Shown piece after piece: positions 1-64,000 of a DNA stretch of 64,000 nucleotides. A program made the translations under genes and the position numbers. Where the stretch lies: the NCBI GenBank assembly GCA_035557635.1, contig DATMDR010000061.1, positions 44,730 through 108,729 on the forward strand. Reading direction: 5' to 3'. The stretch comes from Solirubrobacterales bacterium. GTDB lineage: Bacteria > Actinomycetota > Thermoleophilia > Solirubrobacterales > 70-9. The number at the start of each line of letters is the position of its first letter. Position 1 is the stretch's first letter. The notes below the pieces were generated by a model. That model was not told the DNA's origin, did no database searches, and saw nothing but the letters and a program-made list of their open reading frames with translations.

Positions 1-160
1 CGCCGCGATCGCGCAGCAGCTCGATCGTCGGCAGCGCGGCGCGGATCCGGGTGTCGTCCGCCACCCGGCCGCCGTCCAGCGGCACGTTGAAGTCGACCCG
101 GACCAGCACCCTGCGGCCCGCGACCTCGGCGGCGCGGACGCTCTTCTTGGAGAAGCTCAA
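1..160 (-). CDS. pgk: phosphoglycerate kinase, 5' end only (continues past left edge)
   Basis: Minus-strand translation from TTG at 160-158 gives [49 protein letters not shown], the conserved Pgk N-terminus (RVDFNVP...DD.RI). It lies directly downstream of gap. Absent from the ORF track because it is under 60 aa in the window. Confidence 0.8.
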
Positions 161-178
161 GGCGCCGTCCCCGCGGGC

Positions 179-1617
<1,439 letters not shown>

Positions 1618-1661
1618 TGCGAGGGGAGGCTATAAGGGAATCTCGCCCGAAGGCTGTCCGC

Positions 1662-2435
1662 TCAGCCGCCGCGGGGGCTCCAGCGGAAGAAGCGGATCGC
1701 GAGCAGCAATCCGGCGACGCCCCAGATCGCGACCACGGCGAGGTGGCCCCAGTCGAGGCTGGCCCCGCCCGCACCGGGGATGTAGGCGTCGAAGAAGGAC
1801 TGGAAGAAGGGCCGGACCGGGAAGTGGTTGGCGAAGTCGACGACGCCGCTGGGCAGCTCGTTGTCTGGGATGAAGACGCCGGAGAGGAAGTAGAGCGGCA
1901 GCAACAGCGCGTTGACGATCGGCGCGGCCGCGTCCTGGGAGGGGATCACCGCGGTCAGGGCGATGCCGAGGCAGCAGAAGGAGGCGGCGCCGACGACGAG
2001 GACGAGGACGATCTCCGGCAGCGCCGACCAGGGAATCGGGACGTCGTAGAGGAGGCGCCCAATGGCGGCGATCAGCGCCAGCATCATCATCGCGAGGACG
2101 ATCGAGTTGCCGACCCGCCCGGCGATGAAGACCCAGGGGGGCATCGGCGTACCCCTCCCCCGCTTCAGCCGACCGTCCTCGCGTGCGATCGTCAGTGACA
2201 TCGTCAGCGACTGCATCGTCGCCGAGATCACCGCCAGGGTGATGATCGCCGGCACGTAGTAGGCGGTGGTCTCGATCCCGCCCCGCACGTCGATCGTCTG
2301 GTCGCCGAAGATCGTGGCGAAGATCAGCAGCAGGACGACCGGGAAGGCGACGGTGAAGAAGACCGAGGCGGGATTGCGCCAGAAGGCCTTCTGGTCGTAG
2401 CGGAACTGATGCCCGACGAGGACGAGGGCGCTCAC
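1662..2435 (-). CDS. ABC-2 type transporter permease
   Basis: 257 aa with multiple hydrophobic helices. 4-nt overlap with the upstream ABC ATPase gene. Confidence 0.85.
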   Translation of the reverse strand: MSALVLVGHQFRYDQKAFWRNPASVFFTVAFPVVLLLIFATIFGDQTIDVRGGIETTAYYVPAIITLAVISATMQSLTMSLTIAREDGRLKRGRGTPMPPWVFIAGRVGNSIVLAMMMLALIAAIGRLLYDVPIPWSALPEIVLVLVVGAASFCCLGIALTAVIPSQDAAAPIVNALLLPLYFLSGVFIPDNELPSGVVDFANHFPVRPFFQSFFDAYIPGAGGASLDWGHLAVVAIWGVAGLLLAIRFFRWSPRGG

Positions 2436-3289
2436 TCGGATCTCTCCGAGGTGAGCGAGAGGTAGATCTCCTCAAGATTGGGCCGGGTGACTTCCAGCCC
2501 GTCGAGCTGGAGTCCCTGCTCGACCGCGCGCCCGGTCAGCTCGTGCAGGGTCTCGACCGGTGTCCGGGTCTGCACCGAGACCTCCTCGTCGCCGAGCCGG
2601 TAGCTGATCGTCGTCGGCAGGTTCTCGCGATCGCCGAGGTCGGCGGGCGTCCCGGCGGCGACGATCCGCCCCGCGGCAAGGATCGCGACGCGGTCGGCAA
2701 GGCGCTGCGCCTCGTCCATGTAGTGGGTGGTGAGGAGAACGGTCTTGCCGAGGTCCCGCAGGCCGGCGATCGTCTCCCAGGCCTGGCGCCGAGCCGAGGG
2801 GTCGAAGCCGGTCGTCGGCTCGTCGAGGAAGAGCAGCTCGGGATCGCCGATCAGTGCCATCCCCACGTCGAGGCGGCGCTGCTGGCCGCCGGAGAGGCGG
2901 CTGGCGCGCTCGTCGGCCTTGCCCTCGAGGCCGACGAGCGCGATCGTCTCCTCGATCGGCCGCGGCTTCGAGTAGTAGCCGGCGTAGAGGGCGAGCGACT
3001 CGCGAACGGTCAGGTATGGGTCGGGGCGGCTGCCCTGGAGGACGATGCCGATCCGCTCGCGCCAGGCGCGGCCGGCGCGCCGCGGGTCCTCGCCCAGCAC
3101 TGCGACCTGGCCGGCGCTGGCCTCGCGGTACCCCTCGAGGATCTCGACCGTCGTCGTCTTCCCCGCCCCGTTTGGCCCAAGCAGGGCGAAGACCTCGCCC
3201 GGCTGGACCTCGAGATCGACCCCACGGACGGCTTCGACCTGGCCGTAGCTCTTGCGCAGGCCTCGGATGGAAATGACAGCGTCGGGCAC
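2432..3289 (-). CDS. ABC transporter ATP-binding protein
   Basis: Walker A GPNGAGKTT, signature LSGGQQRR, Walker B LLFLDEPT. The ORF is open to 3373, but GTG at 3289 (VPDAVISIRGL...) fits the usual N-terminus better. Confidence 0.9.
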   Translation of the reverse strand: MPDAVISIRGLRKSYGQVEAVRGVDLEVQPGEVFALLGPNGAGKTTTVEILEGYREASAGQVAVLGEDPRRAGRAWRERIGIVLQGSRPDPYLTVRESLALYAGYYSKPRPIEETIALVGLEGKADERASRLSGGQQRRLDVGMALIGDPELLFLDEPTTGFDPSARRQAWETIAGLRDLGKTVLLTTHYMDEAQRLADRVAILAAGRIVAAGTPADLGDRENLPTTISYRLGDEEVSVQTRTPVETLHELTGRAVEQGLQLDGLEVTRPNLEEIYLSLTSERSE

Positions 3290-3414
3290 GGGGCCGCCGA
3301 TTCTAGGGAGGGGTGGCTGACGAAGCCCAAGCGTCGCCAGGCAAGGACGCAGGGAGCGTGGCGTGCTCTGCACGCGAGCGACTGAGGACGCCGCATGGCG
3401 GCGCTTGGGCTTCG

Positions 3415-4341
3415 TCAGTCCAGTTCGGCGTCGCGGTGCTTCACCCGAACGACGACATCGTCCCGCCCCTCGAGGTCGCGGCGGATCCGGTCGGCGACGG
3501 TAATCGAGCGGTGACGGCCGCCGGTGCAGCCGACCGCGATCGTCAGGTGGCTCTTGCCCTCCGCCACGTAGGCGGGCAGGAGGAACTCGAGCAGCGGCAG
3601 CAGGCGGCCGTAGAACTCGCCGGCGAGGGTGCCGGCCTCGACGTACTCGCGGACCGCGAGGTCGAGCCCGGTCAGCGGGCGCAGCTCGTCGACGTAGTGG
3701 GGGTTGGGCAGGAAGCGCACGTCGAGGGTCAGGTCGGCATCGTGCGGCGGCCCGTTCTTGAAGCCGAAGGTGAGCAGGGTCAGGGCCAGCTTGCCGCTCT
3801 CGTCGCGGCCGAGCATCTCCTCGGCGATGCGGCGGCGCAGCATGCCGCTGGTCAGGTCGCCGGTGTCCATGACGACGTCGGCGCGCTCGCGCAGCGGCGC
3901 CAGCAGCTCGCGCTCGGCGCGGATCCCGTCGACGATCCGCCCCTCGGGGGCGAGCGGGTGACGCCGGCGCGTCTCCTTGTAGCGGTCGACCAGGGTCTCC
4001 TCGTCGGCCTCGAGGAAGAGCACCTTCGGTTTCAGCCCGTCGGTCTGGAGCTCGTCGAGAACCTGGAGTAGCTCGTCGAAGTAGTCGCCGCCGCGCACGT
4101 CGGAGACGACCGCGGCGCGCTCGACGCCGCTGCCGTCGTGGCGGAAGAGCTCGCCGAGGCTGCCGATCATCCGCGGCGGCAGGTTGTCGACGCAGAAGTA
4201 GCCGCCGTCCTCGAAGGCGGCGATCGCCTCCGACTTGCCGGCGCCCGAGTGGCCGGTGATCAAGACCAGGGTCACCTCGCTGCCCGGGGCGTGGCCGTCC
4301 CTGTCCTTGCCGCTCGCCGTCGCCCGCTCCGCTCGCGCCAT
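3415..4341 (-). CDS. rapZ: RNase adapter protein RapZ (YvcJ family)
   Basis: P-loop GHSGAGKS, FCVDNLPP, C-terminal GCTGGRHRS motif. Positioned directly downstream of uvrC. Confidence 0.9.
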   Translation of the reverse strand: MARAERATASGKDRDGHAPGSEVTLVLITGHSGAGKSEAIAAFEDGGYFCVDNLPPRMIGSLGELFRHDGSGVERAAVVSDVRGGDYFDELLQVLDELQTDGLKPKVLFLEADEETLVDRYKETRRRHPLAPEGRIVDGIRAERELLAPLRERADVVMDTGDLTSGMLRRRIAEEMLGRDESGKLALTLLTFGFKNGPPHDADLTLDVRFLPNPHYVDELRPLTGLDLAVREYVEAGTLAGEFYGRLLPLLEFLLPAYVAEGKSHLTIAVGCTGGRHRSITVADRIRRDLEGRDDVVVRVKHRDAELD

Positions 4342-6215
4342 CAGCCTGTCCTGTTGAGCTGCTCGTGAATCTCGCGGGCGACCTTGCCGGGCACCCCCGG
4401 CACCGCCTCCAGCTCCTCGCGGCTGGCCGCCACCAGCCGCTCCGGCGAGCCGAAGTGCTGGAGCAGGGCGCGCTTGCGCACCGGCCCGATGCCCTTCAGG
4501 TCGTCGAGCACCGAGCCGGTCATCGCTCGGTCGCGGCGGCCGCGGTGATGGTCGATCGCGAAGCGGTGGGCCTCGTCGCGGACGCGCTGGAGCAGCTTCG
4601 AGGCCTCGGAGTCGGCCGCCAGGTCGAGCGGCGCCGCGCGCCCGGGCACGTAGACCTCCTCCAGCTTCTTCGCCAGCCCGATCACGGTGACGCCGCGCTC
4701 GACGAAGGGGCGCAGGACGCGCATCCCGGCCGAGAGCTGCCCCTTGCCGCCGTCGATCACAACCAGGGAGGGCAGCGAGGCGAAGCTGGCGTCGCGCTTG
4801 CCGTCGTGGGGAGAGAGGTCGACCTGTTCGAGGTAGCGGTTCATCCGCCGTGTGAGCACCTCTTCCATCGAGGCGAAGTCGTCGGAGCCGTTGCTGCGCT
4901 CGCCCCGCACGCGGAAGCGGCGGTAGTCGGCCTTCTTCGTCGCACCCCCCTCGAACACGACCATCGAGGCGACGGTGTGGTCGCCGCCGAGGTTGGAGAC
5001 GTCGAATCCCTCTATTCGCACCGGCAGCTCCTCCATCCCCAGCGCGTCGCGCAGGGTCGCCAGCGACTCGACCCGGCGCTGGCGGCGGTGCTCGCGGCGC
5101 AGCCGGTCCTGGTCGAGGGCGAGGCGGGCGTTGCGCTCGGCCAGCTCGCGCAGGCGGCGCTTGTCGCCGCGCTCGGCGACGCGCACCTCGACCGGGGCGC
5201 CGCGGCGCTCGCTCAGCGCCGCGGCGAGCAGCTCGGCGCGGTCGCGCAGGTAGGGGCCGACGACGATCGTCCGCGGCACCGCGGGCGAAGCAGAGTAGTA
5301 CTGGCCGATGAACTCCTCGGCGACCTCGGCGGGCTCGCGCTCGGCCTGGTTGTCGAGGTAGAAGCTCTGGCGCTCGGCGAGGATGCCGTCGCGCACCTGG
5401 AAGACCTGGGCGTTGGCGTCAGCGCCCTCCGCGGCGACGCCGATCAGGTCGATCGCCCCGACCGAGCCGCCGGCGACCCGCTGGCGCTCGAACAGCGACT
5501 GGATCGCCTGCAGGCGGTCGCGGTGCACGGCGGCGCGCTCGAACTCCCGCGCCTCCGCCGCCACCTCCATCTTCGCCTGCTCGTCCGCCTCCACCTGGCG
5601 GTAGCGACCGGAGAGGAAGTCGACGATCGCGTCGATGTTGCGACGGTACTCGTCCTGGGTGACGTAACCGACGCAGGGCGCCCCGCAGCGCTTTATGTAG
5701 TGGTCGAGGCAGGGGCTGCCGGAGCGGCGGCCGGGCTCGGCCCCCTCGCAGGTGCGGAACTGGAACAGCTTGCCGAGCAGGTCGAGCGTCTCGCGCACCC
5801 GCTTGGCGCTCGAGAAGGGGCCGAAGTAGGCGCGGCCCGAGCGGTGCTTCTCGCGGGTGAAGTAGACCCGCGGGTACTCCTCGTCGAGGCTGACGCAGAC
5901 GTATGGGTAGGACTTGTCGTCGCGCAGGCGGATGTTGAAGCGCGGCCGGTGGCGCTTGATGAAGCTCTGCTCGGCGAGCAGCGCCTCGGCCTCGTTGGCG
6001 GTGACGAGGCACTCGATCCGGTCGACCCGCGAGGTGAGGCGGGTCTCGCCGCCGGAGAAGTGGGAGGCGACGCGCTTACGGATCGAGCGCGCCTTGCCGA
6101 CGTAGAGGATCTCGCCGTCGGTGCCGTGGAAGAGGTAGACGCCGGGGGAGTCGGGCAGCTGGCGGCGCTGCTGGGCGATCCGCTCAGAGCGCGTCAGGTC
6201 ATCGCCGTCGTTCAC
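4341..6215 (-). CDS. uvrC: excinuclease ABC subunit C
   Basis: GIY-YIG N-terminus (GVYLFHG..EILYVGKA), central UvrC domain, C-terminal helix-hairpin-helix (LDDLKGIGPVRKRALL). 624 aa. Confidence 0.96.
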   Translation of the reverse strand: MNDGDDLTRSERIAQQRRQLPDSPGVYLFHGTDGEILYVGKARSIRKRVASHFSGGETRLTSRVDRIECLVTANEAEALLAEQSFIKRHRPRFNIRLRDDKSYPYVCVSLDEEYPRVYFTREKHRSGRAYFGPFSSAKRVRETLDLLGKLFQFRTCEGAEPGRRSGSPCLDHYIKRCGAPCVGYVTQDEYRRNIDAIVDFLSGRYRQVEADEQAKMEVAAEAREFERAAVHRDRLQAIQSLFERQRVAGGSVGAIDLIGVAAEGADANAQVFQVRDGILAERQSFYLDNQAEREPAEVAEEFIGQYYSASPAVPRTIVVGPYLRDRAELLAAALSERRGAPVEVRVAERGDKRRLRELAERNARLALDQDRLRREHRRQRRVESLATLRDALGMEELPVRIEGFDVSNLGGDHTVASMVVFEGGATKKADYRRFRVRGERSNGSDDFASMEEVLTRRMNRYLEQVDLSPHDGKRDASFASLPSLVVIDGGKGQLSAGMRVLRPFVERGVTVIGLAKKLEEVYVPGRAAPLDLAADSEASKLLQRVRDEAHRFAIDHHRGRRDRAMTGSVLDDLKGIGPVRKRALLQHFGSPERLVAASREELEAVPGVPGKVAREIHEQLNRTG

Positions 6216-6276
6216 AGGTCAAAGAGTAGGCTCCTGGCCAGCTGGCCAAGCCACCCCGACTTACGGAGAGAGCGAG

Positions 6277-7101
6277 ATGACGACCGAGACCCTGAGCCCG
6301 CCCGAGCTGAGCACGCTGCGAATCGAGATCGACGGCGATATCGGCACCCTCACCCTCGACCGCCCGGACGCCTTCAACGCGATGAGCCCGGAGATGATCG
6401 GCGAGATGACGGTCGCCTTCGCCTGGCTCGCCGACCAGGCGCCGCTGCGGGCGCTGATCGTCACCGGCTCCGGCAAGGCCTTCTGCGCCGGTGGCGACGT
6501 CAACTGGTTCAAAACCGGGGTCGAGGACGACTCGATCGACCTGCCCGCGCAGGTGCGGCGCGGCGCCGAGGCGCTGCACACGGCGATCGTCGATCTGCGG
6601 CGGATCCCCTACCCAGTGATCGCCGCGGTCAACGGGCCGGCCGCCGGCGCCGGCTTCTCCCTGGCGCTCGCCTGCGACGTCAGGATCTCCTCCGAGGCGG
6701 CCTTCTTCGCTTGCGCCTACGGGCGGATCGGCGCCTCCCCGGACGGGGGCATGACCTACTTCCTGCCGCGCGTGGTCGGCCCCAGCAGGGCACTGGAAAT
6801 CCTCCTCAACGACCCCAACATGAGCGCCCAGGACGCACTGGCCGAGCGGCTCGTCGCCGAGGTCGTCGCCCCCGACGAGCTGATGGACCGGGCGCGGGCA
6901 AAGGCCGAGAAGCTGGCGGCCAAGGCCCCCCACTACGTGCGGATGGCGAAGCAGCTCTGCGGTCAGAGCATCGAGAACAGCCTTACCGAGCACCTCCAAC
7001 TGGAGCGGCACGGGATCGCCGACAGCATGGCCACCGAGGACCTGCGAGCCGGGGTCACCGCCTTCTTCGGCGGCGAGAAACCCGAGTTCGCCGGCCGCTG
7101 A
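6277..7101 (+). CDS. enoyl-CoA hydratase/isomerase (crotonase) family protein
   Basis: FCAGGDV and NGPAAGAGFSLALACD crotonase-fold motifs. 274 aa. Confidence 0.9.
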   Translation: MTTETLSPPELSTLRIEIDGDIGTLTLDRPDAFNAMSPEMIGEMTVAFAWLADQAPLRALIVTGSGKAFCAGGDVNWFKTGVEDDSIDLPAQVRRGAEALHTAIVDLRRIPYPVIAAVNGPAAGAGFSLALACDVRISSEAAFFACAYGRIGASPDGGMTYFLPRVVGPSRALEILLNDPNMSAQDALAERLVAEVVAPDELMDRARAKAEKLAAKAPHYVRMAKQLCGQSIENSLTEHLQLERHGIADSMATEDLRAGVTAFFGGEKPEFAGR

Positions 7102-7148
7102 GCGGGTACAGTCCCGTTGAGGCTCTCCCCCGAGGAAAGGAACCCAGC

Positions 7149-7613
7149 ATGAAGAAGGTTGCCGCACTTCTCGCCCTCGCCCTCGCCGCCTTCGCGCTCG
7201 TCGCCTGCGGCGATGATGACGACGACGGAACCACGACCGCGACGAGCGACAACGGAGCCGAAACCACCACGGAAACCGGTGGTGGCGAAAAAGCCGCCGG
7301 TGGCGGCGCGGGCGGTGGCGGAGCCGCCACGGCGCTGAAATTCGAGGCCGACCCGAGCGGCGCGCTCGCCTACACGACGACCGAAGCCTCGACCGGAGCC
7401 GGCAAAGTGACGCTCGCGTTCGACAACCCCCAGGTGGCACCGCACGACGTCGCGATCGAAGACTCCGGCGGCAAAACCGTCGGCCAGACCGACCTGATCA
7501 CCGAGAGCTCGACCTCGACCACGGTCGACCTCAAACCCGGCGACTACACCTTCTACTGCTCCGTGCCCGGCCACCGCGAGGCCGGCATGGAAGGCGACCT
7601 GACCGTCAAATAG
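7149..7613 (+). CDS. cupredoxin (plastocyanin/azurin-like) lipoprotein
   Basis: ATG at 7149 preceded by GAGGAAAGG. Lipobox LVAC followed by an Asp/Gly/Thr-rich linker. C-terminal type-1 copper ligand pattern H...YTFYCSVPGHREAGM. It is the 3' part of a spurious 1082-aa track ORF. Confidence 0.85.
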   Translation: MKKVAALLALALAAFALVACGDDDDDGTTTATSDNGAETTTETGGGEKAAGGGAGGGGAATALKFEADPSGALAYTTTEASTGAGKVTLAFDNPQVAPHDVAIEDSGGKTVGQTDLITESSTSTTVDLKPGDYTFYCSVPGHREAGMEGDLTVK

Positions 7614-7626
7614 TCCCGAGCCGGAT

Positions 7627-7650
7627 GGCGCCCGTCACTCGGCGGGCGCC
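7627..7650 (+). terminator. GC-rich hairpin downstream of the cupredoxin gene (possible terminator)
   Basis: GGCGCCCG (7627-7634) and CGGGCGCC (7643-7650) form a perfect 8-bp stem with an 8-nt loop. There is no clear T-tract. Confidence 0.35.
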
Positions 7651-7826
7651 CCATCTCTTAGATCGAGATGCGGTCCTTTCGGCCAGCCACCGTCGTCTTT
7701 CCCTACACCCTGGAGGTCCGGTGAGCATCAGAACCGGCTTGGCGCGGGACGACACTGCGGCTGAGATTACTTGCGAAAGACGCTCTCGGCGTAGGACACG
7801 AGCCACACCTGCCGAAGCTAACTGCG

Positions 7827-8750
7827 ATGTCCGACCTACGGATTCCGATCGGGCGATACGCACGGCGTGTCTTCTGGGCCGTCATCCTCAGCAGCATCGG
7901 GCTGATCATCCTTGTTCGGTTCCTGCTGATTCCTAAAATCTTTGGAACCAACACTCCTTCAGTCGCAGAGCTCCTTAACCAGAGCCTAGGAGACATTTTC
8001 TCAACGATCGTCGCGGCCACCGTGCTCAGCGGCGTTGTCCTTTGGCTAATTGCGCCCTCAAAGAAGAGAGTGGACCTGGAAGTCATTCACCCCAAGGACA
8101 TCGGTGTCATTCTGGATCGGGCGCTTCGTGATGCTCGGTCTTGGCACTACAGCGGCTCGACTGGCCGCTGGAACCGATCAAAAGTGCTTCCCGCACTTGC
8201 ATCTGCGGCTCGACGAACCAACTCTACGAGGTCTTGCCGAATGATCATTCTTGACCCAGAAAACGAGCGGATATGCACGGCGTACGCCAACTATCGTCGT
8301 GGACTACGCACCGGAAGGGGAAATGATTGGGATCTAAGGAGCGTGCGAGCCGACCTCTGCGCAACCATCGTCCTCGCCGCATTGCACAAGAGCCGAGAGC
8401 CTCTTCTCGACATTCGTCTTTTCGTGAAGGCGCAAAGTCCAGTGTTCCGAGTAGATGCATCAGGTGAGCATTTGGTGTTGACGCGAGAGGATCCGGCCGA
8501 GCCAGCCCTAGCCTGCGGCGCAGGCACTCACTTCTTTGACGCATTCATGGAGTCTGTGAACTTTGATGCGCGTCAAGCCAGGGAGCTCGAGATCTCGGAG
8601 CAAGTTCCCGGTGATAAGAAGCTGGATAGAGATATCGTCCGTCAGGTACTCGACACGGCTGCACTACAGCTCCACGAGCTTGCTAGCGACAATTTTGTAG
8701 ATCAGATCCTTGAAAAAGCAGTAAGCCCCAAGAACCCGTATGGCTTTTGA
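7827..8750 (+). CDS. hypothetical membrane protein (2 N-terminal TM helices plus about 220 aa of unknown domain)
   Basis: Hydrophobic helices VFWAVILSSIGLIILVRFLLI and IFSTIVAATVLSGVVLWLIA. No motif I recognise. Local GC is about 47-55% against about 70% in the flanks. Confidence 0.6.
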   Translation: MSDLRIPIGRYARRVFWAVILSSIGLIILVRFLLIPKIFGTNTPSVAELLNQSLGDIFSTIVAATVLSGVVLWLIAPSKKRVDLEVIHPKDIGVILDRALRDARSWHYSGSTGRWNRSKVLPALASAARRTNSTRSCRMIILDPENERICTAYANYRRGLRTGRGNDWDLRSVRADLCATIVLAALHKSREPLLDIRLFVKAQSPVFRVDASGEHLVLTREDPAEPALACGAGTHFFDAFMESVNFDARQARELEISEQVPGDKKLDRDIVRQVLDTAALQLHELASDNFVDQILEKAVSPKNPYGF

Positions 8751-9390
8751 CATCAACGCGCTAGCGACAGCAGTGCGTGCAGGTTCCACTCGCGAGGTTC
8801 TACTGGCCGCACAATCCTTGATTGCGATCCTCAGGGAAGATCCTGACCTGGTTGCCTTGACGGCTCACCCGGTTGGGTTCGCACATGCCAAGCTAGCGGA
8901 GACGGATCGCTCTGCGATTCGCCTCCATCTTTGGCCGATCCCTCCCATTGCGACGCAGGACCCGCCCTGGCTCGTGCACCGCCACGCATGGCCGCTGACT
9001 AGCTATGTGGTTCACGGCGCCGTGATCAATCAGACCTATCGCGTAACCAGGGATAAGCACGGCTCGAATCGCCTTTATTCCGTTGGCTATGACAGGGACG
9101 TGTCGGTCATGACCGCGACCGACGTTCGCGTGAGCTATGAGCTTGAAGAAGAGCAGACAGTCACCGCTGGAGAGAGGTACCTCGTTGATCCCAACGTCTT
9201 CCATTCAACCCTCGCCGCTTTTAGCGAGCCCACCGCGACGATAGCTGTCACAGGCGCCCCACATGGCGGGGCCCCAAGTGTCATAGGCGCTGCTACCGGC
9301 GATAGCGAATATCAGTTCAAGCGGCGCGATCTCAGCACAGAGCAAGGCCGTACAATCCTCAACTCGCTCCCGCGGGAGCCGCAGCCTTAA
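8740..9390 (+). CDS. hypothetical protein, possibly a cupin-like beta-barrel
   Basis: 11-nt overlap with the upstream gene. His-containing pattern IRLHLWP...LVHRHAWPLTSYVVHGAV...VFHS resembles cupin/CDO-type metal motifs. This is inference only. Confidence 0.5.
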   Translation: MAFDINALATAVRAGSTREVLLAAQSLIAILREDPDLVALTAHPVGFAHAKLAETDRSAIRLHLWPIPPIATQDPPWLVHRHAWPLTSYVVHGAVINQTYRVTRDKHGSNRLYSVGYDRDVSVMTATDVRVSYELEEEQTVTAGERYLVDPNVFHSTLAAFSEPTATIAVTGAPHGGAPSVIGAATGDSEYQFKRRDLSTEQGRTILNSLPREPQP

Positions 9391-9397
9391 GACTCGC

Positions 9398-9871
9398 TCA
9401 GGTGGCGGGTGCCATCACACGGGTGACGGAGTCGCCGACGAAGCACGGCTTCTCGTTGCCCTCGACCTCGAGGGTGAAGCGGGTGACCACCTGCCACCAG
9501 CCGCCGCCCTTGTCGTCCATCGAGACGAACTCGGCGCGGGCGCGGACTTTGGAGTCAACCGGCACCGGGGCGGGAAAGCGGATCTTGTCCCAGCCGTAGT
9601 TGACGCCGAGGGCGAAGCCGCTGGAAGAGATCATCTCCTTGCGGAAGCCGTCGACCAGGGAGAGGGTGAGGTTGCCGTGGGCGATCGTCGTCCCGAACGG
9701 GCTCTCGTTCCTGGCCCGCTCGACGTCGACGTGGATCCACTGGTCATCGCCGGAGAGCCTGGCGAAGGTGTCGATGTCCTCCTGGGTGACCGTGCGCCAC
9801 TCGCTCGGCCCGATCTCCTGACCGAGCAGCGCCTGCATCCCCTCGACTCCCTGCACCTCGACCGTCGCCAT
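9398..9871 (-). CDS. MaoC-like (R)-hydratase / hotdog-fold protein
   Basis: FARLSGDDQWIHVD...FGTTIAHG hydratase motif. 157 aa. Confidence 0.85.
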   Translation of the reverse strand: MATVEVQGVEGMQALLGQEIGPSEWRTVTQEDIDTFARLSGDDQWIHVDVERARNESPFGTTIAHGNLTLSLVDGFRKEMISSSGFALGVNYGWDKIRFPAPVPVDSKVRARAEFVSMDDKGGGWWQVVTRFTLEVEGNEKPCFVGDSVTRVMAPAT

Positions 9872-9910
9872 CGCGTCGCAGGCTACAACAGCGGTTGCGC
9901 TATCAAGGGG

Positions 9911-10114
9911 TCAGACGCGATCGGGAGAGCGAAGCTCGGAAAGGTTGCCGCCCCAGCCAAGTCCCTCCGCTGCCAGCATCTCCTCGCTGCTAATCGACTC
10001 GCCGACAAGCCTGCGCAGGGCGAGATCGACGGCCTCGCGCTTGCTGCGCAATCGGTAGAGACGCATCGCATGATCCACCAACTCGTCGTCGATCTCGATA
10101 CTTGTCCTCGTCAT
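9911..10114 (-). CDS. VapB-family (DUF2191-like) type II antitoxin, no cognate toxin adjacent
   Basis: MTRTSIEIDDELVDHAMRLYRLRSKREAVDLALRRLV matches the VapB antitoxin N-terminal pattern. ATGA overlap with the stop of the upstream hydrolase fragment. Confidence 0.7.
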   Translation of the reverse strand: MTRTSIEIDDELVDHAMRLYRLRSKREAVDLALRRLVGESISSEEMLAAEGLGWGGNLSELRSPDRV

Positions 10115-10923
10115 GCGACCAGCCTAACTTCGAACGCTGGGACGAAGAGGGCGCCGGCGCCGTCCAAGAGGGCGAGGATGCGGCTGACGTATGCCTGCGT
10201 CTCGGGGTAGTCGGGAACGCAGTCGCAAGCTTCGACCGGCGCCGGGCCGGCATTGTAGGCGGCAAGGGCTAGGGAGGGGTCGCCGAACTGGCGCAGCAGG
10301 TCTGACATGAGATGCGCTTGGGCGTCGATCGCTTCGACGGGGTCGAAGGGGTCGAGCAGGCCGTAGGCGGCCGCCGTCGAGGGCATGAACTGGGCGATCC
10401 CCTGAGCACCGGCCGGGGAACCCGCGTTGGGATCGAAGTTCGACTCGGCCATCAACTGGCCGGCGAGCAGGGCGGCGGAGACGTTCCAGCGGGTCGCGGC
10501 GCGCAGCAGCGGCGCCCGGTACTGGACTGGGACGAACGATGGAAGGCCTCCGCTACCTGAGAGCGCGCCGTCTCCCCCACCGCCCGTCACTACGGAGTTG
10601 CCTGCGGCTGAGCAGGGCGCCGGCCCGGCGTCGAACCCATAGTGCCAAGCCTCCCAGGAGTAACGCTGGACGAAGCCGAAGCGGCCGGCGTTGGTCGCGA
10701 GCCAGCCGTAGGCCGTTTCGGGGCCGAGGTCGAGCTCGGTGGCGCAGCGGTGCAGCGATTGGCCCGGCGGTGCGACCCAGCGCGGGTCGGGGTTGGCGGC
10801 GAAGAGCGCCGCCTGCTCGGCGTCGGAGCGGAAGCCGGAACTGACGAGGAGCGTGAGGCCTTCGGACGCCGCGGCAGCCGCCATCCGGTCGAAGGCGGCG
10901 GCGACGTCCGGCCTCATCCCCTC
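10111..10923 (-). pseudogene. 3' portion of a split gene: VanY/M15 D,D-carboxypeptidase domain plus SLT lytic transglycosylase domain
   Basis: VanY-like motifs (SGFRSDAEQAALF, LHRCATELDL). SLT-like motifs (AESNFDPNAGSPAGAQGIAQFMP, AAYNAG). No signal peptide. The frame is closed by a stop only 3 codons upstream of the first Met (10927-10929), at the element junction. Confidence 0.75.
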
Positions 10924-10950
10924 GCCCTACCGTTATTTGTTTACCCCCAT
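10915..10950. other. attL-like junction of the integrated element
   Basis: Host coding frame ends at CTC (10921-10923). The element arm GCCCTACCGTTATTTGTTTACCCCC follows. It mirrors the arm at the other end (see findings). Confidence 0.6.
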
Positions 10951-11108
10951 CCGTGTCAGCAGCCCTTCGCCTCAAAAGGACGGCTAGATCGCTGCCACGG
11001 CCAACTCCGGTCTCTGGGCCGGTAGTGCTTCGAGTAGCGCGCTAACGCAGTTCGCACTCCCTAAAAGCTCATCGCTGCCTTTGCCGACTGAGCCGCATAG
11101 CCTTCTTT

Positions 11109-11345
11109 CTAATGAGGAGTGCTGAAGAACTCCACTACTACCCGGATCGTGCCTTCCAAGCCACTGCCTGGTTCACGGTTTCTGATGGCAAGCATCAAAG
11201 CGACGCTGAGCCCTCCGACAATCACGAGAATAGTGCCAAGAGAGACAGACCCAAATGCAAGCTGCCAAATTCCAGCTCCCCATAGGGACAGGCAAGCTAG
11301 GCAGACAGCCAAGAAACCGACCCAGCGCCAGACTCGCCGCGTCAT
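11109..11345 (-). CDS. small membrane protein (2 TM)
   Basis: 78 aa with helices WVGFLAVCLACLSLWGAGIW and LGTILVIVGGLSVALMLAI. 3-nt gap from the upstream gene. Last gene of the RHS operon. Confidence 0.55.
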   Translation of the reverse strand: MTRRVWRWVGFLAVCLACLSLWGAGIWQLAFGSVSLGTILVIVGGLSVALMLAIRNREPGSGLEGTIRVVVEFFSTPH

Positions 11346-11348
11346 CAG

Positions 11349-12068
11349 TTATCCGACAGCGAGCTGACTTCCAAACGGAGGAGGCCTTCGGTCGATTTGC
11401 ACCCCAAAGTCCCAGAACTCAGTTCCCGACCACAGTACGGTCGTGCTCTGCTCCTGATAAGAGACTTCATAGCTCACTCGGCGGACTCTACCTTGATCAT
11501 CAATCCAGGTGAGTACCTGGATTGAGGCGCTTAGACCTCCTAGCCCATCATCCGCATACGGTGCAATCTCGCTCCATGCAGACCCTTGAAACTGACCTGG
11601 ATAAAGCACTGACTGATAGCAAGAAGTAGCGCTTCCACGAATCAATACATCATGCTCTGGCAATCGAGACATATCGTCTACCGAAGCTAGGGGTCCAAAT
11701 ATAAAAAGCGGATTTCTGGTGGGCCGGAGATCGGACACCTCTCCACTTTGCTCACCCCATTCTCCGTCCTTACCCAAAAGCCATTGGGCTCCCCCCTCGA
11801 AGTAGAGTTCTTGTCCACTCCCAACGATTCGGTCCGCGAGCCCGTATAGAAGTCGATAGACCGGGCGGGTCAGCTTAGAGCTGTCCTTCGCACGGTCGTT
11901 GACCATTCGCCTCGAAAACAGGCGATCATGCATCCAAATCCGATCCTGGTCGAAGTCAACGAGGCCTTCGCCTCTTCTATCTATTGGCTCCGGCACTGGA
12001 TTGCCTATGCGCGCGAACACAGACAACTGAGCACTCGCGGCGCTCAGCGTCTCATCAACCACACGCAA
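11349..12068 (-). CDS. hypothetical protein immediately downstream of the RHS toxin (candidate immunity protein)
   Basis: 239 aa, no signal peptide or TM helix. Starts 52 nt after the RHS stop on the same strand. Function assigned from position only. Confidence 0.5.
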   Translation of the reverse strand: MRVVDETLSAASAQLSVFARIGNPVPEPIDRRGEGLVDFDQDRIWMHDRLFSRRMVNDRAKDSSKLTRPVYRLLYGLADRIVGSGQELYFEGGAQWLLGKDGEWGEQSGEVSDLRPTRNPLFIFGPLASVDDMSRLPEHDVLIRGSATSCYQSVLYPGQFQGSAWSEIAPYADDGLGGLSASIQVLTWIDDQGRVRRVSYEVSYQEQSTTVLWSGTEFWDFGVQIDRRPPPFGSQLAVG

Positions 12069-12120
12069 AGGATCAGGATTTGGCAGTGCACTCCCTTCTC
12101 AGGCTAGCCAGATGCATATG

Positions 12121-15100
12121 CTAGCGGCTCACTGGTAGAACTGGCGTTTCTTCCAGCTGAGCCCTTACTCGATTAAGTAGATCCTTGAGGCTTGGACTTC
12201 GGTGTGGCTGTGCCGCCGTGGGCGGTGGATTCGGTGGAGGCGGCGACATCGTTGGGCCGTTGCCAGTAATGCAGCTGAAACCACACACGGCAAGGTCCCA
12301 CAGATTACAGAAATCAGCAAAGCATGAACCAAGTGAAACGATACCTTTACTCGCAGCGAGGCAGTGCTGAATCTTTGTGTACTTCATCGCTACGTTGCGT
12401 GCAGTGCAATGCCTTCTAATGCAAGTCCTGAGACACTGCACAATGCCTTCCCTCGGCCTAGTCGAGCATCCCGTTAGATCGAGCTGGTTTAGCGGATCTT
12501 GGTTCGCATAATCATATGAATTGGCCGAACCGCCCAAGACCCGATCAAGCGATGTAAAGCGACCCATCGCTGGAACATAGGTTCGAACGCCCATTTGAAC
12601 TATCCCCGAAGCAAACTCCGTCCGTCGCTGATGACTCCCGAGCCAACCATATCTTTTGGCTTCGCCTTTCGGTTTGCCGAACTCGTCGGACTCAAAGGTT
12701 GCTAGCAGTTTGGTGGCTTCTGGATCGAGGCTAGCCGTCGCAACGATGTCGCCATGCATGTTTGCCAACTGAAGAATCGTGCCCTGAGCGCTATCGTGCA
12801 GTGCCACCAGTTCTCCCCCAATTCCACTGATGGTGCGCGACCAGTTTGACCCCTGATCGATCCAAACTGGAGCGTCGGTACTGTTGGCGTAGTGATATAT
12901 TTCGGTACCCGATTTGGTGCCTGTTTGGACCCGTTGACGCTGTCGCAGGGATGCGTCGAGGTCGTAGGTGTTGGTGATTCCGTCCTGGGTCTGGCTGCGG
13001 ATCAGGTCGCTGCTGTAGTAGGTCGAGGTCAGCGTTCCCCCGCCTGAAAAGGCTTTGGGGAGCGTCGTGATCCTGCCGAAGTCGTCGTAGGCGATTTCAG
13101 TGCCGAGCAGGCGGTCTCCGGTGTCGTATTTGTATTCTTGGACGTTGCCTTTCGAGCTGATGTCGCAGGCGCCTTCAATGCCAGGTTCCCGCGTGATGAG
13201 AGCGGTGCGATTGGAGTTGGCATCGTAGTTGTAGGTGCGGGTCGTACACGAGCCGCCCTGCGGAGTGTCCTTGACCAGAGTGAGGCGACCTGCTTTGTCA
13301 TAGGAATATTGCTGAGAAGACAAGGCCGAGGTTTGACTGAGCCACTGCCCATGAATCGACCTCTCAACCTCGAAGTCGAGCCATGTACATTCGGAGACGC
13401 AATTCGTCGTCTTCTCGTAGGCTAGGTGGACGGACGCACCAGTCTCGTCGTAAGTGGTGGTTGCCGTGAGGCCGTTCGGGAAGTCCCGTTCGACCAAGTT
13501 GCCGTCGGCGTCATAGGTCGCGGTGAAGGTTCCTGCTGCGGAATCGTTCAGCTGCACGAGCAGGCCCGAGGTCGGGTCATAGGTGCGGGTCTGCACGCCC
13601 TTGCCATCGCTGGATATCACCGGGCGACTGAGCAAGTCATAGCCGGTGCTCGAGAGATTGCCGTCGGCGTCTTCGTAGCTGATCGGTCGCCCGAGCGTGT
13701 CGTAGACGGTCCTCGTCGCCTGGCGGTCGTAGCTGCTGGAGAGAACCCACTTCTGGATCCGGTCGTTGCCGGCGTCTGAGACCCAGACGTTGCCTGCTGA
13801 ATCAGCCGCGAGCCCTGATGGCCAGGTCAGGCTGAACTGGCCCTGGCCTGAGCCTGGCGCGCCGAACTTGGCGACGTATTTCCCCTCGGTGTCGAACTGC
13901 TGGACGCGACCGTTGCTCGCATCTAGGACCCAGACATTGCCTTTGGAGACCTCGACCGCATCCGGATTGATGAATTTGCCGTCGGTGTTGCCGTTGGAGC
14001 CGAACTGGAAAAGGAATTTGCCGGTCGCAGAGAAAACGCTGACGCGGTGTTTGGTCCAATCGGCGACCCAGACCTTGCCCTCGCCAACGTCAAGGCCAGC
14101 GGACTCGCCGAACTGGCCTTCGCCGGAGCCGGAGGAACCGACTGCTTTGATGAAGTTGCCTTCGGCGTCGAACTCCTGCACGCGGCCGCTGTAGTCGCTG
14201 ACCCAGAGCTCACCCTGGGCGTCGATCCCGATGCTCCTCGGCCCGTAGCCCGAGAATTTGCCATCGGTCGAGCCTAGGGAGCCGAATTCGTCTAGGTATT
14301 CTCCTTTGGTGTTGAACTTCTGGACACGGTGATTGCCCCTGTCGGCGACCCAGAGATCGCCGTTGGCATCGATCGCGATGTCCATCGGGTCACTGAGTTT
14401 GCCTTTGGCAGTCCCCAGGCCGCCGAACTCGAAGACGTAGTTCCCTGAGGAGTCGAGCTTCTGGACCCGGTTGTTGAGCCGGTCGACCACCCAGAGGTTG
14501 CCCTGGCCGTCGAAGGCGCTGCCGGCGGGATGGTTGAATTCTTTTTTGCCGGTGCCCGAGGAGCCGTAGGTGGCCGAGTAGTCGATGCTGGTTTTGCATT
14601 CGCTTTCGCAGACGAAGCGCTGGGTGGTCGGGCGGCCGGTGGCGGAGCCGTAGAGAGTCTCCGTCGTCGGGACCGCGACCCCGCCGCCTAGGCGTTTGAC
14701 CATCAGCGTCCGACCCGCTTCGTCGTAGGTCGTGATCGTCTTACGGGTCTTGGCGGGATCAGAGGTACCGCCGGGGCTTTCGATCACTTCGGTTGGCTGA
14801 CCAAGAGGGGAATAGGAGGCGTAATACGTCACTAGGAGGTCGGGTTGGCCTGCTGTTCCCGGTTGAGCCGCAGGCTTGACTTCGCAAGGCAGGCCCGTAA
14901 ACGCCGGTTTGGCATAGCACCGCGCTGGCCCCAGTGGATCATGGCCGTAGTAGACAGTCCGAGTCGATCGTGCATCCCCGCCGTTGGGATTTGCAGGCAA
15001 CCGTCTTTCGATTGGCAATCGACTCGTGTTGAAGGGGAGATACTCGATATGAGTTCGTAGTTTGAGTCCTTCCGGCTCAACTATTGTGTCGATTGGCAGA

Positions 15101-18100
15101 CGCAGGGTCCAGTTGTATTTCGTTTCCTTGACACGCTGATCTGCGTCTTTTCCTTCGCCTTTAACGCTTGCGCCAATGGTTTCCCGGGTTGGCAGATGAT
15201 ACTGAGGCGTCCCGGCAGGAGGAGGCGGTGCATTTTCGTCATCGTCATAGTTAATAGTGCGATGCCTTCGCGCCGGAACGACGGCGCCTGATTCCTCCAG
15301 GCGAGTAAGGTGCAACGGCCCCCATTCCTCGCGCAACTCGATGCCATCCGCAGAGAAGAGACGTTTAGTGTCGAGTTCTTCTGAGCGCGTGACCGATTTA
15401 GGGCCTTCCGCTAGGGCGCGTAGGCGGTTTTGAGGGCTGAGTTCACGTACGGTATTACCGTATTCGTCTGTTTCTGCTGTGGTAATTGATGGCCCCGAAG
15501 TTCCAGCGCCGGTTTCCGTGGCGGTATTGACCAGCAGACCTTCAGCATCCATGTAAAAGACGGTCGCGCGGGAGAAGCTACTGGGCGGATTTGCCGGAAC
15601 CTGATCGGGCGGAAACACGGCAGTTGCATCGACAGGAATGTCTTTCTGTCCCCATTTCGCGATGTCGGCAGCGCCCATTTCGTAGGGCGCACCGCTGCCG
15701 CTGATCGGTACCCCGTAGACGACGGTTGTCTGCGCGATGGATGGACTGCTGAGGAGGCTCGGTCGTTTGACGCTCACCAGGCGGCCATTTGCTTTCTCGC
15801 CGTCGTGGGAGCCGTATTCAAACGTCCACGGCTCCTCCCCCGGCGGCGTGATCGATTTGAGCTGCCCTGCTGCCTCGTAGGAGTAGGTCTCTTTAAGCGT
15901 TGGCGAGATCCGAGGGTCCCAAGCTTCGATGAGCCTGCCTTCTGAGTTGTATTTGTAGTTGGCTACCTGCCAGCTTTTCATCGCTGGGGTCGCACCGCTG
16001 CCAACAGCGGCGTGATATGTGATGGAGGCGAGGCGATCCCCGTAAGCTGCGGGGGCCCCCCAATTCGTCGCCGGTGCGTATTGGAACGTAAGCGTGCGAC
16101 ATCCAGGCATTACCGGGGCTTCTTTTTCCGTACATTCGTACGTCGAAGGCCCGATCACCATGATTAGCCGCCGGTTGCTGCCTTCGATTTTGTAAACCAT
16201 CCGCGTATTGTTGGCGCCGCTCCCTGTTTGAGAGACAGAGACTGGCAGATATTCAGTGCCACCGGAACTGTTTTCAAAGATCGTGCGGTTGCCATCGGGG
16301 TCAGTGAGAAAGAACTGATTTTCTTTCTTAGTCAGAAGCCAGCCGGACGCTTCGGGCGGGGAAATATAGCCGCCAGATCCATTTTGTTCGAATGCGTACT
16401 CGTCGCCGTTGAGATGGGTTAGCACAACATAGTTTTCAAGTCCTTCTATTTTTTCTTCTTCCGATACCACAATTTCACGCGCATGTCGCCATTCAGCCCC
16501 TCCTGCCGCTTCGACTGGAATGCCAGATTTCCAGCCACGGCCTAGCAGCCCGGTATCCGATGTTCCGGGATCGCGTGAGTTGTGAGTGCGAGAAAATTCC
16601 AGCGCAGTCTCAAAAACAGGAATTGAAATATCCGTCCTGCTAATGGAAAAATTTCCAGTAAGTAGATTGACAGAACCTGGGCCAACTGAGGCTGCGGCAT
16701 CCTGCGTACCACCCAAGTCGCGGTCAACTTTAGCTTCGACGGGAACGGTGTAGCCGGCAGCTGCGCCAGCACCATCCAATATCGCTCTGACCTGGATCGG
16801 GCCGCCAACTTTTTCAAGCGAGCTAGTTACGTGCGCCGCATCAAAGAAAAGCGGTGGGGTTTTCTGGCTAGCAACAACGGGAAGTGGCCATTTTTTGAGT
16901 TCTTCTCCCTGTGAATCCCGAACCAGACTAATCGGAACCGTTTGGAAGGGGCCTGTTTTCCCCTCCCTAAACTGATAGGTGACACCTGTCACGCCTGTTT
17001 CGGTCCAAGCAGCTTGGAGCTTGAGACGTCGCGCGGTCTGAGTCCCATCAGTTGGAGAAGTGACTTTGCTGGAGCTAGGAGCTTTGTCGTAATAGATAAC
17101 TTCCATGCGGGGCCGCTTGCTGGTGTCGACCGCAGCACTGGAATCGAAAGTCAGCGAGCGTTCTTTGCAAGCCGGCGAGCATTCGAGTTTCGTATCGTCG
17201 AGGAGCTTCAGCATCAAGCCCTGGTTGGGGAATAGAAGGCCGTTAACCCAGTTATCGACTAGGCTCGTCAGCCCAGGCCCGGAGAATTCCCACCAGCCCG
17301 CCTGGCCGCCGCGATCTTTGGTCAGTATCTGCGCGCCTTCGGAGGTGTAGTCGCCGCCGATCAGAGTCCACTTGAAGAGACTGCTGTACCTGTTCCAAAT
17401 CAACGTACTTTCCCAATTCTTTGTTGCCCGGCGGAGCTCGACTCCTTCCGTGTTGACGGCTGTAGCCGGCGCATGGACTTTGACCGCCGCCGCCATTATG
17501 TAGGGCTTTTTGCCGACGCCGTTGAGCGCGCTTAGATCGAACTTCAAGAGAGAGCGTGCCCATTCGTTGACGCCACTTGCCTGACGGTAGCGGGCATATA
17601 GTGCTTTTTGCCCGCCTGGACCACAGAGGCCCCAACCGTTTTTCCCTTCGAACTGTCCGGGGGGTACCCCGGGCGTTTTCGTGCCGCCAAAAGTGCAGTC
17701 GAGACTCGGGCTGTTGAGTTCGAGTGGGGGGTCGAGATGGATCGGCCAAGTCAGGTCTTCGCGCTTGAACCAGTCACCGTCGGCGTCGACCGTCAGTTCC
17801 CAGCTCTGCTCATCTACAGGCTGGAGTTCGTAATAGACGTCACGCGACACGCTCGGCTCGGGCGAGCTGTCGAGCAGCACTGGCGCTGGAATCGTGGCGA
17901 GCGACCGGTCGCTTGTGTCCCGGAACTCGATCGATCCGTCCTCGAGGAGCTTCGGGCTCAGGCCTTCCGACATCTCCAGGGCGAAGCGAAAGACGCGCGG
18001 CTCGGAGGGATCGGCGAGAACGATGTCCTCCTTGAACCCGTTGGCGAGGCTCGTCAGCTCGAACCGGGTGCCGCCGTCGGCGGTTTCGTAGCTCGCAGTG

Positions 18101-18564
18101 GCGCCTCGTACGTCTGCTGGTCTTGAAGGAGAATCCAGGAGGCGGGTCGCTATCCATCCGCCGCCGAAGCTGAGATGAACCGGCCCCTCTCCCATTCGTT
18201 CCGGCAAGGTGAGGTCGAAGGCATTGGGGCCATTGGTGAGGCCGGTGCCGTCGGATTGCTCTGCGAGGTCTTCGCCGATCGGCTTCCAGTCGCCCTCGGC
18301 ATCTCGATAGTGGATCGGGCTCTCGTAGAGGACGGTCCGAAGGGCTCCGCTGGAAAGGCGGAAGGTCTCTGAGGTCGCAGTGCGTCTTGCGTCCAGCTCG
18401 ACGCCGGTTTCTGACTCAGGCGGAGCCTCAAGCCGTTGCGAACTGCTCTCTTCTGGCTCTGCGATCACCTGTCCCGCTGACAGCGCACACAGCAGGATTG
18501 CCAATAGAACCGCCCAGCTCCCACGTCTTACCCCTCGCAGATTCTTCACTCCCCCACCTTTCAA
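12121..18564 (-). CDS. secreted RHS/YD-repeat polymorphic toxin with an internal NHL beta-propeller
   Basis: Signal peptide (WAVLLAILLCALSAGQVIA). Many YD repeats (YDxxGR/YxYDxxxR). Six NHL repeats. RHS-associated core ending YVPAMGRFTSLD...YDYANQDPLNQLDLTG. A 115-aa divergent C-terminal tail. Confidence 0.92.
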   Translation of the reverse strand: MKGGGVKNLRGVRRGSWAVLLAILLCALSAGQVIAEPEESSSQRLEAPPESETGVELDARRTATSETFRLSSGALRTVLYESPIHYRDAEGDWKPIGEDLAEQSDGTGLTNGPNAFDLTLPERMGEGPVHLSFGGGWIATRLLDSPSRPADVRGATASYETADGGTRFELTSLANGFKEDIVLADPSEPRVFRFALEMSEGLSPKLLEDGSIEFRDTSDRSLATIPAPVLLDSSPEPSVSRDVYYELQPVDEQSWELTVDADGDWFKREDLTWPIHLDPPLELNSPSLDCTFGGTKTPGVPPGQFEGKNGWGLCGPGGQKALYARYRQASGVNEWARSLLKFDLSALNGVGKKPYIMAAAVKVHAPATAVNTEGVELRRATKNWESTLIWNRYSSLFKWTLIGGDYTSEGAQILTKDRGGQAGWWEFSGPGLTSLVDNWVNGLLFPNQGLMLKLLDDTKLECSPACKERSLTFDSSAAVDTSKRPRMEVIYYDKAPSSSKVTSPTDGTQTARRLKLQAAWTETGVTGVTYQFREGKTGPFQTVPISLVRDSQGEELKKWPLPVVASQKTPPLFFDAAHVTSSLEKVGGPIQVRAILDGAGAAAGYTVPVEAKVDRDLGGTQDAAASVGPGSVNLLTGNFSISRTDISIPVFETALEFSRTHNSRDPGTSDTGLLGRGWKSGIPVEAAGGAEWRHAREIVVSEEEKIEGLENYVVLTHLNGDEYAFEQNGSGGYISPPEASGWLLTKKENQFFLTDPDGNRTIFENSSGGTEYLPVSVSQTGSGANNTRMVYKIEGSNRRLIMVIGPSTYECTEKEAPVMPGCRTLTFQYAPATNWGAPAAYGDRLASITYHAAVGSGATPAMKSWQVANYKYNSEGRLIEAWDPRISPTLKETYSYEAAGQLKSITPPGEEPWTFEYGSHDGEKANGRLVSVKRPSLLSSPSIAQTTVVYGVPISGSGAPYEMGAADIAKWGQKDIPVDATAVFPPDQVPANPPSSFSRATVFYMDAEGLLVNTATETGAGTSGPSITTAETDEYGNTVRELSPQNRLRALAEGPKSVTRSEELDTKRLFSADGIELREEWGPLHLTRLEESGAVVPARRHRTINYDDDENAPPPPAGTPQYHLPTRETIGASVKGEGKDADQRVKETKYNWTLRLPIDTIVEPEGLKLRTHIEYLPFNTSRLPIERRLPANPNGGDARSTRTVYYGHDPLGPARCYAKPAFTGLPCEVKPAAQPGTAGQPDLLVTYYASYSPLGQPTEVIESPGGTSDPAKTRKTITTYDEAGRTLMVKRLGGGVAVPTTETLYGSATGRPTTQRFVCESECKTSIDYSATYGSSGTGKKEFNHPAGSAFDGQGNLWVVDRLNNRVQKLDSSGNYVFEFGGLGTAKGKLSDPMDIAIDANGDLWVADRGNHRVQKFNTKGEYLDEFGSLGSTDGKFSGYGPRSIGIDAQGELWVSDYSGRVQEFDAEGNFIKAVGSSGSGEGQFGESAGLDVGEGKVWVADWTKHRVSVFSATGKFLFQFGSNGNTDGKFINPDAVEVSKGNVWVLDASNGRVQQFDTEGKYVAKFGAPGSGQGQFSLTWPSGLAADSAGNVWVSDAGNDRIQKWVLSSSYDRQATRTVYDTLGRPISYEDADGNLSSTGYDLLSRPVISSDGKGVQTRTYDPTSGLLVQLNDSAAGTFTATYDADGNLVERDFPNGLTATTTYDETGASVHLAYEKTTNCVSECTWLDFEVERSIHGQWLSQTSALSSQQYSYDKAGRLTLVKDTPQGGSCTTRTYNYDANSNRTALITREPGIEGACDISSKGNVQEYKYDTGDRLLGTEIAYDDFGRITTLPKAFSGGGTLTSTYYSSDLIRSQTQDGITNTYDLDASLRQRQRVQTGTKSGTEIYHYANSTDAPVWIDQGSNWSRTISGIGGELVALHDSAQGTILQLANMHGDIVATASLDPEATKLLATFESDEFGKPKGEAKRYGWLGSHQRRTEFASGIVQMGVRTYVPAMGRFTSLDRVLGGSANSYDYANQDPLNQLDLTGCSTRPREGIVQCLRTCIRRHCTARNVAMKYTKIQHCLAASKGIVSLGSCFADFCNLWDLAVCGFSCITGNGPTMSPPPPNPPPTAAQPHRSPSLKDLLNRVRAQLEETPVLPVSR
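13747..14545 (-). repeat. six tandem NHL-type repeats (coding) inside the RHS ORF
   Basis: GNLWVVDRLNNRVQKLD / GDLWVADRGNHRVQKFN / GELWVSDYSGRVQEFD / GKVWVADWTKHRVSVFS / GNVWVLDASNGRVQQFD / GNVWVSDAGNDRIQKW, spaced about 45 aa apart. Confidence 0.85.
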
Positions 18565-18578
18565 GAAATGGCTGATGC

Positions 18579-18887
18579 CTAGTTACTTAGGCCTGACAGA
18601 GCAGAAGCTGTGAAGAAACAGAGTTTCTCCCCGGCTCCACGGATTGGACGAACCTCAACCACCTCTAGGACACCTTGATCGCACAGAGTCTTCAGGTGAT
18701 AAGAGATGGCTGAGCTGGTGACCTTTTCATCTAGGACCTGCTCCAGCTGGATAGCTGACACCGGCTGTCCAATCCTTGTGATGGCTTCGAGCACTGCCAG
18801 CTTGGTTGGGCTGATCGCATGAGCCGTGAGCGCACTCCAATCCAAGCGGTTGCTCTGGCTGTGGTGACTGGTCACGTTTGGAGACAT
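18579..18887 (-). CDS. ArsR/SmtB-like winged-helix transcription regulator
   Basis: LAVLEAI...SAIQLEQVL...SSAISYHLKTLCDQGVLEVV wHTH pattern. Ends 14 nt upstream of the RHS start. Confidence 0.7.
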   Translation of the reverse strand: MSPNVTSHHSQSNRLDWSALTAHAISPTKLAVLEAITRIGQPVSAIQLEQVLDEKVTSSAISYHLKTLCDQGVLEVVEVRPIRGAGEKLCFFTASALSGLSN

Positions 18888-19074
18888 AGATCGAGTTGAC
18901 TGTGCCTCCGACGCGGGTGGTGCTGACGATATCCACCCGCATCGGAGACTTGAGAGCAGAACCGCTGCCCATTTTGGGGCTGGTCAAACGGTTATCTGAT
19001 CCTTAGTGATGGAAACTTTCACACCGAAGCGACCCTGTCAATCGTCACTTTTTAAGTGCGCGAAATATGTTCGC

Positions 19075-19722
19075 TCAGTCTTCTATAGACGGTGCATAAT
19101 TACGTTCCGGTCGGCCTTGTCGACATCTTGAGAAAGCCGTTGCAGTGACAATAGTTGTCGTGCCGGCCTCGCCAGATTCGCACATTCGAGTGGCCGCCCT
19201 GCCCTTTATGTCCGCCAATCGCTCATACGAGGCAGCAAGCTCATCGGCTACTTCGCGCCTTCCTTCAGCATCTAGATTCAAGGCGTCCCAGAGAAGCCAC
19301 AGATCCTCATCGGACTCCATTTTGCCGGCACGATAAGAGGCAAGCGTCTCGGTGAGAATCGACTGGATGGTGACACCGATTATGTCGTGGCGTTCCTCCA
19401 TAGTCATGGCTTGGTATGCCTCATCGGTGATGTAGGGCAGGATGACGGTCCTATAGAAGCGCTCGGTTACGTTGCCCCTTGCCACCGTCCCCGCATCTTC
19501 GATGCAGCCGGACTCGAAGAGTTCGCGGACATGGTGGCCGACGAGCTTCACGTCCTCGTCCATGATCTTGGCGAGTTCGCTACTGCTGCGCTTACCCTCA
19601 GCGAGGATCGACAGCACCTCGTTCCTAACCGGGTGTCCAAGCGCCCAGGCCACGGCCTCGTCCATCTTCTTCCGTTTGCGCTCGGCTGGCGGCTTCCGAG
19701 TTGCTGCCAGTTTCTCTGCCAA
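19075..19722 (-). CDS. wHTH (ArsR-like) protein with a helical C-terminal extension
   Basis: ALGHPVRNEVLSILAEGKRSSSELAKIM...VGHHVRELFESGCIE wHTH pattern. 215 aa. Confidence 0.65.
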   Translation of the reverse strand: MAEKLAATRKPPAERKRKKMDEAVAWALGHPVRNEVLSILAEGKRSSSELAKIMDEDVKLVGHHVRELFESGCIEDAGTVARGNVTERFYRTVILPYITDEAYQAMTMEERHDIIGVTIQSILTETLASYRAGKMESDEDLWLLWDALNLDAEGRREVADELAASYERLADIKGRAATRMCESGEAGTTTIVTATAFSRCRQGRPERNYAPSIED

Positions 19723-20065
19723 GGCTGACCCTCCAGTCGAAGTTCTTTGGCTACTCGATAGTGCCTGAGCTTATGGCTTTTCGGAGCCAGTTTTTCTGCT
19801 GCGCTCACGAAAATCACGACGCTCAAAATTTTCTTCACCATTCCCCTCCCGCCCCGGCAAGAGGCCGGGAGCTGACGAGCGGGAGGGAGGTGAGCAGAAA
19901 TGAAGATCGCCCAGGTCGGGTCAGTGGTGCCGTTGTTGCAGGTCATCAAGAACCGCTAGGCACCCGTAGAGGGCCGGTCTCCGGCTGCTCGCACAGGGAA
20001 GGGGGCCGGCCCAATTCTCAACGCAGCAGGTCGCTCGTCGCGACCTTCATAGCTCTTGCGAGCCC

Positions 20066-20857
20066 CTATCCAGTCTTATGGCTGGCGATGTAGATCGCCT
20101 TTGTATGGATCGCTTCGTCAAGCGGCTGCGTTGGCACGCCGTCATAGTCATGGCCGAAGATCTCGAGGATTTCCAAACCGACGCTCCGAAGCGCGGCCAG
20201 GACCTCTGCCTCGGGAAAGTGCCGCTGGCGGTGCAGGTGCGCTCTGGCGCTGCCACTGGTGTCGCCCTCGATCGCGAGGTGCGCTTCGCAGATTGACCCC
20301 GGCTCCACATCGGGGGAAGACCGGCCAGTCCAGACCATTCGCAACCCGCCCTCTTCGACGACGTGCCGCTCGGCGAAGGCGGTCCGGTAGATGTGATGGG
20401 CGTTGAGATCAAAGACCAGCAACCCACCGGGGGCGAGGTTGTCCCGCATCCCGGCTAGGGCGGCTGTCAGTTCATCGGTGCTGAGCAGGTAGTTGATCGC
20501 ATCGTCGAGCGCCCAGACGAGATCGAATGCGCCGAAGCGGGGTAGCTCACGCATGTCGGCAACCTCCAGCCGCACAGCCTCGCCAACCTTCTCGCGGGCG
20601 AGCCGCAGCATCACCGCCGACAGGTCGCAGCCGATTACCTCCCAGCCGCGATCGAGCATCGGAATGAAGCTCCTGCCGGTGCCACAGCCGACGTCGAGCA
20701 AGCGGTTCCCGGCGAGGCCACAGCGCTCTAGATGGGGTAGTAGATCGCTCAGCCACCCATCGAAATCGTTGTTTGCCGTGAAGTCGTCGTAGATCGGCGC
20801 CATCGCGTCGTAGGCGACCTCGGCATGCCTCTCCTGCATCGGGCCCGGACGACTCAT
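20066..20857 (-). CDS. class I SAM-dependent methyltransferase
   Basis: Motif I LLDVGCGTGR, then IGCDLS and LVWALDD motifs. 263 aa. Confidence 0.85.
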   Translation of the reverse strand: MSRPGPMQERHAEVAYDAMAPIYDDFTANNDFDGWLSDLLPHLERCGLAGNRLLDVGCGTGRSFIPMLDRGWEVIGCDLSAVMLRLAREKVGEAVRLEVADMRELPRFGAFDLVWALDDAINYLLSTDELTAALAGMRDNLAPGGLLVFDLNAHHIYRTAFAERHVVEEGGLRMVWTGRSSPDVEPGSICEAHLAIEGDTSGSARAHLHRQRHFPEAEVLAALRSVGLEILEIFGHDYDGVPTQPLDEAIHTKAIYIASHKTG

Positions 20858-20929
20858 CCGCAGCTACCCGCCATAGCTCCAATACTTTAGAGATATTTAT
20901 CAATAAGGAAGACTTAGCCGGGCGCACGG

Positions 20930-23900
20930 TTAGCGGCCGATCCCCAGGTCCCGGCCGAGATCGCGCGCTCTCCCGGCGTGCTGCCCAAGGCCGAGCATGC
21001 GCTGGGTCTCTAGAAGCCGCCGCCGCGTCGCCTCTTGGCGCGCTCGCTCGGCTCCCTGCTTCGCCTCCGCGCCAAACGCTCGGAACGGGTCCTTGATGCC
21101 GTGATCCTGGCGGTAGCGCTCGATCTGCGAGAGGCCGCGATCCCAAGCCTCCCGTTTGACCGGATCGCTCGGCCTCTCCCCCAGCTCGGCCTTCACGTAG
21201 GCGGGTGGGGATATCCGCGCCGCGACGATCGCCAGCTCGCGGCGCTGCGCGAGAACCTGATTGGCGACCGCCAGCTCGCGGCGCGCGGCCCGTCCCGACT
21301 CAGGCAGCTCGCGAATCTCGGCGTCGCGACGCGCGAGCGCATCGCGCCAGTTCTTCTCCAAGGAGTCGATACGTGCCAGCTCCTCGCGGCGCTGGCGACG
21401 CGGCAGCCCCTGCGCCGCCTCGCGCTCGACCTGGATCTGGTCGAGCCGCTTCCGCGCTTCCTCAAACCGCTTCTGCACCATGCGGCGCTGGCTTTCTGCG
21501 TTGGCCTCTCGTCCTGCCGCCACCAGTAGCTCACCGCGCCTTGCGACCAGCTCCTCGGTCGGCAGGCCCGAGAACTTCGAGCGCAGCGCCTCGTCGTGGG
21601 CGGCGACCTGGGCGCGGTCGCGCTCGGCGGCTTCGGCGATGTGCGGGATGCCCTCGCGCAGGTAGGGAGACTCCGGCGCGATCTCCTCGCGGTGGACCTG
21701 TATCTCCGGCGTGGCGTAGATGAACGTCTCCTCGCGGGTGCGCGAGGCGGCGACGTATAGCTCCTGCTTGTCCATCGAAGGGTCGGCGGCGACGAATGCA
21801 CGATCGACGCTCGTGCCCTGTGCCGAGTAGGTGGTGACGGCGTAGGCGTGTTCGAGCGCCGGGGCTTCTGAGTGGCGGTTGGTCTGAGCGAGATAGTCGG
21901 CTCCGACCTCGACCCGCTTTGCCTGGTCGATGCCGTCGAGGGTCATGCGGCGCTCTGCCGCGTCCACCTCGGCAATCCGCCAGCGCTCGCGGTTGAAGAT
22001 CTCGGCGCTGCGGTCGTTGACGCGGGTGATGACGAGATCGCCGGCGGCGAAGCTCGCCTCCCCCACTTCGATCTCCTGGGCTCCGAGCTGCCCGGCCTGG
22101 CGGCGAACCTCGCGCGCCATCTCGTTCAAGCGCCTGACCTCGGCGTTCTGCTTGGCGACCATTACCGCGTCCTCGCCGCGCTCGAACGCCTCGTGCCAGT
22201 CGCGGACCATCGCCTCGCGGCGCTCCTCGGCGTTCGGGGCGACCGTGACCCTCTCGGATGAGCGGTAGAGGCTCAGCGCTTCGCCACCCTCGCCTTCCCT
22301 GATCTGCTTCGCCGCCACGCGGTCGAGCTCGTGGCGGTGGCGGATTACCTCGTCCAGTTGGATCGGGTCGGTGCGCTCGGCAAGAGCGCGGAACAGGCCG
22401 CCCGCTTCGATCTCGCCGAGCTGCTCGGGGTCGCCGACCAGGACGAGCTTCGCCTGGGCTCGCTCGGCGTGGGAGACGAGTCGAGCGAGGGTGGCCGAGT
22501 CCACCATCCCGGCCTCGTCGACCAGGAGGACCGAGCCGTGCGGCAAGCCCTCTTTGCCTTCATGCTCGGCGCGGTCGAGCGCCAAGAGCAGGCTGGCGAT
22601 GCTCGACGCCGGCAGTCCCTCCGCGCGCATCACGTTCGCCGCCCGCCAGGTCGGCGCGGCGGCGCGCAGCTCGATCCCGGCTTCGGCCCAGCCCTCAGCC
22701 GCGGCGACGACGGCGAAGGTCTTGCCGCTGCCCGCCTCGCCGATCACCACGGCGATCCCTTCGGGGTTGATGAGGAGGCGGCGGACCATCTCGCGCTGGT
22801 CGTCCTTCAAGGTCGGGCGTGTGTGAATGACACGGGCCGCGATCAGCTCGCCCGCAGGCGTCGGTCCCTGCGCCCGCATTCGCTCGACCGCCGCCAGCGC
22901 TTCGCGCTCAAGCTCCCAGATGCGCCGGGTGGTGAAGCGGGGGCCTTTGGCAGCCTCGGCGATCTGGATCACCGACTCCGACGCGAGGAAGGCGTCGGCC
23001 AGGCGCTCCACCTCGGCTCCCGGCGCACCGGATGGAAGCGAGTCGGCAACCGCCTGGATCGCGTCTCGCCTGTCGAAGTGGGACGCAGCCGCCGTGACCG
23101 CACGGTCTACCTGCTGGGTAGAGACCGTGCGGCTCACGGCGGCGCTCGGCCTCAGCGCTGCCTCCGGGTCGAAGGTGCGCTCGATCGTCTCGCGGTCAAG
23201 GCCGATCTCATCCGCCCGCGAGCGCCAGCGCCCAAGCAGCTCACCCCGGCTGACGTCTCGCTCCTTCGGCTGGCGCGTGGCAAGCGCGGCGACCTGCATC
23301 GAGCGCGCCGAGGCGTCGGCACCCGCCGCCTCGAGTATTTCCGCGCGACGGGTGGAGAAGGCGCGCAGATGCTCGTCGGCGAAGCCCGCGATCTCGGCGA
23401 TGCCCTTGCGCGTCGGTTGCCACTCGACGCCGAGGCGGCGGGTCAGCTCATGGCGCAAGTGCGCCTCGTAGATGTAGCTGGCGGTCTTGGCGTGGTCGTA
23501 GATCGCCGGGTGGTAGAGGCGGGTCCAGCGCCCGTCCGGTCCCCTAGTCGCGTTGGCGATCAGGACGTGGGTGTGGAGCTGTGGGTCGCCGTTCCGCGAG
23601 GAGCGGTGGACGTAGCCGGCGGCGAGGTAGCCATTGCCCTTGACGAACTCCGAGCCTCCCGCCCCACGCCTCGTCCAGCACGCCTCGCGCTGCATGTAGT
23701 CGAGGGCGGCTCCTACCGCTTCGCGGTGGGCGGCATTGACCTCGATGGCGGCGACCGGTCCGCCCAGGCCCCAGAGCAGGGAGACCGACTTAGGAGCCGA
23801 GAAGGTGAGATCGAAGCCGGGGACCGAGCCGTTGGCGGGGACGCCGCGCATCCCGACCAAGGGCTCGCCGTCGACCGGGCTGCGCCCGGTCAGCATCGCT

Positions 23901-24070
23901 TCGAGCTGGGCCGCCTCGACCTCCCCAGAGAGACCCAGATCCTCGGCGGCGTCGCCGAGCCATTGCCCGGCGACCTCGCCCTCGCCGGAGTAGTAGTCCT
24001 CAGCGCCTTCGGCGACCTTGTCGAGGTAGTAGCGCTCCTGGCCTTTGCCGAGCTTGCCGATGGAAAGCAT
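20930..24070 (-). CDS. MobF/TrwC-type conjugative relaxase fused to a RecD/TraA-like helicase
   Basis: N-terminus MLSIGKLGKGQERYYLD (catalytic Tyr region). His triad GDPQLHTHVLIAN. Helicase Walker A GEAGSGKT and LLVDEAGM. Start taken at ATG 24070; the track ORF extends to 24118. Confidence 0.9.
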   Translation of the reverse strand: MLSIGKLGKGQERYYLDKVAEGAEDYYSGEGEVAGQWLGDAAEDLGLSGEVEAAQLEAMLTGRSPVDGEPLVGMRGVPANGSVPGFDLTFSAPKSVSLLWGLGGPVAAIEVNAAHREAVGAALDYMQREACWTRRGAGGSEFVKGNGYLAAGYVHRSSRNGDPQLHTHVLIANATRGPDGRWTRLYHPAIYDHAKTASYIYEAHLRHELTRRLGVEWQPTRKGIAEIAGFADEHLRAFSTRRAEILEAAGADASARSMQVAALATRQPKERDVSRGELLGRWRSRADEIGLDRETIERTFDPEAALRPSAAVSRTVSTQQVDRAVTAAASHFDRRDAIQAVADSLPSGAPGAEVERLADAFLASESVIQIAEAAKGPRFTTRRIWELEREALAAVERMRAQGPTPAGELIAARVIHTRPTLKDDQREMVRRLLINPEGIAVVIGEAGSGKTFAVVAAAEGWAEAGIELRAAAPTWRAANVMRAEGLPASSIASLLLALDRAEHEGKEGLPHGSVLLVDEAGMVDSATLARLVSHAERAQAKLVLVGDPEQLGEIEAGGLFRALAERTDPIQLDEVIRHRHELDRVAAKQIREGEGGEALSLYRSSERVTVAPNAEERREAMVRDWHEAFERGEDAVMVAKQNAEVRRLNEMAREVRRQAGQLGAQEIEVGEASFAAGDLVITRVNDRSAEIFNRERWRIAEVDAAERRMTLDGIDQAKRVEVGADYLAQTNRHSEAPALEHAYAVTTYSAQGTSVDRAFVAADPSMDKQELYVAASRTREETFIYATPEIQVHREEIAPESPYLREGIPHIAEAAERDRAQVAAHDEALRSKFSGLPTEELVARRGELLVAAGREANAESQRRMVQKRFEEARKRLDQIQVEREAAQGLPRRQRREELARIDSLEKNWRDALARRDAEIRELPESGRAARRELAVANQVLAQRRELAIVAARISPPAYVKAELGERPSDPVKREAWDRGLSQIERYRQDHGIKDPFRAFGAEAKQGAERARQEATRRRLLETQRMLGLGQHAGRARDLGRDLGIGR

Positions 24071-24717
24071 CACCCTCTCTGTCCAGCGGGAGCGCGTTTT
24101 GCCTCGCACACTTAACAAAGTGATAGGGCGTGAGGGTGGTTGCTGTTGGCTGTTGGTACCGGGGCTGGAGCTTTCTCAGGGCTGCTTCTGCTGCCCCTGA
24201 GAACTGGGCTTCCTGCCTGATTCCTTCCTTTGTCTTTGTGGTTTGGCTTTGGCTGGCTGGTTGATTGGCTGCGTTTGGCTGGTTGAGTTCATCAGCCTGG
24301 GGAGGCCGACTTCGCAAAGTCCGGCGCTGGGGGGAGAGAAGCGCCGCCAGCCGGGCTAGCCTTTTTCTATGACCACCATGAAGGTGGTTAGTTAGGAGGA
24401 ATTTGGACACTTCACGATGGAAGACCAGAGAGGCATAAGAGACCATGACCGGCCACGCAAGCGAATGGCTTGCGGTGGGCCTGACCCCTTTCGTTCTCGC
24501 CGGGGCCGTGATGGCTGCGCTGTGCTTGATCGCACTTCTGCGGCGCACCCCATTCGAGGGCGAGCTTCGGGTCTTCTGGCTCCTTTGCCTAAAGCTGCGA
24601 ACGCAGCCGCCGAGGGACGACGCCTGAAGGTGTCGTTAATCTCGGGTCCGCCAGCGAAGCTGGCTGAGGATCTCATCTCTAGCGCTTGCCGGATGCCCTA
24701 GATCGGCCTGGCAGGTA

Positions 24718-24756
24718 GTCGCGCAGAGGGCTGCCGCCCTGGCAGCCCTCTGCGAC
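24718..24756. other. strong GC-rich hairpin in the relaxase/NTase intergenic region
   Basis: CGCAGAGGGCTGCC (24722-24735), loop GCCCT, GGCAGCCCTCTGCG (24741-24754): a perfect 14-bp stem. Confidence 0.6.
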
Positions 24757-25077
24757 TCGTTCTCTGGACGTAGGAAAACCCCGGGGCGTTGAGGCGACCT
24801 GCGCCGACACGATCTCGGAATCCGAAGTCGAGCACGGGATGGGCGGCACAGCGGCCTCCGTCCCTCGCTGCCCGAAGGTCCGTCAACAGCGATCTATAGA
24901 ACTCCGGGCGTCGTCCTCGTATCGCTTGTGGGCCGGGCGGGGGGTTCATCGCCTCCGTCCGGCCTCAAAGTACCCGCCGACGGGCTTGCAATCATCGTCT
25001 CGAGCCGATTGGGGGGGTGATGTCTCCTGAGAAGACCGGCTCGCCGATATGAGGCCGATTAAGAAAGCAGGTTCTAA

Positions 25078-26142
25078 ATGTTTCAGGAGGCGAAGGCCGA
25101 AAAGGCCAGCGATGTAGAAGCAGTTCTCGACGAAGTCCGCATCGAGATCTCCGCCAACGACGATGATCTCCGAGAGACGCGGAAGCGCCGTGATCTCGTC
25201 CGCGACGCTGCCGAATCGTTCGTGGGGGTTCTCCGGACCTTCAACTCGGGATCGGTCGCACACGGGACCGCCAACAACCCGGTCGACGACGCGGACGGGG
25301 GAGCCGTCCTCAACCGCGTCTCTTACCCCGATCTCGGTCCCGATAGCGACGAGGAAGGCGGCCCCGACGACCTGATGCGGGAGATGCGCGACCACGTCAT
25401 GGCGATCGTCCGGAAGGACTACCCGAAGGCCCGCAGTCGGCTGACGAAGAGGGCGATCCTGATCGAGTTCCACAAGCCGAACTCGGACGGCGTCGATCCA
25501 TCGGTCGACCTCGTTGTCGCGCTGACGCGGAAGGACGCTGTCGGCCTCTGGATCCCGAACCGGGACCGCGACGAATGGAACGCCTCCCACCCGGAGGAGC
25601 ACACCCGGCTCCTGGTCGCGAAGCCGAAGGGCCTCCGCGTTCTCCGCGCCCGGGTTATCCGCCTGTCGAAGGCCGCGATAAAGAAGGACTCGACTCCGGC
25701 GCTGATCTCGTTCAACGTCGAGGCCCTCGCCCTCAAGATCGTCGACGACGAGAACGAAGGGCTCGCCGAGGCGCTCCAGCGCTTCTTCGATGTCGCGGCG
25801 GACGAGATCAAGGCCCGCTATACGGAAGACCCGGCCGGGGTCTCGGGGAGAATCAAACTCCCCGAAGGGATGACCCGGTCCCGCTCCTCCCGGCGGCTTC
25901 GCTTCTTCGCCGACAAGGTCCAAGAGGCGATCGACGCCGAGTCTCGGGAGGACGCCGAAGCCGCGCTCGCTGAGCTGTACCCGGACGAGTTGCCGGGCAC
26001 CCCGAAGTCGAGCAAGAAGAGCCTCGCCGAGGCGCTCAACGCCGGAGACGAGAAGCGCGTCCGGACTGCGGCCTCGGTCGCACCGGCCGCAGCGTTCAAG
26101 CCTGGGATGAGGTCCCACGGCGATGACCCGGACGCGGCGTAA
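25078..26142 (+). CDS. Pol-beta superfamily nucleotidyltransferase, CD-NTase/SMODS-like
   Basis: G58-S59 (FNSGSVAHGT), D71-x-D73 (PVDDADGG), D144 (PSVDLVVAL), then W..SHPEEH and RVIRLSK helices. Low-complexity tail of about 50 aa. Confidence 0.7.
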   Translation: MFQEAKAEKASDVEAVLDEVRIEISANDDDLRETRKRRDLVRDAAESFVGVLRTFNSGSVAHGTANNPVDDADGGAVLNRVSYPDLGPDSDEEGGPDDLMREMRDHVMAIVRKDYPKARSRLTKRAILIEFHKPNSDGVDPSVDLVVALTRKDAVGLWIPNRDRDEWNASHPEEHTRLLVAKPKGLRVLRARVIRLSKAAIKKDSTPALISFNVEALALKIVDDENEGLAEALQRFFDVAADEIKARYTEDPAGVSGRIKLPEGMTRSRSSRRLRFFADKVQEAIDAESREDAEAALAELYPDELPGTPKSSKKSLAEALNAGDEKRVRTAASVAPAAAFKPGMRSHGDDPDAA

Positions 26143-26599
26143 ACCGCCCTGGTACCAGCACTTTCCGACGCGGCTTCGCTTCGAGCGCGAGGCCCGGGCC
26201 GCCTACCCCCACATCTCTATGCGAGAGGTAGGCGCTCGGAAGCGCTCGGAGGTCGCCTATGGGTTGAAGATCCCGGTCCCTGAGTACGAGGACCGGAGCA
26301 TCGAACTCGTGTTCCCCCGGATGATCGCGAGGCCGGAATTCACCCGCGTCTACGCCGACGGGCCGACCGAATCCCCGCATCGGTACCGGGCGAGCGAGCG
26401 GGATAAGCAGGGGCGATCCTCGCTCTGTATCTGGGATCCCGACGATCCACCGGAACTTCGCTGGGTCCCGGAGGACGGTCTCCTCTCGCTGATCGAGATG
26501 ACCCGGCTCCACCTCTTCAAGGAGGCGTACTGGCGGGAGACCGGCGACTGGCCGGGCGCGGAGGCCCCGCACCCAACGGCGGAGCCAAAGCCTTGCTGA
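26123..26599 (+). CDS. stand-alone E2/UBC-like protein (putative catalytic Cys102)
   Basis: 20-nt overlap with the NTase gene. Its order of elements mimics the UBC fold: N-terminal helix (RLRFEREARAAYP), beta-strands (VAYGLKIPVP..RSIELVFP), SPHRY flap (HPN-like), SSLCIWDP (Cys, TGT 26426-26428), then W and the helix LLSLIEMTRLHLFKE. Confidence 0.6.
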   Translation: MTRTRRKPPWYQHFPTRLRFEREARAAYPHISMREVGARKRSEVAYGLKIPVPEYEDRSIELVFPRMIARPEFTRVYADGPTESPHRYRASERDKQGRSSLCIWDPDDPPELRWVPEDGLLSLIEMTRLHLFKEAYWRETGDWPGAEAPHPTAEPKPC

Positions 26600-27174
26600 C
26601 CGCTGTCGCCCATGCCGCCTCGGAGGGGGGCGGCGAAGGTTTGAAGGTTGTCCTCCCTCTGATCGGTTCGGCGATCGCCCTCGTCGGGGTTCTCATCACC
26701 CTCTACGTCAATGGCCGCCGGGCCGAGCGAACTCGTCGGCGGGACCTCTACTCCGCGGGTTGGGCCGCAGTCCAGGCGTACAAGGAGTTCGCCTTCGCGG
26801 TTCGGCGCCGGAACTCGGAGGATCGTGCCGGGGAGCGGGTCCGCATCTCGACGGCGATGGGTGAGGTCCAGAAGGAACTCGCCTACTACGAGGCGATGAT
26901 CGGGCAGGAGCGCGTGAGTGAGTTCATCGCCGCGGTAACTGGCCGGGATCTCCGCGGTGCTGTCGCCGACGCCTACCTGACCCTCGTCGCCGAGACTCGG
27001 AAGGTCGCCGGGGGGATCATCAAACTTTCCTGGAACGAGGAGCCGATCGGAGCGGACAGCGAAATGCACGCCCCCGAGATCGCTCAGGAGCTGGCGGTGC
27101 TCAAGCCGGTCGAGATGGCCTTCCTCGACACGGTCTCCGACGACGTCGGCGGGCGTCGGCCGGACGCCGGTTAG
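26593..27174 (+). CDS. single-pass membrane protein of unknown function (candidate effector)
   Basis: TTG start overlaps the E2 gene by 7 nt (alternative TTG near 26641 after GGAGGGGGG). TM helix VVLPLIGSAIALVGVLITLYV, then about 150 aa of charged helical sequence. Confidence 0.6.
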   Translation: MLTAVAHAASEGGGEGLKVVLPLIGSAIALVGVLITLYVNGRRAERTRRRDLYSAGWAAVQAYKEFAFAVRRRNSEDRAGERVRISTAMGEVQKELAYYEAMIGQERVSEFIAAVTGRDLRGAVADAYLTLVAETRKVAGGIIKLSWNEEPIGADSEMHAPEIAQELAVLKPVEMAFLDTVSDDVGGRRPDAG

Positions 27175-27448
27175 GTCCGACCCCGAGAGCGACGTAATGA
27201 TCGACTGAGCCGGGGCTAGTTCAACCCCTCGGCCCAAGAGGGTCATCGTGCACTTCGCGCCCGGTTTGCCGACAGGTATTGCTGCAAACAAATAACAGTG
27301 GGGGGACGTGCCCGACGCGGACAAATGAGCGGGGGGCGATAACCGGGCTTTCCTGACTTATTTCGATGCAATGCGCGGTTTTCGCGGACAAGGGGATTGA
27401 GGAACATGACCCTGAAATCCCCGGCATCCGCCGCAAACCCGCCTATCA

Positions 27449-27554
27449 CCCGGGCAGTGAGCCCGGCCATACCTGGCGGCAGATGCTCAAGCCCGAGCAA
27501 AGATGCCCGGGCAGAGCTTTCTCGCCCGGGCTATCGTAAGAGCGACGCCCGGGC
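27449..27554. promoter_or_regulatory. cluster of four CCCGGGC palindrome-containing sites upstream of the RHH/recombinase genes
   Basis: CCCGGGC at 27449-55, 27506-12, 27525-31 and 27548-54. Confidence 0.4.
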
Positions 27555-27699
27555 TTACCTGGGCCGAGATGCCGGGGCTCTTTCCAATGCAAGCGCCTGG
27601 CCGGCCGCCCCCCTACGGCCCCCCACAAGGGGGCGCACCCCGGCGCAGGGCTGCGCCCTCTTCACAAGCGCGGCGGACTGCTCTAGAACCGGGAGCTAG

Positions 27700-27966
27700 A
27701 TGCCCGCCGAGAGCCCAAAGCCGACCGCAGCATTCGCAAACCCTTGCATCGAGATCACGCCAACGCCGAAGCAGTACGAACGGCTCTGCCTCGATCTCAG
27801 GAAGCTTCGCGAGCGTGGCGCGACCTCCAACACCGACGCGATCCTCGCCGCCGTTCGAGATGCCGCCGCCCGCCGTAAGATGCCTGGCGACAAAGCAAAA
27901 GCCGGGCGGCGCGGTAACGCCCCCGGCACGGCACCAGGAGGTTCCCCTGATGCAAGAGCAGCGTAG
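27700..27966 (+). CDS. small putative ribbon-helix-helix protein (regulator/RDF candidate)
   Basis: GGGAG sits 6 nt upstream of the ATG. CIEITPTPKQYERL (strand) plus helices LRKLRERG...AILAAVRDAA. Overlaps the recombinase start by 17 nt. Confidence 0.45.
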   Translation: MPAESPKPTAAFANPCIEITPTPKQYERLCLDLRKLRERGATSNTDAILAAVRDAAARRKMPGDKAKAGRRGNAPGTAPGGSPDARAA

Positions 27967-29572
27967 CCAGCAGGCCGTTATCTACGCAGCGAAGTCCACC
28001 GAGGACAAGCACGGCAGCATCCCCGATCAGCTCGTCAAGAACCGGCGACTGGCCGACAGAGAAGACTGGTCAGTAGCCGACGAATTTTCGGACGAGGGTT
28101 TCTCCGCCTACAGCGGCAATCGAGGGCCGGGCTTGGAGGAAGCCAAGGCGCTCGCAATTGAACTCGCCGAGCTACACGGCGAGTGCTTTCTTGTCGCTCT
28201 TCACAGCGACCGGGTTGCCCGTGGAGCTGGCGACGCTCCCGGCGCCGCCGATCATCTTGTTGAGGTCGTCGCCCACTTGCGCCGCCACGGCGTGCGGCTC
28301 CGTACGGTCGAGGACGACTTCTTTGCCGACGATCGCATCGGGCTTCTCATGGCCGCAGTCCAGGGACAGCGCAACAGCGAGGACAGTCGTCGCAAGTCCG
28401 AGTCGGTTAGAGCTGGAATGAAGCGACGCGCAGAGCGCGGCTTGTTCAGCGGCCCGGCTCCTTATGGATATGACTACGCGAGCGACGGTAGCGGCCTGGT
28501 GATCGTAGATGCCGAGGCCATCGTGGTACGTCGAATCTTCACGGAGTATGTCGCGGGGCGCAGCCTGTCTGGAATCGCAGTCGGCTTGCACCGCGACGGA
28601 GTCAAGACCAAGAAAGGCTCCCTCTGGCGACAGTCAACGGTCTCAGGCATCGTTCGGAATCACGCCTACATCGGCAAGGTGACTTACCAGCGCGAAGCTT
28701 TCGATGGAGTCCATGAGCCAATCATCGACTCCGAGCTTTGGGAGCAAGCATCGCAGCTCATCGCGGCCACTCCGACTAAGCGCGGCAGACCCCCGAAGCG
28801 GAAGCGCCACCTCTTCACGCACGGATTCCTCCGGTGCGGAACCTGCGGGGAGGCGATGGTCCCGCGTACCCGGCCGGAAAGCGGCTACGAGTTCTACGAA
28901 TGCAATGGGCGAAAGCTGCACGACTGCAAAGTCGGCGCAATCAGGAGAACCGACATAGACGAAGGAGTGCTCGCGCACTTCGAGCAAACGACGCTCGACC
29001 TTGAAGCTACGCGCGCGCAGATCGTCGCCGCTATGGATCGCAATGCGACCGAGGTCGAAGCCCTGCAAGTCGCCGCAGAGCAGGAGGCACAGAAGGCAGC
29101 AGCGCGCCTCGCCAAGGTGAAGCACGATTACACCCACGGCGATCTAACGGCTGCCGAGTGGCGCGAACTAAAGTCAGAGCTTGAGCCCGAAGCCGCCGCC
29201 GCCCAGGCCGAGGCAGATCGCCTGAAAGAGCAGGTTGCCGCCGTCAAATCAAGCGCTGCACTCGGCGATGCCGAATCCGAGGTTCTAGACCAGTTGGCGC
29301 AGCTCCGCGCCGCAGTTGCCGGGAAGGTATCGGCAGCAGACAGCATCGAAGCCGTCAGGGCCGTTCTGATGCGGCTCTTTGACCGATTCATTTTCCATTC
29401 CGAGCTTCCCGCAACTGCGCACGTCGAGCTAATCGGCTATCGCTATTGGATCGAGCCAGTGATGAGCGAGCGAGCCATCGCCGGCTACGACGAGAAGATG
29501 AAGCCGGTCCTAGCGCGCCAGCCGCTTGGGCAAGCCAAAAACAATTACGGCGTCGGCTCCCCGCCGCGGTAG
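27950..29572 (+). CDS. large serine recombinase (integrase)
   Basis: AGGAGG lies 8 nt upstream of ATG 27950. Resolvase catalytic domain AVIYAAKSTEDKHGSIPDQ. Recombinase domain, Cys-rich zinc-ribbon region (CGTCG...C..C) and coiled-coil C-terminus. The last 4-5 codons and the stop lie beyond the predicted crossover. Confidence 0.9.
   Translation: MQEQRSQQAVIYAAKSTEDKHGSIPDQLVKNRRLADREDWSVADEFSDEGFSAYSGNRGPGLEEAKALAIELAELHGECFLVALHSDRVARGAGDAPGAADHLVEVVAHLRRHGVRLRTVEDDFFADDRIGLLMAAVQGQRNSEDSRRKSESVRAGMKRRAERGLFSGPAPYGYDYASDGSGLVIVDAEAIVVRRIFTEYVAGRSLSGIAVGLHRDGVKTKKGSLWRQSTVSGIVRNHAYIGKVTYQREAFDGVHEPIIDSELWEQASQLIAATPTKRGRPPKRKRHLFTHGFLRCGTCGEAMVPRTRPESGYEFYECNGRKLHDCKVGAIRRTDIDEGVLAHFEQTTLDLEATRAQIVAAMDRNATEVEALQVAAEQEAQKAAARLAKVKHDYTHGDLTAAEWRELKSELEPEAAAAQAEADRLKEQVAAVKSSAALGDAESEVLDQLAQLRAAVAGKVSAADSIEAVRAVLMRLFDRFIFHSELPATAHVELIGYRYWIEPVMSERAIAGYDEKMKPVLARQPLGQAKNNYGVGSPPR
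29528..29565. other. attR-like junction of the integrated element
   Basis: Element arm CCAAAAACAATTACGGCGTCGG, then CTC (29557-29559), then the host coding sequence resumes (CCC GCC GCG GTA = G G R Y on the minus strand). Confidence 0.6.
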
Positions 29573-30117
29573 ACCAGCGGCCCGCTGTAGCCGCCCCCGC
29601 TCGCCATCTCCGGTACTGCCCCGGGCGCCGAAGCCGTGGCCGGCGCGGCGGCTTCAGCGACCGCCGAAGCTTCTATCTCGGTGCGGTCGTCACCTACGTC
29701 GAGACTGGCGACGATGAGCGCCCGAGCCCGCACCGGAGCGAAGGAGGAACGATCCGGAAAGTCGACCCGCAGCCGCGCCGGCGCGACGCCGTTCGCCTCC
29801 GCAGCCTCCCTCGCCGCGCCGCGCGCTCGCCACAGGTAGAAGGCCTTCGGCAGGTGACGCGGGTTCGGCAGGCCGTTGGGAAGGGTCGGCGGAGTGAGCA
29901 GGCGCGGCAGGTCGTCGCGCATCGAGCGTGCGGCCGAGATCGCAGCCAAATCTGCCGCCCGCTGCACCCGTCCCTTGCCGGTCACCGCGCCGGCGATGGC
30001 TACCAGCGCCAGCGCCCCGGCGAGCAGGACGAAGACGCCGCCCAAGACCAGCAGCAGCGCCTGCCCCTCCTCCCTGCGCGCGTCCATGCGCCCACCCTGC
30101 CCGGGGCGAGTGCACAT
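29557..30117 (-). pseudogene. 5' portion of the split gene: TadE/TadG-like N-terminal membrane anchor region
   Basis: EEGQALLLVLGGVFVLLAGALALVAIAG...RVQRAADLAAISAA matches the Flp-pilus TadE/G-like N-terminal pattern. The track ORF runs to 29545 through 4 element-derived codons (PTP then stop). Confidence 0.7.
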
Positions 30118-30149
30118 GTGGCGCGCTGAATCGACCTAAACAGTAAAAA

Positions 30150-31250
30150 ATGCCCAACCAACTGTTAGGTTTCCCCGCGATGCTAGGCGGCGAGCGCCGA
30201 TATCGACGGAACATCAGAGCTGGACTGAGCAAAGCGTTCCGCAACGCCGGCGAGATTCCGTTCGACGCAGACCGCGAGAAGCTGATCGTCTTCTCCGACC
30301 TGCACAAGGGCAGCCGCGACGGGGCCGATGATTTCTGGCGATGCGAGCGCGCCTACCACGCCGCCCTCGGCTATTACCTTGAGCAGGGACACACCCTGTA
30401 CGCACTCGGCGACGTCGAGGAGCTCTGGGAGTGCAACCCCGAGGAAGTGCTGAAGGAATACCCCGGCACGTTCGCCCTCGAGGCGGAGTTCCACCAGCGC
30501 GGGCGGTACCGCCGCTTCTGGGGCAACCACGACGACCTCTGGAGCCGACCCGACCAGGTCGGCAAGCACCTCTCCCCTTTCTACGGCGAGGGTCTGCAGC
30601 CGCTGGAGGCGATCAAGCTCCGCGCCTCGTTCGCCGGCGCCGAGGCCGGGACGATCTTCTTCGTCCACGGCCACCAGGGCACGCTCTTCAGCGACCGGCA
30701 CCGGACCGTCGGCCGCCTCGTCGTCCACCACTTGTGGCGACCCCTGCAGCGAACCTTCAAGTGGTCGTCCACCACACCAGCCACCGACTCGCACCTGCGC
30801 GGCAAGCACGACACGGCGATGTACGAATGGGCTCGGGACCATGACGAGCGGCCGGTGCTGATCGCCGGTCATACGCACCATCCGGTCTTCTGGAACGACT
30901 GGAAGAAAAGGATCGCCGAGGAACGCGAGCGGATCGAAGAGCTGCGTTGCGCCTGGCGCCCTCGCCCCGGCAAGCTGGCCAGGGCGAGGGCGACGTTCGA
31001 GTACAACCGCGCCACCTGGCGCTGGCCCGGACCGCCGCCGCGGACGATCGAGTCCCCCTGTTACTTCAACACGGGGTGCTGCGCCTTCGGGGACGGCGAC
31101 GTGACCGGGATCGAGATCGCCGAGGGTGAGATCCGGCTGGTTCGGTGGCCGGACGACTCCGATCGGCCACGACCGAAAGTCCTCGCTTCCGCGACCTTGT
31201 CCGAGGTGCTCGAGCGGGTGGCAGGCGCTACAGCGCCGGCAGCGTCGTAG
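30150..31250 (+). CDS. metallophosphoesterase (calcineurin-like)
   Basis: FSDLHKG, GDVEELWE, GNHDD, VHGHQG and GHTHHP motifs. Confidence 0.85.
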   Translation: MPNQLLGFPAMLGGERRYRRNIRAGLSKAFRNAGEIPFDADREKLIVFSDLHKGSRDGADDFWRCERAYHAALGYYLEQGHTLYALGDVEELWECNPEEVLKEYPGTFALEAEFHQRGRYRRFWGNHDDLWSRPDQVGKHLSPFYGEGLQPLEAIKLRASFAGAEAGTIFFVHGHQGTLFSDRHRTVGRLVVHHLWRPLQRTFKWSSTTPATDSHLRGKHDTAMYEWARDHDERPVLIAGHTHHPVFWNDWKKRIAEERERIEELRCAWRPRPGKLARARATFEYNRATWRWPGPPPRTIESPCYFNTGCCAFGDGDVTGIEIAEGEIRLVRWPDDSDRPRPKVLASATLSEVLERVAGATAPAAS

Positions 31251-31259
31251 ACGCCGGCC

Positions 31260-32261
31260 TCACCGCGCCCGCACCGACGCGACGGTTTCGCGCAGCGTCC
31301 CGCGAGCGTCGTGGTGCGGCATCCAGTGCAGCTCGCCGCGCGCCTTCGCGGTGTCCATTAGGACCGGGCGGCGGACCGCCTCGATCCAGGCCGCCTCATC
31401 AGGCAGGAACGGCATCAGCGCCACCGCCTCGGCGGCGGCGCCGACCGCCAGTTGCGAGGCGGGAACCGGCACTGCGTGCCAGCCGAGCTCGTGGGCGAGG
31501 TCGGAGATCGTCAGCCGCCCCGGGCCCGCCAGGTTGTAGACGCCGGGATCGCCGTGCCCCAGGACGGCGGCGCAGAGCGCCGTGGCGACGTCGTCGTGGT
31601 GGACGAGTTGGAAGGGCACGCCGGGGTCCGGCAGGACAGGACGCAGCTCCGGCACCTTGCCGAGCGCCCAGCGCAGCGGGCTGGGGATGCGCTGCCCCAT
31701 GGCCAGCAGGGGGATCACGTCTAGCAGCATCGTCGCCTGCGGGCCGGCGACGATGCAGGGGCGAAAGACGTAGGCGTCGGTGGCGGAGCCGTCGAGCGCC
31801 TCCGCCAGCTCCTCCTCGACCGCGGCCTTGTGCGCCGAGTAGGGGTGCCGCGCGGTCCCCTGCACCGGCTCGTCCTCGCTGAGCAGCTCGGGCATGCCAC
31901 GGCGGAAGCCGTAGGCGGCGACCGACGAGGTGTAGACGAGGCGCTTGGCACCCGCCGCCGCGGTGGCCTCGAAGACGTTGCGCGAGCCGCGCAGGTTGAT
32001 CTCGCGGCTCTCGTCGCCGCCGGCGACGATCACGAAGGCGAGGTGGACGACCACATCGGCCTCGTCGACCAGGTCCTCGACCGCCTCGCGATCGAGGACG
32101 TCGCCGCGCCGGTACTCGGTCTTCTCCCAGCCCTGCCCGGCGAGGTCGAATGGGCGCCGGGCCATCCCGATCACCCGATCCACTTCCGGCAGCCGCTCGA
32201 GCGCCGAGATGAAGGCCTTGCCGATCTCCCCGGTGGGGCCGGTGACTGCGACGGTCAGCAC
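31260..32261 (-). CDS. NAD-dependent epimerase/dehydratase family protein
   Basis: VTGPTGEIG Rossmann motif and YSAHK catalytic motif. 333 aa. Confidence 0.85.
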   Translation of the reverse strand: MLTVAVTGPTGEIGKAFISALERLPEVDRVIGMARRPFDLAGQGWEKTEYRRGDVLDREAVEDLVDEADVVVHLAFVIVAGGDESREINLRGSRNVFEATAAAGAKRLVYTSSVAAYGFRRGMPELLSEDEPVQGTARHPYSAHKAAVEEELAEALDGSATDAYVFRPCIVAGPQATMLLDVIPLLAMGQRIPSPLRWALGKVPELRPVLPDPGVPFQLVHHDDVATALCAAVLGHGDPGVYNLAGPGRLTISDLAHELGWHAVPVPASQLAVGAAAEAVALMPFLPDEAAWIEAVRRPVLMDTAKARGELHWMPHHDARGTLRETVASVRAR

Positions 32262-32656
32262 ACGACGATCTCTATCAAGTCCTCGAGTCCGCGGAGGTCC
32301 TTGGCGTTGCGGGCGTAGAGAGGGAGCTCGTTTGCCAAGGCGGTTGCGGCGATCATCAGGTCGACGATGCGAGCACCGCGTGCCCTACGGCCCGCCGCCG
32401 TCACCGCTGCATAGACCTGGCTGTGCGCGCGAGCGCAGCGTGAGTCAAAGAACAGCGTCTCAACACCTGCCTCGAAGATCTGCAGGCGTCGCTCCCGGCG
32501 GGCTCGCTCGATGTCATCCGAAGCGGCAAGCGGGCCGACGGTGAGCTCGGCCAGCGTCAGGGTCGAGATGGCCGCCTCTTCGGGAATTTGGTCGGGATCG
32601 ATCTCTCCGAGGGCGATGACGACGGACGTATCGAGCAGGCCCCGATCGTCGGACAG
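32255..32656 (-). CDS. PIN-domain toxin (VapC-like); start uncertain
   Basis: LLDTSVVIAL...TLAEL...IAATALANELPLYARNAKD PIN pattern. No ATG/GTG/TTG near the expected start. The upstream part of the track ORF is Ser/Arg-rich out-of-context sequence. Confidence 0.7.
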   Translation of the reverse strand: MSDDRGLLDTSVVIALGEIDPDQIPEEAAISTLTLAELTVGPLAASDDIERARRERRLQIFEAGVETLFFDSRCARAHSQVYAAVTAAGRRARGARIVDLMIAATALANELPLYARNAKDLRGLEDLIEIVVC

Positions 32657-32657
32657 C

Positions 32658-32918
32658 TCAGTAGCGAGGCGTAGGGTCCTGGTCGACGAAAGCGTCGATA
32701 TCTGCGCGGAACTTCTCGTAGTCGATGTGCGGCGCGCCCTCGAAGAGGACGAGGAGCTCCTCCTTCGGGATGAACTTCCGCTTGCGGCGCTGGATCGGCA
32801 GCAGTTCACCGACTGGCTTGCCGTCGCGAGTGATGACGAAGTCCTCCCCGTCATCGAGGGCGCGCATGACCTCACCACTCTTGTTGCGCAGTTCGCGCTG
32901 AGTCAGTTTCCGAGTCAT
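32658..32918 (-). CDS. Phd/YefM-family antitoxin
   Basis: MTRKLTQRELRNKSGEVMRALDDGEDFVITRDGKPVGELLP is a typical Phd/YefM N-terminus. Lies directly upstream of the PIN gene. Confidence 0.8.
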   Translation of the reverse strand: MTRKLTQRELRNKSGEVMRALDDGEDFVITRDGKPVGELLPIQRRKRKFIPKEELLVLFEGAPHIDYEKFRADIDAFVDQDPTPRY

Positions 32919-33522
32919 CTGAGCCACCGTAGCATTCGTGTTTGTTGACGACAAGACATTTCGCACAGTACTTCGGAAGCCCACCATGCGTGGGCGTCGG
33001 CAACACCCCAAACAGCGCTCGACGCGCCGGGACCCAGGCCAGCGGTCGCTTGAGGACCGCTACGCGAAGGCCTCGTTCGAGCAGGTCGCGAACGGCCAGC
33101 CCGGTCAGGGGGCGGTCGCTGGCGAGATCGGCCCTGAGCAATGCGCCGGTTGCCTCGATGCGAGGCTCGGCCAGCGTCGGCTGCAGCAGCGCCGGCGGCA
33201 GGTGGACGACCGCGATGGACTCGCGGACGAGCGGCAGCGCCGCCGGCAGTCGCTCGAGGCCTTCCTCGCCGGCAGGAAGCGTCAAGTGGCAGGTCTGACC
33301 GCGCGAGGCCGCGCGCGTCTCCGGCATGTGGACGGCAAGCCGCTCCTCGAGCCCGCGTGCTCCCGTCGATGCGACCAGGGTGGGGCGCGGCGGACGCCCA
33401 CCGACATCGACCAGGAGGCCCGGCAGGTCCGGCTCCGAGCCGGCGCAGGCGAGTGCCGCCGCAGCCGCCTTCGAGCCGCTCGCCTCCCCAATCCAGGTGA
33501 CCAGAACCACCGTTCCGTTCAC
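32872..33522 (-). CDS. hypothetical protein in the Tad-like neighbourhood
   Basis: 216 aa, 4-nt overlap with the upstream TadE-like gene. No motif recognised. Its 3' end overlaps the antitoxin start by 47 nt. Confidence 0.45.
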   Translation of the reverse strand: MNGTVVLVTWIGEASGSKAAAAALACAGSEPDLPGLLVDVGGRPPRPTLVASTGARGLEERLAVHMPETRAASRGQTCHLTLPAGEEGLERLPAALPLVRESIAVVHLPPALLQPTLAEPRIEATGALLRADLASDRPLTGLAVRDLLERGLRVAVLKRPLAWVPARRALFGVLPTPTHGGLPKYCAKCLVVNKHECYGGSDDSETDSARTAQQEW

Positions 33523-33851
33523 TTCGCCGGCCTCGCGAACGCGGAGCTAGTCACGGCAAGCCGCTCGGCGATGCCCGGCAGAGGAGACGGCGGGCGCAGG
33601 CGAACCGTGACCCGTCCGCCACTGACCGAGAGGCCGATCTCGTCCTCCGCCCACTCCGGCAACGCGGCACGGACAGCCTCCCTCGCGGGCTCGCCCGATG
33701 CCAGCGCCAGCGCTCCCGCCTCGGCGGCGCCGTCGGCCAGGGTCAACGCATACCCAGCGGCGAGCAGTTGCAGCGCGATCAGGCCGGCGAGCAGCAGCGC
33801 CGGCAATCCCGCGATCAGCTCGACCGTCGCCTGTCCCGACTCGCTACTCAT
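33519..33851 (-). CDS. TadE-like pilus assembly protein
   Basis: GQATVELIAGLPALLLAGLIALQLL N-terminal TadE pattern. Confidence 0.75.
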   Translation of the reverse strand: MSSESGQATVELIAGLPALLLAGLIALQLLAAGYALTLADGAAEAGALALASGEPAREAVRAALPEWAEDEIGLSVSGGRVTVRLRPPSPLPGIAERLAVTSSAFARPAK

Positions 33852-34200
33852 CGCCCTCCCCCAGCCCGGTCTCCGCCCCGACCGTCACTCGGGGCAGCAC
33901 CGGCAGCAGGCGCGGGATCGCCACCCGCACCGTGACTGCGCCCTCATCGCTCACCTTCGCCCCGGAGCGCAGCGGCGGCGGCAGCGCCCGCCGCGCCGCC
34001 GCCGCCGCGTCCCTACCGACGAGCGCGGCTCGCGCGCCCGCCCGCGCCGCGACTCCCGCCGACCACAGGGCCTGCCCGGCGAGCGCCAGCTGTGCCGCCA
34101 CCAGGAACGCCAGCAGCAGGAAGGGAACGACCGCGATCAGCTCGACCGAGGCGGTCCCCTCCTCCCTGTGGCCTGCGCTGCTGGCGGTCCGTGGCGGCAC
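33844..34200 (-). CDS. TadE-like pilus assembly protein
   Basis: EEGTASVELIAVVPFLLLAFLVAAQL N-terminal TadE pattern. Confidence 0.75.
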   Translation of the reverse strand: MPPRTASSAGHREEGTASVELIAVVPFLLLAFLVAAQLALAGQALWSAGVAARAGARAALVGRDAAAAARRALPPPLRSGAKVSDEGAVTVRVAIPRLLPVLPRVTVGAETGLGEGDE

Positions 34201-34274
34201 GCCGTGACCGTCGCAGCCACCGGCGCACGCGTGGTGCGCTCAAACGAACTATTCAGTCACAACTCTGTGCGAAC

Positions 34275-34625
34275 TCAGTAGGTGTTGGCCTCGACCCAGA
34301 TGCGCCAGATCGCCGCGATCGAAGCGCCGAGCAGCATCAGCCAGGCCAGGGTGCCGAGCCCGGTCGCAAAGAGCTCATCGGAGCCGGCGATCAGCAGCGC
34401 GATCATCCCCAGCGCTCCGTAAAGGATCGCCCGCCGTCCGTCGCTCAGAGTCGCCAGCGTCAGCTGGTTCTGGCGGCTCAGCACGTAAACGGTCCAGGCG
34501 ATCGCGGTCAGGAACGCCATCGTGATCGCGGTCAGCAAGGCATCGGCGGCGTTGCCCCCGCCGGGGACGAAGGCGACCACCAGCGCCAGGGCCATGACTA
34601 TCGCGACGTTGCGCAGCGTGCGCAC
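34275..34625 (-). CDS. small integral membrane protein
   Basis: 116 aa with 4 hydrophobic segments. Confidence 0.55.
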   Translation of the reverse strand: MRTLRNVAIVMALALVVAFVPGGGNAADALLTAITMAFLTAIAWTVYVLSRQNQLTLATLSDGRRAILYGALGMIALLIAGSDELFATGLGTLAWLMLLGASIAAIWRIWVEANTY

Positions 34626-34648
34626 AGCGTGATTGTACGAGGGCGCCG

Positions 34649-34888
34649 CTAGCCGCCGGTCATCACGACGAGGCCAACGGCGACGGCGCCGAAGGTCGCC
34701 GCCAGCGCGACGAGCCCAACGGTCGCCGCGGCCGCGGCGGCGGCGGGCCGCTCGCTGCGACTGAGCTCGATGAAGCGGGCCGCCCCCCAGATCGCCACCG
34801 AGAAGATGACCGTGACGCCGATGCCCGCGATCACGGAGGCTGCCACCGTCTGCAGCAGCTCGCTGGTCTCGACCACGACGGCCATCAT
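34649..34888 (-). CDS. small membrane protein downstream of pit
   Basis: 79 aa (MMAVVVETSELL...) with two hydrophobic helices. Starts 2 nt after the pit stop. It is the 3' part of a longer spurious track ORF. Confidence 0.5.
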   Translation of the reverse strand: MMAVVVETSELLQTVAASVIAGIGVTVIFSVAIWGAARFIELSRSERPAAAAAAATVGLVALAATFGAVAVGLVVMTGG

Positions 34889-34890
34889 CG

Positions 34891-35988
34891 TCAACTCGCC
34901 GGGAGCGGCGATCCCTGCTGCGAGCGGCGAGCGAACAGCGCCGCGCTGGCTGCCAGCGCGGCGATGCTGACGACCACCGGCCCGACGGCGCCGCTGCCGA
35001 AGATCTCGGTCACCGCGTACGTGATGCCCCCGAACGCCGCCGCCGCCGGCAGGGTCAGCAGCCAGGCCACCATGATGTTCCCGGCAACCCCCCAGCGCAC
35101 CGCCGAGAGCCGCTTGCCCGCGCCGGCCCCCATCACGCCGCCGTTGATCACGTGGGTGGTCGAGAGCGGGAAGCCGAAGTGGGTGGAGGAGAGGATCACC
35201 GCGGCCCCGGCGCCCTGGGCCGAGAACCCCTGGGCGGCGTCCATCTTGATGATCCGCGTGCCGGTGGTGCGGATGATCCGCCAGCCGCCGCTGTAGGTGC
35301 CGAGCGCGATCGCGGTCGCCGCCGAGACGATCACCCAGAAGGGCGGGTCGGCGTCCGCCCCGAGGCTGCCGTTGGCGATCAACGCCAGGGTGATCACCCC
35401 CATCGTCTTCTGGGCGTCGTTGGTGCCATGGGCAAGGGCCAGCAGGCCGCCGGAGACGAGCTGCCCGTAGCGGAAGCCGCGGGTCACCGTGCCTGGCCGC
35501 TGCCGGCCAACGATCCGGTAGACGATGCCGATCGCGATGCCGGCGACCGTGAAGGCGAGCAGCGGCGCGACGATCGCCGGGATCAGCACCTTGCCGATCA
35601 CCCCGTCGGCGAGCACCGCGTCGAAGCCTGCCGCGACCACGGCCGAGCCGACGACGCCACCGATCAACGCGTGCGAGGAGCTGGAAGGCAGAGCGAACCA
35701 CCAAGTGATCAGGTTCCAGGCGATCGCCCCGATCAGCCCGGCGAAAACGACGGTCGGGGTGATCACCCCGGCATCGACGACGTCGTTGGCGACGGTCGCA
35801 GCGACCGAGATGGAGATGAAAGCGCCGGCGAAGTTGAGCAGCGCCGCGATCGTGATCGCCGTCCGCGGCTTGGCTGCGCGGGTCGAGATCGAGGTGGCGA
35901 CCACGTTGGCGGTGTCGTGGAAGCCGTTGGTGAAGTCGAAGGCGAGCGCCGTAGCGACGACGATCACCATGATCACGTCCGAGCTCAT
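34891..35988 (-). CDS. pit: inorganic phosphate transporter, PiT family
   Basis: FTNGFHDTANVVATSI and AHGTNDAQKTMG PiT signature repeats. 365 aa. Confidence 0.93.
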   Translation of the reverse strand: MSSDVIMVIVVATALAFDFTNGFHDTANVVATSISTRAAKPRTAITIAALLNFAGAFISISVAATVANDVVDAGVITPTVVFAGLIGAIAWNLITWWFALPSSSSHALIGGVVGSAVVAAGFDAVLADGVIGKVLIPAIVAPLLAFTVAGIAIGIVYRIVGRQRPGTVTRGFRYGQLVSGGLLALAHGTNDAQKTMGVITLALIANGSLGADADPPFWVIVSAATAIALGTYSGGWRIIRTTGTRIIKMDAAQGFSAQGAGAAVILSSTHFGFPLSTTHVINGGVMGAGAGKRLSAVRWGVAGNIMVAWLLTLPAAAAFGGITYAVTEIFGSGAVGPVVVSIAALAASAALFARRSQQGSPLPAS

Positions 35989-35998
35989 TGGGTGACCG

Positions 35999-36619
35999 TC
36001 ACGAGTTCTTGATGACGATGCCCTCGAGAATCTGCGCCGCGGTCTCGGTGGCGTCGATCGCGTTCTCCAGCACGGCGAAGATGTCCTTCCAGCGGATCAC
36101 GACCATCGGGTCGATCCCGTTGGAGAAGAGCGAGGCGACGGCGTCGCGGGAGATCCTGTCTCCTTCGTTCTCGAGCCGGTGGATCTCGATCCAGTATTTC
36201 TCCAGGCCCTTGAAGTTCCGCAAGAACTCCAGCGCCTCGGCCAGCTGCTCGCAGGAGGCGACGAGCACTTTGGTCAGCGCCCCGGCCTGCTCCATCGGGG
36301 CCTCGATCTTGTAGAGGCCGAGAAAGTCGGCGGCCTCCTCCGTGTAGTCGACGATGTCGTCCATCTGCGTCGCCAGGCCGTAGATGTCCTCGCGGTCGAT
36401 CGGGGTGACGAAGGTGTGGTTGAGCCGCTGGACGATGTCGTGCGTGATCCGGTCGCCCTCCTGCTCGGCCTTGAGGATGTCCCGCCCGAGGCCGCCTGCA
36501 TCGGGCCAGGTGCCCATCATCTCGTCGAGCAGGCGGGCTGCGTGAAGGGCGTTCTGGCCGGCCTCTACGAAGAGCTCGAAGAAGGCGCTGTCACGCGGCA
36601 GGAGGGAGAGCCGGGGCAC
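35999..36619 (-). CDS. DUF47-family phosphate transport regulator (PhoU-like, Pit accessory)
   Basis: 206 aa helical protein with EGDRITHDIV...TPIDREDI and ENEGDRISRD repeats. Directly upstream of pit. Confidence 0.85.
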   Translation of the reverse strand: MPRLSLLPRDSAFFELFVEAGQNALHAARLLDEMMGTWPDAGGLGRDILKAEQEGDRITHDIVQRLNHTFVTPIDREDIYGLATQMDDIVDYTEEAADFLGLYKIEAPMEQAGALTKVLVASCEQLAEALEFLRNFKGLEKYWIEIHRLENEGDRISRDAVASLFSNGIDPMVVIRWKDIFAVLENAIDATETAAQILEGIVIKNS

Positions 36620-36657
36620 GGACTCATCCTATTGCTCGCCCCCGCCGCCTTAGAGGC

Positions 36658-38826
36658 TCACCCGGCGGTGGCGGCGAGCTGCTCGGCGGCGCGGGCGGCG
36701 TGGCGTTCGCGGAGCTCCCGCTGGACGTCGTGCCGCTCCCCTTCCACCGCGTGCAGCCGGGTCCAAGCCCCGTTCGCGTCGAGCTCCCAGGCGTTGGCGT
36801 TCTCGGCAAAGCAGCGCTCGAGCACGTCGAGCAGTTCGACCCTGGGCGCCTCGTCCTCGACCGGCGTCACCAGCTCGACCCGGCTGTCGAGGTTGCGCGG
36901 CATCAGGTCGGCGGAGCCGATCAGGACCCGGGTGTCCGCACCGCGCTGGAAGGAGTAGACGCGGGAGTGCTCGAGGAAGCGGCCGACGATCGAGACGACG
37001 CGGATGTTCTCCGAGACGCCCTCGACGCCGGGCCGCAGGCAGCAGATCCCGCGCACGTTGAGGTCCACGCGCACGCCCGCCTGCGAGGCCTCGTAGAGCG
37101 CCCTGATGCAGCCCTCGTCGACGAGGGAGTTCATCTTCATCGCGATCCGCGCCTCCTCGCCCGCCCGCTGCGCCTCCACCGTCTCCTCGATCTCGGCGAG
37201 GATGCGGTCGCGCATCGTCGTCGGCGAGACCAGCACCTTGCGGTACTCGGCCGGGCGCCCGTAGCCGGTGAGGAAGTTGAACATCTCGGCGACGTCGGCG
37301 CCGATCTCGGAATCGGCGGTGAAGAGGCCGAAGTCGGTGTAGAGGCGCGCGGTCTTCGGGTGGTAGTTGCCGGTGCCGATGTGGACGTACTCGCGCACCC
37401 GCTCGCCCTCGCGGCGGACGACGAGGATCGCCTTGACGTGGGTCTTCAGGCCGGGAATGCCGTAGACGACGTGCACGCCGGCCTCCTCCAGCGACTTCGC
37501 CCAGTGGATGTTCCCCTCCTCGTCGAAGCGGGCCTTCAGCTCGACCATGCAGACCGCCTGCTTGCCGCGTTCGGAGGCGCGGATCAGGCCCGGCACCAGC
37601 GGCGAGTCGTCGCTGGTCCGGTAGACCGTGTGCTTGATCGCCAGCACTTCGGGGTCGGCCACGGCCTGCTCGACGAAGCGCTCGACCGAGGTCGCGAAGG
37701 AGTCGTAGGGGTGGTGGACGAGGATGTCGCCCTGGCGGATCGCCGCGAAGATGTCGACCGGCTCGTCGTCCTCGCCCTGGAGGCGGGGCTGGGTGACCGG
37801 CGTCCAGGACGGGTAGCGCAGCTCGGCGTGCCCGGGAAGGTCGGCCATGGCGGTGAGGTCGGCGAGGTCGATCAGGCCGTCGACGTCGTAGACCTCGCGG
37901 TCCTCCAGCCGCAGCGCCTCGATCAGCTGGATGCGCAGCTTCGGGTTCATCCCCGCCGCCACCTCCAGCCGCACCACCTCGCCGAAGCGGCGGCGGCGGA
38001 TCTCGTCCTGCACCGCCCGGACCAAATCGTCGGCCTCGTCGGAGACGGTGAAGTCGGTGTCGCGGGTCACCCTGAAGTAGCCGTGATCGACGACCTCGGT
38101 GCCGGGGAAGAGCGCGTCGAGGTTGGCGGCGATCGCCTCCTCCAGAGGGACGAAGGCCTTGCCCCCCTCGCCCACCGGGAGGAAGCGGCCGAGCAGCTCC
38201 TTCGGCACCTTGACGCGGGCAATGATCTCGTTGCCGCTCTCCGGATCGCGCAGCAGCACGCCGAGGCTGAGCGAGAGGTTGGAGATGTAGGGGAAGGGGC
38301 GGCCGAGGCCGACCACCAGCGGAGTCAGGGTCGGGAAAACCTGCTCGTGAAAGCGGCTGTCGATCTCGCGGCGCTCCGCCTCGCTGGCGGAGTCGAGCGA
38401 GACGATCCGGATCCCGTGCTCCTCCAGGGCGGGACGCAGCTCGCCCTCGAAGCAGGCGTGGAGACGGCTGTCGAGCTCCAGGACCCGCGCCTGGATCGCG
38501 TCGATCTGCTCTCCGGGCCCGAGCCCGTCGGGCCCGCGCGCGTCGATCCCCGCGTCGAGCTGGTCGAAGAGGCCGGCGACCCGGACCATGAAGAACTCGT
38601 CGAGATTGGAGGCGTAGATCGAGCAGAACCGCACCCGCTCCAGGAGCGGCACCTCGGCGCCCTCGGCGAGTTCCAGCACCCGCTGGTTGAAGTCGAGCCA
38701 GGACAGCTCTCGGTTGAAATAAAGGGCTGGATCGTCGATCCGGCCATCGTACTGTGGCGCCTGCAACGCCCAGACCCGCTCAGGCGGCCCGGGCAGGCGC
38801 TTGCCGGGCCGTGGGAAGAGACGCAT
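36658..38826 (-). CDS. ppk: polyphosphate kinase 1
   Basis: LYFNRELSWLDFNQRVLELA N-terminus, two PLD-like HKD regions, HIGTGNYHPKTARLYTD. Start uncertain (ATG 38826 or TTG 38766; the track ORF runs to 38895). Confidence 0.93.
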   Translation of the reverse strand: MRLFPRPGKRLPGPPERVWALQAPQYDGRIDDPALYFNRELSWLDFNQRVLELAEGAEVPLLERVRFCSIYASNLDEFFMVRVAGLFDQLDAGIDARGPDGLGPGEQIDAIQARVLELDSRLHACFEGELRPALEEHGIRIVSLDSASEAERREIDSRFHEQVFPTLTPLVVGLGRPFPYISNLSLSLGVLLRDPESGNEIIARVKVPKELLGRFLPVGEGGKAFVPLEEAIAANLDALFPGTEVVDHGYFRVTRDTDFTVSDEADDLVRAVQDEIRRRRFGEVVRLEVAAGMNPKLRIQLIEALRLEDREVYDVDGLIDLADLTAMADLPGHAELRYPSWTPVTQPRLQGEDDEPVDIFAAIRQGDILVHHPYDSFATSVERFVEQAVADPEVLAIKHTVYRTSDDSPLVPGLIRASERGKQAVCMVELKARFDEEGNIHWAKSLEEAGVHVVYGIPGLKTHVKAILVVRREGERVREYVHIGTGNYHPKTARLYTDFGLFTADSEIGADVAEMFNFLTGYGRPAEYRKVLVSPTTMRDRILAEIEETVEAQRAGEEARIAMKMNSLVDEGCIRALYEASQAGVRVDLNVRGICCLRPGVEGVSENIRVVSIVGRFLEHSRVYSFQRGADTRVLIGSADLMPRNLDSRVELVTPVEDEAPRVELLDVLERCFAENANAWELDANGAWTRLHAVEGERHDVQRELRERHAARAAEQLAATAG

Positions 38827-41071
38827 CGATGGCGCGCCGGTAGCCGTCCGCCAGCTGCGCCAGCGCCCGCTCCCAGGAGCGACCGGCGGCGGCACGAGCC
38901 GCGCAAGCGCCGAGGTGCCGGCGTAGCAGCGGCGAGGCGGCGAGCTGGAGGACGGCGCCGGCGAGATGATCGGCGTCGGGCCCGCAGAGCAGCCCCGTGT
39001 GACGGTTCTCGATCAGCGAAGCGGGACCGCCTTCGGCGACGGCGACGACCGGCAGCCCGCTGGCGCCGGCCTCGACGACCACCTGCCCGTAGGTGTCGGT
39101 CTGCGAGCAGAAGAGAAAGAGGTCGGCGCTGGCGTAGGCGCGAGCGAGCTCCTCGCCCTCGAGCCAGCCGAGGAAGGTGGCTCGCTCGCCGAGCCGCGAG
39201 CGCAGCTCACCTTCCTCGGGCCCCCCACCCGCCAGCAAAAGGTGCAGGCGCGGATCGGCGCGGTGCGCCCGCTCGAAGCTCTCGGCGAGCAGTCCAACCC
39301 CCTTCTCGCGCGTCAGCCGGCCGGCGTAGAGGACCTTCACCTCGCCCGGGTACTCGCCCGGGGCGGCCTTGCCGGGATCGAAGCGAGAGACGTCGACCCC
39401 CCGCTCCCAGCGGCCGAGCCGGCTCTGGTCGACCCCGAGCCCGATCAGCGAGCGGTCCGCCGCCGGGCTCGGCGAGAGAACCGTGGAAGGGGCCCCGTAG
39501 AAGGCGCCGAGAGCCGCGGTCGCCATCGCCTCGAGGCCGCCGTCGCCGCTGCGCAGTCCGGCGTAGGCGCCCAGCTCGGTGTGGTAGCTGCCGACCAGGG
39601 GCATGCCCGAGATGCGGCTGAGCATCATCGCGGCGATGCCGGAAGGCCCTGGAGCGGTGACGTGGATCAGGTCATAGCGCCCCTCCGCCAGGGTCTCGGC
39701 CAGGTCGGGCAACCCCGGCACCCCGAGGCGCATCCCCTCGTAGAAGGGCACCTCGAGCTCGGCGCTGGCCGGGAGCCGCCGGTCGACGCCGGCGTCGGTG
39801 CCGACCACCTCAATCTCGAAGCCGGGCACCCCGTGCTCGCGAATCTGGGCGATCGTCGTGGTCACCCCGTGCATCGCCTCGATCCCGTCGGCGATCAGTG
39901 CCACCCGCGGCTCGCCACCGCGGGACGAAGCGAGCTTCGACTTCTCGGCACCGAGGAAGACGGTCGGGGGCACGTAAGGGACGGCGGGCACCAGCGCCTC
40001 GAAGAGCGTCCCGAACGCCGTCGCCGCCCCGCCGCCGGCGAGGGCCGACGCCCCCTGCTGGACCGCACTGCGCAAGCGCCGCTCGTGGATGCGGCGAGCC
40101 CGCCTGTAAAGCGCCGCATGGGAGAAGCCCTCCGACTGGAGGTGGTCGAGGAGGCCCCGCCCGCGCAGCTCCAGCCCGATCGACCGCAGCCAGGCCTCGA
40201 GCAGGGCGCGGGCGTCGTCGGGGCCGATGTCGCTCGCGACCTTGCCCTCGCGCGCCGCGCCCTCGCCGATCGTCCGCTGCGCGATCTTCAGCATCACCGA
40301 CGGGTCGACCGCCCCGTCGCTGCCGACTGCATCGTTCAAGGTGAGCGCGCGAGTGGCCAGCGCCATCGCCGCGTGCGTCCACTTGGCGGCGCTGCCCTGC
40401 TCGCCCCCGGCCTCGGCCTCGCCGCGGCGCAGGTGCGAGAGAAACTCTTCCGGCGTGGCGGCGGCCGGCGCCTCGGTGAAGGTGCGGCCGATGTCCACGC
40501 CGGCGTGATCGTCGGAGCCGCCGATGCCGGTGCCGCCATGGGTGTCGATGTAGATGACGGCGGGCATGTTCAGCTCCGCGGCCCGCGACCCGTTGCGGAC
40601 CTCCCAGACCGGAAACAGCTCCGCCAGGCGACGCCGGTGGCGGCGGGTCAGGGGGGCGTCCACGTTGTAGAAGGGATGGGCGAGAGCGCAGGCGATCTCG
40701 CTCTCGCGAAGGTAGGCGGCACAGGCCTCCACATCGCCGGAATTGGCCTGCAGCCACTCGTGGTCCCCGGGAGTGATCCCGTAACAGAGGACGTGCACCG
40801 CCTGCGGCTCACCGGCGAAGCGAGCGGTCAGCTCCTCGGAGACGAAGCAATCGGGACGACCGGCCAGCTCCAGGCAGCCGTCGATCGTGTCGTGGTCGGT
40901 GATCGTGACGAAGTCCATGCCACGACGCTTGGCAAGTTCGTAGACCTCCTCCGGCGGGGTCGCGCACTCGGGCAGCCCGAGCGATCGCTGCACCCCGAGC
41001 CGCGAGAGCTGCGAGGCGGTGGAATGGCAATGCATGTCTACTCGGGAAGTCATCGGCGTCTCCCTGCTCAT
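38780..41071 (-). CDS. PHP-domain phosphoesterase fused to a GT4-type glycosyltransferase
   Basis: N-terminus: VDMHCHSTAS, ITDHDT, AHPF, GGSDDH (PHP metal ligands). C-terminus: GT-B/GT4 features (VGSYHTE, GRLTREKG, E..GQVVVEAGASGLPVV). Confidence 0.8.
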   Translation of the reverse strand: MSRETPMTSRVDMHCHSTASQLSRLGVQRSLGLPECATPPEEVYELAKRRGMDFVTITDHDTIDGCLELAGRPDCFVSEELTARFAGEPQAVHVLCYGITPGDHEWLQANSGDVEACAAYLRESEIACALAHPFYNVDAPLTRRHRRRLAELFPVWEVRNGSRAAELNMPAVIYIDTHGGTGIGGSDDHAGVDIGRTFTEAPAAATPEEFLSHLRRGEAEAGGEQGSAAKWTHAAMALATRALTLNDAVGSDGAVDPSVMLKIAQRTIGEGAAREGKVASDIGPDDARALLEAWLRSIGLELRGRGLLDHLQSEGFSHAALYRRARRIHERRLRSAVQQGASALAGGGAATAFGTLFEALVPAVPYVPPTVFLGAEKSKLASSRGGEPRVALIADGIEAMHGVTTTIAQIREHGVPGFEIEVVGTDAGVDRRLPASAELEVPFYEGMRLGVPGLPDLAETLAEGRYDLIHVTAPGPSGIAAMMLSRISGMPLVGSYHTELGAYAGLRSGDGGLEAMATAALGAFYGAPSTVLSPSPAADRSLIGLGVDQSRLGRWERGVDVSRFDPGKAAPGEYPGEVKVLYAGRLTREKGVGLLAESFERAHRADPRLHLLLAGGGPEEGELRSRLGERATFLGWLEGEELARAYASADLFLFCSQTDTYGQVVVEAGASGLPVVAVAEGGPASLIENRHTGLLCGPDADHLAGAVLQLAASPLLRRHLGACAARAAAGRSWERALAQLADGYRRAIDASLPTARQAPARAA

Positions 41072-41163
41072 ATCGCTTCGGTCTCCTCTAGATTCCGCTA
41101 AGAGCAGGGAAAGCTTGTGAAAGGGCAGGGAACGACCAGTGAAGATCTCGTGACCGGGAAGCG

Positions 41164-41583
41164 CTAGAGGGACTGCTCGAGCGCCGCCCAGGTTCCCTGG
41201 CTGGCCTGTGCCTGCACGAGATCGTGAAAGCGGCGGAAGAGCAGCGCACGGCGCGTCCGCAGCAGGGCCTCCAGGGACTCGATCCCGGCTGCCCGAGGCA
41301 GCAGCACGTCGCAGTCGTGCACCTCACCGAGAACGCCCTGCAGCTCCCGGGCCGCGCGGCGGGCGGTGACCGCGTCGCCGCCGAAGCACTCCTCGGTGAT
41401 CTCGAGGACGTAGCGCAGCCGCTTCGCCGCGATTCGCAGGTCGTGCTGGGCGCTCGCCGCCCCAGGGTCGAGCGCCGGCTCGACCAGTGCGCGCAACTCA
41501 TCGAGCCGGGTCTGGACGATCCGCGCCGGGTTCGGCCTCAGAGGCCCTTCGGGCTCCAGGCCCTTCACTCTGCGTGCCTTCAC
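41164..41583 (-). CDS. CHAD domain protein
   Basis: HDLRIAAKRLRYVLE...LQGVLGEVHDCDV conserved-histidine helical pattern. Confidence 0.75.
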   Translation of the reverse strand: MKARRVKGLEPEGPLRPNPARIVQTRLDELRALVEPALDPGAASAQHDLRIAAKRLRYVLEITEECFGGDAVTARRAARELQGVLGEVHDCDVLLPRAAGIESLEALLRTRRALLFRRFHDLVQAQASQGTWAALEQSL

Positions 41584-42050
41584 GATGCCGCCTCGACCAG
41601 CTTCTCGAGTCGGCGGCGCAGCTTCTTCAGCCGCTTGCGCTTCACGAACAGGGCCAGCTCTTCGTTGGCGACCCGCTGCTCCTCTCGCAGCGACTCGGCC
41701 AGGGCCTCGAGCGCACCCCTGTCGGCCTCGGGCAGCTCGCCCCCAAAGCCTTCGAGCAACTCGATCGAGACGTCGCGGTCGCGGCGCTCCCCGAGCGCGT
41801 CGGCCAGCGCCTTGACCCGCTTCAGCGCCTGGCGATGGCGCTTGTGGGGGAAGCAGGACTCGAACACCTCCATCGCGGCGCGCAGGCGGCGCGTCGCCAC
41901 CCGCATGTCGTGGAGCCGCTCGATCTGACCGAGGTCGAGGACGCCGCGCGAGTGCTCGAAGACCTCCGCCGCTCGCACTTCGACGACCCTTGCCGCGGCG
42001 AGCGCGAAGGGCTCACCGCACTCGAGCTCGACCTCGCGGGCGCGTGCCAC
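41580..42050 (-). CDS. CHAD domain protein
   Basis: LHDMRVATRRLRAAMEVF...LADALGERRDRDV. 4-nt overlap with the next CHAD gene. Confidence 0.75.
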   Translation of the reverse strand: MARAREVELECGEPFALAAARVVEVRAAEVFEHSRGVLDLGQIERLHDMRVATRRLRAAMEVFESCFPHKRHRQALKRVKALADALGERRDRDVSIELLEGFGGELPEADRGALEALAESLREEQRVANEELALFVKRKRLKKLRRRLEKLVEAAS

Positions 42051-42073
42051 GCACGCAGGCTAGCCGACCGCGC

Positions 42074-42985
42074 TCAGGCCACTAGCCGCGCCGGCGAGGA
42101 GCCGTTGGCGCTGCCATTGAGCAGGTCGAGGACGACACCCTCGCGCAACCCGCCCTTGCCGATCTGGAGCGGCTGGCCGAGCAGCTCGGAGAGCTTCTCC
42201 AGCAGCAGCACGCCGGTGGCGAGAATCCGCACCCGTTCGGGATCGAGCTCGAAGCGGCGTGCGACGTCCGCCGCGGGGTCGCCGCAGAGCACGCGGATCC
42301 CCCGCTCGAGGGTCTCGTACTCGAGCACGGCGCCGACCAGGCGGCGCAGCGAGGTCGCGCTGCCGCCGACCGCCACCGCCTGCGCCGGCCGCTCGATCTC
42401 GACGCCTTCGAAGATCTCCTCGATGCGGTCGCGGATCTTGCGGATCTCTGCCGCCGAGGGCGGGTCCGATGCGATCAGCTCGTCGGCGAGGACACCGGAG
42501 CCGACCCGCCAGGAACGGACCTTTTCCACGCCGCCGGGCACGGTGCCGAGGATCACCTCGCTGGAGCCGCCCCCCACGTCGACCACCCCGACCTTGCCCT
42601 CGACCGGGTGGCCGAACGTCTTGGTCGCGCCGATGAAGGAGAGCCGCCCCTCCTCCTCGTCGCTGAGGATGTCGACCGGGACCCCGGAAGCGGCCGCGAT
42701 CGCCTCCGCGACCTCCTCCCCGTTGACGGCCTCGCGCACTGCGGCGGTCGCCACCGAGCGGATCGTCTCCGCTCCCAGCTCCCGCGCCAGGCGGACCTGG
42801 GTGGCGACGATCTCGCACACCTCCTCGACCTTCTCCGGCAGGATCGCCCCATCCGGATCGAGCGCCTTGTTGATCCGCGTGTAGGCCCGCTGCTCCATCA
42901 CCTTCTTCAACTGCCCGTCCACCGGCTCCGCAACGAGAAGCCGGGTGGTGTTGGACCCAATATCTATTGCGGCGTAGAGCGTCAC
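42074..42985 (-). CDS. ppx: exopolyphosphatase, Ppx/GppA family
   Basis: AAIDIGSNTTRLLVA and VDVGGGSSE ASKHA-fold phosphate motifs. 303 aa. Confidence 0.9.
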   Translation of the reverse strand: MTLYAAIDIGSNTTRLLVAEPVDGQLKKVMEQRAYTRINKALDPDGAILPEKVEEVCEIVATQVRLARELGAETIRSVATAAVREAVNGEEVAEAIAAASGVPVDILSDEEEGRLSFIGATKTFGHPVEGKVGVVDVGGGSSEVILGTVPGGVEKVRSWRVGSGVLADELIASDPPSAAEIRKIRDRIEEIFEGVEIERPAQAVAVGGSATSLRRLVGAVLEYETLERGIRVLCGDPAADVARRFELDPERVRILATGVLLLEKLSELLGQPLQIGKGGLREGVVLDLLNGSANGSSPARLVA

Positions 42986-43143
42986 GGCGTCTTTTTCATG
43001 TTCCCAGGCGCCCCGGATCTCAACCGTGCGCGCAGTGGCTTCTCGCGGCGGGTGGCGCGGATTTGGGGGACCACCCCGAGGAAGCTTCAGCTACCGCAGG
43101 GGTGGTGGTTCCAAATCCGCGACAGGACCCGCCGCGCCTGGCC

Positions 43144-43839
43144 CTACCCGCTCGGGTGCGAGGCGTCCTCGAACTCCCGAAAGAGCCCGGTGACGACGAA
43201 GGCGACCTGCTCGCCGATGTCGACGGCGTTGTCGCCGATCCGCTCGATCGCCCGTGCCGCCAGCAACATCGTCATCGCCCACTCGCGCTTGTCGGCGTCA
43301 TCGCCGATCTCGAGCGCCAGCCCGAAGCACTCGCGGTTGAGGTTGTCGACGACGTCGTCCTGGCGCACCAGGTCGCGAGCCATCTCGACGTCACGATCTT
43401 CGAAGGCCCGCTTCGCCTGGCTGATCAGGGTGCGGGTCTGCTTGCCCATGGTCAGGATCCGGCTCACCATCTCCGGGTCTGCAGGCGGCTCGTTGCCGCT
43501 CAGCGGCAGCAGCTTGCAGACGTTCACGCACTGGTCGCCCATCCGCTCGACGCACTTCAGGACGTGCAGCAGGGCCGAGATCAGCCGCAGGTCGGTCGCC
43601 ACCGGCGACTGCGTCGCCAGCAAAGCGATCAGCGCCTGGTGAACCTCCAGGTAGCGGCCGTCGATGCGGTCGTCGTCGGCGATCACCAGCTGGGCCAGCT
43701 CGACGTCCTGCTGCTCTACCGCTTCCATCGTCCGTTCCAGCGCAGCGCTGACCAGGTCGAGGCCGCCGAGGGCGCTTGCCTCCAGCCGCTCCAGCTCTTC
43801 CTGGTAGTGGATACGCGTTTCGGCCAAAGGCGGCATCAA
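43144..43839 (-). CDS. phoU: phosphate signalling complex protein PhoU
   Basis: Two PhoU repeats ([22 protein letters not shown]). Directly downstream of pstB. Confidence 0.92.
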
Positions 43840-44738
43840 CCAACCTTGCCAGAGACGTAGTCCTCCGTGCGCCGGTCGGAGGGGTTGGTGAAGACCTTCT
43901 CGGTCTCGTCGTACTCGACCAGGCGGCCCCAGCGGTTGTCCTCGTCGGCGTCGAGCTCGACCATGAGGAAGGCGGTGCGATCGGAGACCCGCGCCGCCTG
44001 TTGCATGTTGTGGGTGACGATGACGATCGAGAACTCCTGCTTCAGGTCGATCATCAGGTCCTCGATCTTGCCGGTCGAGATCGGGTCGAGCGCCGAGCAG
44101 GGCTCGTCCATCAGGATCGTGTCGGGCTCGACCGCGATGCAGCGGGCGATGCAGAGGCGCTGCTGCTGGCCGCCGGAGAGGCCGAAGGCGTTGCTGTCGA
44201 GCCGGTCCTTGACCTCGTCCCAGAGCGCCGCGCCGCGCAGGGCTTTCTCGACCGTCGCATCGAGGTCATCCTTGCGGCCGAGGATGCGCGGGCCGAAGGC
44301 GACGTTGTCGTAGATCGACTTGGGGAACGGGTTCGGCTTCTGGAAGACCATCCCGATCAGCTTGCGCACCTGGACTGGGTCTACCGCCGGCCCGTAGAGA
44401 TCCTCGCCGTGGTAGAGCAGCTCGCCCCGCACTTCGGCGCTGGGGATCAGGTCGTTCATCCGGTTGAGGCAGCGCAGCAGCGTGCTCTTGCCGCATCCCG
44501 ACGGCCCGATCATCGCGGTCACGTCATTGCGGTGGATGTCCATCGAGATGCCCTTGACCGCGGCGACACCGCCGTAGAGGACGTCGATGCCCTTCATCTC
44601 GAAGACCTTCTCCCTGGAGCCGCTGCCGGTGCTGTGCTGGAACTCCGGCCGCACCGAGATCGCCGCGCGCTCGGCGGCCGCCTCGCGCGCTTCGCGTCCG
44701 GTGCCGGTCCTGCTCTCGTCCCGCGTCATCTCGCTCAC
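43836..44738 (-). CDS. pstB: phosphate ABC transporter ATP-binding protein
   Basis: Walker [23 protein letters not shown], Walker [13 protein letters not shown]. The true start may be later than 44738. Confidence 0.93.
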
Positions 44739-44748
44739 CCTAGTCCAC

Positions 44749-45693
44749 CTACCACCTCTGCTCGTAACGATTTCGTAGCCAGATCGCGAAGGAGTTCATC
44801 GCCAGCAGTACGCCCAACATGACGATGATTCCCGCCGCCGCCAGCGCCTGGAACTCCTCCTGCGGGCGCACCGCGTAGTTGAAGATCTGCACCGGCAGCG
44901 CCGAGTAGCCGTCGGGCGAGAACGGCGTCGGGTCGAAGGTGACGAAGACCGTCGCCCCAACCAGCAGCAGCGGCGCCGTCTCTCCCAGGGCCCGCGAGAC
45001 GGCGAGGATGACGCCAGTGGCGATGCCCGGTATCGAGGCGGGCAGAACCTGGGAACGGATCGTCTGCCACTGGGTCGCGCCCAGCGCCAGCGAGCCCTGG
45101 CGTATCGAGTCGGGAACGGCGCGGATCGCCTCGCGGGCAGCGATGATCACCATCGGCAGCACCAGCAGCGCCAGAGTCAGTGAGCCGGCGGCAAGGATGA
45201 AGCCGAGGTCGAGTGGCCCGCGGACGATGAAGGCCAGGCCGAGGATGCCGTAGATGATCGAGGGCACCGCCGCGAGGTTCTGGATGTTGACCTCGATCAG
45301 CCGGTTCCACCACTTCGACTTGTCGGCGTACTCCTCGAGGTAGATCGCCGCACCGATCCCGACCGGGACGACGAAGAGGATCACGCCGGCGATCAGCTCC
45401 AGCGAGCCGATGATCGCCGTCCGGAAGCCTGCTTTCTCTGGAAAGGCAGTCGACGGCGGATTGGTGAAGAGATCGGTGCTGAGCGCCGAAGCACCCTGCG
45501 TAAAGGCCTGGATCAACAGCGCGAGCAGGCCCGCGAGCGCGATCAAGATCGCCAGCAGCAGAAGCCCGGCGAAGACGGCGTTGCGGATCACGTCCCCGCG
45601 GGGCTGGTCGCGCAGCATCGCCTGCGTCGTCGCCCTGGCCCCGGCCATGGCGAGGCGATTGCGCGGCGCGGCAGCTCCAGGGCCGGTCATCAC
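44749..45693 (-). CDS. pstA: phosphate ABC transporter permease PstA
   Basis: EAA-loop region REAIRAVP...GSLALGAT. Operon position. Confidence 0.9.
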
Positions 45694-46607
45694 TCGTAGA
45701 CCTCGCGGTACCTGCGGACCAGGCGGATGCTGATCATGTTCATGACCAGCGTGATCGCGAAGAGCACCGTGCCGACCGCGAACACCGATTTGTAGTCGAG
45801 CGATCCGGTCGAGATGTCGCCGGTGGCGGTGACGCCGATGTAGGCAGTCATCGTTTGGATCGACTCAACCGGGTTGAAGGTGAAATTGGGGGTCGAGCCG
45901 GCGGCAAGGAGGACGATCATCGTCTCGCCGACGGCGCGTGAGGTCGCCAGCACGATCGAGGCGACGATGCCGGAGAGCGCCGCCGGGAAGACGACACGGG
46001 TCGCCACCTTCAGCTTCGTCGCGCCCATCGCGTAGGCGCCCTCTCGCAGACCGTTGGGCACCGCCGACATCGCGTCCTCGGAGATCGAGGCGATGATCGG
46101 CACGATCATCAGGCCGACGCCGAGGCCGGCGGCGAGCGCCATGAACGGCTTGCCGGCGGCGCCGCCAAGGAACTCTCCGGGCCAGAGCGGCACGATGATC
46201 TCAGGCGCGATGAAGCTGGCGGCGAAGAAACCGATCGCAACGGTGGGGATGCCGGCGAGGATCTCCAGCACCGGCTTCACCGTCTTGCGCACCCGCGGGC
46301 GCGCATACTCGCTCAGGTAGACCGCGGCGCCGAGCCCGATCGGGATCGCGAACAGCATCCCCCAGAGCGTCACGTTGAAGGTGCCGGCGACGATCGCCAG
46401 CACGCCGAAGCTGGGCGGCTCGAACTGCGGCGTCCAGTCGATCCCGAAGAAGAACTCGCTGGCCGGGACGATCTCGAAGAAGCCGATCGTCGGCCCGACC
46501 AGCGAGATGACGATCGCCGTCGTGGTGAGGACGGAGAGAATCCCGCAGGCGGCGAGAAGGCCCTGGATGGCCTTCTCGCCGTAGCGGGGTTTGGAGGACT
46601 GCAGCAC
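45690..46607 (-). CDS. pstC: phosphate ABC transporter permease PstC
   Basis: EDAMSAVP..LREGAYAMGAT EAA loop. Operon position. Confidence 0.9.
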   Translation of the reverse strand: MLQSSKPRYGEKAIQGLLAACGILSVLTTTAIVISLVGPTIGFFEIVPASEFFFGIDWTPQFEPPSFGVLAIVAGTFNVTLWGMLFAIPIGLGAAVYLSEYARPRVRKTVKPVLEILAGIPTVAIGFFAASFIAPEIIVPLWPGEFLGGAAGKPFMALAAGLGVGLMIVPIIASISEDAMSAVPNGLREGAYAMGATKLKVATRVVFPAALSGIVASIVLATSRAVGETMIVLLAAGSTPNFTFNPVESIQTMTAYIGVTATGDISTGSLDYKSVFAVGTVLFAITLVMNMISIRLVRRYREVYE

Positions 46608-47563
46608 TAACCGAGTTTCGCCGTCGCGTCCTTGGAGGCTTTCAGCTGCTCTTCGGTGAGCGGGATGAAGCCAACCGACTCGGCGATTTCGTTGATGTTG
46701 TCCAGGTAGTAGTCGACGAACGCCTTCACCTGCGGCTCTTTCAGCGCCTCGCCGCTCGGGTAGATGAAGAGCGGCCGGCTCAGCGGCACGTAGGTGTCGT
46801 TCTGCGCGGTCTCCGCCGAGGGGAGGACGCAGCCTTTGCCGCCGTCGACCTCGAGCGCCTTCAGGGCGTCTTCGTTCTCCAGGTAGAAGGAGTAGCCGAA
46901 GTAGCCGATGCCGCCGGGAGCACCCTCGACACCGGTGACCGTGGCGTTGTCGTTCTCGCCGACGTTGTTGTAGTCCTTGCGGGAGGCGCCCTCCTCACCG
47001 TTGATTTCTTCGGTGAAGTAGTCGAACGTGCCGGAATCGGTGCCCGGGCCGAAGAGCGCCAGATCCTCGTCGAATTCCTCTTTCAGGCCGGGGATCTGGC
47101 TCCAGTTGGAGAGATCGGAGTCGGGGCCCCAGATCGCGCTGAGCTGGTCGACGGTGAGGCAGTTGACCGGGTTCTCGGGATTGACGACGACGGTCAGGGC
47201 GTCGGTCGCGACCCGCACCTCCTCATAGGAGATGCCGGCTTTCTCACAGGCTTCCACCTCTTCGGGCTCGATCGCGCGGGAGGCGTCGGAGATCGCCGTC
47301 TCGCCGGCGCAGAACTTTTCGAAGCCGCCGCCGGTGCCGGAGGTCCCAACCGTCACCCGGACGTCGGAGTTTTCGGCTTCGAACTGCTCGGCGACCGCCT
47401 CGGTCAGCGGCGCCACCGTGCTCGAGCCGTCGATGCGGATCGATCCGGAGAGGTCGCCCCCACCTCCGCTGCCGCTGCTTTCGTCGTCGTCGCCGCACGC
47501 CGCGACCCCGAAGGCCAGGACGACCGCGGAGGCGATGACCATGAGCCACTTAGGGATAGTCAA
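46607..47563 (-). CDS. pstS: phosphate-binding lipoprotein PstS
   Basis: Lipobox [14 protein letters not shown] and GTSGTGGGF phosphate-binding motifs. Confidence 0.92.
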
Positions 47564-47667
47564 CTCTGTCTCCTATCTGGTTTTGCTCCGATTGCGGCCC
47601 ACGGGGGCCGATGCCTAAGCCACCCTCTCAGCGGCCCCCCGGCAGCTTGTTACGTGCCTGTATCGGG

Positions 47668-47687
47668 GATGTAAAAAAGATGTAAAA
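47668..47687. promoter_or_regulatory. 11-bp-phased direct repeat GATGTAAAA x2 upstream of pstS (candidate Pho box)
   Basis: GATGTAAAA at 47668-47676 and 47679-47687. AT-rich in a GC-rich intergenic region, about 105-125 bp upstream of the pstS start. Confidence 0.5.
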
Positions 47688-47715
47688 GAGCGTCGGGAGT
47701 GCCGGTTGGCGCGCC

Positions 47716-48003
47716 TCATCCGTCCGGCGAGAAGCGGTAGCCGATGCCGCTGTGGGTGTGGATCAGGCGAAGCTCCGGCAACGCCTCGCCGAGCTTGGAG
47801 CGCAGGCGGCTGACGTAGACGTCGACCGAGCGGTCGTCGTGGCGCGGCTCGCCGCCCCAGACCTGGGAGTAGAGCTCCTCGCGGGTCATGATCCGCTGTG
47901 GGTGCTCGGCCAGCGTGGCGAGCAGCTGGAGCTCCCGCATCGTCAGGCTCAGGGGTCGCCCGTCGACCAGTGCCGCGTGCTCCTCCAGCCGAATCTCCAG
48001 CAT
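47716..48003 (-). CDS. stand-alone OmpR/PhoB-type winged-helix DNA-binding domain (no receiver domain)
   Basis: 95 aa: LSLTMRELQLLATLAEHP..IMTREELYSQVWG...RSVDVYVSRLRSKL...IHTHSGIGYRF. Paralogous to the C-terminus of the adjacent regulator. Only 36 nt separate the two genes. Confidence 0.75.
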   Translation of the reverse strand: MLEIRLEEHAALVDGRPLSLTMRELQLLATLAEHPQRIMTREELYSQVWGGEPRHDDRSVDVYVSRLRSKLGEALPELRLIHTHSGIGYRFSPDG

Positions 48004-48039
48004 CCGGTCGAGGATCGCCGCACCCGGCGGCCGGCCGGG

Positions 48040-48840
48040 TTACGCAGCCGTAAAGCTGCTGTGAACTAGTTGTGAATCCGGCGCCTCGGCTGGCTCCGCG
48101 GCCTTTGCCGCCGCCGGCGGCGGCACGGTGCCGTCGACCGGCTCCGGGTCGAAGCGGTAGCCGACGCCGAAGTGGGTGTGGATGTAGCCCCAGCCCGGCG
48201 AGCGCTTCTCCAGCTTTTGGCGCAGCTTGCGGACGAAGACGTCGACCGAGCGGTCGCCGTGGGCCATCGCGTAGCCCCAGACGCGCTGGTAGATCGCCTC
48301 GCGCTCGAGCACCTGGCCTTCGGCATCGGCAAGCAGGAGAAGCAGCTCGAACTCACGGCGAGTGAGGTCGAGGCTGGTGCCGCCGACGAAGGCCTGGAAC
48401 TGATCGGCGCGGATCTCCATCTCGCCGGCAAGCATCGGCCCTGCCTCGACCCGGGGCTGAGAGCGGCGGCGGCGGCGCGAGACGGCTTCGATCCGTGCCA
48501 TCACCTCTTCGGGGTGGCAGGGCTTGGCGATCCAGTCGTCGACGCCGAGGCGGAGGCCGCGCACCCGCTGCGCCACGGTCGAGCGACCGGTGCAGACGAT
48601 CACGCCGAGGTCGGGGAGCATCCCGCAGACTCGCTCGAGGTAGCTCCAGCCCTCGTCGCCCAGAACCGCCGGGTCGACCAGCAGGGCGTTTAGCTTCATC
48701 GCCACCAGCTCCTCCGGAGGAATGACGCTGGCGACCTGCCGGTGCTGCCACCCGGTCGCCTCGATGCGCTTCGCGAGGACGGTGACGAAACCGCTGTCGT
48801 CGTCGATCACCGCGAGCCGAATGGTCTGCTGCTGGGTCAC
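48040..48840 (-). CDS. OmpR-family response regulator (PhoP/RegX3-like by context)
   Basis: Receiver residues DDD, LLVD, CTG, AKP, plus a trans_reg_C domain (RSVDVFVRKLRQKL...HTHFGVGYRF). GTG start. Confidence 0.88.
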   Translation of the reverse strand: MTQQQTIRLAVIDDDSGFVTVLAKRIEATGWQHRQVASVIPPEELVAMKLNALLVDPAVLGDEGWSYLERVCGMLPDLGVIVCTGRSTVAQRVRGLRLGVDDWIAKPCHPEEVMARIEAVSRRRRRSQPRVEAGPMLAGEMEIRADQFQAFVGGTSLDLTRREFELLLLLADAEGQVLEREAIYQRVWGYAMAHGDRSVDVFVRKLRQKLEKRSPGWGYIHTHFGVGYRFDPEPVDGTVPPPAAAKAAEPAEAPDSQLVHSSFTAA

Positions 48841-49107
48841 GTTGACACGATTCTATGCTGTAGCGGCGACGGGGCGGGGGTGGAAATCCCTGCGTTCACA
48901 GGATTTTCACAGCCCAAAGCATCCTAATTGCGGGAAAGTCGCCCATGGGGCTTCTCCGGATGTTCACCCCCCGGCGCCGTGCCGGCTGCAGACTTCACCT
49001 CACGAGACTCCTCTCTCGTCGCGAACGGCCCCCTGCCCCGGGCCGTTCGCATTTTCGGAGGCGCCTGGAACGACAGCGGATCCTGGCGAAGCGCTAGATT
49101 CCCGAGT

Positions 49108-49365
49108 GTGAAGTTCCCCTCGCGCCCCGCTCGCCTAGCCGCCGCCCTCTGCGCGGCGCTCACCATGCTGCTGGTCGCGGCGCCGGCGGCGCTGGCCGAG
49201 AACGGTGTCGGCCTGGCGGGGCCAGTGACCGACAAGGAAATCACCTTCTTCTGCTTCGGAGTGATCGGCTTTTTCGCGCTCCTCGTGGTCGTCCTCTCGC
49301 TGGTCCAGGCGAAGCTGGAGAAGCGCAAAGAACTGCGCCGCCAAGACCTGGATCGCTTCGGCTGA
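49108..49365 (+). CDS. small secreted/membrane-anchored hypothetical protein
   Basis: GTG start. Signal-like ARLAAALCAALTMLLVAAPAALA and C-terminal TM FFCFGVIGFFALLVVVLSLV. Weak support. Confidence 0.35.
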   Translation: MKFPSRPARLAAALCAALTMLLVAAPAALAENGVGLAGPVTDKEITFFCFGVIGFFALLVVVLSLVQAKLEKRKELRRQDLDRFG

Positions 49366-49371
49366 GCCGCG

Positions 49372-50220
49372 TCAGTCGAGTCTGAATCCAGTCAGCAGAC
49401 GCTTCTCGGTCTCGCCGTCAATTGCGGCAAGGACTTCCACTCGGCCCTCGAGCGGAGTGTCGCGGATCTTGGTCGCCAGCAGGTCGTCGACCTGGAAGAT
49501 CCCGGCTGAGTTGTTGAGCTCGATCTCGATCCGCACCGGGCGCTCCTCCCCCGCCTCGATCCGGACCTCGTCGATCGCCGCGGCGGAGATCGAGTGGATC
49601 CCCTCCTGGCCCGCCTCCAGCGGCAGGCGCGTGCGCCCCTGGGCCATGTCGAGCGCGTCGGCGACCCGCACCACGCCGGCTTCCAGCGTGTAGGGCTGGC
49701 CGCGGCGGCGGTGGCCGATGATCGCGTGCAGGATCTCCGAGGCAATCACGGTCCGCTGTGGCTCGGAATAGGAGTCGGCCAGCAAACGGTCGAGGGCGTT
49801 GCTGGCGAGAAAGAGGCTGTAGGCCTCGTGATCGGCGCGGTGGATCGACATGCCGACGTCGTGCAGCAAAGCGCCACCGGCGACGACCACCTCGGCGTCG
49901 CGGGCGCTCATCCCATGGTCGGCGACGACCGCCGGCTCCTCCCCGGCCTTGACCAGGAGGCGCAGCAGCCGCAGGGCGATGTTGAGGACGATCTGGGTGT
50001 GCACCCAGGAGTGGTCGGACATGCCGAGCCGCTCCGCATGGACCTGCGCCATGTACCACCAGGCCCGAACCTGCTCGTCCTCGTTGACCGCCGACAGGAA
50101 GCTGTCGAGCCGACGGTTGCCGCGGGTCGGTGCCCTCACCCGCGCCTCGGCGATCGCCTCCTTCGGCGGTTTGCGCTTCGGCCCCTTCGGGTCAGGCGTG
50201 GGAACTGCCTCGCCGGTCAC
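49372..50220 (-). CDS. HD-domain phosphohydrolase
   Basis: HSWVHTQIV...GALLHDVGMSIHRADHE HD motif. Confidence 0.8.
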   Translation of the reverse strand: MTGEAVPTPDPKGPKRKPPKEAIAEARVRAPTRGNRRLDSFLSAVNEDEQVRAWWYMAQVHAERLGMSDHSWVHTQIVLNIALRLLRLLVKAGEEPAVVADHGMSARDAEVVVAGGALLHDVGMSIHRADHEAYSLFLASNALDRLLADSYSEPQRTVIASEILHAIIGHRRRGQPYTLEAGVVRVADALDMAQGRTRLPLEAGQEGIHSISAAAIDEVRIEAGEERPVRIEIELNNSAGIFQVDDLLATKIRDTPLEGRVEVLAAIDGETEKRLLTGFRLD

Positions 50221-50246
50221 GGGGGATCGTAGGGGAGGGGTCAGCG

Positions 50247-50771
50247 TTAACCGCAGACAGGCCAGGGACTCGAGCCCGAGCTGGCGTAAAGCAGTGCCGC
50301 CCGGTAGTCCTGCTCTGACTCTGAGGCCGCAGCTGGGTCACCGGAGCCGCCGACGGAGGCCCAGGTTTCGAAGGAGAACTGGTACTTGCCGCGGTAGCTG
50401 CCGTCGGCGGAGACGATGGTCGGGTCGCCCCCCGACTCGCAGGCGGCGATCGCCTCGAGGGTGGCGCGCGAGACGCCGCCGGGCAGGGTGGCGAACAGCT
50501 CGCGTCGCTTGCGGCGCAGCTCGGCGCGGCGTTCTGCCTCCATGCGATCGGCGACCGCGTGAACCGTGCGGTGGAAGCGTTCGATCGGCCACTCGAGGGC
50601 AGCGGGCTCGGCCGGCCTGGCGCCGGCGAGGCCGATCCGCGGCTGGCTGGGGTCGCCGTCGACCGCGGCGATGGCGGCAGCCGGGAAGGCGATGGCGGCA
50701 ATCAGGACAGAGACGATGTATGTGCGTTTCGTAAGCAAGACGCGGAACCGTGTCGAGGTTCTGCTGTCCAC
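50247..50771 (-). CDS. Rpf-like (resuscitation-promoting factor type) transglycosylase
   Basis: Signal peptide, then IAACESGGDP....YRGKYQFSFETW and a C-terminal WPVCG. Confidence 0.8.
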   Translation of the reverse strand: MDSRTSTRFRVLLTKRTYIVSVLIAAIAFPAAAIAAVDGDPSQPRIGLAGARPAEPAALEWPIERFHRTVHAVADRMEAERRAELRRKRRELFATLPGGVSRATLEAIAACESGGDPTIVSADGSYRGKYQFSFETWASVGGSGDPAAASESEQDYRAALLYASSGSSPWPVCG

Positions 50772-50916
50772 AGGGTGACCGCCGTCACATACCGCGAGCT
50801 GCTAGAGCCAAACGTCACGAGCTCAGGCGTGAACCAGAACTGCCGGCGATGCCCTTGAAGCGGATCTTGCGGCTGCGGAGCGGCATCATGCACGGATCGC
50901 GGAGCACCCGACAACG

Positions 50917-51747
50917 CGCCTGCTGCTGGCCTGCCCAGACCGGCCGGGGCTGATCGCCGCGGTCAGCGGCTTCCTCGCCGATGCCGGCCTCAACATCGTC
51001 GACGCCGACCAGCACTCCAGCGGGGAGGGGCGGTTCTTCATGCGGATGGTGTTCGAGCCGGCCTCCGAGGCAGAGCGGGCGGGCCTCTACCGGCGCTTCG
51101 ACGAGGAGATCGGCGAGCCGCTGCAGATGGATTACCGCTTCGCCGAGTCGGGTGAGCGCAAGCGGATCGCGATCATGGTCTCGCGCGAGGACCACTGCCT
51201 CTCTGACCTGCTCTGGCGCTGGCGCAGCGGCGAGTTGGGCGCCGACCTCGTAGGGGTCATCTCCAACCACCCCGACCACGGCGACCAGGTTGGGTCGCTC
51301 GGACTGCCCTTCCACCAGGTGCCGGTGGAGCCGACCGCGAAGGCTGAGGCCGAGGCGCAGATGCTGGAGCTGCTCGAAGGGCAGGTGGACCTGCTCGTCC
51401 TCGCCCGCTACATGCAGGTCCTCTCCGGCAAGTTCCTGGAGCGGCTGGGCGCGCCGGCGATCAACATCCACCACAGCTTCCTGCCCGCCTTCGTCGGCGC
51501 CGATCCCTACCGCCGCGCCCACGAGCGCGGCGTCAAGTTGATCGGCGCCACCGCCCACTACGTCACCGAGGACCTCGACGCCGGGCCGATCATCGACCAG
51601 GATGTGACCCGGGTCAGCCACCGCGACGAGGTCGGCGATCTGATGCAGATCGGACGGGACGTCGAGCGCCTCGTCCTCTCCCGCGCCGTCAAGGCCCACC
51701 TCGACGACCGGGTCCTCCTCGACGGCGATAGAACCATCGTCTTCTAG
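50917..51747 (+). CDS. purU: formyltetrahydrofolate deformylase; start codon unresolved
   Basis: ACT-like N-terminus RLLLACPDRPGLIAAVSGFLADAGLNIV, then formyltransferase core (ISNHPD, LARYMQVLS, INIHHSFLPAFVGA, GATAHYVTEDLDAGPII). No in-frame ATG/GTG/TTG between the stop at 50830 and 51040. Confidence 0.85.
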   Translation, partial: RLLLACPDRPGLIAAVSGFLADAGLNIVDADQHSSGEGRFFMRMVFEPASEAERAGLYRRFDEEIGEPLQMDYRFAESGERKRIAIMVSREDHCLSDLLWRWRSGELGADLVGVISNHPDHGDQVGSLGLPFHQVPVEPTAKAEAEAQMLELLEGQVDLLVLARYMQVLSGKFLERLGAPAINIHHSFLPAFVGADPYRRAHERGVKLIGATAHYVTEDLDAGPIIDQDVTRVSHRDEVGDLMQIGRDVERLVLSRAVKAHLDDRVLLDGDRTIVF

Positions 51748-51844
51748 CGCGCAGAGAGTGACTTCGCCTTTTTTCGCGATAGTGGCGAAGAAAAGCGAAG
51801 TCAGCGGGCTGGCTGGCTGGCCAGTTTTATCGTAAGGTGCTTCG

Positions 51845-53197
51845 ATGGAGCAGGCGACGATTCCCCGGCCGCGGACCCGCGCCACGCCGGCTTCCGCGCG
51901 ACCACCCGGCTCGCGGGCACCGGCGCTGGTGCAGGGGCTGAGATACGTGCGCGACCCGCTTGGCTTCCTGAGTGGGCTGCAGCGCCGCTACGGCGACGTC
52001 TTCTCGGTTGCCTTCCCCTACTTCGGCCGGGTCGTCTACGTCGCCAGCCCGGAGCTGGTCAAAGCGGTCTTCACGGGCTCACCCGACCAGTTCCACGCCG
52101 GCGAGGCGAACGCAACCGTGCTCGAGCCGGCGCTGGGCCCGAACTCCGTCCTCACCCTCGACGAGGGCCCGCACATGCGCCAGCGCAAGCTGCTGCTGCC
52201 CCCATTCCACGGCGAGCGCATCGGTCACTACGGAGAGCTGATGCGGGAGATCACGCTGCGGGAGATGGAGAGCTGGCCGGTGGGCGAGCCGTTCGCGTTG
52301 CGCCCCCACACGCAGCGGATCACCCTGGCGGTGATCATGCGCGCCGTTTTCGGCGTCCACGATGAGGAGCGGCTGGCCCGCTTCGAGCGGCTGATCGACG
52401 ACTTCAGCCAGCGCGTCAACCTGATCACCTCCTTCCCCGCCCTGCGCAGGGACCTCGGCCGCTGGAGCCCCTGGTCGCGCTTCCTCCGCTCACGCGAGGC
52501 GCTCGACGAGTTCATCTACGAGGAGATCGCGATCCGCCGCGCCGAGGCGGCGGGCGAGGGTGAGGGCGACGACGTGCTCTCGCTGTTGCTGCAGGCTCGC
52601 CATGACGACGGCAGCCCGATGAGCGACGAGGAGCTGCGCGACGAGCTGGTGACCGTGCTCGGTGCCGGGCACGAGACCACGGCGACCGCGCTGGCTTGGG
52701 CGATGGAGCGGCTTCTGCGCACTCCGCGGGCACTGCAGCGGTTGCGCGAGTCGATCGCGGCGGGCGAGGACGACTACCTCGCGGCGACGGCGAAAGAGAC
52801 GCTGCGGGCCCGGCCGGTGATCCTCGACGTGGCGCGCAAGCTGACCGCGCCGGCCGAGATCGGCGGCTACCAGCTGGCGGCGGGCACCTTCGTGATGCCG
52901 GCGATCGCCGCCCTTCACTACCGCGAGGACCTCTTCCCGCAGCCGCAGGAGTTCCGGCCCGAGCGCTTCCTCGATGGCAAGGCCGACAACTACGCCTGGA
53001 TCCCCTTCGGCGGCGGCGTGCGCCGCTGCATCGGGGCCGCCTTCGCCGAATACGAGATGAAGGTGATCCTGCGCGCGATCCTCGAGCGAGCCGACCTCGA
53101 GGCTCCCGATCCGAAGCCGGAGCGGGTCAAGGTCCGCAACATCACCCTGGCGCCCGGCAAGGGCGCCCAGGTCACCCTGACTCGGCCCCTGCGCTAG
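51845..53197 (+). CDS. cytochrome P450
   Basis: AGHETT I-helix motif, ETLR K-helix motif, heme-binding loop FGGGVRRCIGAAFA. Confidence 0.93.
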   Translation: MEQATIPRPRTRATPASARPPGSRAPALVQGLRYVRDPLGFLSGLQRRYGDVFSVAFPYFGRVVYVASPELVKAVFTGSPDQFHAGEANATVLEPALGPNSVLTLDEGPHMRQRKLLLPPFHGERIGHYGELMREITLREMESWPVGEPFALRPHTQRITLAVIMRAVFGVHDEERLARFERLIDDFSQRVNLITSFPALRRDLGRWSPWSRFLRSREALDEFIYEEIAIRRAEAAGEGEGDDVLSLLLQARHDDGSPMSDEELRDELVTVLGAGHETTATALAWAMERLLRTPRALQRLRESIAAGEDDYLAATAKETLRARPVILDVARKLTAPAEIGGYQLAAGTFVMPAIAALHYREDLFPQPQEFRPERFLDGKADNYAWIPFGGGVRRCIGAAFAEYEMKVILRAILERADLEAPDPKPERVKVRNITLAPGKGAQVTLTRPLR

Positions 53198-55082
53198 CCG
53201 CCTGCTCGGCCTCTTCCCATTCTTCGAACAACTCGGCGAGGTGGCGCTTCGCATCCGCGTGCCGTTTTTCCGCCCGCTCGGCCTTTTTCGGCGTCGACCA
53301 GGCGGCGGGGTCGGCGAGCTCCTCCTCCACTGCGCGCAGGTCCGCTTCGGCCGCCTCGATCCGCTCGGCGACACGGGTCGCCTTGCGGACCGCCCGCTGT
53401 AGGGGCGCCTTCGAGCCGCGGCGCCGCTTGCCGCCGCTCGCCTTCTTCGCGGAAGCGGCCGCGGCGGAGACCTCGGCCCCGCGTTCGTCGCGGTCGCGCT
53501 GATAGGCCGCCCAGCCGCTCGGGTGACTGCGCAGCTCACCGTTCTCGCAGACCAGGGTTCTGCTGCCGACCGCCTCCAGCAGCGCCCGGTCGTGGGAGAC
53601 GAGGACCACCGCGCCTTCGAAGGCGCCGAGAGCGTCCTCGAGCGCCTCACGGCTCTCGATGTCGAGGTGGTTGGTCGGCTCGTCCAGGATCAGCACGTTG
53701 GCGCCGGAGGCGACGAGGATCGCCAGCGAGAGGCGCCGCTGCTCGCCGCCGGAGATGTCCTCCAGCGACTTCTCCGCGTCCGCGCCCGAGAAGAGGAAGG
53801 CGCCGAGCAGGTCGCGGGCTTTCTGCCCGCGCAGGCCGGTCTGCCGCTGCGCGGCTTCGAGCACCGTCCCCTCCCCCGCGGCGGTGTCCGCGTGCTGAGA
53901 GAGGTAGCCGATCTTGACGTTGTGCCCGACCCGGATCGAGCCGGAAGGGGGCTCGCGGCGGCCGGCCAAGGCCTCGATCAGCGTCGTCTTGCCGGCGCCG
54001 TTGGGGCCGACGAGGACGGCGTGCTCGCCCCGCTCGAGCTCGAGGTCCGCTGTCTCGAGCAGGGTCCGCCCCGGCACCTCGATCCTCGCTTTCACCGCTC
54101 TCAGCACCACCCGGCCCGGCCGCTCCGGTTTGACGAAGGAGAAGCGCAGGTTGCGCCGGTCGCGCGCCTCGGCGCTCACCCCCTCGCGCTTGACCCGCTC
54201 GATCTGCTTCAGCTTCGACTGGGCCTGTTTGGCCTTGGTCGCCTTGTAGCGGAAGCGCTCGACGAAGCGCTCCATCCGCTCGATCTCCGCTTGCTGGCGC
54301 TCGATCGCCTTGCCGCGGGCGATCTCACGAGCCGCCTGCTCCTTGCGCCAGGCGTGCCAGGGCCCGGCGAAAAAGCGCCCCCGCTTCGCCTCCAGCTCCA
54401 GCACCGAGGTGCCGACCGCCTCCAGGAACCAGCGGTCGTGGGCGACCAGGACGATCGCGGCGTCGAGCTCGCACAGGTGCCTCTCCAGCCACTCGAGCGA
54501 GGGGATGTCGAGGTGGTTCGTCGGCTCGTCGAGCAGCAGCAGGTCGGGCCGGGTGGCGAGCGCCCGCGCGAGCGAGGCCCGGGTCAGCTCCCCTCCCGAG
54601 AAGGTGCCGAGTGAGCGCTCGGCGTCCTCGGCGCCGAAGCCGAGGCCGGCGAGCACCCCGAGGACGCCGTCGCGCCAGCGGTAGCCGCCGCCGGCTTCGA
54701 GCCGTTGTTGCGCGCCAGCGTAGGCGCGCATCGTCTCCTCGGCCGGGTCCTGCTGCGACATCTCCTCCTCCAGCCGCGCCAGCTCCGCCTCGGTGTCGAG
54801 CATCTCGGCACGTCCGGCGAAGACGTACTCGCCCAGCGATACCGCCGACTCACGGGGCGGGCGCTGGTCGTGCAGGGCGACGCGGGCGCCCTTCTGGATG
54901 GAGAGGACACCGGCGTCTGGTGGCCGCTCTCCGGAGAGCACCCGCAGCAGCGTCGACTTGCCGGCGCCGTTGCGGCCGGAGAGCGTCATCCGCTCACGTG
55001 GCTCGAGCTTGAAGGAGACGCCGGCGAAGAGCAGCTTGCCGCCGGCATAGACGTCGAGGCTGGTTGCGGTCGCGATTGCCAT
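53172..55082 (-). CDS. ABC-F family ATPase (Uup/EttA-like)
   Basis: Two ABC cassettes (GRNGAGKST, GPNGAGKTT; two LSGGE signatures) with a linker and a charged coiled-coil C-terminus. No TM domain. Confidence 0.92.
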   Translation of the reverse strand: MAIATATSLDVYAGGKLLFAGVSFKLEPRERMTLSGRNGAGKSTLLRVLSGERPPDAGVLSIQKGARVALHDQRPPRESAVSLGEYVFAGRAEMLDTEAELARLEEEMSQQDPAEETMRAYAGAQQRLEAGGGYRWRDGVLGVLAGLGFGAEDAERSLGTFSGGELTRASLARALATRPDLLLLDEPTNHLDIPSLEWLERHLCELDAAIVLVAHDRWFLEAVGTSVLELEAKRGRFFAGPWHAWRKEQAAREIARGKAIERQQAEIERMERFVERFRYKATKAKQAQSKLKQIERVKREGVSAEARDRRNLRFSFVKPERPGRVVLRAVKARIEVPGRTLLETADLELERGEHAVLVGPNGAGKTTLIEALAGRREPPSGSIRVGHNVKIGYLSQHADTAAGEGTVLEAAQRQTGLRGQKARDLLGAFLFSGADAEKSLEDISGGEQRRLSLAILVASGANVLILDEPTNHLDIESREALEDALGAFEGAVVLVSHDRALLEAVGSRTLVCENGELRSHPSGWAAYQRDRDERGAEVSAAAASAKKASGGKRRRGSKAPLQRAVRKATRVAERIEAAEADLRAVEEELADPAAWSTPKKAERAEKRHADAKRHLAELFEEWEEAEQAASAGAESG

Positions 55083-55130
55083 ATGCCGTTGACACTAGGC
55101 GCCCCAAGACCCGGGCGTAAGCTCCCACTC

Positions 55131-56096
55131 GTGGACGGCGAGGCGTCGCGAAGAGCTAGCTCGACGGCGGTGGCGCTGCGACACCTCGGCGAGCTAGCGA
55201 AGGCGCGAGCGACGCGGCGCTCCAGCGAGCGCGACGACGGGCAGGCGCTGGGTGAGCTGGAGGCAAGGCCGCTGGCGCTGCCGGCGGGCCTCGAGCTGGA
55301 ATGGCTGGGGGTTTCCGGCTACCGGATCAGCTTCGAGGGCAAGACCCTCTTCGTCGATCCCTACCTCTCCCGAGTCCCATTCCGCGACCTCGTGCTGCGC
55401 CGCACTGCGCTTCCCGACCCAGCCGCGCTGGAGCGCTTCGTCCACGCTCCCGGCGAGGTGGTCGGGGTGCTCGTCGGCCACACCCACTTCGACCACGCCG
55501 TCGACGCCCCGGCGATCGTTCGGCGCTTCGGGGGTAAGGCATACGGCTCTGACTCGCTGGTGACCCTGATGGGCCTGCACGGGCTCGCCGAGCAGACTGT
55601 CGAGGTCGAGCCGTACCGCACCTACGAGCTGGGGCCGTTCGAGGTCGGCTTTACCCCCAGCGTCCACTCGAAACTGCTGCTCGGGCGGGCCGTTCCCTAC
55701 GACGGCGACCTCACCTGCGAGCACCTCGACGGGCTCTCCCCCAACGCCTACCGCTGCGGACAGGTCTGGGGGATCTCGATCAAGGTCGCCGGGGTGCGCT
55801 TCTACCACCAGGGCAGCGCCAACCTCCTCGACGACGCGATCCGCGAGCAGGGGGTGGACGTCTTCCTCGCCGGCGTCGCCGGTCGCAACTTCACCCGCGA
55901 CTACTGGAAGCGCATCCTCCCCCGCCTCGATCCCCGCGTAGTCGTCCCCACCCACTACGACAACTTCTTCCACCCGCTCGGGCAGCGGATGGAGTTCGTC
56001 TCCAACGTCCAGCTCGCAGCGCTGCCCGACGAGATCGGCACTGTCAGCGCCGACGTCGAGCTGGCCGCCCTCCCCCGCGCCGACGCTGTGACTTAA
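55131..56096 (+). CDS. MBL-fold metallo-hydrolase
   Basis: VLVGHTHFDH metallo-beta-lactamase motif. Start uncertain (GTG 55131; in-frame ATG 55083 abuts the divergent ABC-F start). Confidence 0.75.
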   Translation: MDGEASRRASSTAVALRHLGELAKARATRRSSERDDGQALGELEARPLALPAGLELEWLGVSGYRISFEGKTLFVDPYLSRVPFRDLVLRRTALPDPAALERFVHAPGEVVGVLVGHTHFDHAVDAPAIVRRFGGKAYGSDSLVTLMGLHGLAEQTVEVEPYRTYELGPFEVGFTPSVHSKLLLGRAVPYDGDLTCEHLDGLSPNAYRCGQVWGISIKVAGVRFYHQGSANLLDDAIREQGVDVFLAGVAGRNFTRDYWKRILPRLDPRVVVPTHYDNFFHPLGQRMEFVSNVQLAALPDEIGTVSADVELAALPRADAVT

Positions 56097-56168
56097 GACT
56101 CACTCCCATTGCAAACTTTTCGCGATCTGGGCACCACTTACGCGGTCGCTCGACCTAGGGTGGGCGCG

Positions 56169-56402
56169 ATGACTCCGATCGATCCAGGCAGTGCTCGGGA
56201 GTTCCTAGAATCGATCATCGCCGCTTTTTCCGTTCTCGGCGGCGGCATGGCGTGTTTCAGCGGCTACTACGCGGCTCAAGCCCTCGCTCAACGGCAACCG
56301 CCTGAATTCGTCGCTCAGCGCATCAACGAAGGCCTTGGCGAGGGATTCAAATGGGTATCCCCGTTTTCGATCGTCGCTCTTATCATTGTGGTGTGGACCT
56401 GA
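56169..56402 (+). CDS. small membrane protein
   Basis: 77 aa with two hydrophobic segments. TGATG overlap with the next small ORF. Confidence 0.4.
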   Translation: MTPIDPGSAREFLESIIAAFSVLGGGMACFSGYYAAQALAQRQPPEFVAQRINEGLGEGFKWVSPFSIVALIIVVWT

Positions 56403-56587
56403 TGGAACGAGTAGTTCGAGCCCCGTGGGGAGCATTCGGCGTTGGCACCGCTACAGCCATACTCACAGCCATTGCGATCCTTGCCCTTGGCGCACCCGCA
56501 TGGATCCTCGTTCCCGTCATATGGGTTGGAGCGGCAACTTACGCCGAGATGAGCTCCCGGGTCAACCGTCGGCTCGGTCGCTGGTAG
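56402..56587 (+). CDS. small membrane protein
   Basis: 61 aa with helices GVGTATAILTAIAILALGA and WILVPVIWVGAA. Coupled to the previous ORF. Confidence 0.4.
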   Translation: MERVVRAPWGAFGVGTATAILTAIAILALGAPAWILVPVIWVGAATYAEMSSRVNRRLGRW

Positions 56588-56596
56588 CTATCGCCG

Positions 56597-57142
56597 TCAG
56601 TCGATGAAGTGCTTGGCGACGATCTGGTCGATCGTGCCCTTGGTTCGCATCGTCGAGAGGCCGAGGGCGGTCCCGATCGCCTTCAGGTCGAGCTCCGATT
56701 CCGAGATGCCGCCGCTGGGCAGCCAGTAGAGCTCGCGGCCCCTGAGCACGAGCCTGTCCTCGGCGGTGGCCAGCGAGAGCACCTGCTTGCGGGCTGCCGC
56801 GCTCGGCGCCCCGGTCAGCAACGAGACCTGGACCTTGCCCGTCGAGGCCTCGAGCTGCGTGGCGTCGAACGGCTCGTGCCTGGCGATCGCCTGCACCTGC
56901 GCCGCCGTGCGCAGGAACACCACCACCTCGTAGCCGAGCGAGTCTTCCAGCCCACCTTCCAGGCGGCGGGTGACTTCCTCCGGGTCGCTCTTCCCCTCCG
57001 TCCCGAGGATGACGTTGCCGCTGGCGCGGAAGATCGCGACGTCCACGAAGCCCATCTCCTCGCAACAGAGGCGCAGCGCGTCGTTCTTGACCCGCCGGTT
57101 GCTGATGTTGATCCCGCGCAGGAAGGCCGTATACCTGGGCAT
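56597..57142 (-). CDS. DUF1697-family protein
   Basis: MPRYTAFLRGINISNRRVKNDALR...FRASGNVIL is the characteristic DUF1697 N-terminus. Confidence 0.8.
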   Translation of the reverse strand: MPRYTAFLRGINISNRRVKNDALRLCCEEMGFVDVAIFRASGNVILGTEGKSDPEEVTRRLEGGLEDSLGYEVVVFLRTAAQVQAIARHEPFDATQLEASTGKVQVSLLTGAPSAAARKQVLSLATAEDRLVLRGRELYWLPSGGISESELDLKAIGTALGLSTMRTKGTIDQIVAKHFID

Positions 57143-57191
57143 CCACCCACCTTACGAACCCGGCCCGAAGCCTCCTGCGACGATTGGCCCG

Positions 57192-57767
57192 GTGAACGCC
57201 GACTTCACCAGCCTCCCGCCGGACCTCCCCGTCCCCGTGGACGACGGCGCCGCCGATCACCTGCCCGGATCGGTGCTGCCCGAGGGACTGGTGCTCCCTT
57301 CCACACAGGGCGGAAGCGCCGACCTGGCGGAGCTGGCCAGAGAGAGGCTCGTCGCCTACGTCTATCCGCGTACCGGAGTCCCCGGGGACCCTCTTCCCCA
57401 GGGCTGGGACGAGATCCCGGGGGCACGCGGATGCACGCCGCAGAGCTGCGCCTTTCGCGACAGCCGGGAAGAGTTCGCGCGGCTCGGTACCACTGTGGTC
57501 GGGATCAGCGCCCAAACCGCCGCCGAACAGCGGGAGTTCGCACAGCGAGAGCAGATCCCGTTCCCGCTGCTCAGCGACCCCGGCCTGCTCCTGGCAGCGG
57601 CACTGCGGCTGCCCACCTTCACGGTGGAGGAGACGACGCTCTACCGGCGCCTGACCCTCGTCGCCGAGGCCGGCGTCGTCGCCAAGGCCTTCTACCCGGT
57701 CTTTCCACCCGACCGCAACGCCGCCGAAGTGCTCGCCTTCCTCACTTCGGCGCCACCGCACCGCTAG
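57192..57767 (+). CDS. peroxiredoxin/redoxin-family thiol peroxidase
   Basis: YVYPRTG.PG....GCTPQSC..R and GISAQT..EQREFA...FPLLSDP patterns. GTG start chosen; the track ORF extends upstream antisense to the DUF1697 gene. Confidence 0.75.
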   Translation: MNADFTSLPPDLPVPVDDGAADHLPGSVLPEGLVLPSTQGGSADLAELARERLVAYVYPRTGVPGDPLPQGWDEIPGARGCTPQSCAFRDSREEFARLGTTVVGISAQTAAEQREFAQREQIPFPLLSDPGLLLAAALRLPTFTVEETTLYRRLTLVAEAGVVAKAFYPVFPPDRNAAEVLAFLTSAPPHR

Positions 57768-58578
57768 CGACAAGGGCGAGGACGAACGCCCCGAGGGCAA
57801 CCCGGTAGATGATGAAGACCGAGTAGTCGTGGCGCGCGATGTAGCGCAGCAGCCAGGAGACGGCAACGAAGGCGACGGCGAAGCTGACCAGCGTGGCGAC
57901 GATGGTCGGCCCCCAGCCGACGCCGCCGGAGATGTTGTCGAACTCGCTGACCGTCTGCAGGATCGCCGCGCCGCTCAGCGCCGGGATCGAGAGGAAGAAC
58001 GAGAGTCGGGTCACGGCGACGCGATCGATCCCGCGCAGCAGCCCGGCGGACATCGTCGCCCCCGCCCGCGAGACCCCGGGCACCAGGGCCAGGCACTGGA
58101 CGACACCGATGATCAGCGTGTCGCGCCAGGTGACGTCGGCCTCGTGCCGCTCCTGCGTGGCGCGGCTGTCGGCGAACCACATCACCCCGCTCCAAAGAAT
58201 CAGCGCGCCGCCGACGAACCAGAGGCTCCGCAGCGTCGTCTCGATCTCGTCCTTGAAGGCGAGGCCGACGATCGCGATCGGCAGCGAGCCGAGGATCACC
58301 GCCCAGCCGAAGCGGTAGTCGCCCGAGGAACGGTTGGCAGGGCTGACCAGCCCTCTCCCCCAGGCGGCGAGGATCCTGACGATGTCGTGACGGAGGTAGA
58401 GCAGCGTTGCGGCCACCGCGCCAACCTGGATGATCGCGGTGAAGGCGGTGATGTCGGGGTCGTCGGTGGAGTGGCCGAGCAGCCGCTCGAGGATGGTCAG
58501 GTGGCCGGTGCTCGAGATCGGCAGGAACTCGGTAAACCCCTCGACCGCGCCGAGGAGGATTGCTTCCCACCAGTCCAC
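57742..58578 (-). CDS. uppP: undecaprenyl-diphosphate phosphatase
   Basis: EGFTEFLPISSTGHL N-terminal motif and PGVSRAGATM motif. 278 aa. Confidence 0.93.
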   Translation of the reverse strand: MDWWEAILLGAVEGFTEFLPISSTGHLTILERLLGHSTDDPDITAFTAIIQVGAVAATLLYLRHDIVRILAAWGRGLVSPANRSSGDYRFGWAVILGSLPIAIVGLAFKDEIETTLRSLWFVGGALILWSGVMWFADSRATQERHEADVTWRDTLIIGVVQCLALVPGVSRAGATMSAGLLRGIDRVAVTRLSFFLSIPALSGAAILQTVSEFDNISGGVGWGPTIVATLVSFAVAFVAVSWLLRYIARHDYSVFIIYRVALGAFVLALVASGAVAPK

Positions 58579-58639
58579 GGCGGCAGCCTATGCGGCGAAG
58601 AGGCGAAGCCGAGCGTACCCTTCAGCAAGAGGAGATGAG

Positions 58640-58963
58640 ATGACTGAGGACAAGCCAATCGCCTGCTCCCTCGGCACGAGTGCGCTCGAGCAGAGGCTCG
58701 CCGCGATCGCCGATATCGGCGCTGACAGCCTGGTGTCCCGGGAAACCAGGGGCGATCAGCATCTGCTGCGTTTCCGGTCGAGCGACGAAATCCGTCGACG
58801 ACTCGAAGGCATCGTGGCCGCCGAGGCCGAGTGCTGTTCGTTCCTCGACCTTTCACTGACCGAGAAAGACGGGGAGCTGGCCCTCTCGATCGCCGCACCC
58901 GCGGCGGGGCAGGCGATTGCGGATGAGCTCGCCGCAACGTTCGCGACGGACCTTGGACGGTGA
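58640..58963 (+). CDS. hypothetical Cys-containing small protein
   Basis: AAGAGGAG upstream of ATG 58640. 107 aa with C9 and an ECCSF motif. No assignment. Confidence 0.5.
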   Translation: MTEDKPIACSLGTSALEQRLAAIADIGADSLVSRETRGDQHLLRFRSSDEIRRRLEGIVAAEAECCSFLDLSLTEKDGELALSIAAPAAGQAIADELAATFATDLGR

Positions 58964-58969
58964 GCTGAG

Positions 58970-59013
58970 TGGAGCTAGCCGGACTCGAACCGGCGACCTC
59001 CTGGGTGCGCTCC
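58970..59013 (-). other. tRNA 3'-half remnant (T-arm plus acceptor 3' strand), not a complete tRNA
   Basis: The minus strand reads ...GTCGCCGGTTCGAGTCCGGCTAGCTCCA: T-stem GCCGG/CCGGC, T-loop TTCGAGT, 7-nt acceptor strand plus A. No matching 5' acceptor strand or D-arm upstream. Confidence 0.6.
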
Positions 59014-59216
59014 AAGCCGGCTCGTTGAAATTACAGGCCTAAAAGGTGGCGATTTCCGGGGGATTTATCGAAGTGCCTGATGGTCACGCTCGGGGCCGAT
59101 ATGTGCGGATATGCGGCGATATGTCGGGGATTCGGGCACTCTTAGGCCCGAGTGCCCGAAATGCCGGAGGCGATTCATCCGCAGAAGCCCTAGGGCTGGC
59201 GAGAGTAAGCCCCCCG

Positions 59217-61216
59217 CTACGTGGCTGCTGGAGCCGTGTCCGTTTCGGCCATCTGCTCCGGCAGGTACTTCTCATGCGTCCTGCGGAGGTAGTCGAGGGC
59301 CTGCTCGGCATCAGGCTGGTAGTCAAGAAGGTCGCGGACGAACTTCAAGCGGTGGGCCGCGTCATCAAGTACGTCGGCCCAGGTGAGCACCCAGATTCGT
59401 AGGCCATCGGCATCCGTGATCTGGCCGTACGGCGTGTTCGTGGCTCGTCGCTCACGGTCGGTGATCCCGGTCACCTCCCCCGACACGATGATGAAATCCC
59501 AGGTGACGTCGTTCGTGTTGAACCTTGGATCGGCTGCGACTGCGTCGGCATACTTCTTGATCTGCTGGGCCTGTTCGTCACCCACCTTGACCTTTGGTGC
59601 CTTCAGCTCGATGACGAGGTGCTCGCGGCGTTTTCGCTGCTGGGAAAGCGACCGGGCAAGCATTAGGTCAACGATCGCCCGCGATCCCTCAGCGTCAAGC
59701 ACCTCATGGGAGACGTCCTGCGCCAGCTCGTCTCGGCCCAGGATGGCGAGGTGGTTCTTGAGAACCGTGGTCAGGCTGTTGTCGTCCGCCGCCAGGGCGT
59801 ACTCCTCCCCGAACACCCACGTCTCGCTGGCCAGTACCCGGTGCAGTTGCGAGCGCTCTTTGACGTGCTTGGACACGTCGCCCAGAACCAGCTCCTCCAA
59901 GCCCTTCAAGAACTCGAGCCGGTCGGTGATCTCCTTCGAGGTGGCGATCAGCGCCGTCAGCGGCGTGCGATCGAGCAGGGCACTCAGCTCTTCGAGCCGA
60001 TCCTGCTTTAGGTCGAGTACCTCGCCCAGCACCTTGTGGAGCGAGCCCGGATCGTTCTCAAGGGCCTCTCGCAGCAGCCGCAGCGACAGTCGCCGGCCTG
60101 ACTTCTCGGAGGCATTGACCGCGCCGGAGGCGGACAAAGCCACGACATCGAACACATCGCGGGCGGCTTGCTCCGCTTTGTTCTCTGGCTCACCGTCGAA
60201 GGGGTAGACGTTCTCCCTTTTCCATTCCGCGATCTGCTCGCGGGTTCTCTCTTTGGCGCGTTCCTTGAAGTACTCGCGCAGCTTGTCCCGCGCCTCCTCG
60301 ATAACGGCCTTGGAGTCGCCGGTTCCCAGGTCCGCAGCGGCAAGCGCGTTGTCTGCCTGAAGCCGGTCCAGTTGACGTAGGCGGTGAACTCGAAGCCGGG
60401 AGCCTGGATGCCCGGATGCACCTCGCCCAGAGGGGTGCCGCGCTCATCACATAGGTAAAGAGCGCGGTCGACGTGCCGGTTCCACTCGATCACGACGAGC
60501 AAGGCGGGATCGCTGCCCGCCGGGGTCGGCACCTCCAGCTCGCCTCGGTTCGTCTGCAGCTTGTCCGGCTCGACCTCGGTGCGGTCAAAGATCACGTGCG
60601 CATTGTTCGTCTGCAAGTAGAGCCCGAAAACGCCCGTCAACTTCTCGATCGGCTTCTCGCCGTTCAACCCCGCCGGCTCTTTGAGGAAGCCGTCGATCAG
60701 GACGCGGGTGCCGGTTGGCTCGTCGGTGGGCTTGGGATCGGACACCTCGACGTGGGAGAGCTGGGCGACAGTCATTTCCACGTCGAGAGCGAGGCGTCGC
60801 GACGGATTGTCGGGGTCCTCGGCCACGGTGTGCCATCGAAGCCGACCCCCCAACCCAGCGGCCAGAAACCGCCCGCGCCCGTCGCGGCCGTGGAGCGCGC
60901 GACCCCCCTTGGAGCGCTTTGCCGTCCGCTTCAACGATCCGCCGAGACGACCGAAGCCGTCGACAACTTCCTGTTGGGACATTCCGTGGCCGTTGTCTAC
61001 GACCCGGACCTCCTCGATCCCGTCCAGAGCATTGCGGCCGAACTCGATCCTGACCTCGTCGGCGTCTGCGTCCAATGCGTTCCAGATCAGCTCGATCAAG
61101 CCGGTGATCGGTTCCGTAGCGCCGAGTCGCTCCAGGTGCTGCTGGTCGAGTTTGACGTCGAAATCCACGGCGGCTGAGTCTCGCACCAATTCCGGCGGCT
61201 CGTGTCTGGGCGCCAC
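59217..61216 (-). pseudogene. GHKL (HATPase_c_3-type) ATPase with a C-terminal PD-(D/E)xK-like nuclease motif, interrupted by a frameshift near 60360-60385
   Basis: N-terminus: LIELIWNALDADADEVRI...VVDNGHGM...GRFGLG-like Bergerat motifs. The track ORF 60008-61216 turns into Arg/Ser-rich nonsense after ...YVNWTG. The frame of ORF 59217-60155 stays open upstream (…LQADNALAAADLGTGDSKAVIEEARDKLREYFKER…) back to the same point. C-terminus has IVDLML...EHLVIELKAPK. Confidence 0.7.
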
Positions 61217-61276
61217 GGCGACGGATCTCCGGCGGTGGCGTAGAGCGGCGGTGTTCCTGGGGGCTACGTTGTAGGT

Positions 61277-61699
61277 GTGTCTGTCGCAGAGCTAGCCATC
61301 GCCTCCCTTGCTGCATTCCTCGCCCTCTACGCGAGCATCGTCTTGGCCCTGTTCGTTCTGGGCCGTCGCGGCGAGTCGCGAGCGGTGGCGCGCTTCATTC
61401 CCGATTGCCTCGTTCTCCTCCGGCGACTCCTCGTCGACGATCGCGTGTCGAGAGTCCGCAAGCTCTCACTCGTCTTGATGCTCGGCTATCTGGCGCTGCC
61501 GATCGACTTGATCCCTGACTTCATCCCGGTTGCGGGCCAGCTTGACGACGCGATCCTGGTCGCCCTGACTCTGCGGTTTGTCCTGCACGGCAGCGGCCGA
61601 GAGCTGGTCGACGAGCACTGGCCCGGCCCGCCGGAGGGACTTGCCGTTGTCCAACGTTTCGCATTCGCGCCCCAAACGGATCGTCGTCAGGGTGCATAA
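61277..61699 (+). CDS. DUF1232 (YkvA-like) membrane protein
   Basis: LALPIDLIPDFIPVAGQLDDAILV is the DUF1232 signature. Confidence 0.8.
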   Translation: MSVAELAIASLAAFLALYASIVLALFVLGRRGESRAVARFIPDCLVLLRRLLVDDRVSRVRKLSLVLMLGYLALPIDLIPDFIPVAGQLDDAILVALTLRFVLHGSGRELVDEHWPGPPEGLAVVQRFAFAPQTDRRQGA

Positions 61700-61759
61700 A
61701 CAGCGCCGCGTGCGCCTTACCGCCCCGGCGGCGCGCTCTGCGGCGGCGACGTAGAGGCG

Positions 61760-63652
61760 TCAGTCTCTGCGATTGTCGAAAGCCGCCATCTCGGGGCCTT
61801 CGGAAACAACGATGACCCAACAGGGACGCTCTCCGAGCACCGTTTGCAGCGTCTTGTCGTAGCGCGGCCTCCCGTTGCGGAACTGCATGCCGACGACGAT
61901 CGCCGCTGCGTCGGACCCCGCAGCCTCGTCGGAGATCGAGTACCCCGCCTGTTCCGGTCTCACCCGCTCCACATGGCCCGTCACCCGCTGCCCACCGATC
62001 AGCTTCGCCTGCTCGATCTTCCTCCGGGCCTCTTCTTCGCGCTCGGGCAGTTTTGCGTCAAGCGGCAGGTGGGTGGGTACGGTGAGCATCGAGTGGACAT
62101 GGATGCCGCGGCGGCGTTGGGAGGCCAGCTTGACGGCGGTGGCGACCATCTGCTCGGAGAACGGCTGGTCGTCCTCGAACGCCACGAGGATGCTTCGGTA
62201 CTCGAGCTCCTCCACCCCGAGCGGCTCGGGCATCACGACCTTGACCGTCTGCCGCAGCCCGAGGCCCTGGTTGCGGCGGTAGAGCATGTAGAGCGTGAGT
62301 CCGATCAGCATCCAGGCGCCACCGATCGCCAGGGTCCTCACGTTCAACGCCATTACGACGACCCAGGCCGAGAAAGTGCCGAGACCGCCGACCAAGGCGC
62401 TCAGCGGCAGGAGGCGGCCCCGCCAGCGGAAGTTGGCCGGCGGCATCCAGGGCCGACGCCGATCGGGAAGGCGGCGGCGAAGCTGGATCACCGACACGTG
62501 CGCGACGGTGAACGAGAGCATCGCCCCGAACGAGTACATCGTGGCCAGCAGCTCGGTCTCGCCGGGAAGCACCGTCACTATCGCCACGACCGAGAAGACG
62601 ATGACCGCGATGTAGGGGGTGCCGAAGCGCGGATGGACCTGCCGCAATAGCTCGGGCAGTTGGCGATACTGCCCCATCGAGAAGGTGAGGCGCGAGAGGC
62701 CGATCAGAGCCGCGTTGGTCGCGATCACGAGGATCACGGCGGCAAGCACGCCGACGTAGACGCGCAGCACCTCGGTAAGTGCGGCGGAGAGGCCGAAGTT
62801 CTCCACAATCCCGAGGACCGGATCGTCGGCGTAGGTAGTGCCCAGCTCGGTTGTGTAGGTGCCGGTGGCATCCTGAGTGACCGGCAGGGCGGAGAGCGCG
62901 ATGATCGGCAACAGCGCGTAGATGCCGAGTACCGCCAGCACGGTGAGGCCGGTGCCGTTCGGCACCGTTCGCTCCGCGTCGCGCGCCTCCTCGGCCATGT
63001 TGGAGATCGTCTCGATGCCGGTGAAGGCGATCATCCCCACGGCGATCCCCAAGGCGAAGTTGCTCCAGGTCGGGGCGACGCCGAGCTCCACGTTCTCGAT
63101 CAGCGTCTCTGGGCTCAGCACCAAGACGACGCCGATCGCGACGAGCACGACCTGGGTCAGCAGGTCTCCCACCGCCAGGATCAGATTGAGGCGGGCCGAC
63201 TCCTTGGTCCCTTTCACGTTCAGCGCCGCCAGCAGCACGATCAGCACGATCGCGCCGACGATGTCTCCCGGACTGCTCCCGAGGGGCTCCCAGAAGACGG
63301 CCAGGTAGTGCGGCACGAAGTAGGCCGAGATCGCGACCGTGATCACGTAGTTGAGCATCTGCGCCCAGGCCGCGAAGAAGCTGACCAGCTCGTTGAAGGC
63401 GTGCCTGGCAAAGCTCGAGGAGCCGCCGGCCTCCGGGTACATCACGGTCGCCTCGATATAGGTGGCCGCGGTGCAGACGAAGATGATCCCGGCGACGAGG
63501 AAGGCGAGCGGGGTCAGGCCGAGCGCGAAGGCGGCAGTGACGCCGAGCGCGTAGTAGGGCGTCGAGCCGACGTTGCCGTAGGCAGTCGAGAACAGAGCCG
63601 AGGTGCCGTGCACTCGGCGAAGCGCCTCCTCTCGTGGGTGTCGTTCGGCCAT
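61760..63652 (-). CDS. APC-family amino acid permease with a C-terminal universal-stress-protein-like domain
   Basis: 12-TM APC core (GNVGSTPYYALG, FTGIETISNMAEE), then about 150 aa resembling USP (ILVAFEDD...VVGM). Confidence 0.85.
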   Translation of the reverse strand: MAERHPREEALRRVHGTSALFSTAYGNVGSTPYYALGVTAAFALGLTPLAFLVAGIIFVCTAATYIEATVMYPEAGGSSSFARHAFNELVSFFAAWAQMLNYVITVAISAYFVPHYLAVFWEPLGSSPGDIVGAIVLIVLLAALNVKGTKESARLNLILAVGDLLTQVVLVAIGVVLVLSPETLIENVELGVAPTWSNFALGIAVGMIAFTGIETISNMAEEARDAERTVPNGTGLTVLAVLGIYALLPIIALSALPVTQDATGTYTTELGTTYADDPVLGIVENFGLSAALTEVLRVYVGVLAAVILVIATNAALIGLSRLTFSMGQYRQLPELLRQVHPRFGTPYIAVIVFSVVAIVTVLPGETELLATMYSFGAMLSFTVAHVSVIQLRRRLPDRRRPWMPPANFRWRGRLLPLSALVGGLGTFSAWVVVMALNVRTLAIGGAWMLIGLTLYMLYRRNQGLGLRQTVKVVMPEPLGVEELEYRSILVAFEDDQPFSEQMVATAVKLASQRRRGIHVHSMLTVPTHLPLDAKLPEREEEARRKIEQAKLIGGQRVTGHVERVRPEQAGYSISDEAAGSDAAAIVVGMQFRNGRPRYDKTLQTVLGERPCWVIVVSEGPEMAAFDNRRD

Positions 63653-63762
63653 CGAAGGCGCAACCTTGGGTCGCCGGTCAGGTCGCCGGGCGATGATGGG
63701 CCTGGTCGCGTCAAGGCCGCATCAAGGAAGCGGCACCGCGCATACAGATTTCGTAAAGGCGG

Positions 63763-64000
63763 CTAGGCCACGAAGCGGTAGCCGACACCGGGATCGGTGC
63801 GGATGTAGCGAGGGCCGCCATCCGTCGGCTCGATCTTTCGACGCAGATTGGCTACGTGCGCGCGCAGCACTTGGACGTCTTCTGCGTATTGCGGACCCCA
63901 GACCTCGATAAGCAACGAGCGGTGCGTCATCAGGCGGCCCCGGTTCTGCGCAAGTGCCCGAAGCAGCTCGAACTCCGTCGGGGTCAGATGCACGGGCTCC
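63763..64000 (-). CDS. OmpR-family response regulator, 3' end only (continues past right edge)
   Basis: LTPTEFELLRALAQNRGRLMTHRSLL..VWG....DVQVLRAHVANLRRKIE...IRTDPGVGYRF trans_reg_C domain. Confidence 0.85.
   Translation of the reverse strand, partial: EPVHLTPTEFELLRALAQNRGRLMTHRSLLIEVWGPQYAEDVQVLRAHVANLRRKIEPTDGGPRYIRTDPGVGYRFVA

Follow-up and report, generated by a model that had tools for sequence, protein, structure and literature searches.

In canonical type II CBASS, as known from E. cloacae (Cap2-CdnD02, PDB 7TO3) and V. cholerae, the cyclase is accompanied by an E1-E2 fusion, Cap2, and by a JAB peptidase, Cap3 (PMC10097602; Ledvina et al. 2023). The E1 domain of Cap2 adenylates the free C-terminal Gly/Ala with ATP, and Cap3 reverses the conjugation. 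Operons with an E2 only are also found, the preprint of Yan et al. quoting a count of 616 (bioRxiv 10.1101/2022.05.25.493364).

The characterised member of this second class comes from S. marcescens, where the E2 (SmE2) cleaves the cyclase after a conserved C-terminal Gly and forms first a thioester on its Cys and then an isopeptide on a Lys, all without E1, ATP or deubiquitinase; the covalent E2-cyclase link arises with purified proteins and no cofactor, is abolished by C101A, H87A and G406V/L, and the same enzyme cleaves E407 from the end of the cyclase, as well as MBP or GFP when either is fused to it (bioRxiv 10.1101/2022.05.25.493364; PMC12948482). Both the Cys and the His are needed for linkage as well as for defence, and Gly406 is required (bioRxiv 10.1101/2022.05.25.493364). 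The acceptors are Lys159 of the E2 and other cyclases, which gives cyclase-cyclase chains, and structures of the CdnG-E2 system are available (PDB 8HSB, 8YJY and 9KKB; Yan et al., Nat Microbiol 2024; Xiao et al., mLife 2026, PMC12948482). In cyclases of E2-CBASS, recruitment of the E2 has been ascribed to a helix plus a three-stranded beta-sheet (PMC12948482), a motif known from examples in clades G and H which lies outside the original definition of the class.

Gene content and class assignment

The DNA analysed here, referred to below as the window, is a 64 kb stretch from a Solirubrobacterales genome. Its bases 25078-27174 are, in our judgement, likely to be a three-gene E2-CBASS anti-phage operon, composed of the following genes:

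25078-26142, + strand: CD-NTase (CBASS oligonucleotide cyclase), 354 aa; PADLOC Cyclase model PDLC00777 (E=3.8e-99), Pfam SMODS
26123-26599, + strand: stand-alone CBASS E2, 158 aa; PADLOC E2 models, PF26395 on homologues, AF2 model
26593-27174, + strand: single-pass membrane effector, 193 aa; PADLOC effector model "1TM" PDLC00666 (E=3.4e-18)

According to the ORF list the operon holds exactly these three genes, all of whose products are hypothetical proteins in the public record, the locus itself being unannotated. The genes are tightly packed: the start codon of the E2 gene lies 20 nt inside the end of the cyclase gene and 1 nt beyond the codon for cyclase Gly348, and the effector gene, whose TTG start at 26593 was assigned mechanically during ORF calling, shares its first 7 nt with the end of the E2 gene. 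The same cyclase-E2-1TM order, with overlapping stops and starts and unrelated flanks, was found in 45 genomes belonging to Actinomycetota and Dehalococcoidia and also on metagenome contigs, and a homologous effector ORF directly follows the E2 in 49 out of 52 loci. The effector has one N-terminal hydrophobic helix at about residues 19-41 (nt about 26647-26715; Kyte-Doolittle peak 2.58 at residue 19) and a predicted cytoplasmic helical domain.

The class to which this operon is assigned is already known (it is also called "type II short" CBASS), so that the locus is an additional member of E2-CBASS and its novelty is low. An earlier note on this DNA had missed the class and had implied that an E2 working without an E1 would be something new; this does not hold, because the class is established, has its own Pfam family (PF26395) and has had its mechanism solved.

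In the window the operon resides on a mobile island, where a Pfam scan of the flanking genes found a relaxase, a recombinase, an RHS protein, HTH proteins and a methyltransferase. A scan for promoters and terminators between 24000 and 28000 gave nothing over background. An antisense ORF at 26350-27324, flagged by a crude codon-bias filter, was rejected because it merely shadows the genes for the E2 and the effector, which on the + strand have strong HMM support.

The E2 protein

Assignment of the second gene product to the E2 family is carried by PADLOC model PDLC00867, which matches across the full length of the protein (E=7.6e-35) and is joined by seven more E2 models; six PADLOC E2 models are matched by both SmE2 and the window protein. 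Homologues are plentiful (126 close ones, and 469 representatives at 50% identity), and PF26395, "E2-CBASS", is annotated on homologues and on an identical Solirubrobacterales protein (P0001), although this precomputed annotation is marked weak. A local Pfam scan of the protein, using a copy of the library without PF26395, returned no family at E up to 1 or 10, UQ_con and Prok-E2 included. As the S. marcescens E2 fragment likewise finds no match in the same copy, the empty scan reflects the library version and is no evidence against membership.

The residues considered in what follows are:

26378-26380, + strand: His86, predicted catalytic; CAT codon, within the motif SPHRY, 16 residues before Cys102
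26426-26428, + strand: Cys102, predicted catalytic; TGT codon
26570-26572, + strand: His150 of the C-terminal loop, predicted catalytic
26588-26590, + strand: Lys156 of the C-terminal loop, predicted catalytic
26594-26596, + strand: Cys158, the final residue

His86 and Cys102 are invariant in alignments of 46 and of 57 E2 sequences, the latter with a mean column identity of 26%. His150 is at least 90% conserved in the closer alignment (A1). In most homologues this His is followed, at a distance of 3-9 residues, by a Lys whose position varies; Lys156 is found 6 residues past His150, against 7 between His152 and Lys159 in SmE2. The AF2 model (pLDDT 88.5) consists of a helix at 14-27, strands at 32-36, 43-50, 58-65 and 75-78, and a helix at 120-140 followed by a flexible tail, which gives the order alpha1, four beta strands, Cys loop, alpha2 and flexible C-terminal loop.

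The alpha1, four-strand, loop and alpha2 core is that of eukaryotic UBC and UEV domains (UbcH5B, 4AUQ; TSG101 UEV, 7ZLX). The best Foldseek match to the model was indeed the UEV domain 7zlx_J of TSG101 (probability 0.97, TM 0.46), with RWD domains next, though every E-value exceeded 0.07 and 8hsb_B, the S. marcescens E2, was not among the 50 best matches; such UEV and RWD matches are compatible with the E2 assignment and are no proof of it. Because the Foldseek statistics are weak, the case for a UBC-like fold is carried by the topology and by a profile match to 8hsb_B. PDB searches with the single E2 sequence (phmmer) or with the close-family profile A1 (hmmsearch) found nothing relevant, and 8hsb_B was reached only by the broader profile A4, of which it is the top PDB match (E=0.067); hhalign of the family against 8hsb_B gave a probability of 66% and E=5.8e-5. 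In the profile match to 8hsb_B, H86 falls on H87, C102 on C101 and W143 on W146, with H150 within one residue of H152.

Further PDB profile matches of the family were ubiquitin-conjugating enzymes, aligned His on His and Cys on Cys: in 2h2y and 2fo3, HxY...C is matched to HTHVY...C, a His-then-Cys layout shared with UBC E2s. Unlike eukaryotic UBC E2s, the protein has no UQ_con match, retains in SPHRY only the His and not the Asn of the canonical HPN motif, and lacks alpha3 and alpha4; in the SmE2 model, the His is also assigned a different part, that of a protease-type general base, and neither an E1 nor an E3 takes part.

The earlier note, made from the letters alone, had proposed a UBC-like enzyme with Cys102 as its catalytic residue, a proposal supported by the HMM matches, the AF2 topology, the UEV fold match and the profile alignment with 8hsb_B, and by the invariance of Cys102 at so low a mean identity. 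Its reading of the ORF at 26123-26599, of the TGT codon, of the 16-residue spacing from the SPHRY His and of W104 and W114 was accurate, and the helix that it placed after Cys102 corresponds to the long helix at 120-140.

Search for E1 and JAB partners

The same note had found neither an E1 nor a JAB peptidase in the window, and PADLOC scans, Pfam scans of the flanking genes and motif scans were negative. Among the 53 other ORFs of the window no PADLOC model for E1, JAB, Cap2 or Cap3 was matched (the list being complete for E below about 1e-6), motif scans of the window found no ThiF glycine loop, and neither E1 nor JAB is conserved in related loci. The sole JAMM-like string in the window, at 56209-56607, was discarded, as it lies in a non-coding-looking frame (GC3 0.59) with a junk translation. 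The 158-aa E2 carries no fused E1 adenylation domain, and no JAB/Cap3 gene was found with it; canonical type II CBASS possesses both.

The cyclase and its C-terminal tail

The catalytic residues G58, S59, D71, D73 and D144 of the cyclase are invariant (alignment A3). Its core, residues 9-300, is closest to P. aeruginosa CdnD (AF2 pLDDT 89.5), the top Foldseek matches of the model being the CdnD structures 6p82, 6p8u and 6p8j with E about 1e-14; PDB profile matches also support a cyclase. The protein ends in ...TAASVAPAAAFKPGMRSHGDDPDAA, and two features of this end are of interest:

26083-26142, + strand: disordered cyclase tail, residues 336-354 (pLDDT <50)
26119-26121, + strand: Gly348, GGC codon, predicted cleavage and conjugation site

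In the window cyclase the tail motif reads K341-x-x-x-R-S-H-G348 and is followed by the last six residues, DDPDAA, the predicted leaving peptide. Across 53 sequences Gly348 never varies and K341 reaches at least 90% conservation; about 110 homologues (36 non-redundant loci) share the family motif K-x-x-R-[SA]-[YFHW]-G, after which come 1-16 variable residues. The conserved Gly is never C-terminal in these homologues, and where cyclase and E2 are naturally fused in frame, the junction retains R-[AS]-Y-G, with the Gly internal. A processing (cleavage) step would therefore be obligatory. That the NTase tail is the substrate of the E2, as the earlier note had suggested, is supported at the level of sequence, both by the invariant Gly348 motif and by its retention in fusions.

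The helix and three-stranded (ubiquitin-like) sheet were not predicted in the AF2 monomer of the cyclase, which has no strands past residue 300; instead, the C-terminal region is modelled as two short low-confidence helices (312-321 and 325-334) followed by disorder. A docking motif might nevertheless fold upon binding of the E2.

Comparison with described systems

The locus resembles the S. marcescens system in having a stand-alone E2 of about 160 aa adjoining a CD-NTase, with E1 and JAB absent, in the order of E2 structural elements, with a flexible C-terminal loop replacing alpha3 and alpha4 (PMC12948482), in a cyclase that ends in an aromatic residue, Gly and a removable stub (Y405-G406-E407 in Serratia), and in a membrane-targeted effector. 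The E2 positions 86 and 102 correspond to 87 and 101 of SmE2; position 150 falls within one residue of 152, and Lys156, at a position that varies among homologues, is the candidate counterpart of Lys159. Differences are also considerable: E2 sequence similarity is remote, the cyclase is CdnD-like with 354 aa rather than clade G with 407 aa and has no predicted helix and beta-sheet docking motif, the predicted leaving peptide has 6 residues rather than 1, a 193-aa 1TM effector stands where S. marcescens has a 2TM-SAVED protein, the exonuclease gene of the S. marcescens system is absent, and the module is hosted by Actinomycetota and Chloroflexota, not by Proteobacteria.

With canonical type II CBASS the locus would share the use of the cyclase C-terminus as a ubiquitin-like moiety that is conjugated through an E2-type cysteine, which is a prediction here, and its cyclase is structurally near the CdnD enzymes; in contrast with canonical type II CBASS, the conserved Gly is not C-terminal. 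Two other candidates for comparison were set aside: M. abscessus CmaABC, considered as a possible closest characterised actinobacterial relative, relies on an E1-E2 protein (Cap2), has a patatin effector and is not comparable, and the activation of CdnG by a phage protease (PMC12991175) concerns an internal loop, neither the tail nor the E2.

Proposed mechanism and alternatives

Gene content and order, family membership, the absence of E1 and JAB and the conservation of His86, Cys102, His150 and the cyclase Gly348 motif can be read directly here. Every chemical step proposed below is inferred by homology from S. marcescens CdnG-E2, and so are the choice of acceptor lysine, the kind of nucleotide made and the way in which the effector acts.

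The E2 would bind the disordered C-terminal tail of the cyclase, and its Cys102/His86 pair would attack the peptide bond after Gly348, releasing DDPDAA and forming a Gly348-Cys102 thioester. The cleaved peptide bond would supply the energy, in a transpeptidation-like manner, so that no adenylating E1, ATP or separate JAB peptidase would be needed. Sortase-type transpeptidases likewise use Cys and His to cleave near the C-terminus of a substrate, and the resulting acyl-thioester is passed to an amine without ATP; their fold is unrelated, and the likeness to the window E2, drawn from general knowledge, is a functional analogy only. The thioester may then be exchanged for an isopeptide bond to a Lys in the flexible C-terminal loop of the E2, probably Lys156, which would hold the cyclase inhibited. 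Upon infection His150 would help to bring the bond back to Cys102, from which the cyclase would be moved onto lysines of other cyclases; the resulting poly-cyclase chains would switch on nucleotide synthesis, and the nucleotide signal would activate the membrane effector, killing the infected cell. An E1-independent reaction, one of the two possibilities raised by the earlier note, is supported by the published E2-CBASS mechanism (bioRxiv 10.1101/2022.05.25.493364; PMC12948482).

What counts against this explanation is the remote similarity of the E2 sequence to the only characterised E2 of the class (E=0.067; hhalign 66%), together with a cyclase that is CdnD-like and not clade G, a docking sheet that is not predicted, an acceptor Lys whose position is not conserved, and the position of 8hsb_B outside the Foldseek top 50.

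We regard it as rather unlikely that the thioester chemistry is the same and yet ends neither on a lysine of the E2 loop nor on other cyclases, the cyclase being transferred instead to lysines in proteins of the host or the phage, a scheme put forward for Cap2 systems, or to Cys158 of the E2. The variable Lys position in the E2 tail and the absence of a predicted ubiquitin-like docking motif from the cyclase would fit such a scheme, as would the K-x-C ending of the close subfamily, which goes together with an insertion that puts about 8 further residues between His and Cys: a terminal Cys is present in 45 of the 61 long-insert E2s and in none of the 54 with a short insert. Against it, 16 long-insert homologues have no terminal Cys, nothing direct stands behind another acceptor, and the only characterised system uses Lys159 and cyclase-cyclase chains. 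It is similarly improbable, by our estimate, that the Actinomycetota/Chloroflexota lineage represents a mechanistic variant in which the cyclase is recognised by its tail only, and in which the insertion and Cys158 of the window's subfamily provide a second thiol, so that the resting state would depend on redox conditions or on a thiol relay and not on a Lys isopeptide; this thiol could in that case take over the thioester or lock Cys102 in a disulfide.

It is still less probable that the protein is a conventional E2 charged by a ThiF/MoeB-like E1, with a peptidase also encoded elsewhere, the operon then being a split or reduced Cap2/Cap3-type system. The 64 kb in view are only part of the genome, bacteria usually have MoeB/ThiF paralogues and classical type II CBASS does use an E1-E2 fusion (PMC10097602), but exactly three genes travel together in 45 genomes from two phyla, with unrelated genes around them and here on a mobile island, and reliance on a host E1 is unlikely for a module that moves in this way. 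A Gly that is never C-terminal, and is internal in fusions, also speaks against such charging, as does the ability of SmE2 to carry out the processing itself without ATP (bioRxiv 10.1101/2022.05.25.493364).

We give very little credence to the E2-fold protein being a non-catalytic, UEV-like pseudo-enzyme that does no more than bind the tail of the cyclase and control its activity sterically, a regulatory role left open by the earlier note and in keeping with the inactive TSG101 UEV domain as best Foldseek match (probability 0.97) and with an SPHRY motif devoid of the canonical HPN Asn, since it is disfavoured by two observations that point to chemistry beyond binding, His86 and Cys102 being invariant at 26% mean column identity and an invariant Gly348 being followed by a non-conserved stub, and by the requirement for the equivalent Cys and His in S. 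marcescens for linkage and defence (bioRxiv 10.1101/2022.05.25.493364).

Conclusions

The puzzle raised by the earlier note, an E2 with neither E1 nor deubiquitinase to serve it, has been answered for the E2-CBASS class: the E2 is its own protease and ligase and draws on the energy of a peptide bond. The locus described here is a clean example of this class. Its CdnD-like cyclase without a predicted ubiquitin-like beta-sheet motif and the C-terminal Cys of its E2 are lineage-specific, and the locus would become weightier if the missing docking motif or this Cys proved to alter the chemistry. It adds soil Solirubrobacterales, further Actinomycetota and Dehalococcoidia to the range of E2-CBASS, the cyclase being CdnD-like and the effector a small, uncharacterised 1TM protein, and it lends comparative support to the E2-CBASS mechanism through the invariant internal Gly, the variable leaving peptide and the fusions that retain the cleavage motif.

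Operon organization and distribution

The operon described here is a member of E2-CBASS ('type II short'), a group of anti-phage operons with a cyclase and a stand-alone E2, which is an established class for which a count of 616 operons is quoted by Yan et al. (bioRxiv 10.1101/2022.05.25.493364; later Nat Microbiol 9:1566, 2024, as cited in PMC12991175). Three closely linked ORFs lie on the forward strand between 25078 and 27174 and were assigned with PADLOC:

25078-26142, forward strand, CBASS cyclase of 354 aa (PDLC00777, E=3.8e-99)
26123-26599, forward strand, CBASS 'E2' of 158 aa (PDLC00867, E=7.6e-35, full length)
26593-27174, forward strand, CBASS '1TM' effector of 193 aa (PDLC00666, E=3.4e-18)

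The cyclase and E2 genes overlap by 20 nt and the E2 and effector genes by 7 nt. Seven more PADLOC E2 models also match the E2, and a Pfam scan finds a SMODS domain in the cyclase. No family was found for the E2 in the local Pfam library, which is explained by the absence of the PF26395 model from it, because the fragment of the Serratia marcescens E2 (SmE2) likewise matches nothing there; PF26395 'E2-CBASS' is precomputed on an identical public protein (VNO20_09075, from a Solirubrobacterales MAG, annotated as 'hypothetical protein') and on its homologues.

The E2 was found in 45 genomes, mostly of Solirubrobacterales, with the remaining carriers belonging to Mycobacterium, Mycolicibacterium, Arthrobacter, Micromonospora, Actinomycetospora, Nocardioides, Iamia and Dehalococcoidia. 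At almost every locus where the flanking sequence is long enough, a homologous cyclase lies upstream of the E2; a homologous 1TM protein lies downstream of it in 49 of 52 loci. In six loci (L010, L016, L029, L040, L045 and L049) the cyclase is frameshifted over two or more frames, these being either decaying copies or assembly errors. One Dehalococcoidia MAG (OZ220720.1) carries two distant cyclase-E2-1TM modules on one chromosome (L031 and L033). The 1TM proteins have a single TM helix and a length of about 190 aa. They contain no Pfam domain and share, in the window and in the effector ORFs of L001-L051, a juxtamembrane motif of roughly N-G-x-R-x-E-R-x-R...L-Y-x-x-A-x-x-A-V-x-x-Y-K-E-F-x-[FY]-x-[IV]-R-R-R.

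Fold and conservation of the E2

A sequence check bears out the earlier note in its placing of Cys102 (TGT, 26426-26428) and of His86, which stands 16 residues before it inside SPHRY; W104 and W114 are also present and are followed by a long helix, as had been claimed. Among 46 close homologues W10, H86, C102, W114, H130, E134 and W143, with others, are invariant and H150 is conserved at 90% or more. When the comparison is widened to 57 representatives (mean column identity 26%), H86, C102, W114, L123, E134 and W143 are still invariant. The suggestion that the E2 fold might serve a non-catalytic role conflicts with this invariant Cys and His.

In the AlphaFold2 model, which is confident (pLDDT 88.5, pTM 0.84), alpha1 (14-27) is followed by four beta strands (32-78), the long Cys102 loop, alpha2 (120-140) and a flexible tail. 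Foldseek matches to this model have weak statistics (best E-value 0.079), the top one being the UEV domain of TSG101 (probability 0.97), with RWD domains at ranks 2, 4, 8 and 37; UEV and RWD are both UBC-related folds. The SmE2 structure (8hsb_B) was not among the best 50 of these matches. A narrow E2 profile retrieved nothing relevant from the PDB, and the best of five matches to a broad profile was 8hsb_B (E=0.067), with two ubiquitin-conjugating enzymes at ranks 2 and 5, all three aligning with the window E2 His-to-His and Cys-to-Cys. Alignment of the family to 8hsb_B with hhalign (66% probability, E=5.8e-5) pairs H86 with H87, C102 with C101 and W143 with W146. H150 comes to lie within one residue of SmE2 H152; K159 lies 7 residues past H152 in SmE2, whereas K156 lies 6 past H150 in the window E2. 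Six PADLOC E2 models are common to both proteins, and the published layout of structural elements in SmE2 (PMC12948482) is the same as that of our model.

The cyclase and its C-terminal tail

The cyclase keeps its catalytic residues (G58-S59, D71/D73 and D144) and is modelled confidently over residues 9-300, followed by two short low-confidence helices and by disorder from 336 on. Among known structures it comes nearest to P. aeruginosa CdnD, followed by CdnB and CdnC; S. marcescens CdnG is as far down as rank 48. The C-terminus was correctly reported in the earlier note as ...TAASVAPAAAFKPGMRSHGDDPDAA. Within the tail G348 is invariant and K341 at least 90% conserved, and about 110 homologues, as well as 36 non-redundant genomic loci, show the motif K-x-x-R-[SA]-[YFHW]-G, after which come 1-16 residues that are not conserved; its counterpart in the S. 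marcescens cyclase is Y405-G406-E407. The sole exception seen to the otherwise invariant Gly is L011, a Solirubrobacteraceae MAG locus whose cyclase ends in ...TTPSYSDAGR, with Ser in its place.

The ATG of the E2 (26123) opens 1 nt past the GGC codon of Gly348 (26119-26121), so that the 20-nt overlap codes in different frames for exactly DDPDAA, the predicted leaving peptide, and for the E2 N-terminus MTRTRR.

In-frame cyclase-E2 fusions of 483-495 aa were found by the representative search (proteins P0281, P0282, P0293, P0345 and P0380) and retain R-[AS]-Y-G(-G) where the two domains join, which agrees with possible self-processing at its Gly. The PADLOC 'Cyclase' model PDLC00816, whose positions 445-537 are matched by the SmE2 fragment (E=1.3e-12), was evidently built from such fusions. 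That the Gly is conserved yet never the last residue, and lies inside the fusion proteins, fits chemistry whose first step is cleavage of a peptide bond and is at odds with a free carboxylate being adenylated.

Absence of E1 and JAB, and genomic surroundings

PADLOC, Pfam and motif scans found neither an E1 nor a JAB in the window, confirming the earlier observation of an E2 lacking these partners: no E1, JAB or Cap2/3 model matched any of the 53 other ORFs with PADLOC (complete for E below about 1e-6), and motif scans of the window found no ThiF loop. The motif scans did give a single JAMM-like string, in what appears to be a non-coding frame. Neighbours vary between related loci, among which no E1 or JAB recurs. 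Around the operon are found:

20930-24118, reverse strand, TrwC relaxase, flanking the operon
27503-29572, forward strand, large serine recombinase, flanking the operon
10111-10917, reverse strand, SLT/VanY cell-wall hydrolase, in the same low-G+C region
12121-18564, reverse strand, 2147-aa protein carrying NHL repeats, RHS repeats and DUF6531 (Pfam scan)

The resolvase domain of the recombinase begins at residue 158, so its real start is probably further downstream. Farther from the operon are the genes for a methyltransferase, for two ArsR-type HTH proteins and for the 2147-aa protein, and Tad pilus genes. The region at about 7500-29600, with a G+C of 0.57-0.67 against about 0.70 in its flanks, holds the relaxase, recombinase, hydrolase, methyltransferase and both ArsR-type HTH genes, and looks like an integrative mobile element with the CBASS operon as cargo. 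The 2147-aa protein is probably a polymorphic toxin, the Cys-rich C-terminal ~120 residues of which match no Pfam family at E<=0.001. On visual inspection, two small overlapping reverse-strand ORFs at 32255-33011 resemble a VapC (PIN) toxin and a Phd/YefM-type antitoxin.

Comparison with the S. marcescens system

Purified S. marcescens cyclase and E2 link covalently without a cofactor; SmE2 cuts off the residue that follows Gly406, as well as MBP or GFP when fused, which requires its Cys101 and His87. A thioester (Gly406-Cys101) and an isopeptide (Gly406-Lys159) are converted into each other, and the conversion needs His152. The cyclase is inhibited when E2-linked and active as poly-cyclase chains, which are seen upon T4 infection (for all of these, bioRxiv 10.1101/2022.05.25.493364; PMC12948482). 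Of the two possibilities raised by the earlier note, an E1-independent reaction is favoured because the window holds every sequence feature needed by this mechanism, and its interpretation is thus supported; each chemical step at the window locus is inferred from remote homology and conservation. As such a reaction is already known from S. marcescens, it is not new.

The two systems differ in several respects. The window cyclase is CdnD-like and of 354 aa, compared with 407 aa in Serratia, its predicted leaving peptide has six residues, and the helix and three-stranded sheet reported to recruit the E2 are not predicted in it, a weak negative from a monomer model. The window effector is a small 1TM protein. 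The E2 subfamily ends in K-x-C-COOH (Cys158; nt 26588-26596; homologues P0001-P0058), and this terminal Cys goes together with some 8 extra residues in the stretch from His to Cys: it is present in 45 of the 61 sequences with the long insert and in none of the 54 with the short one. Cys158 may be a second reactive thiol.

In conclusion, the operon is a further member of E2-CBASS and its novelty is low, the differences from S. marcescens being features of the lineage and not a new kind of system.
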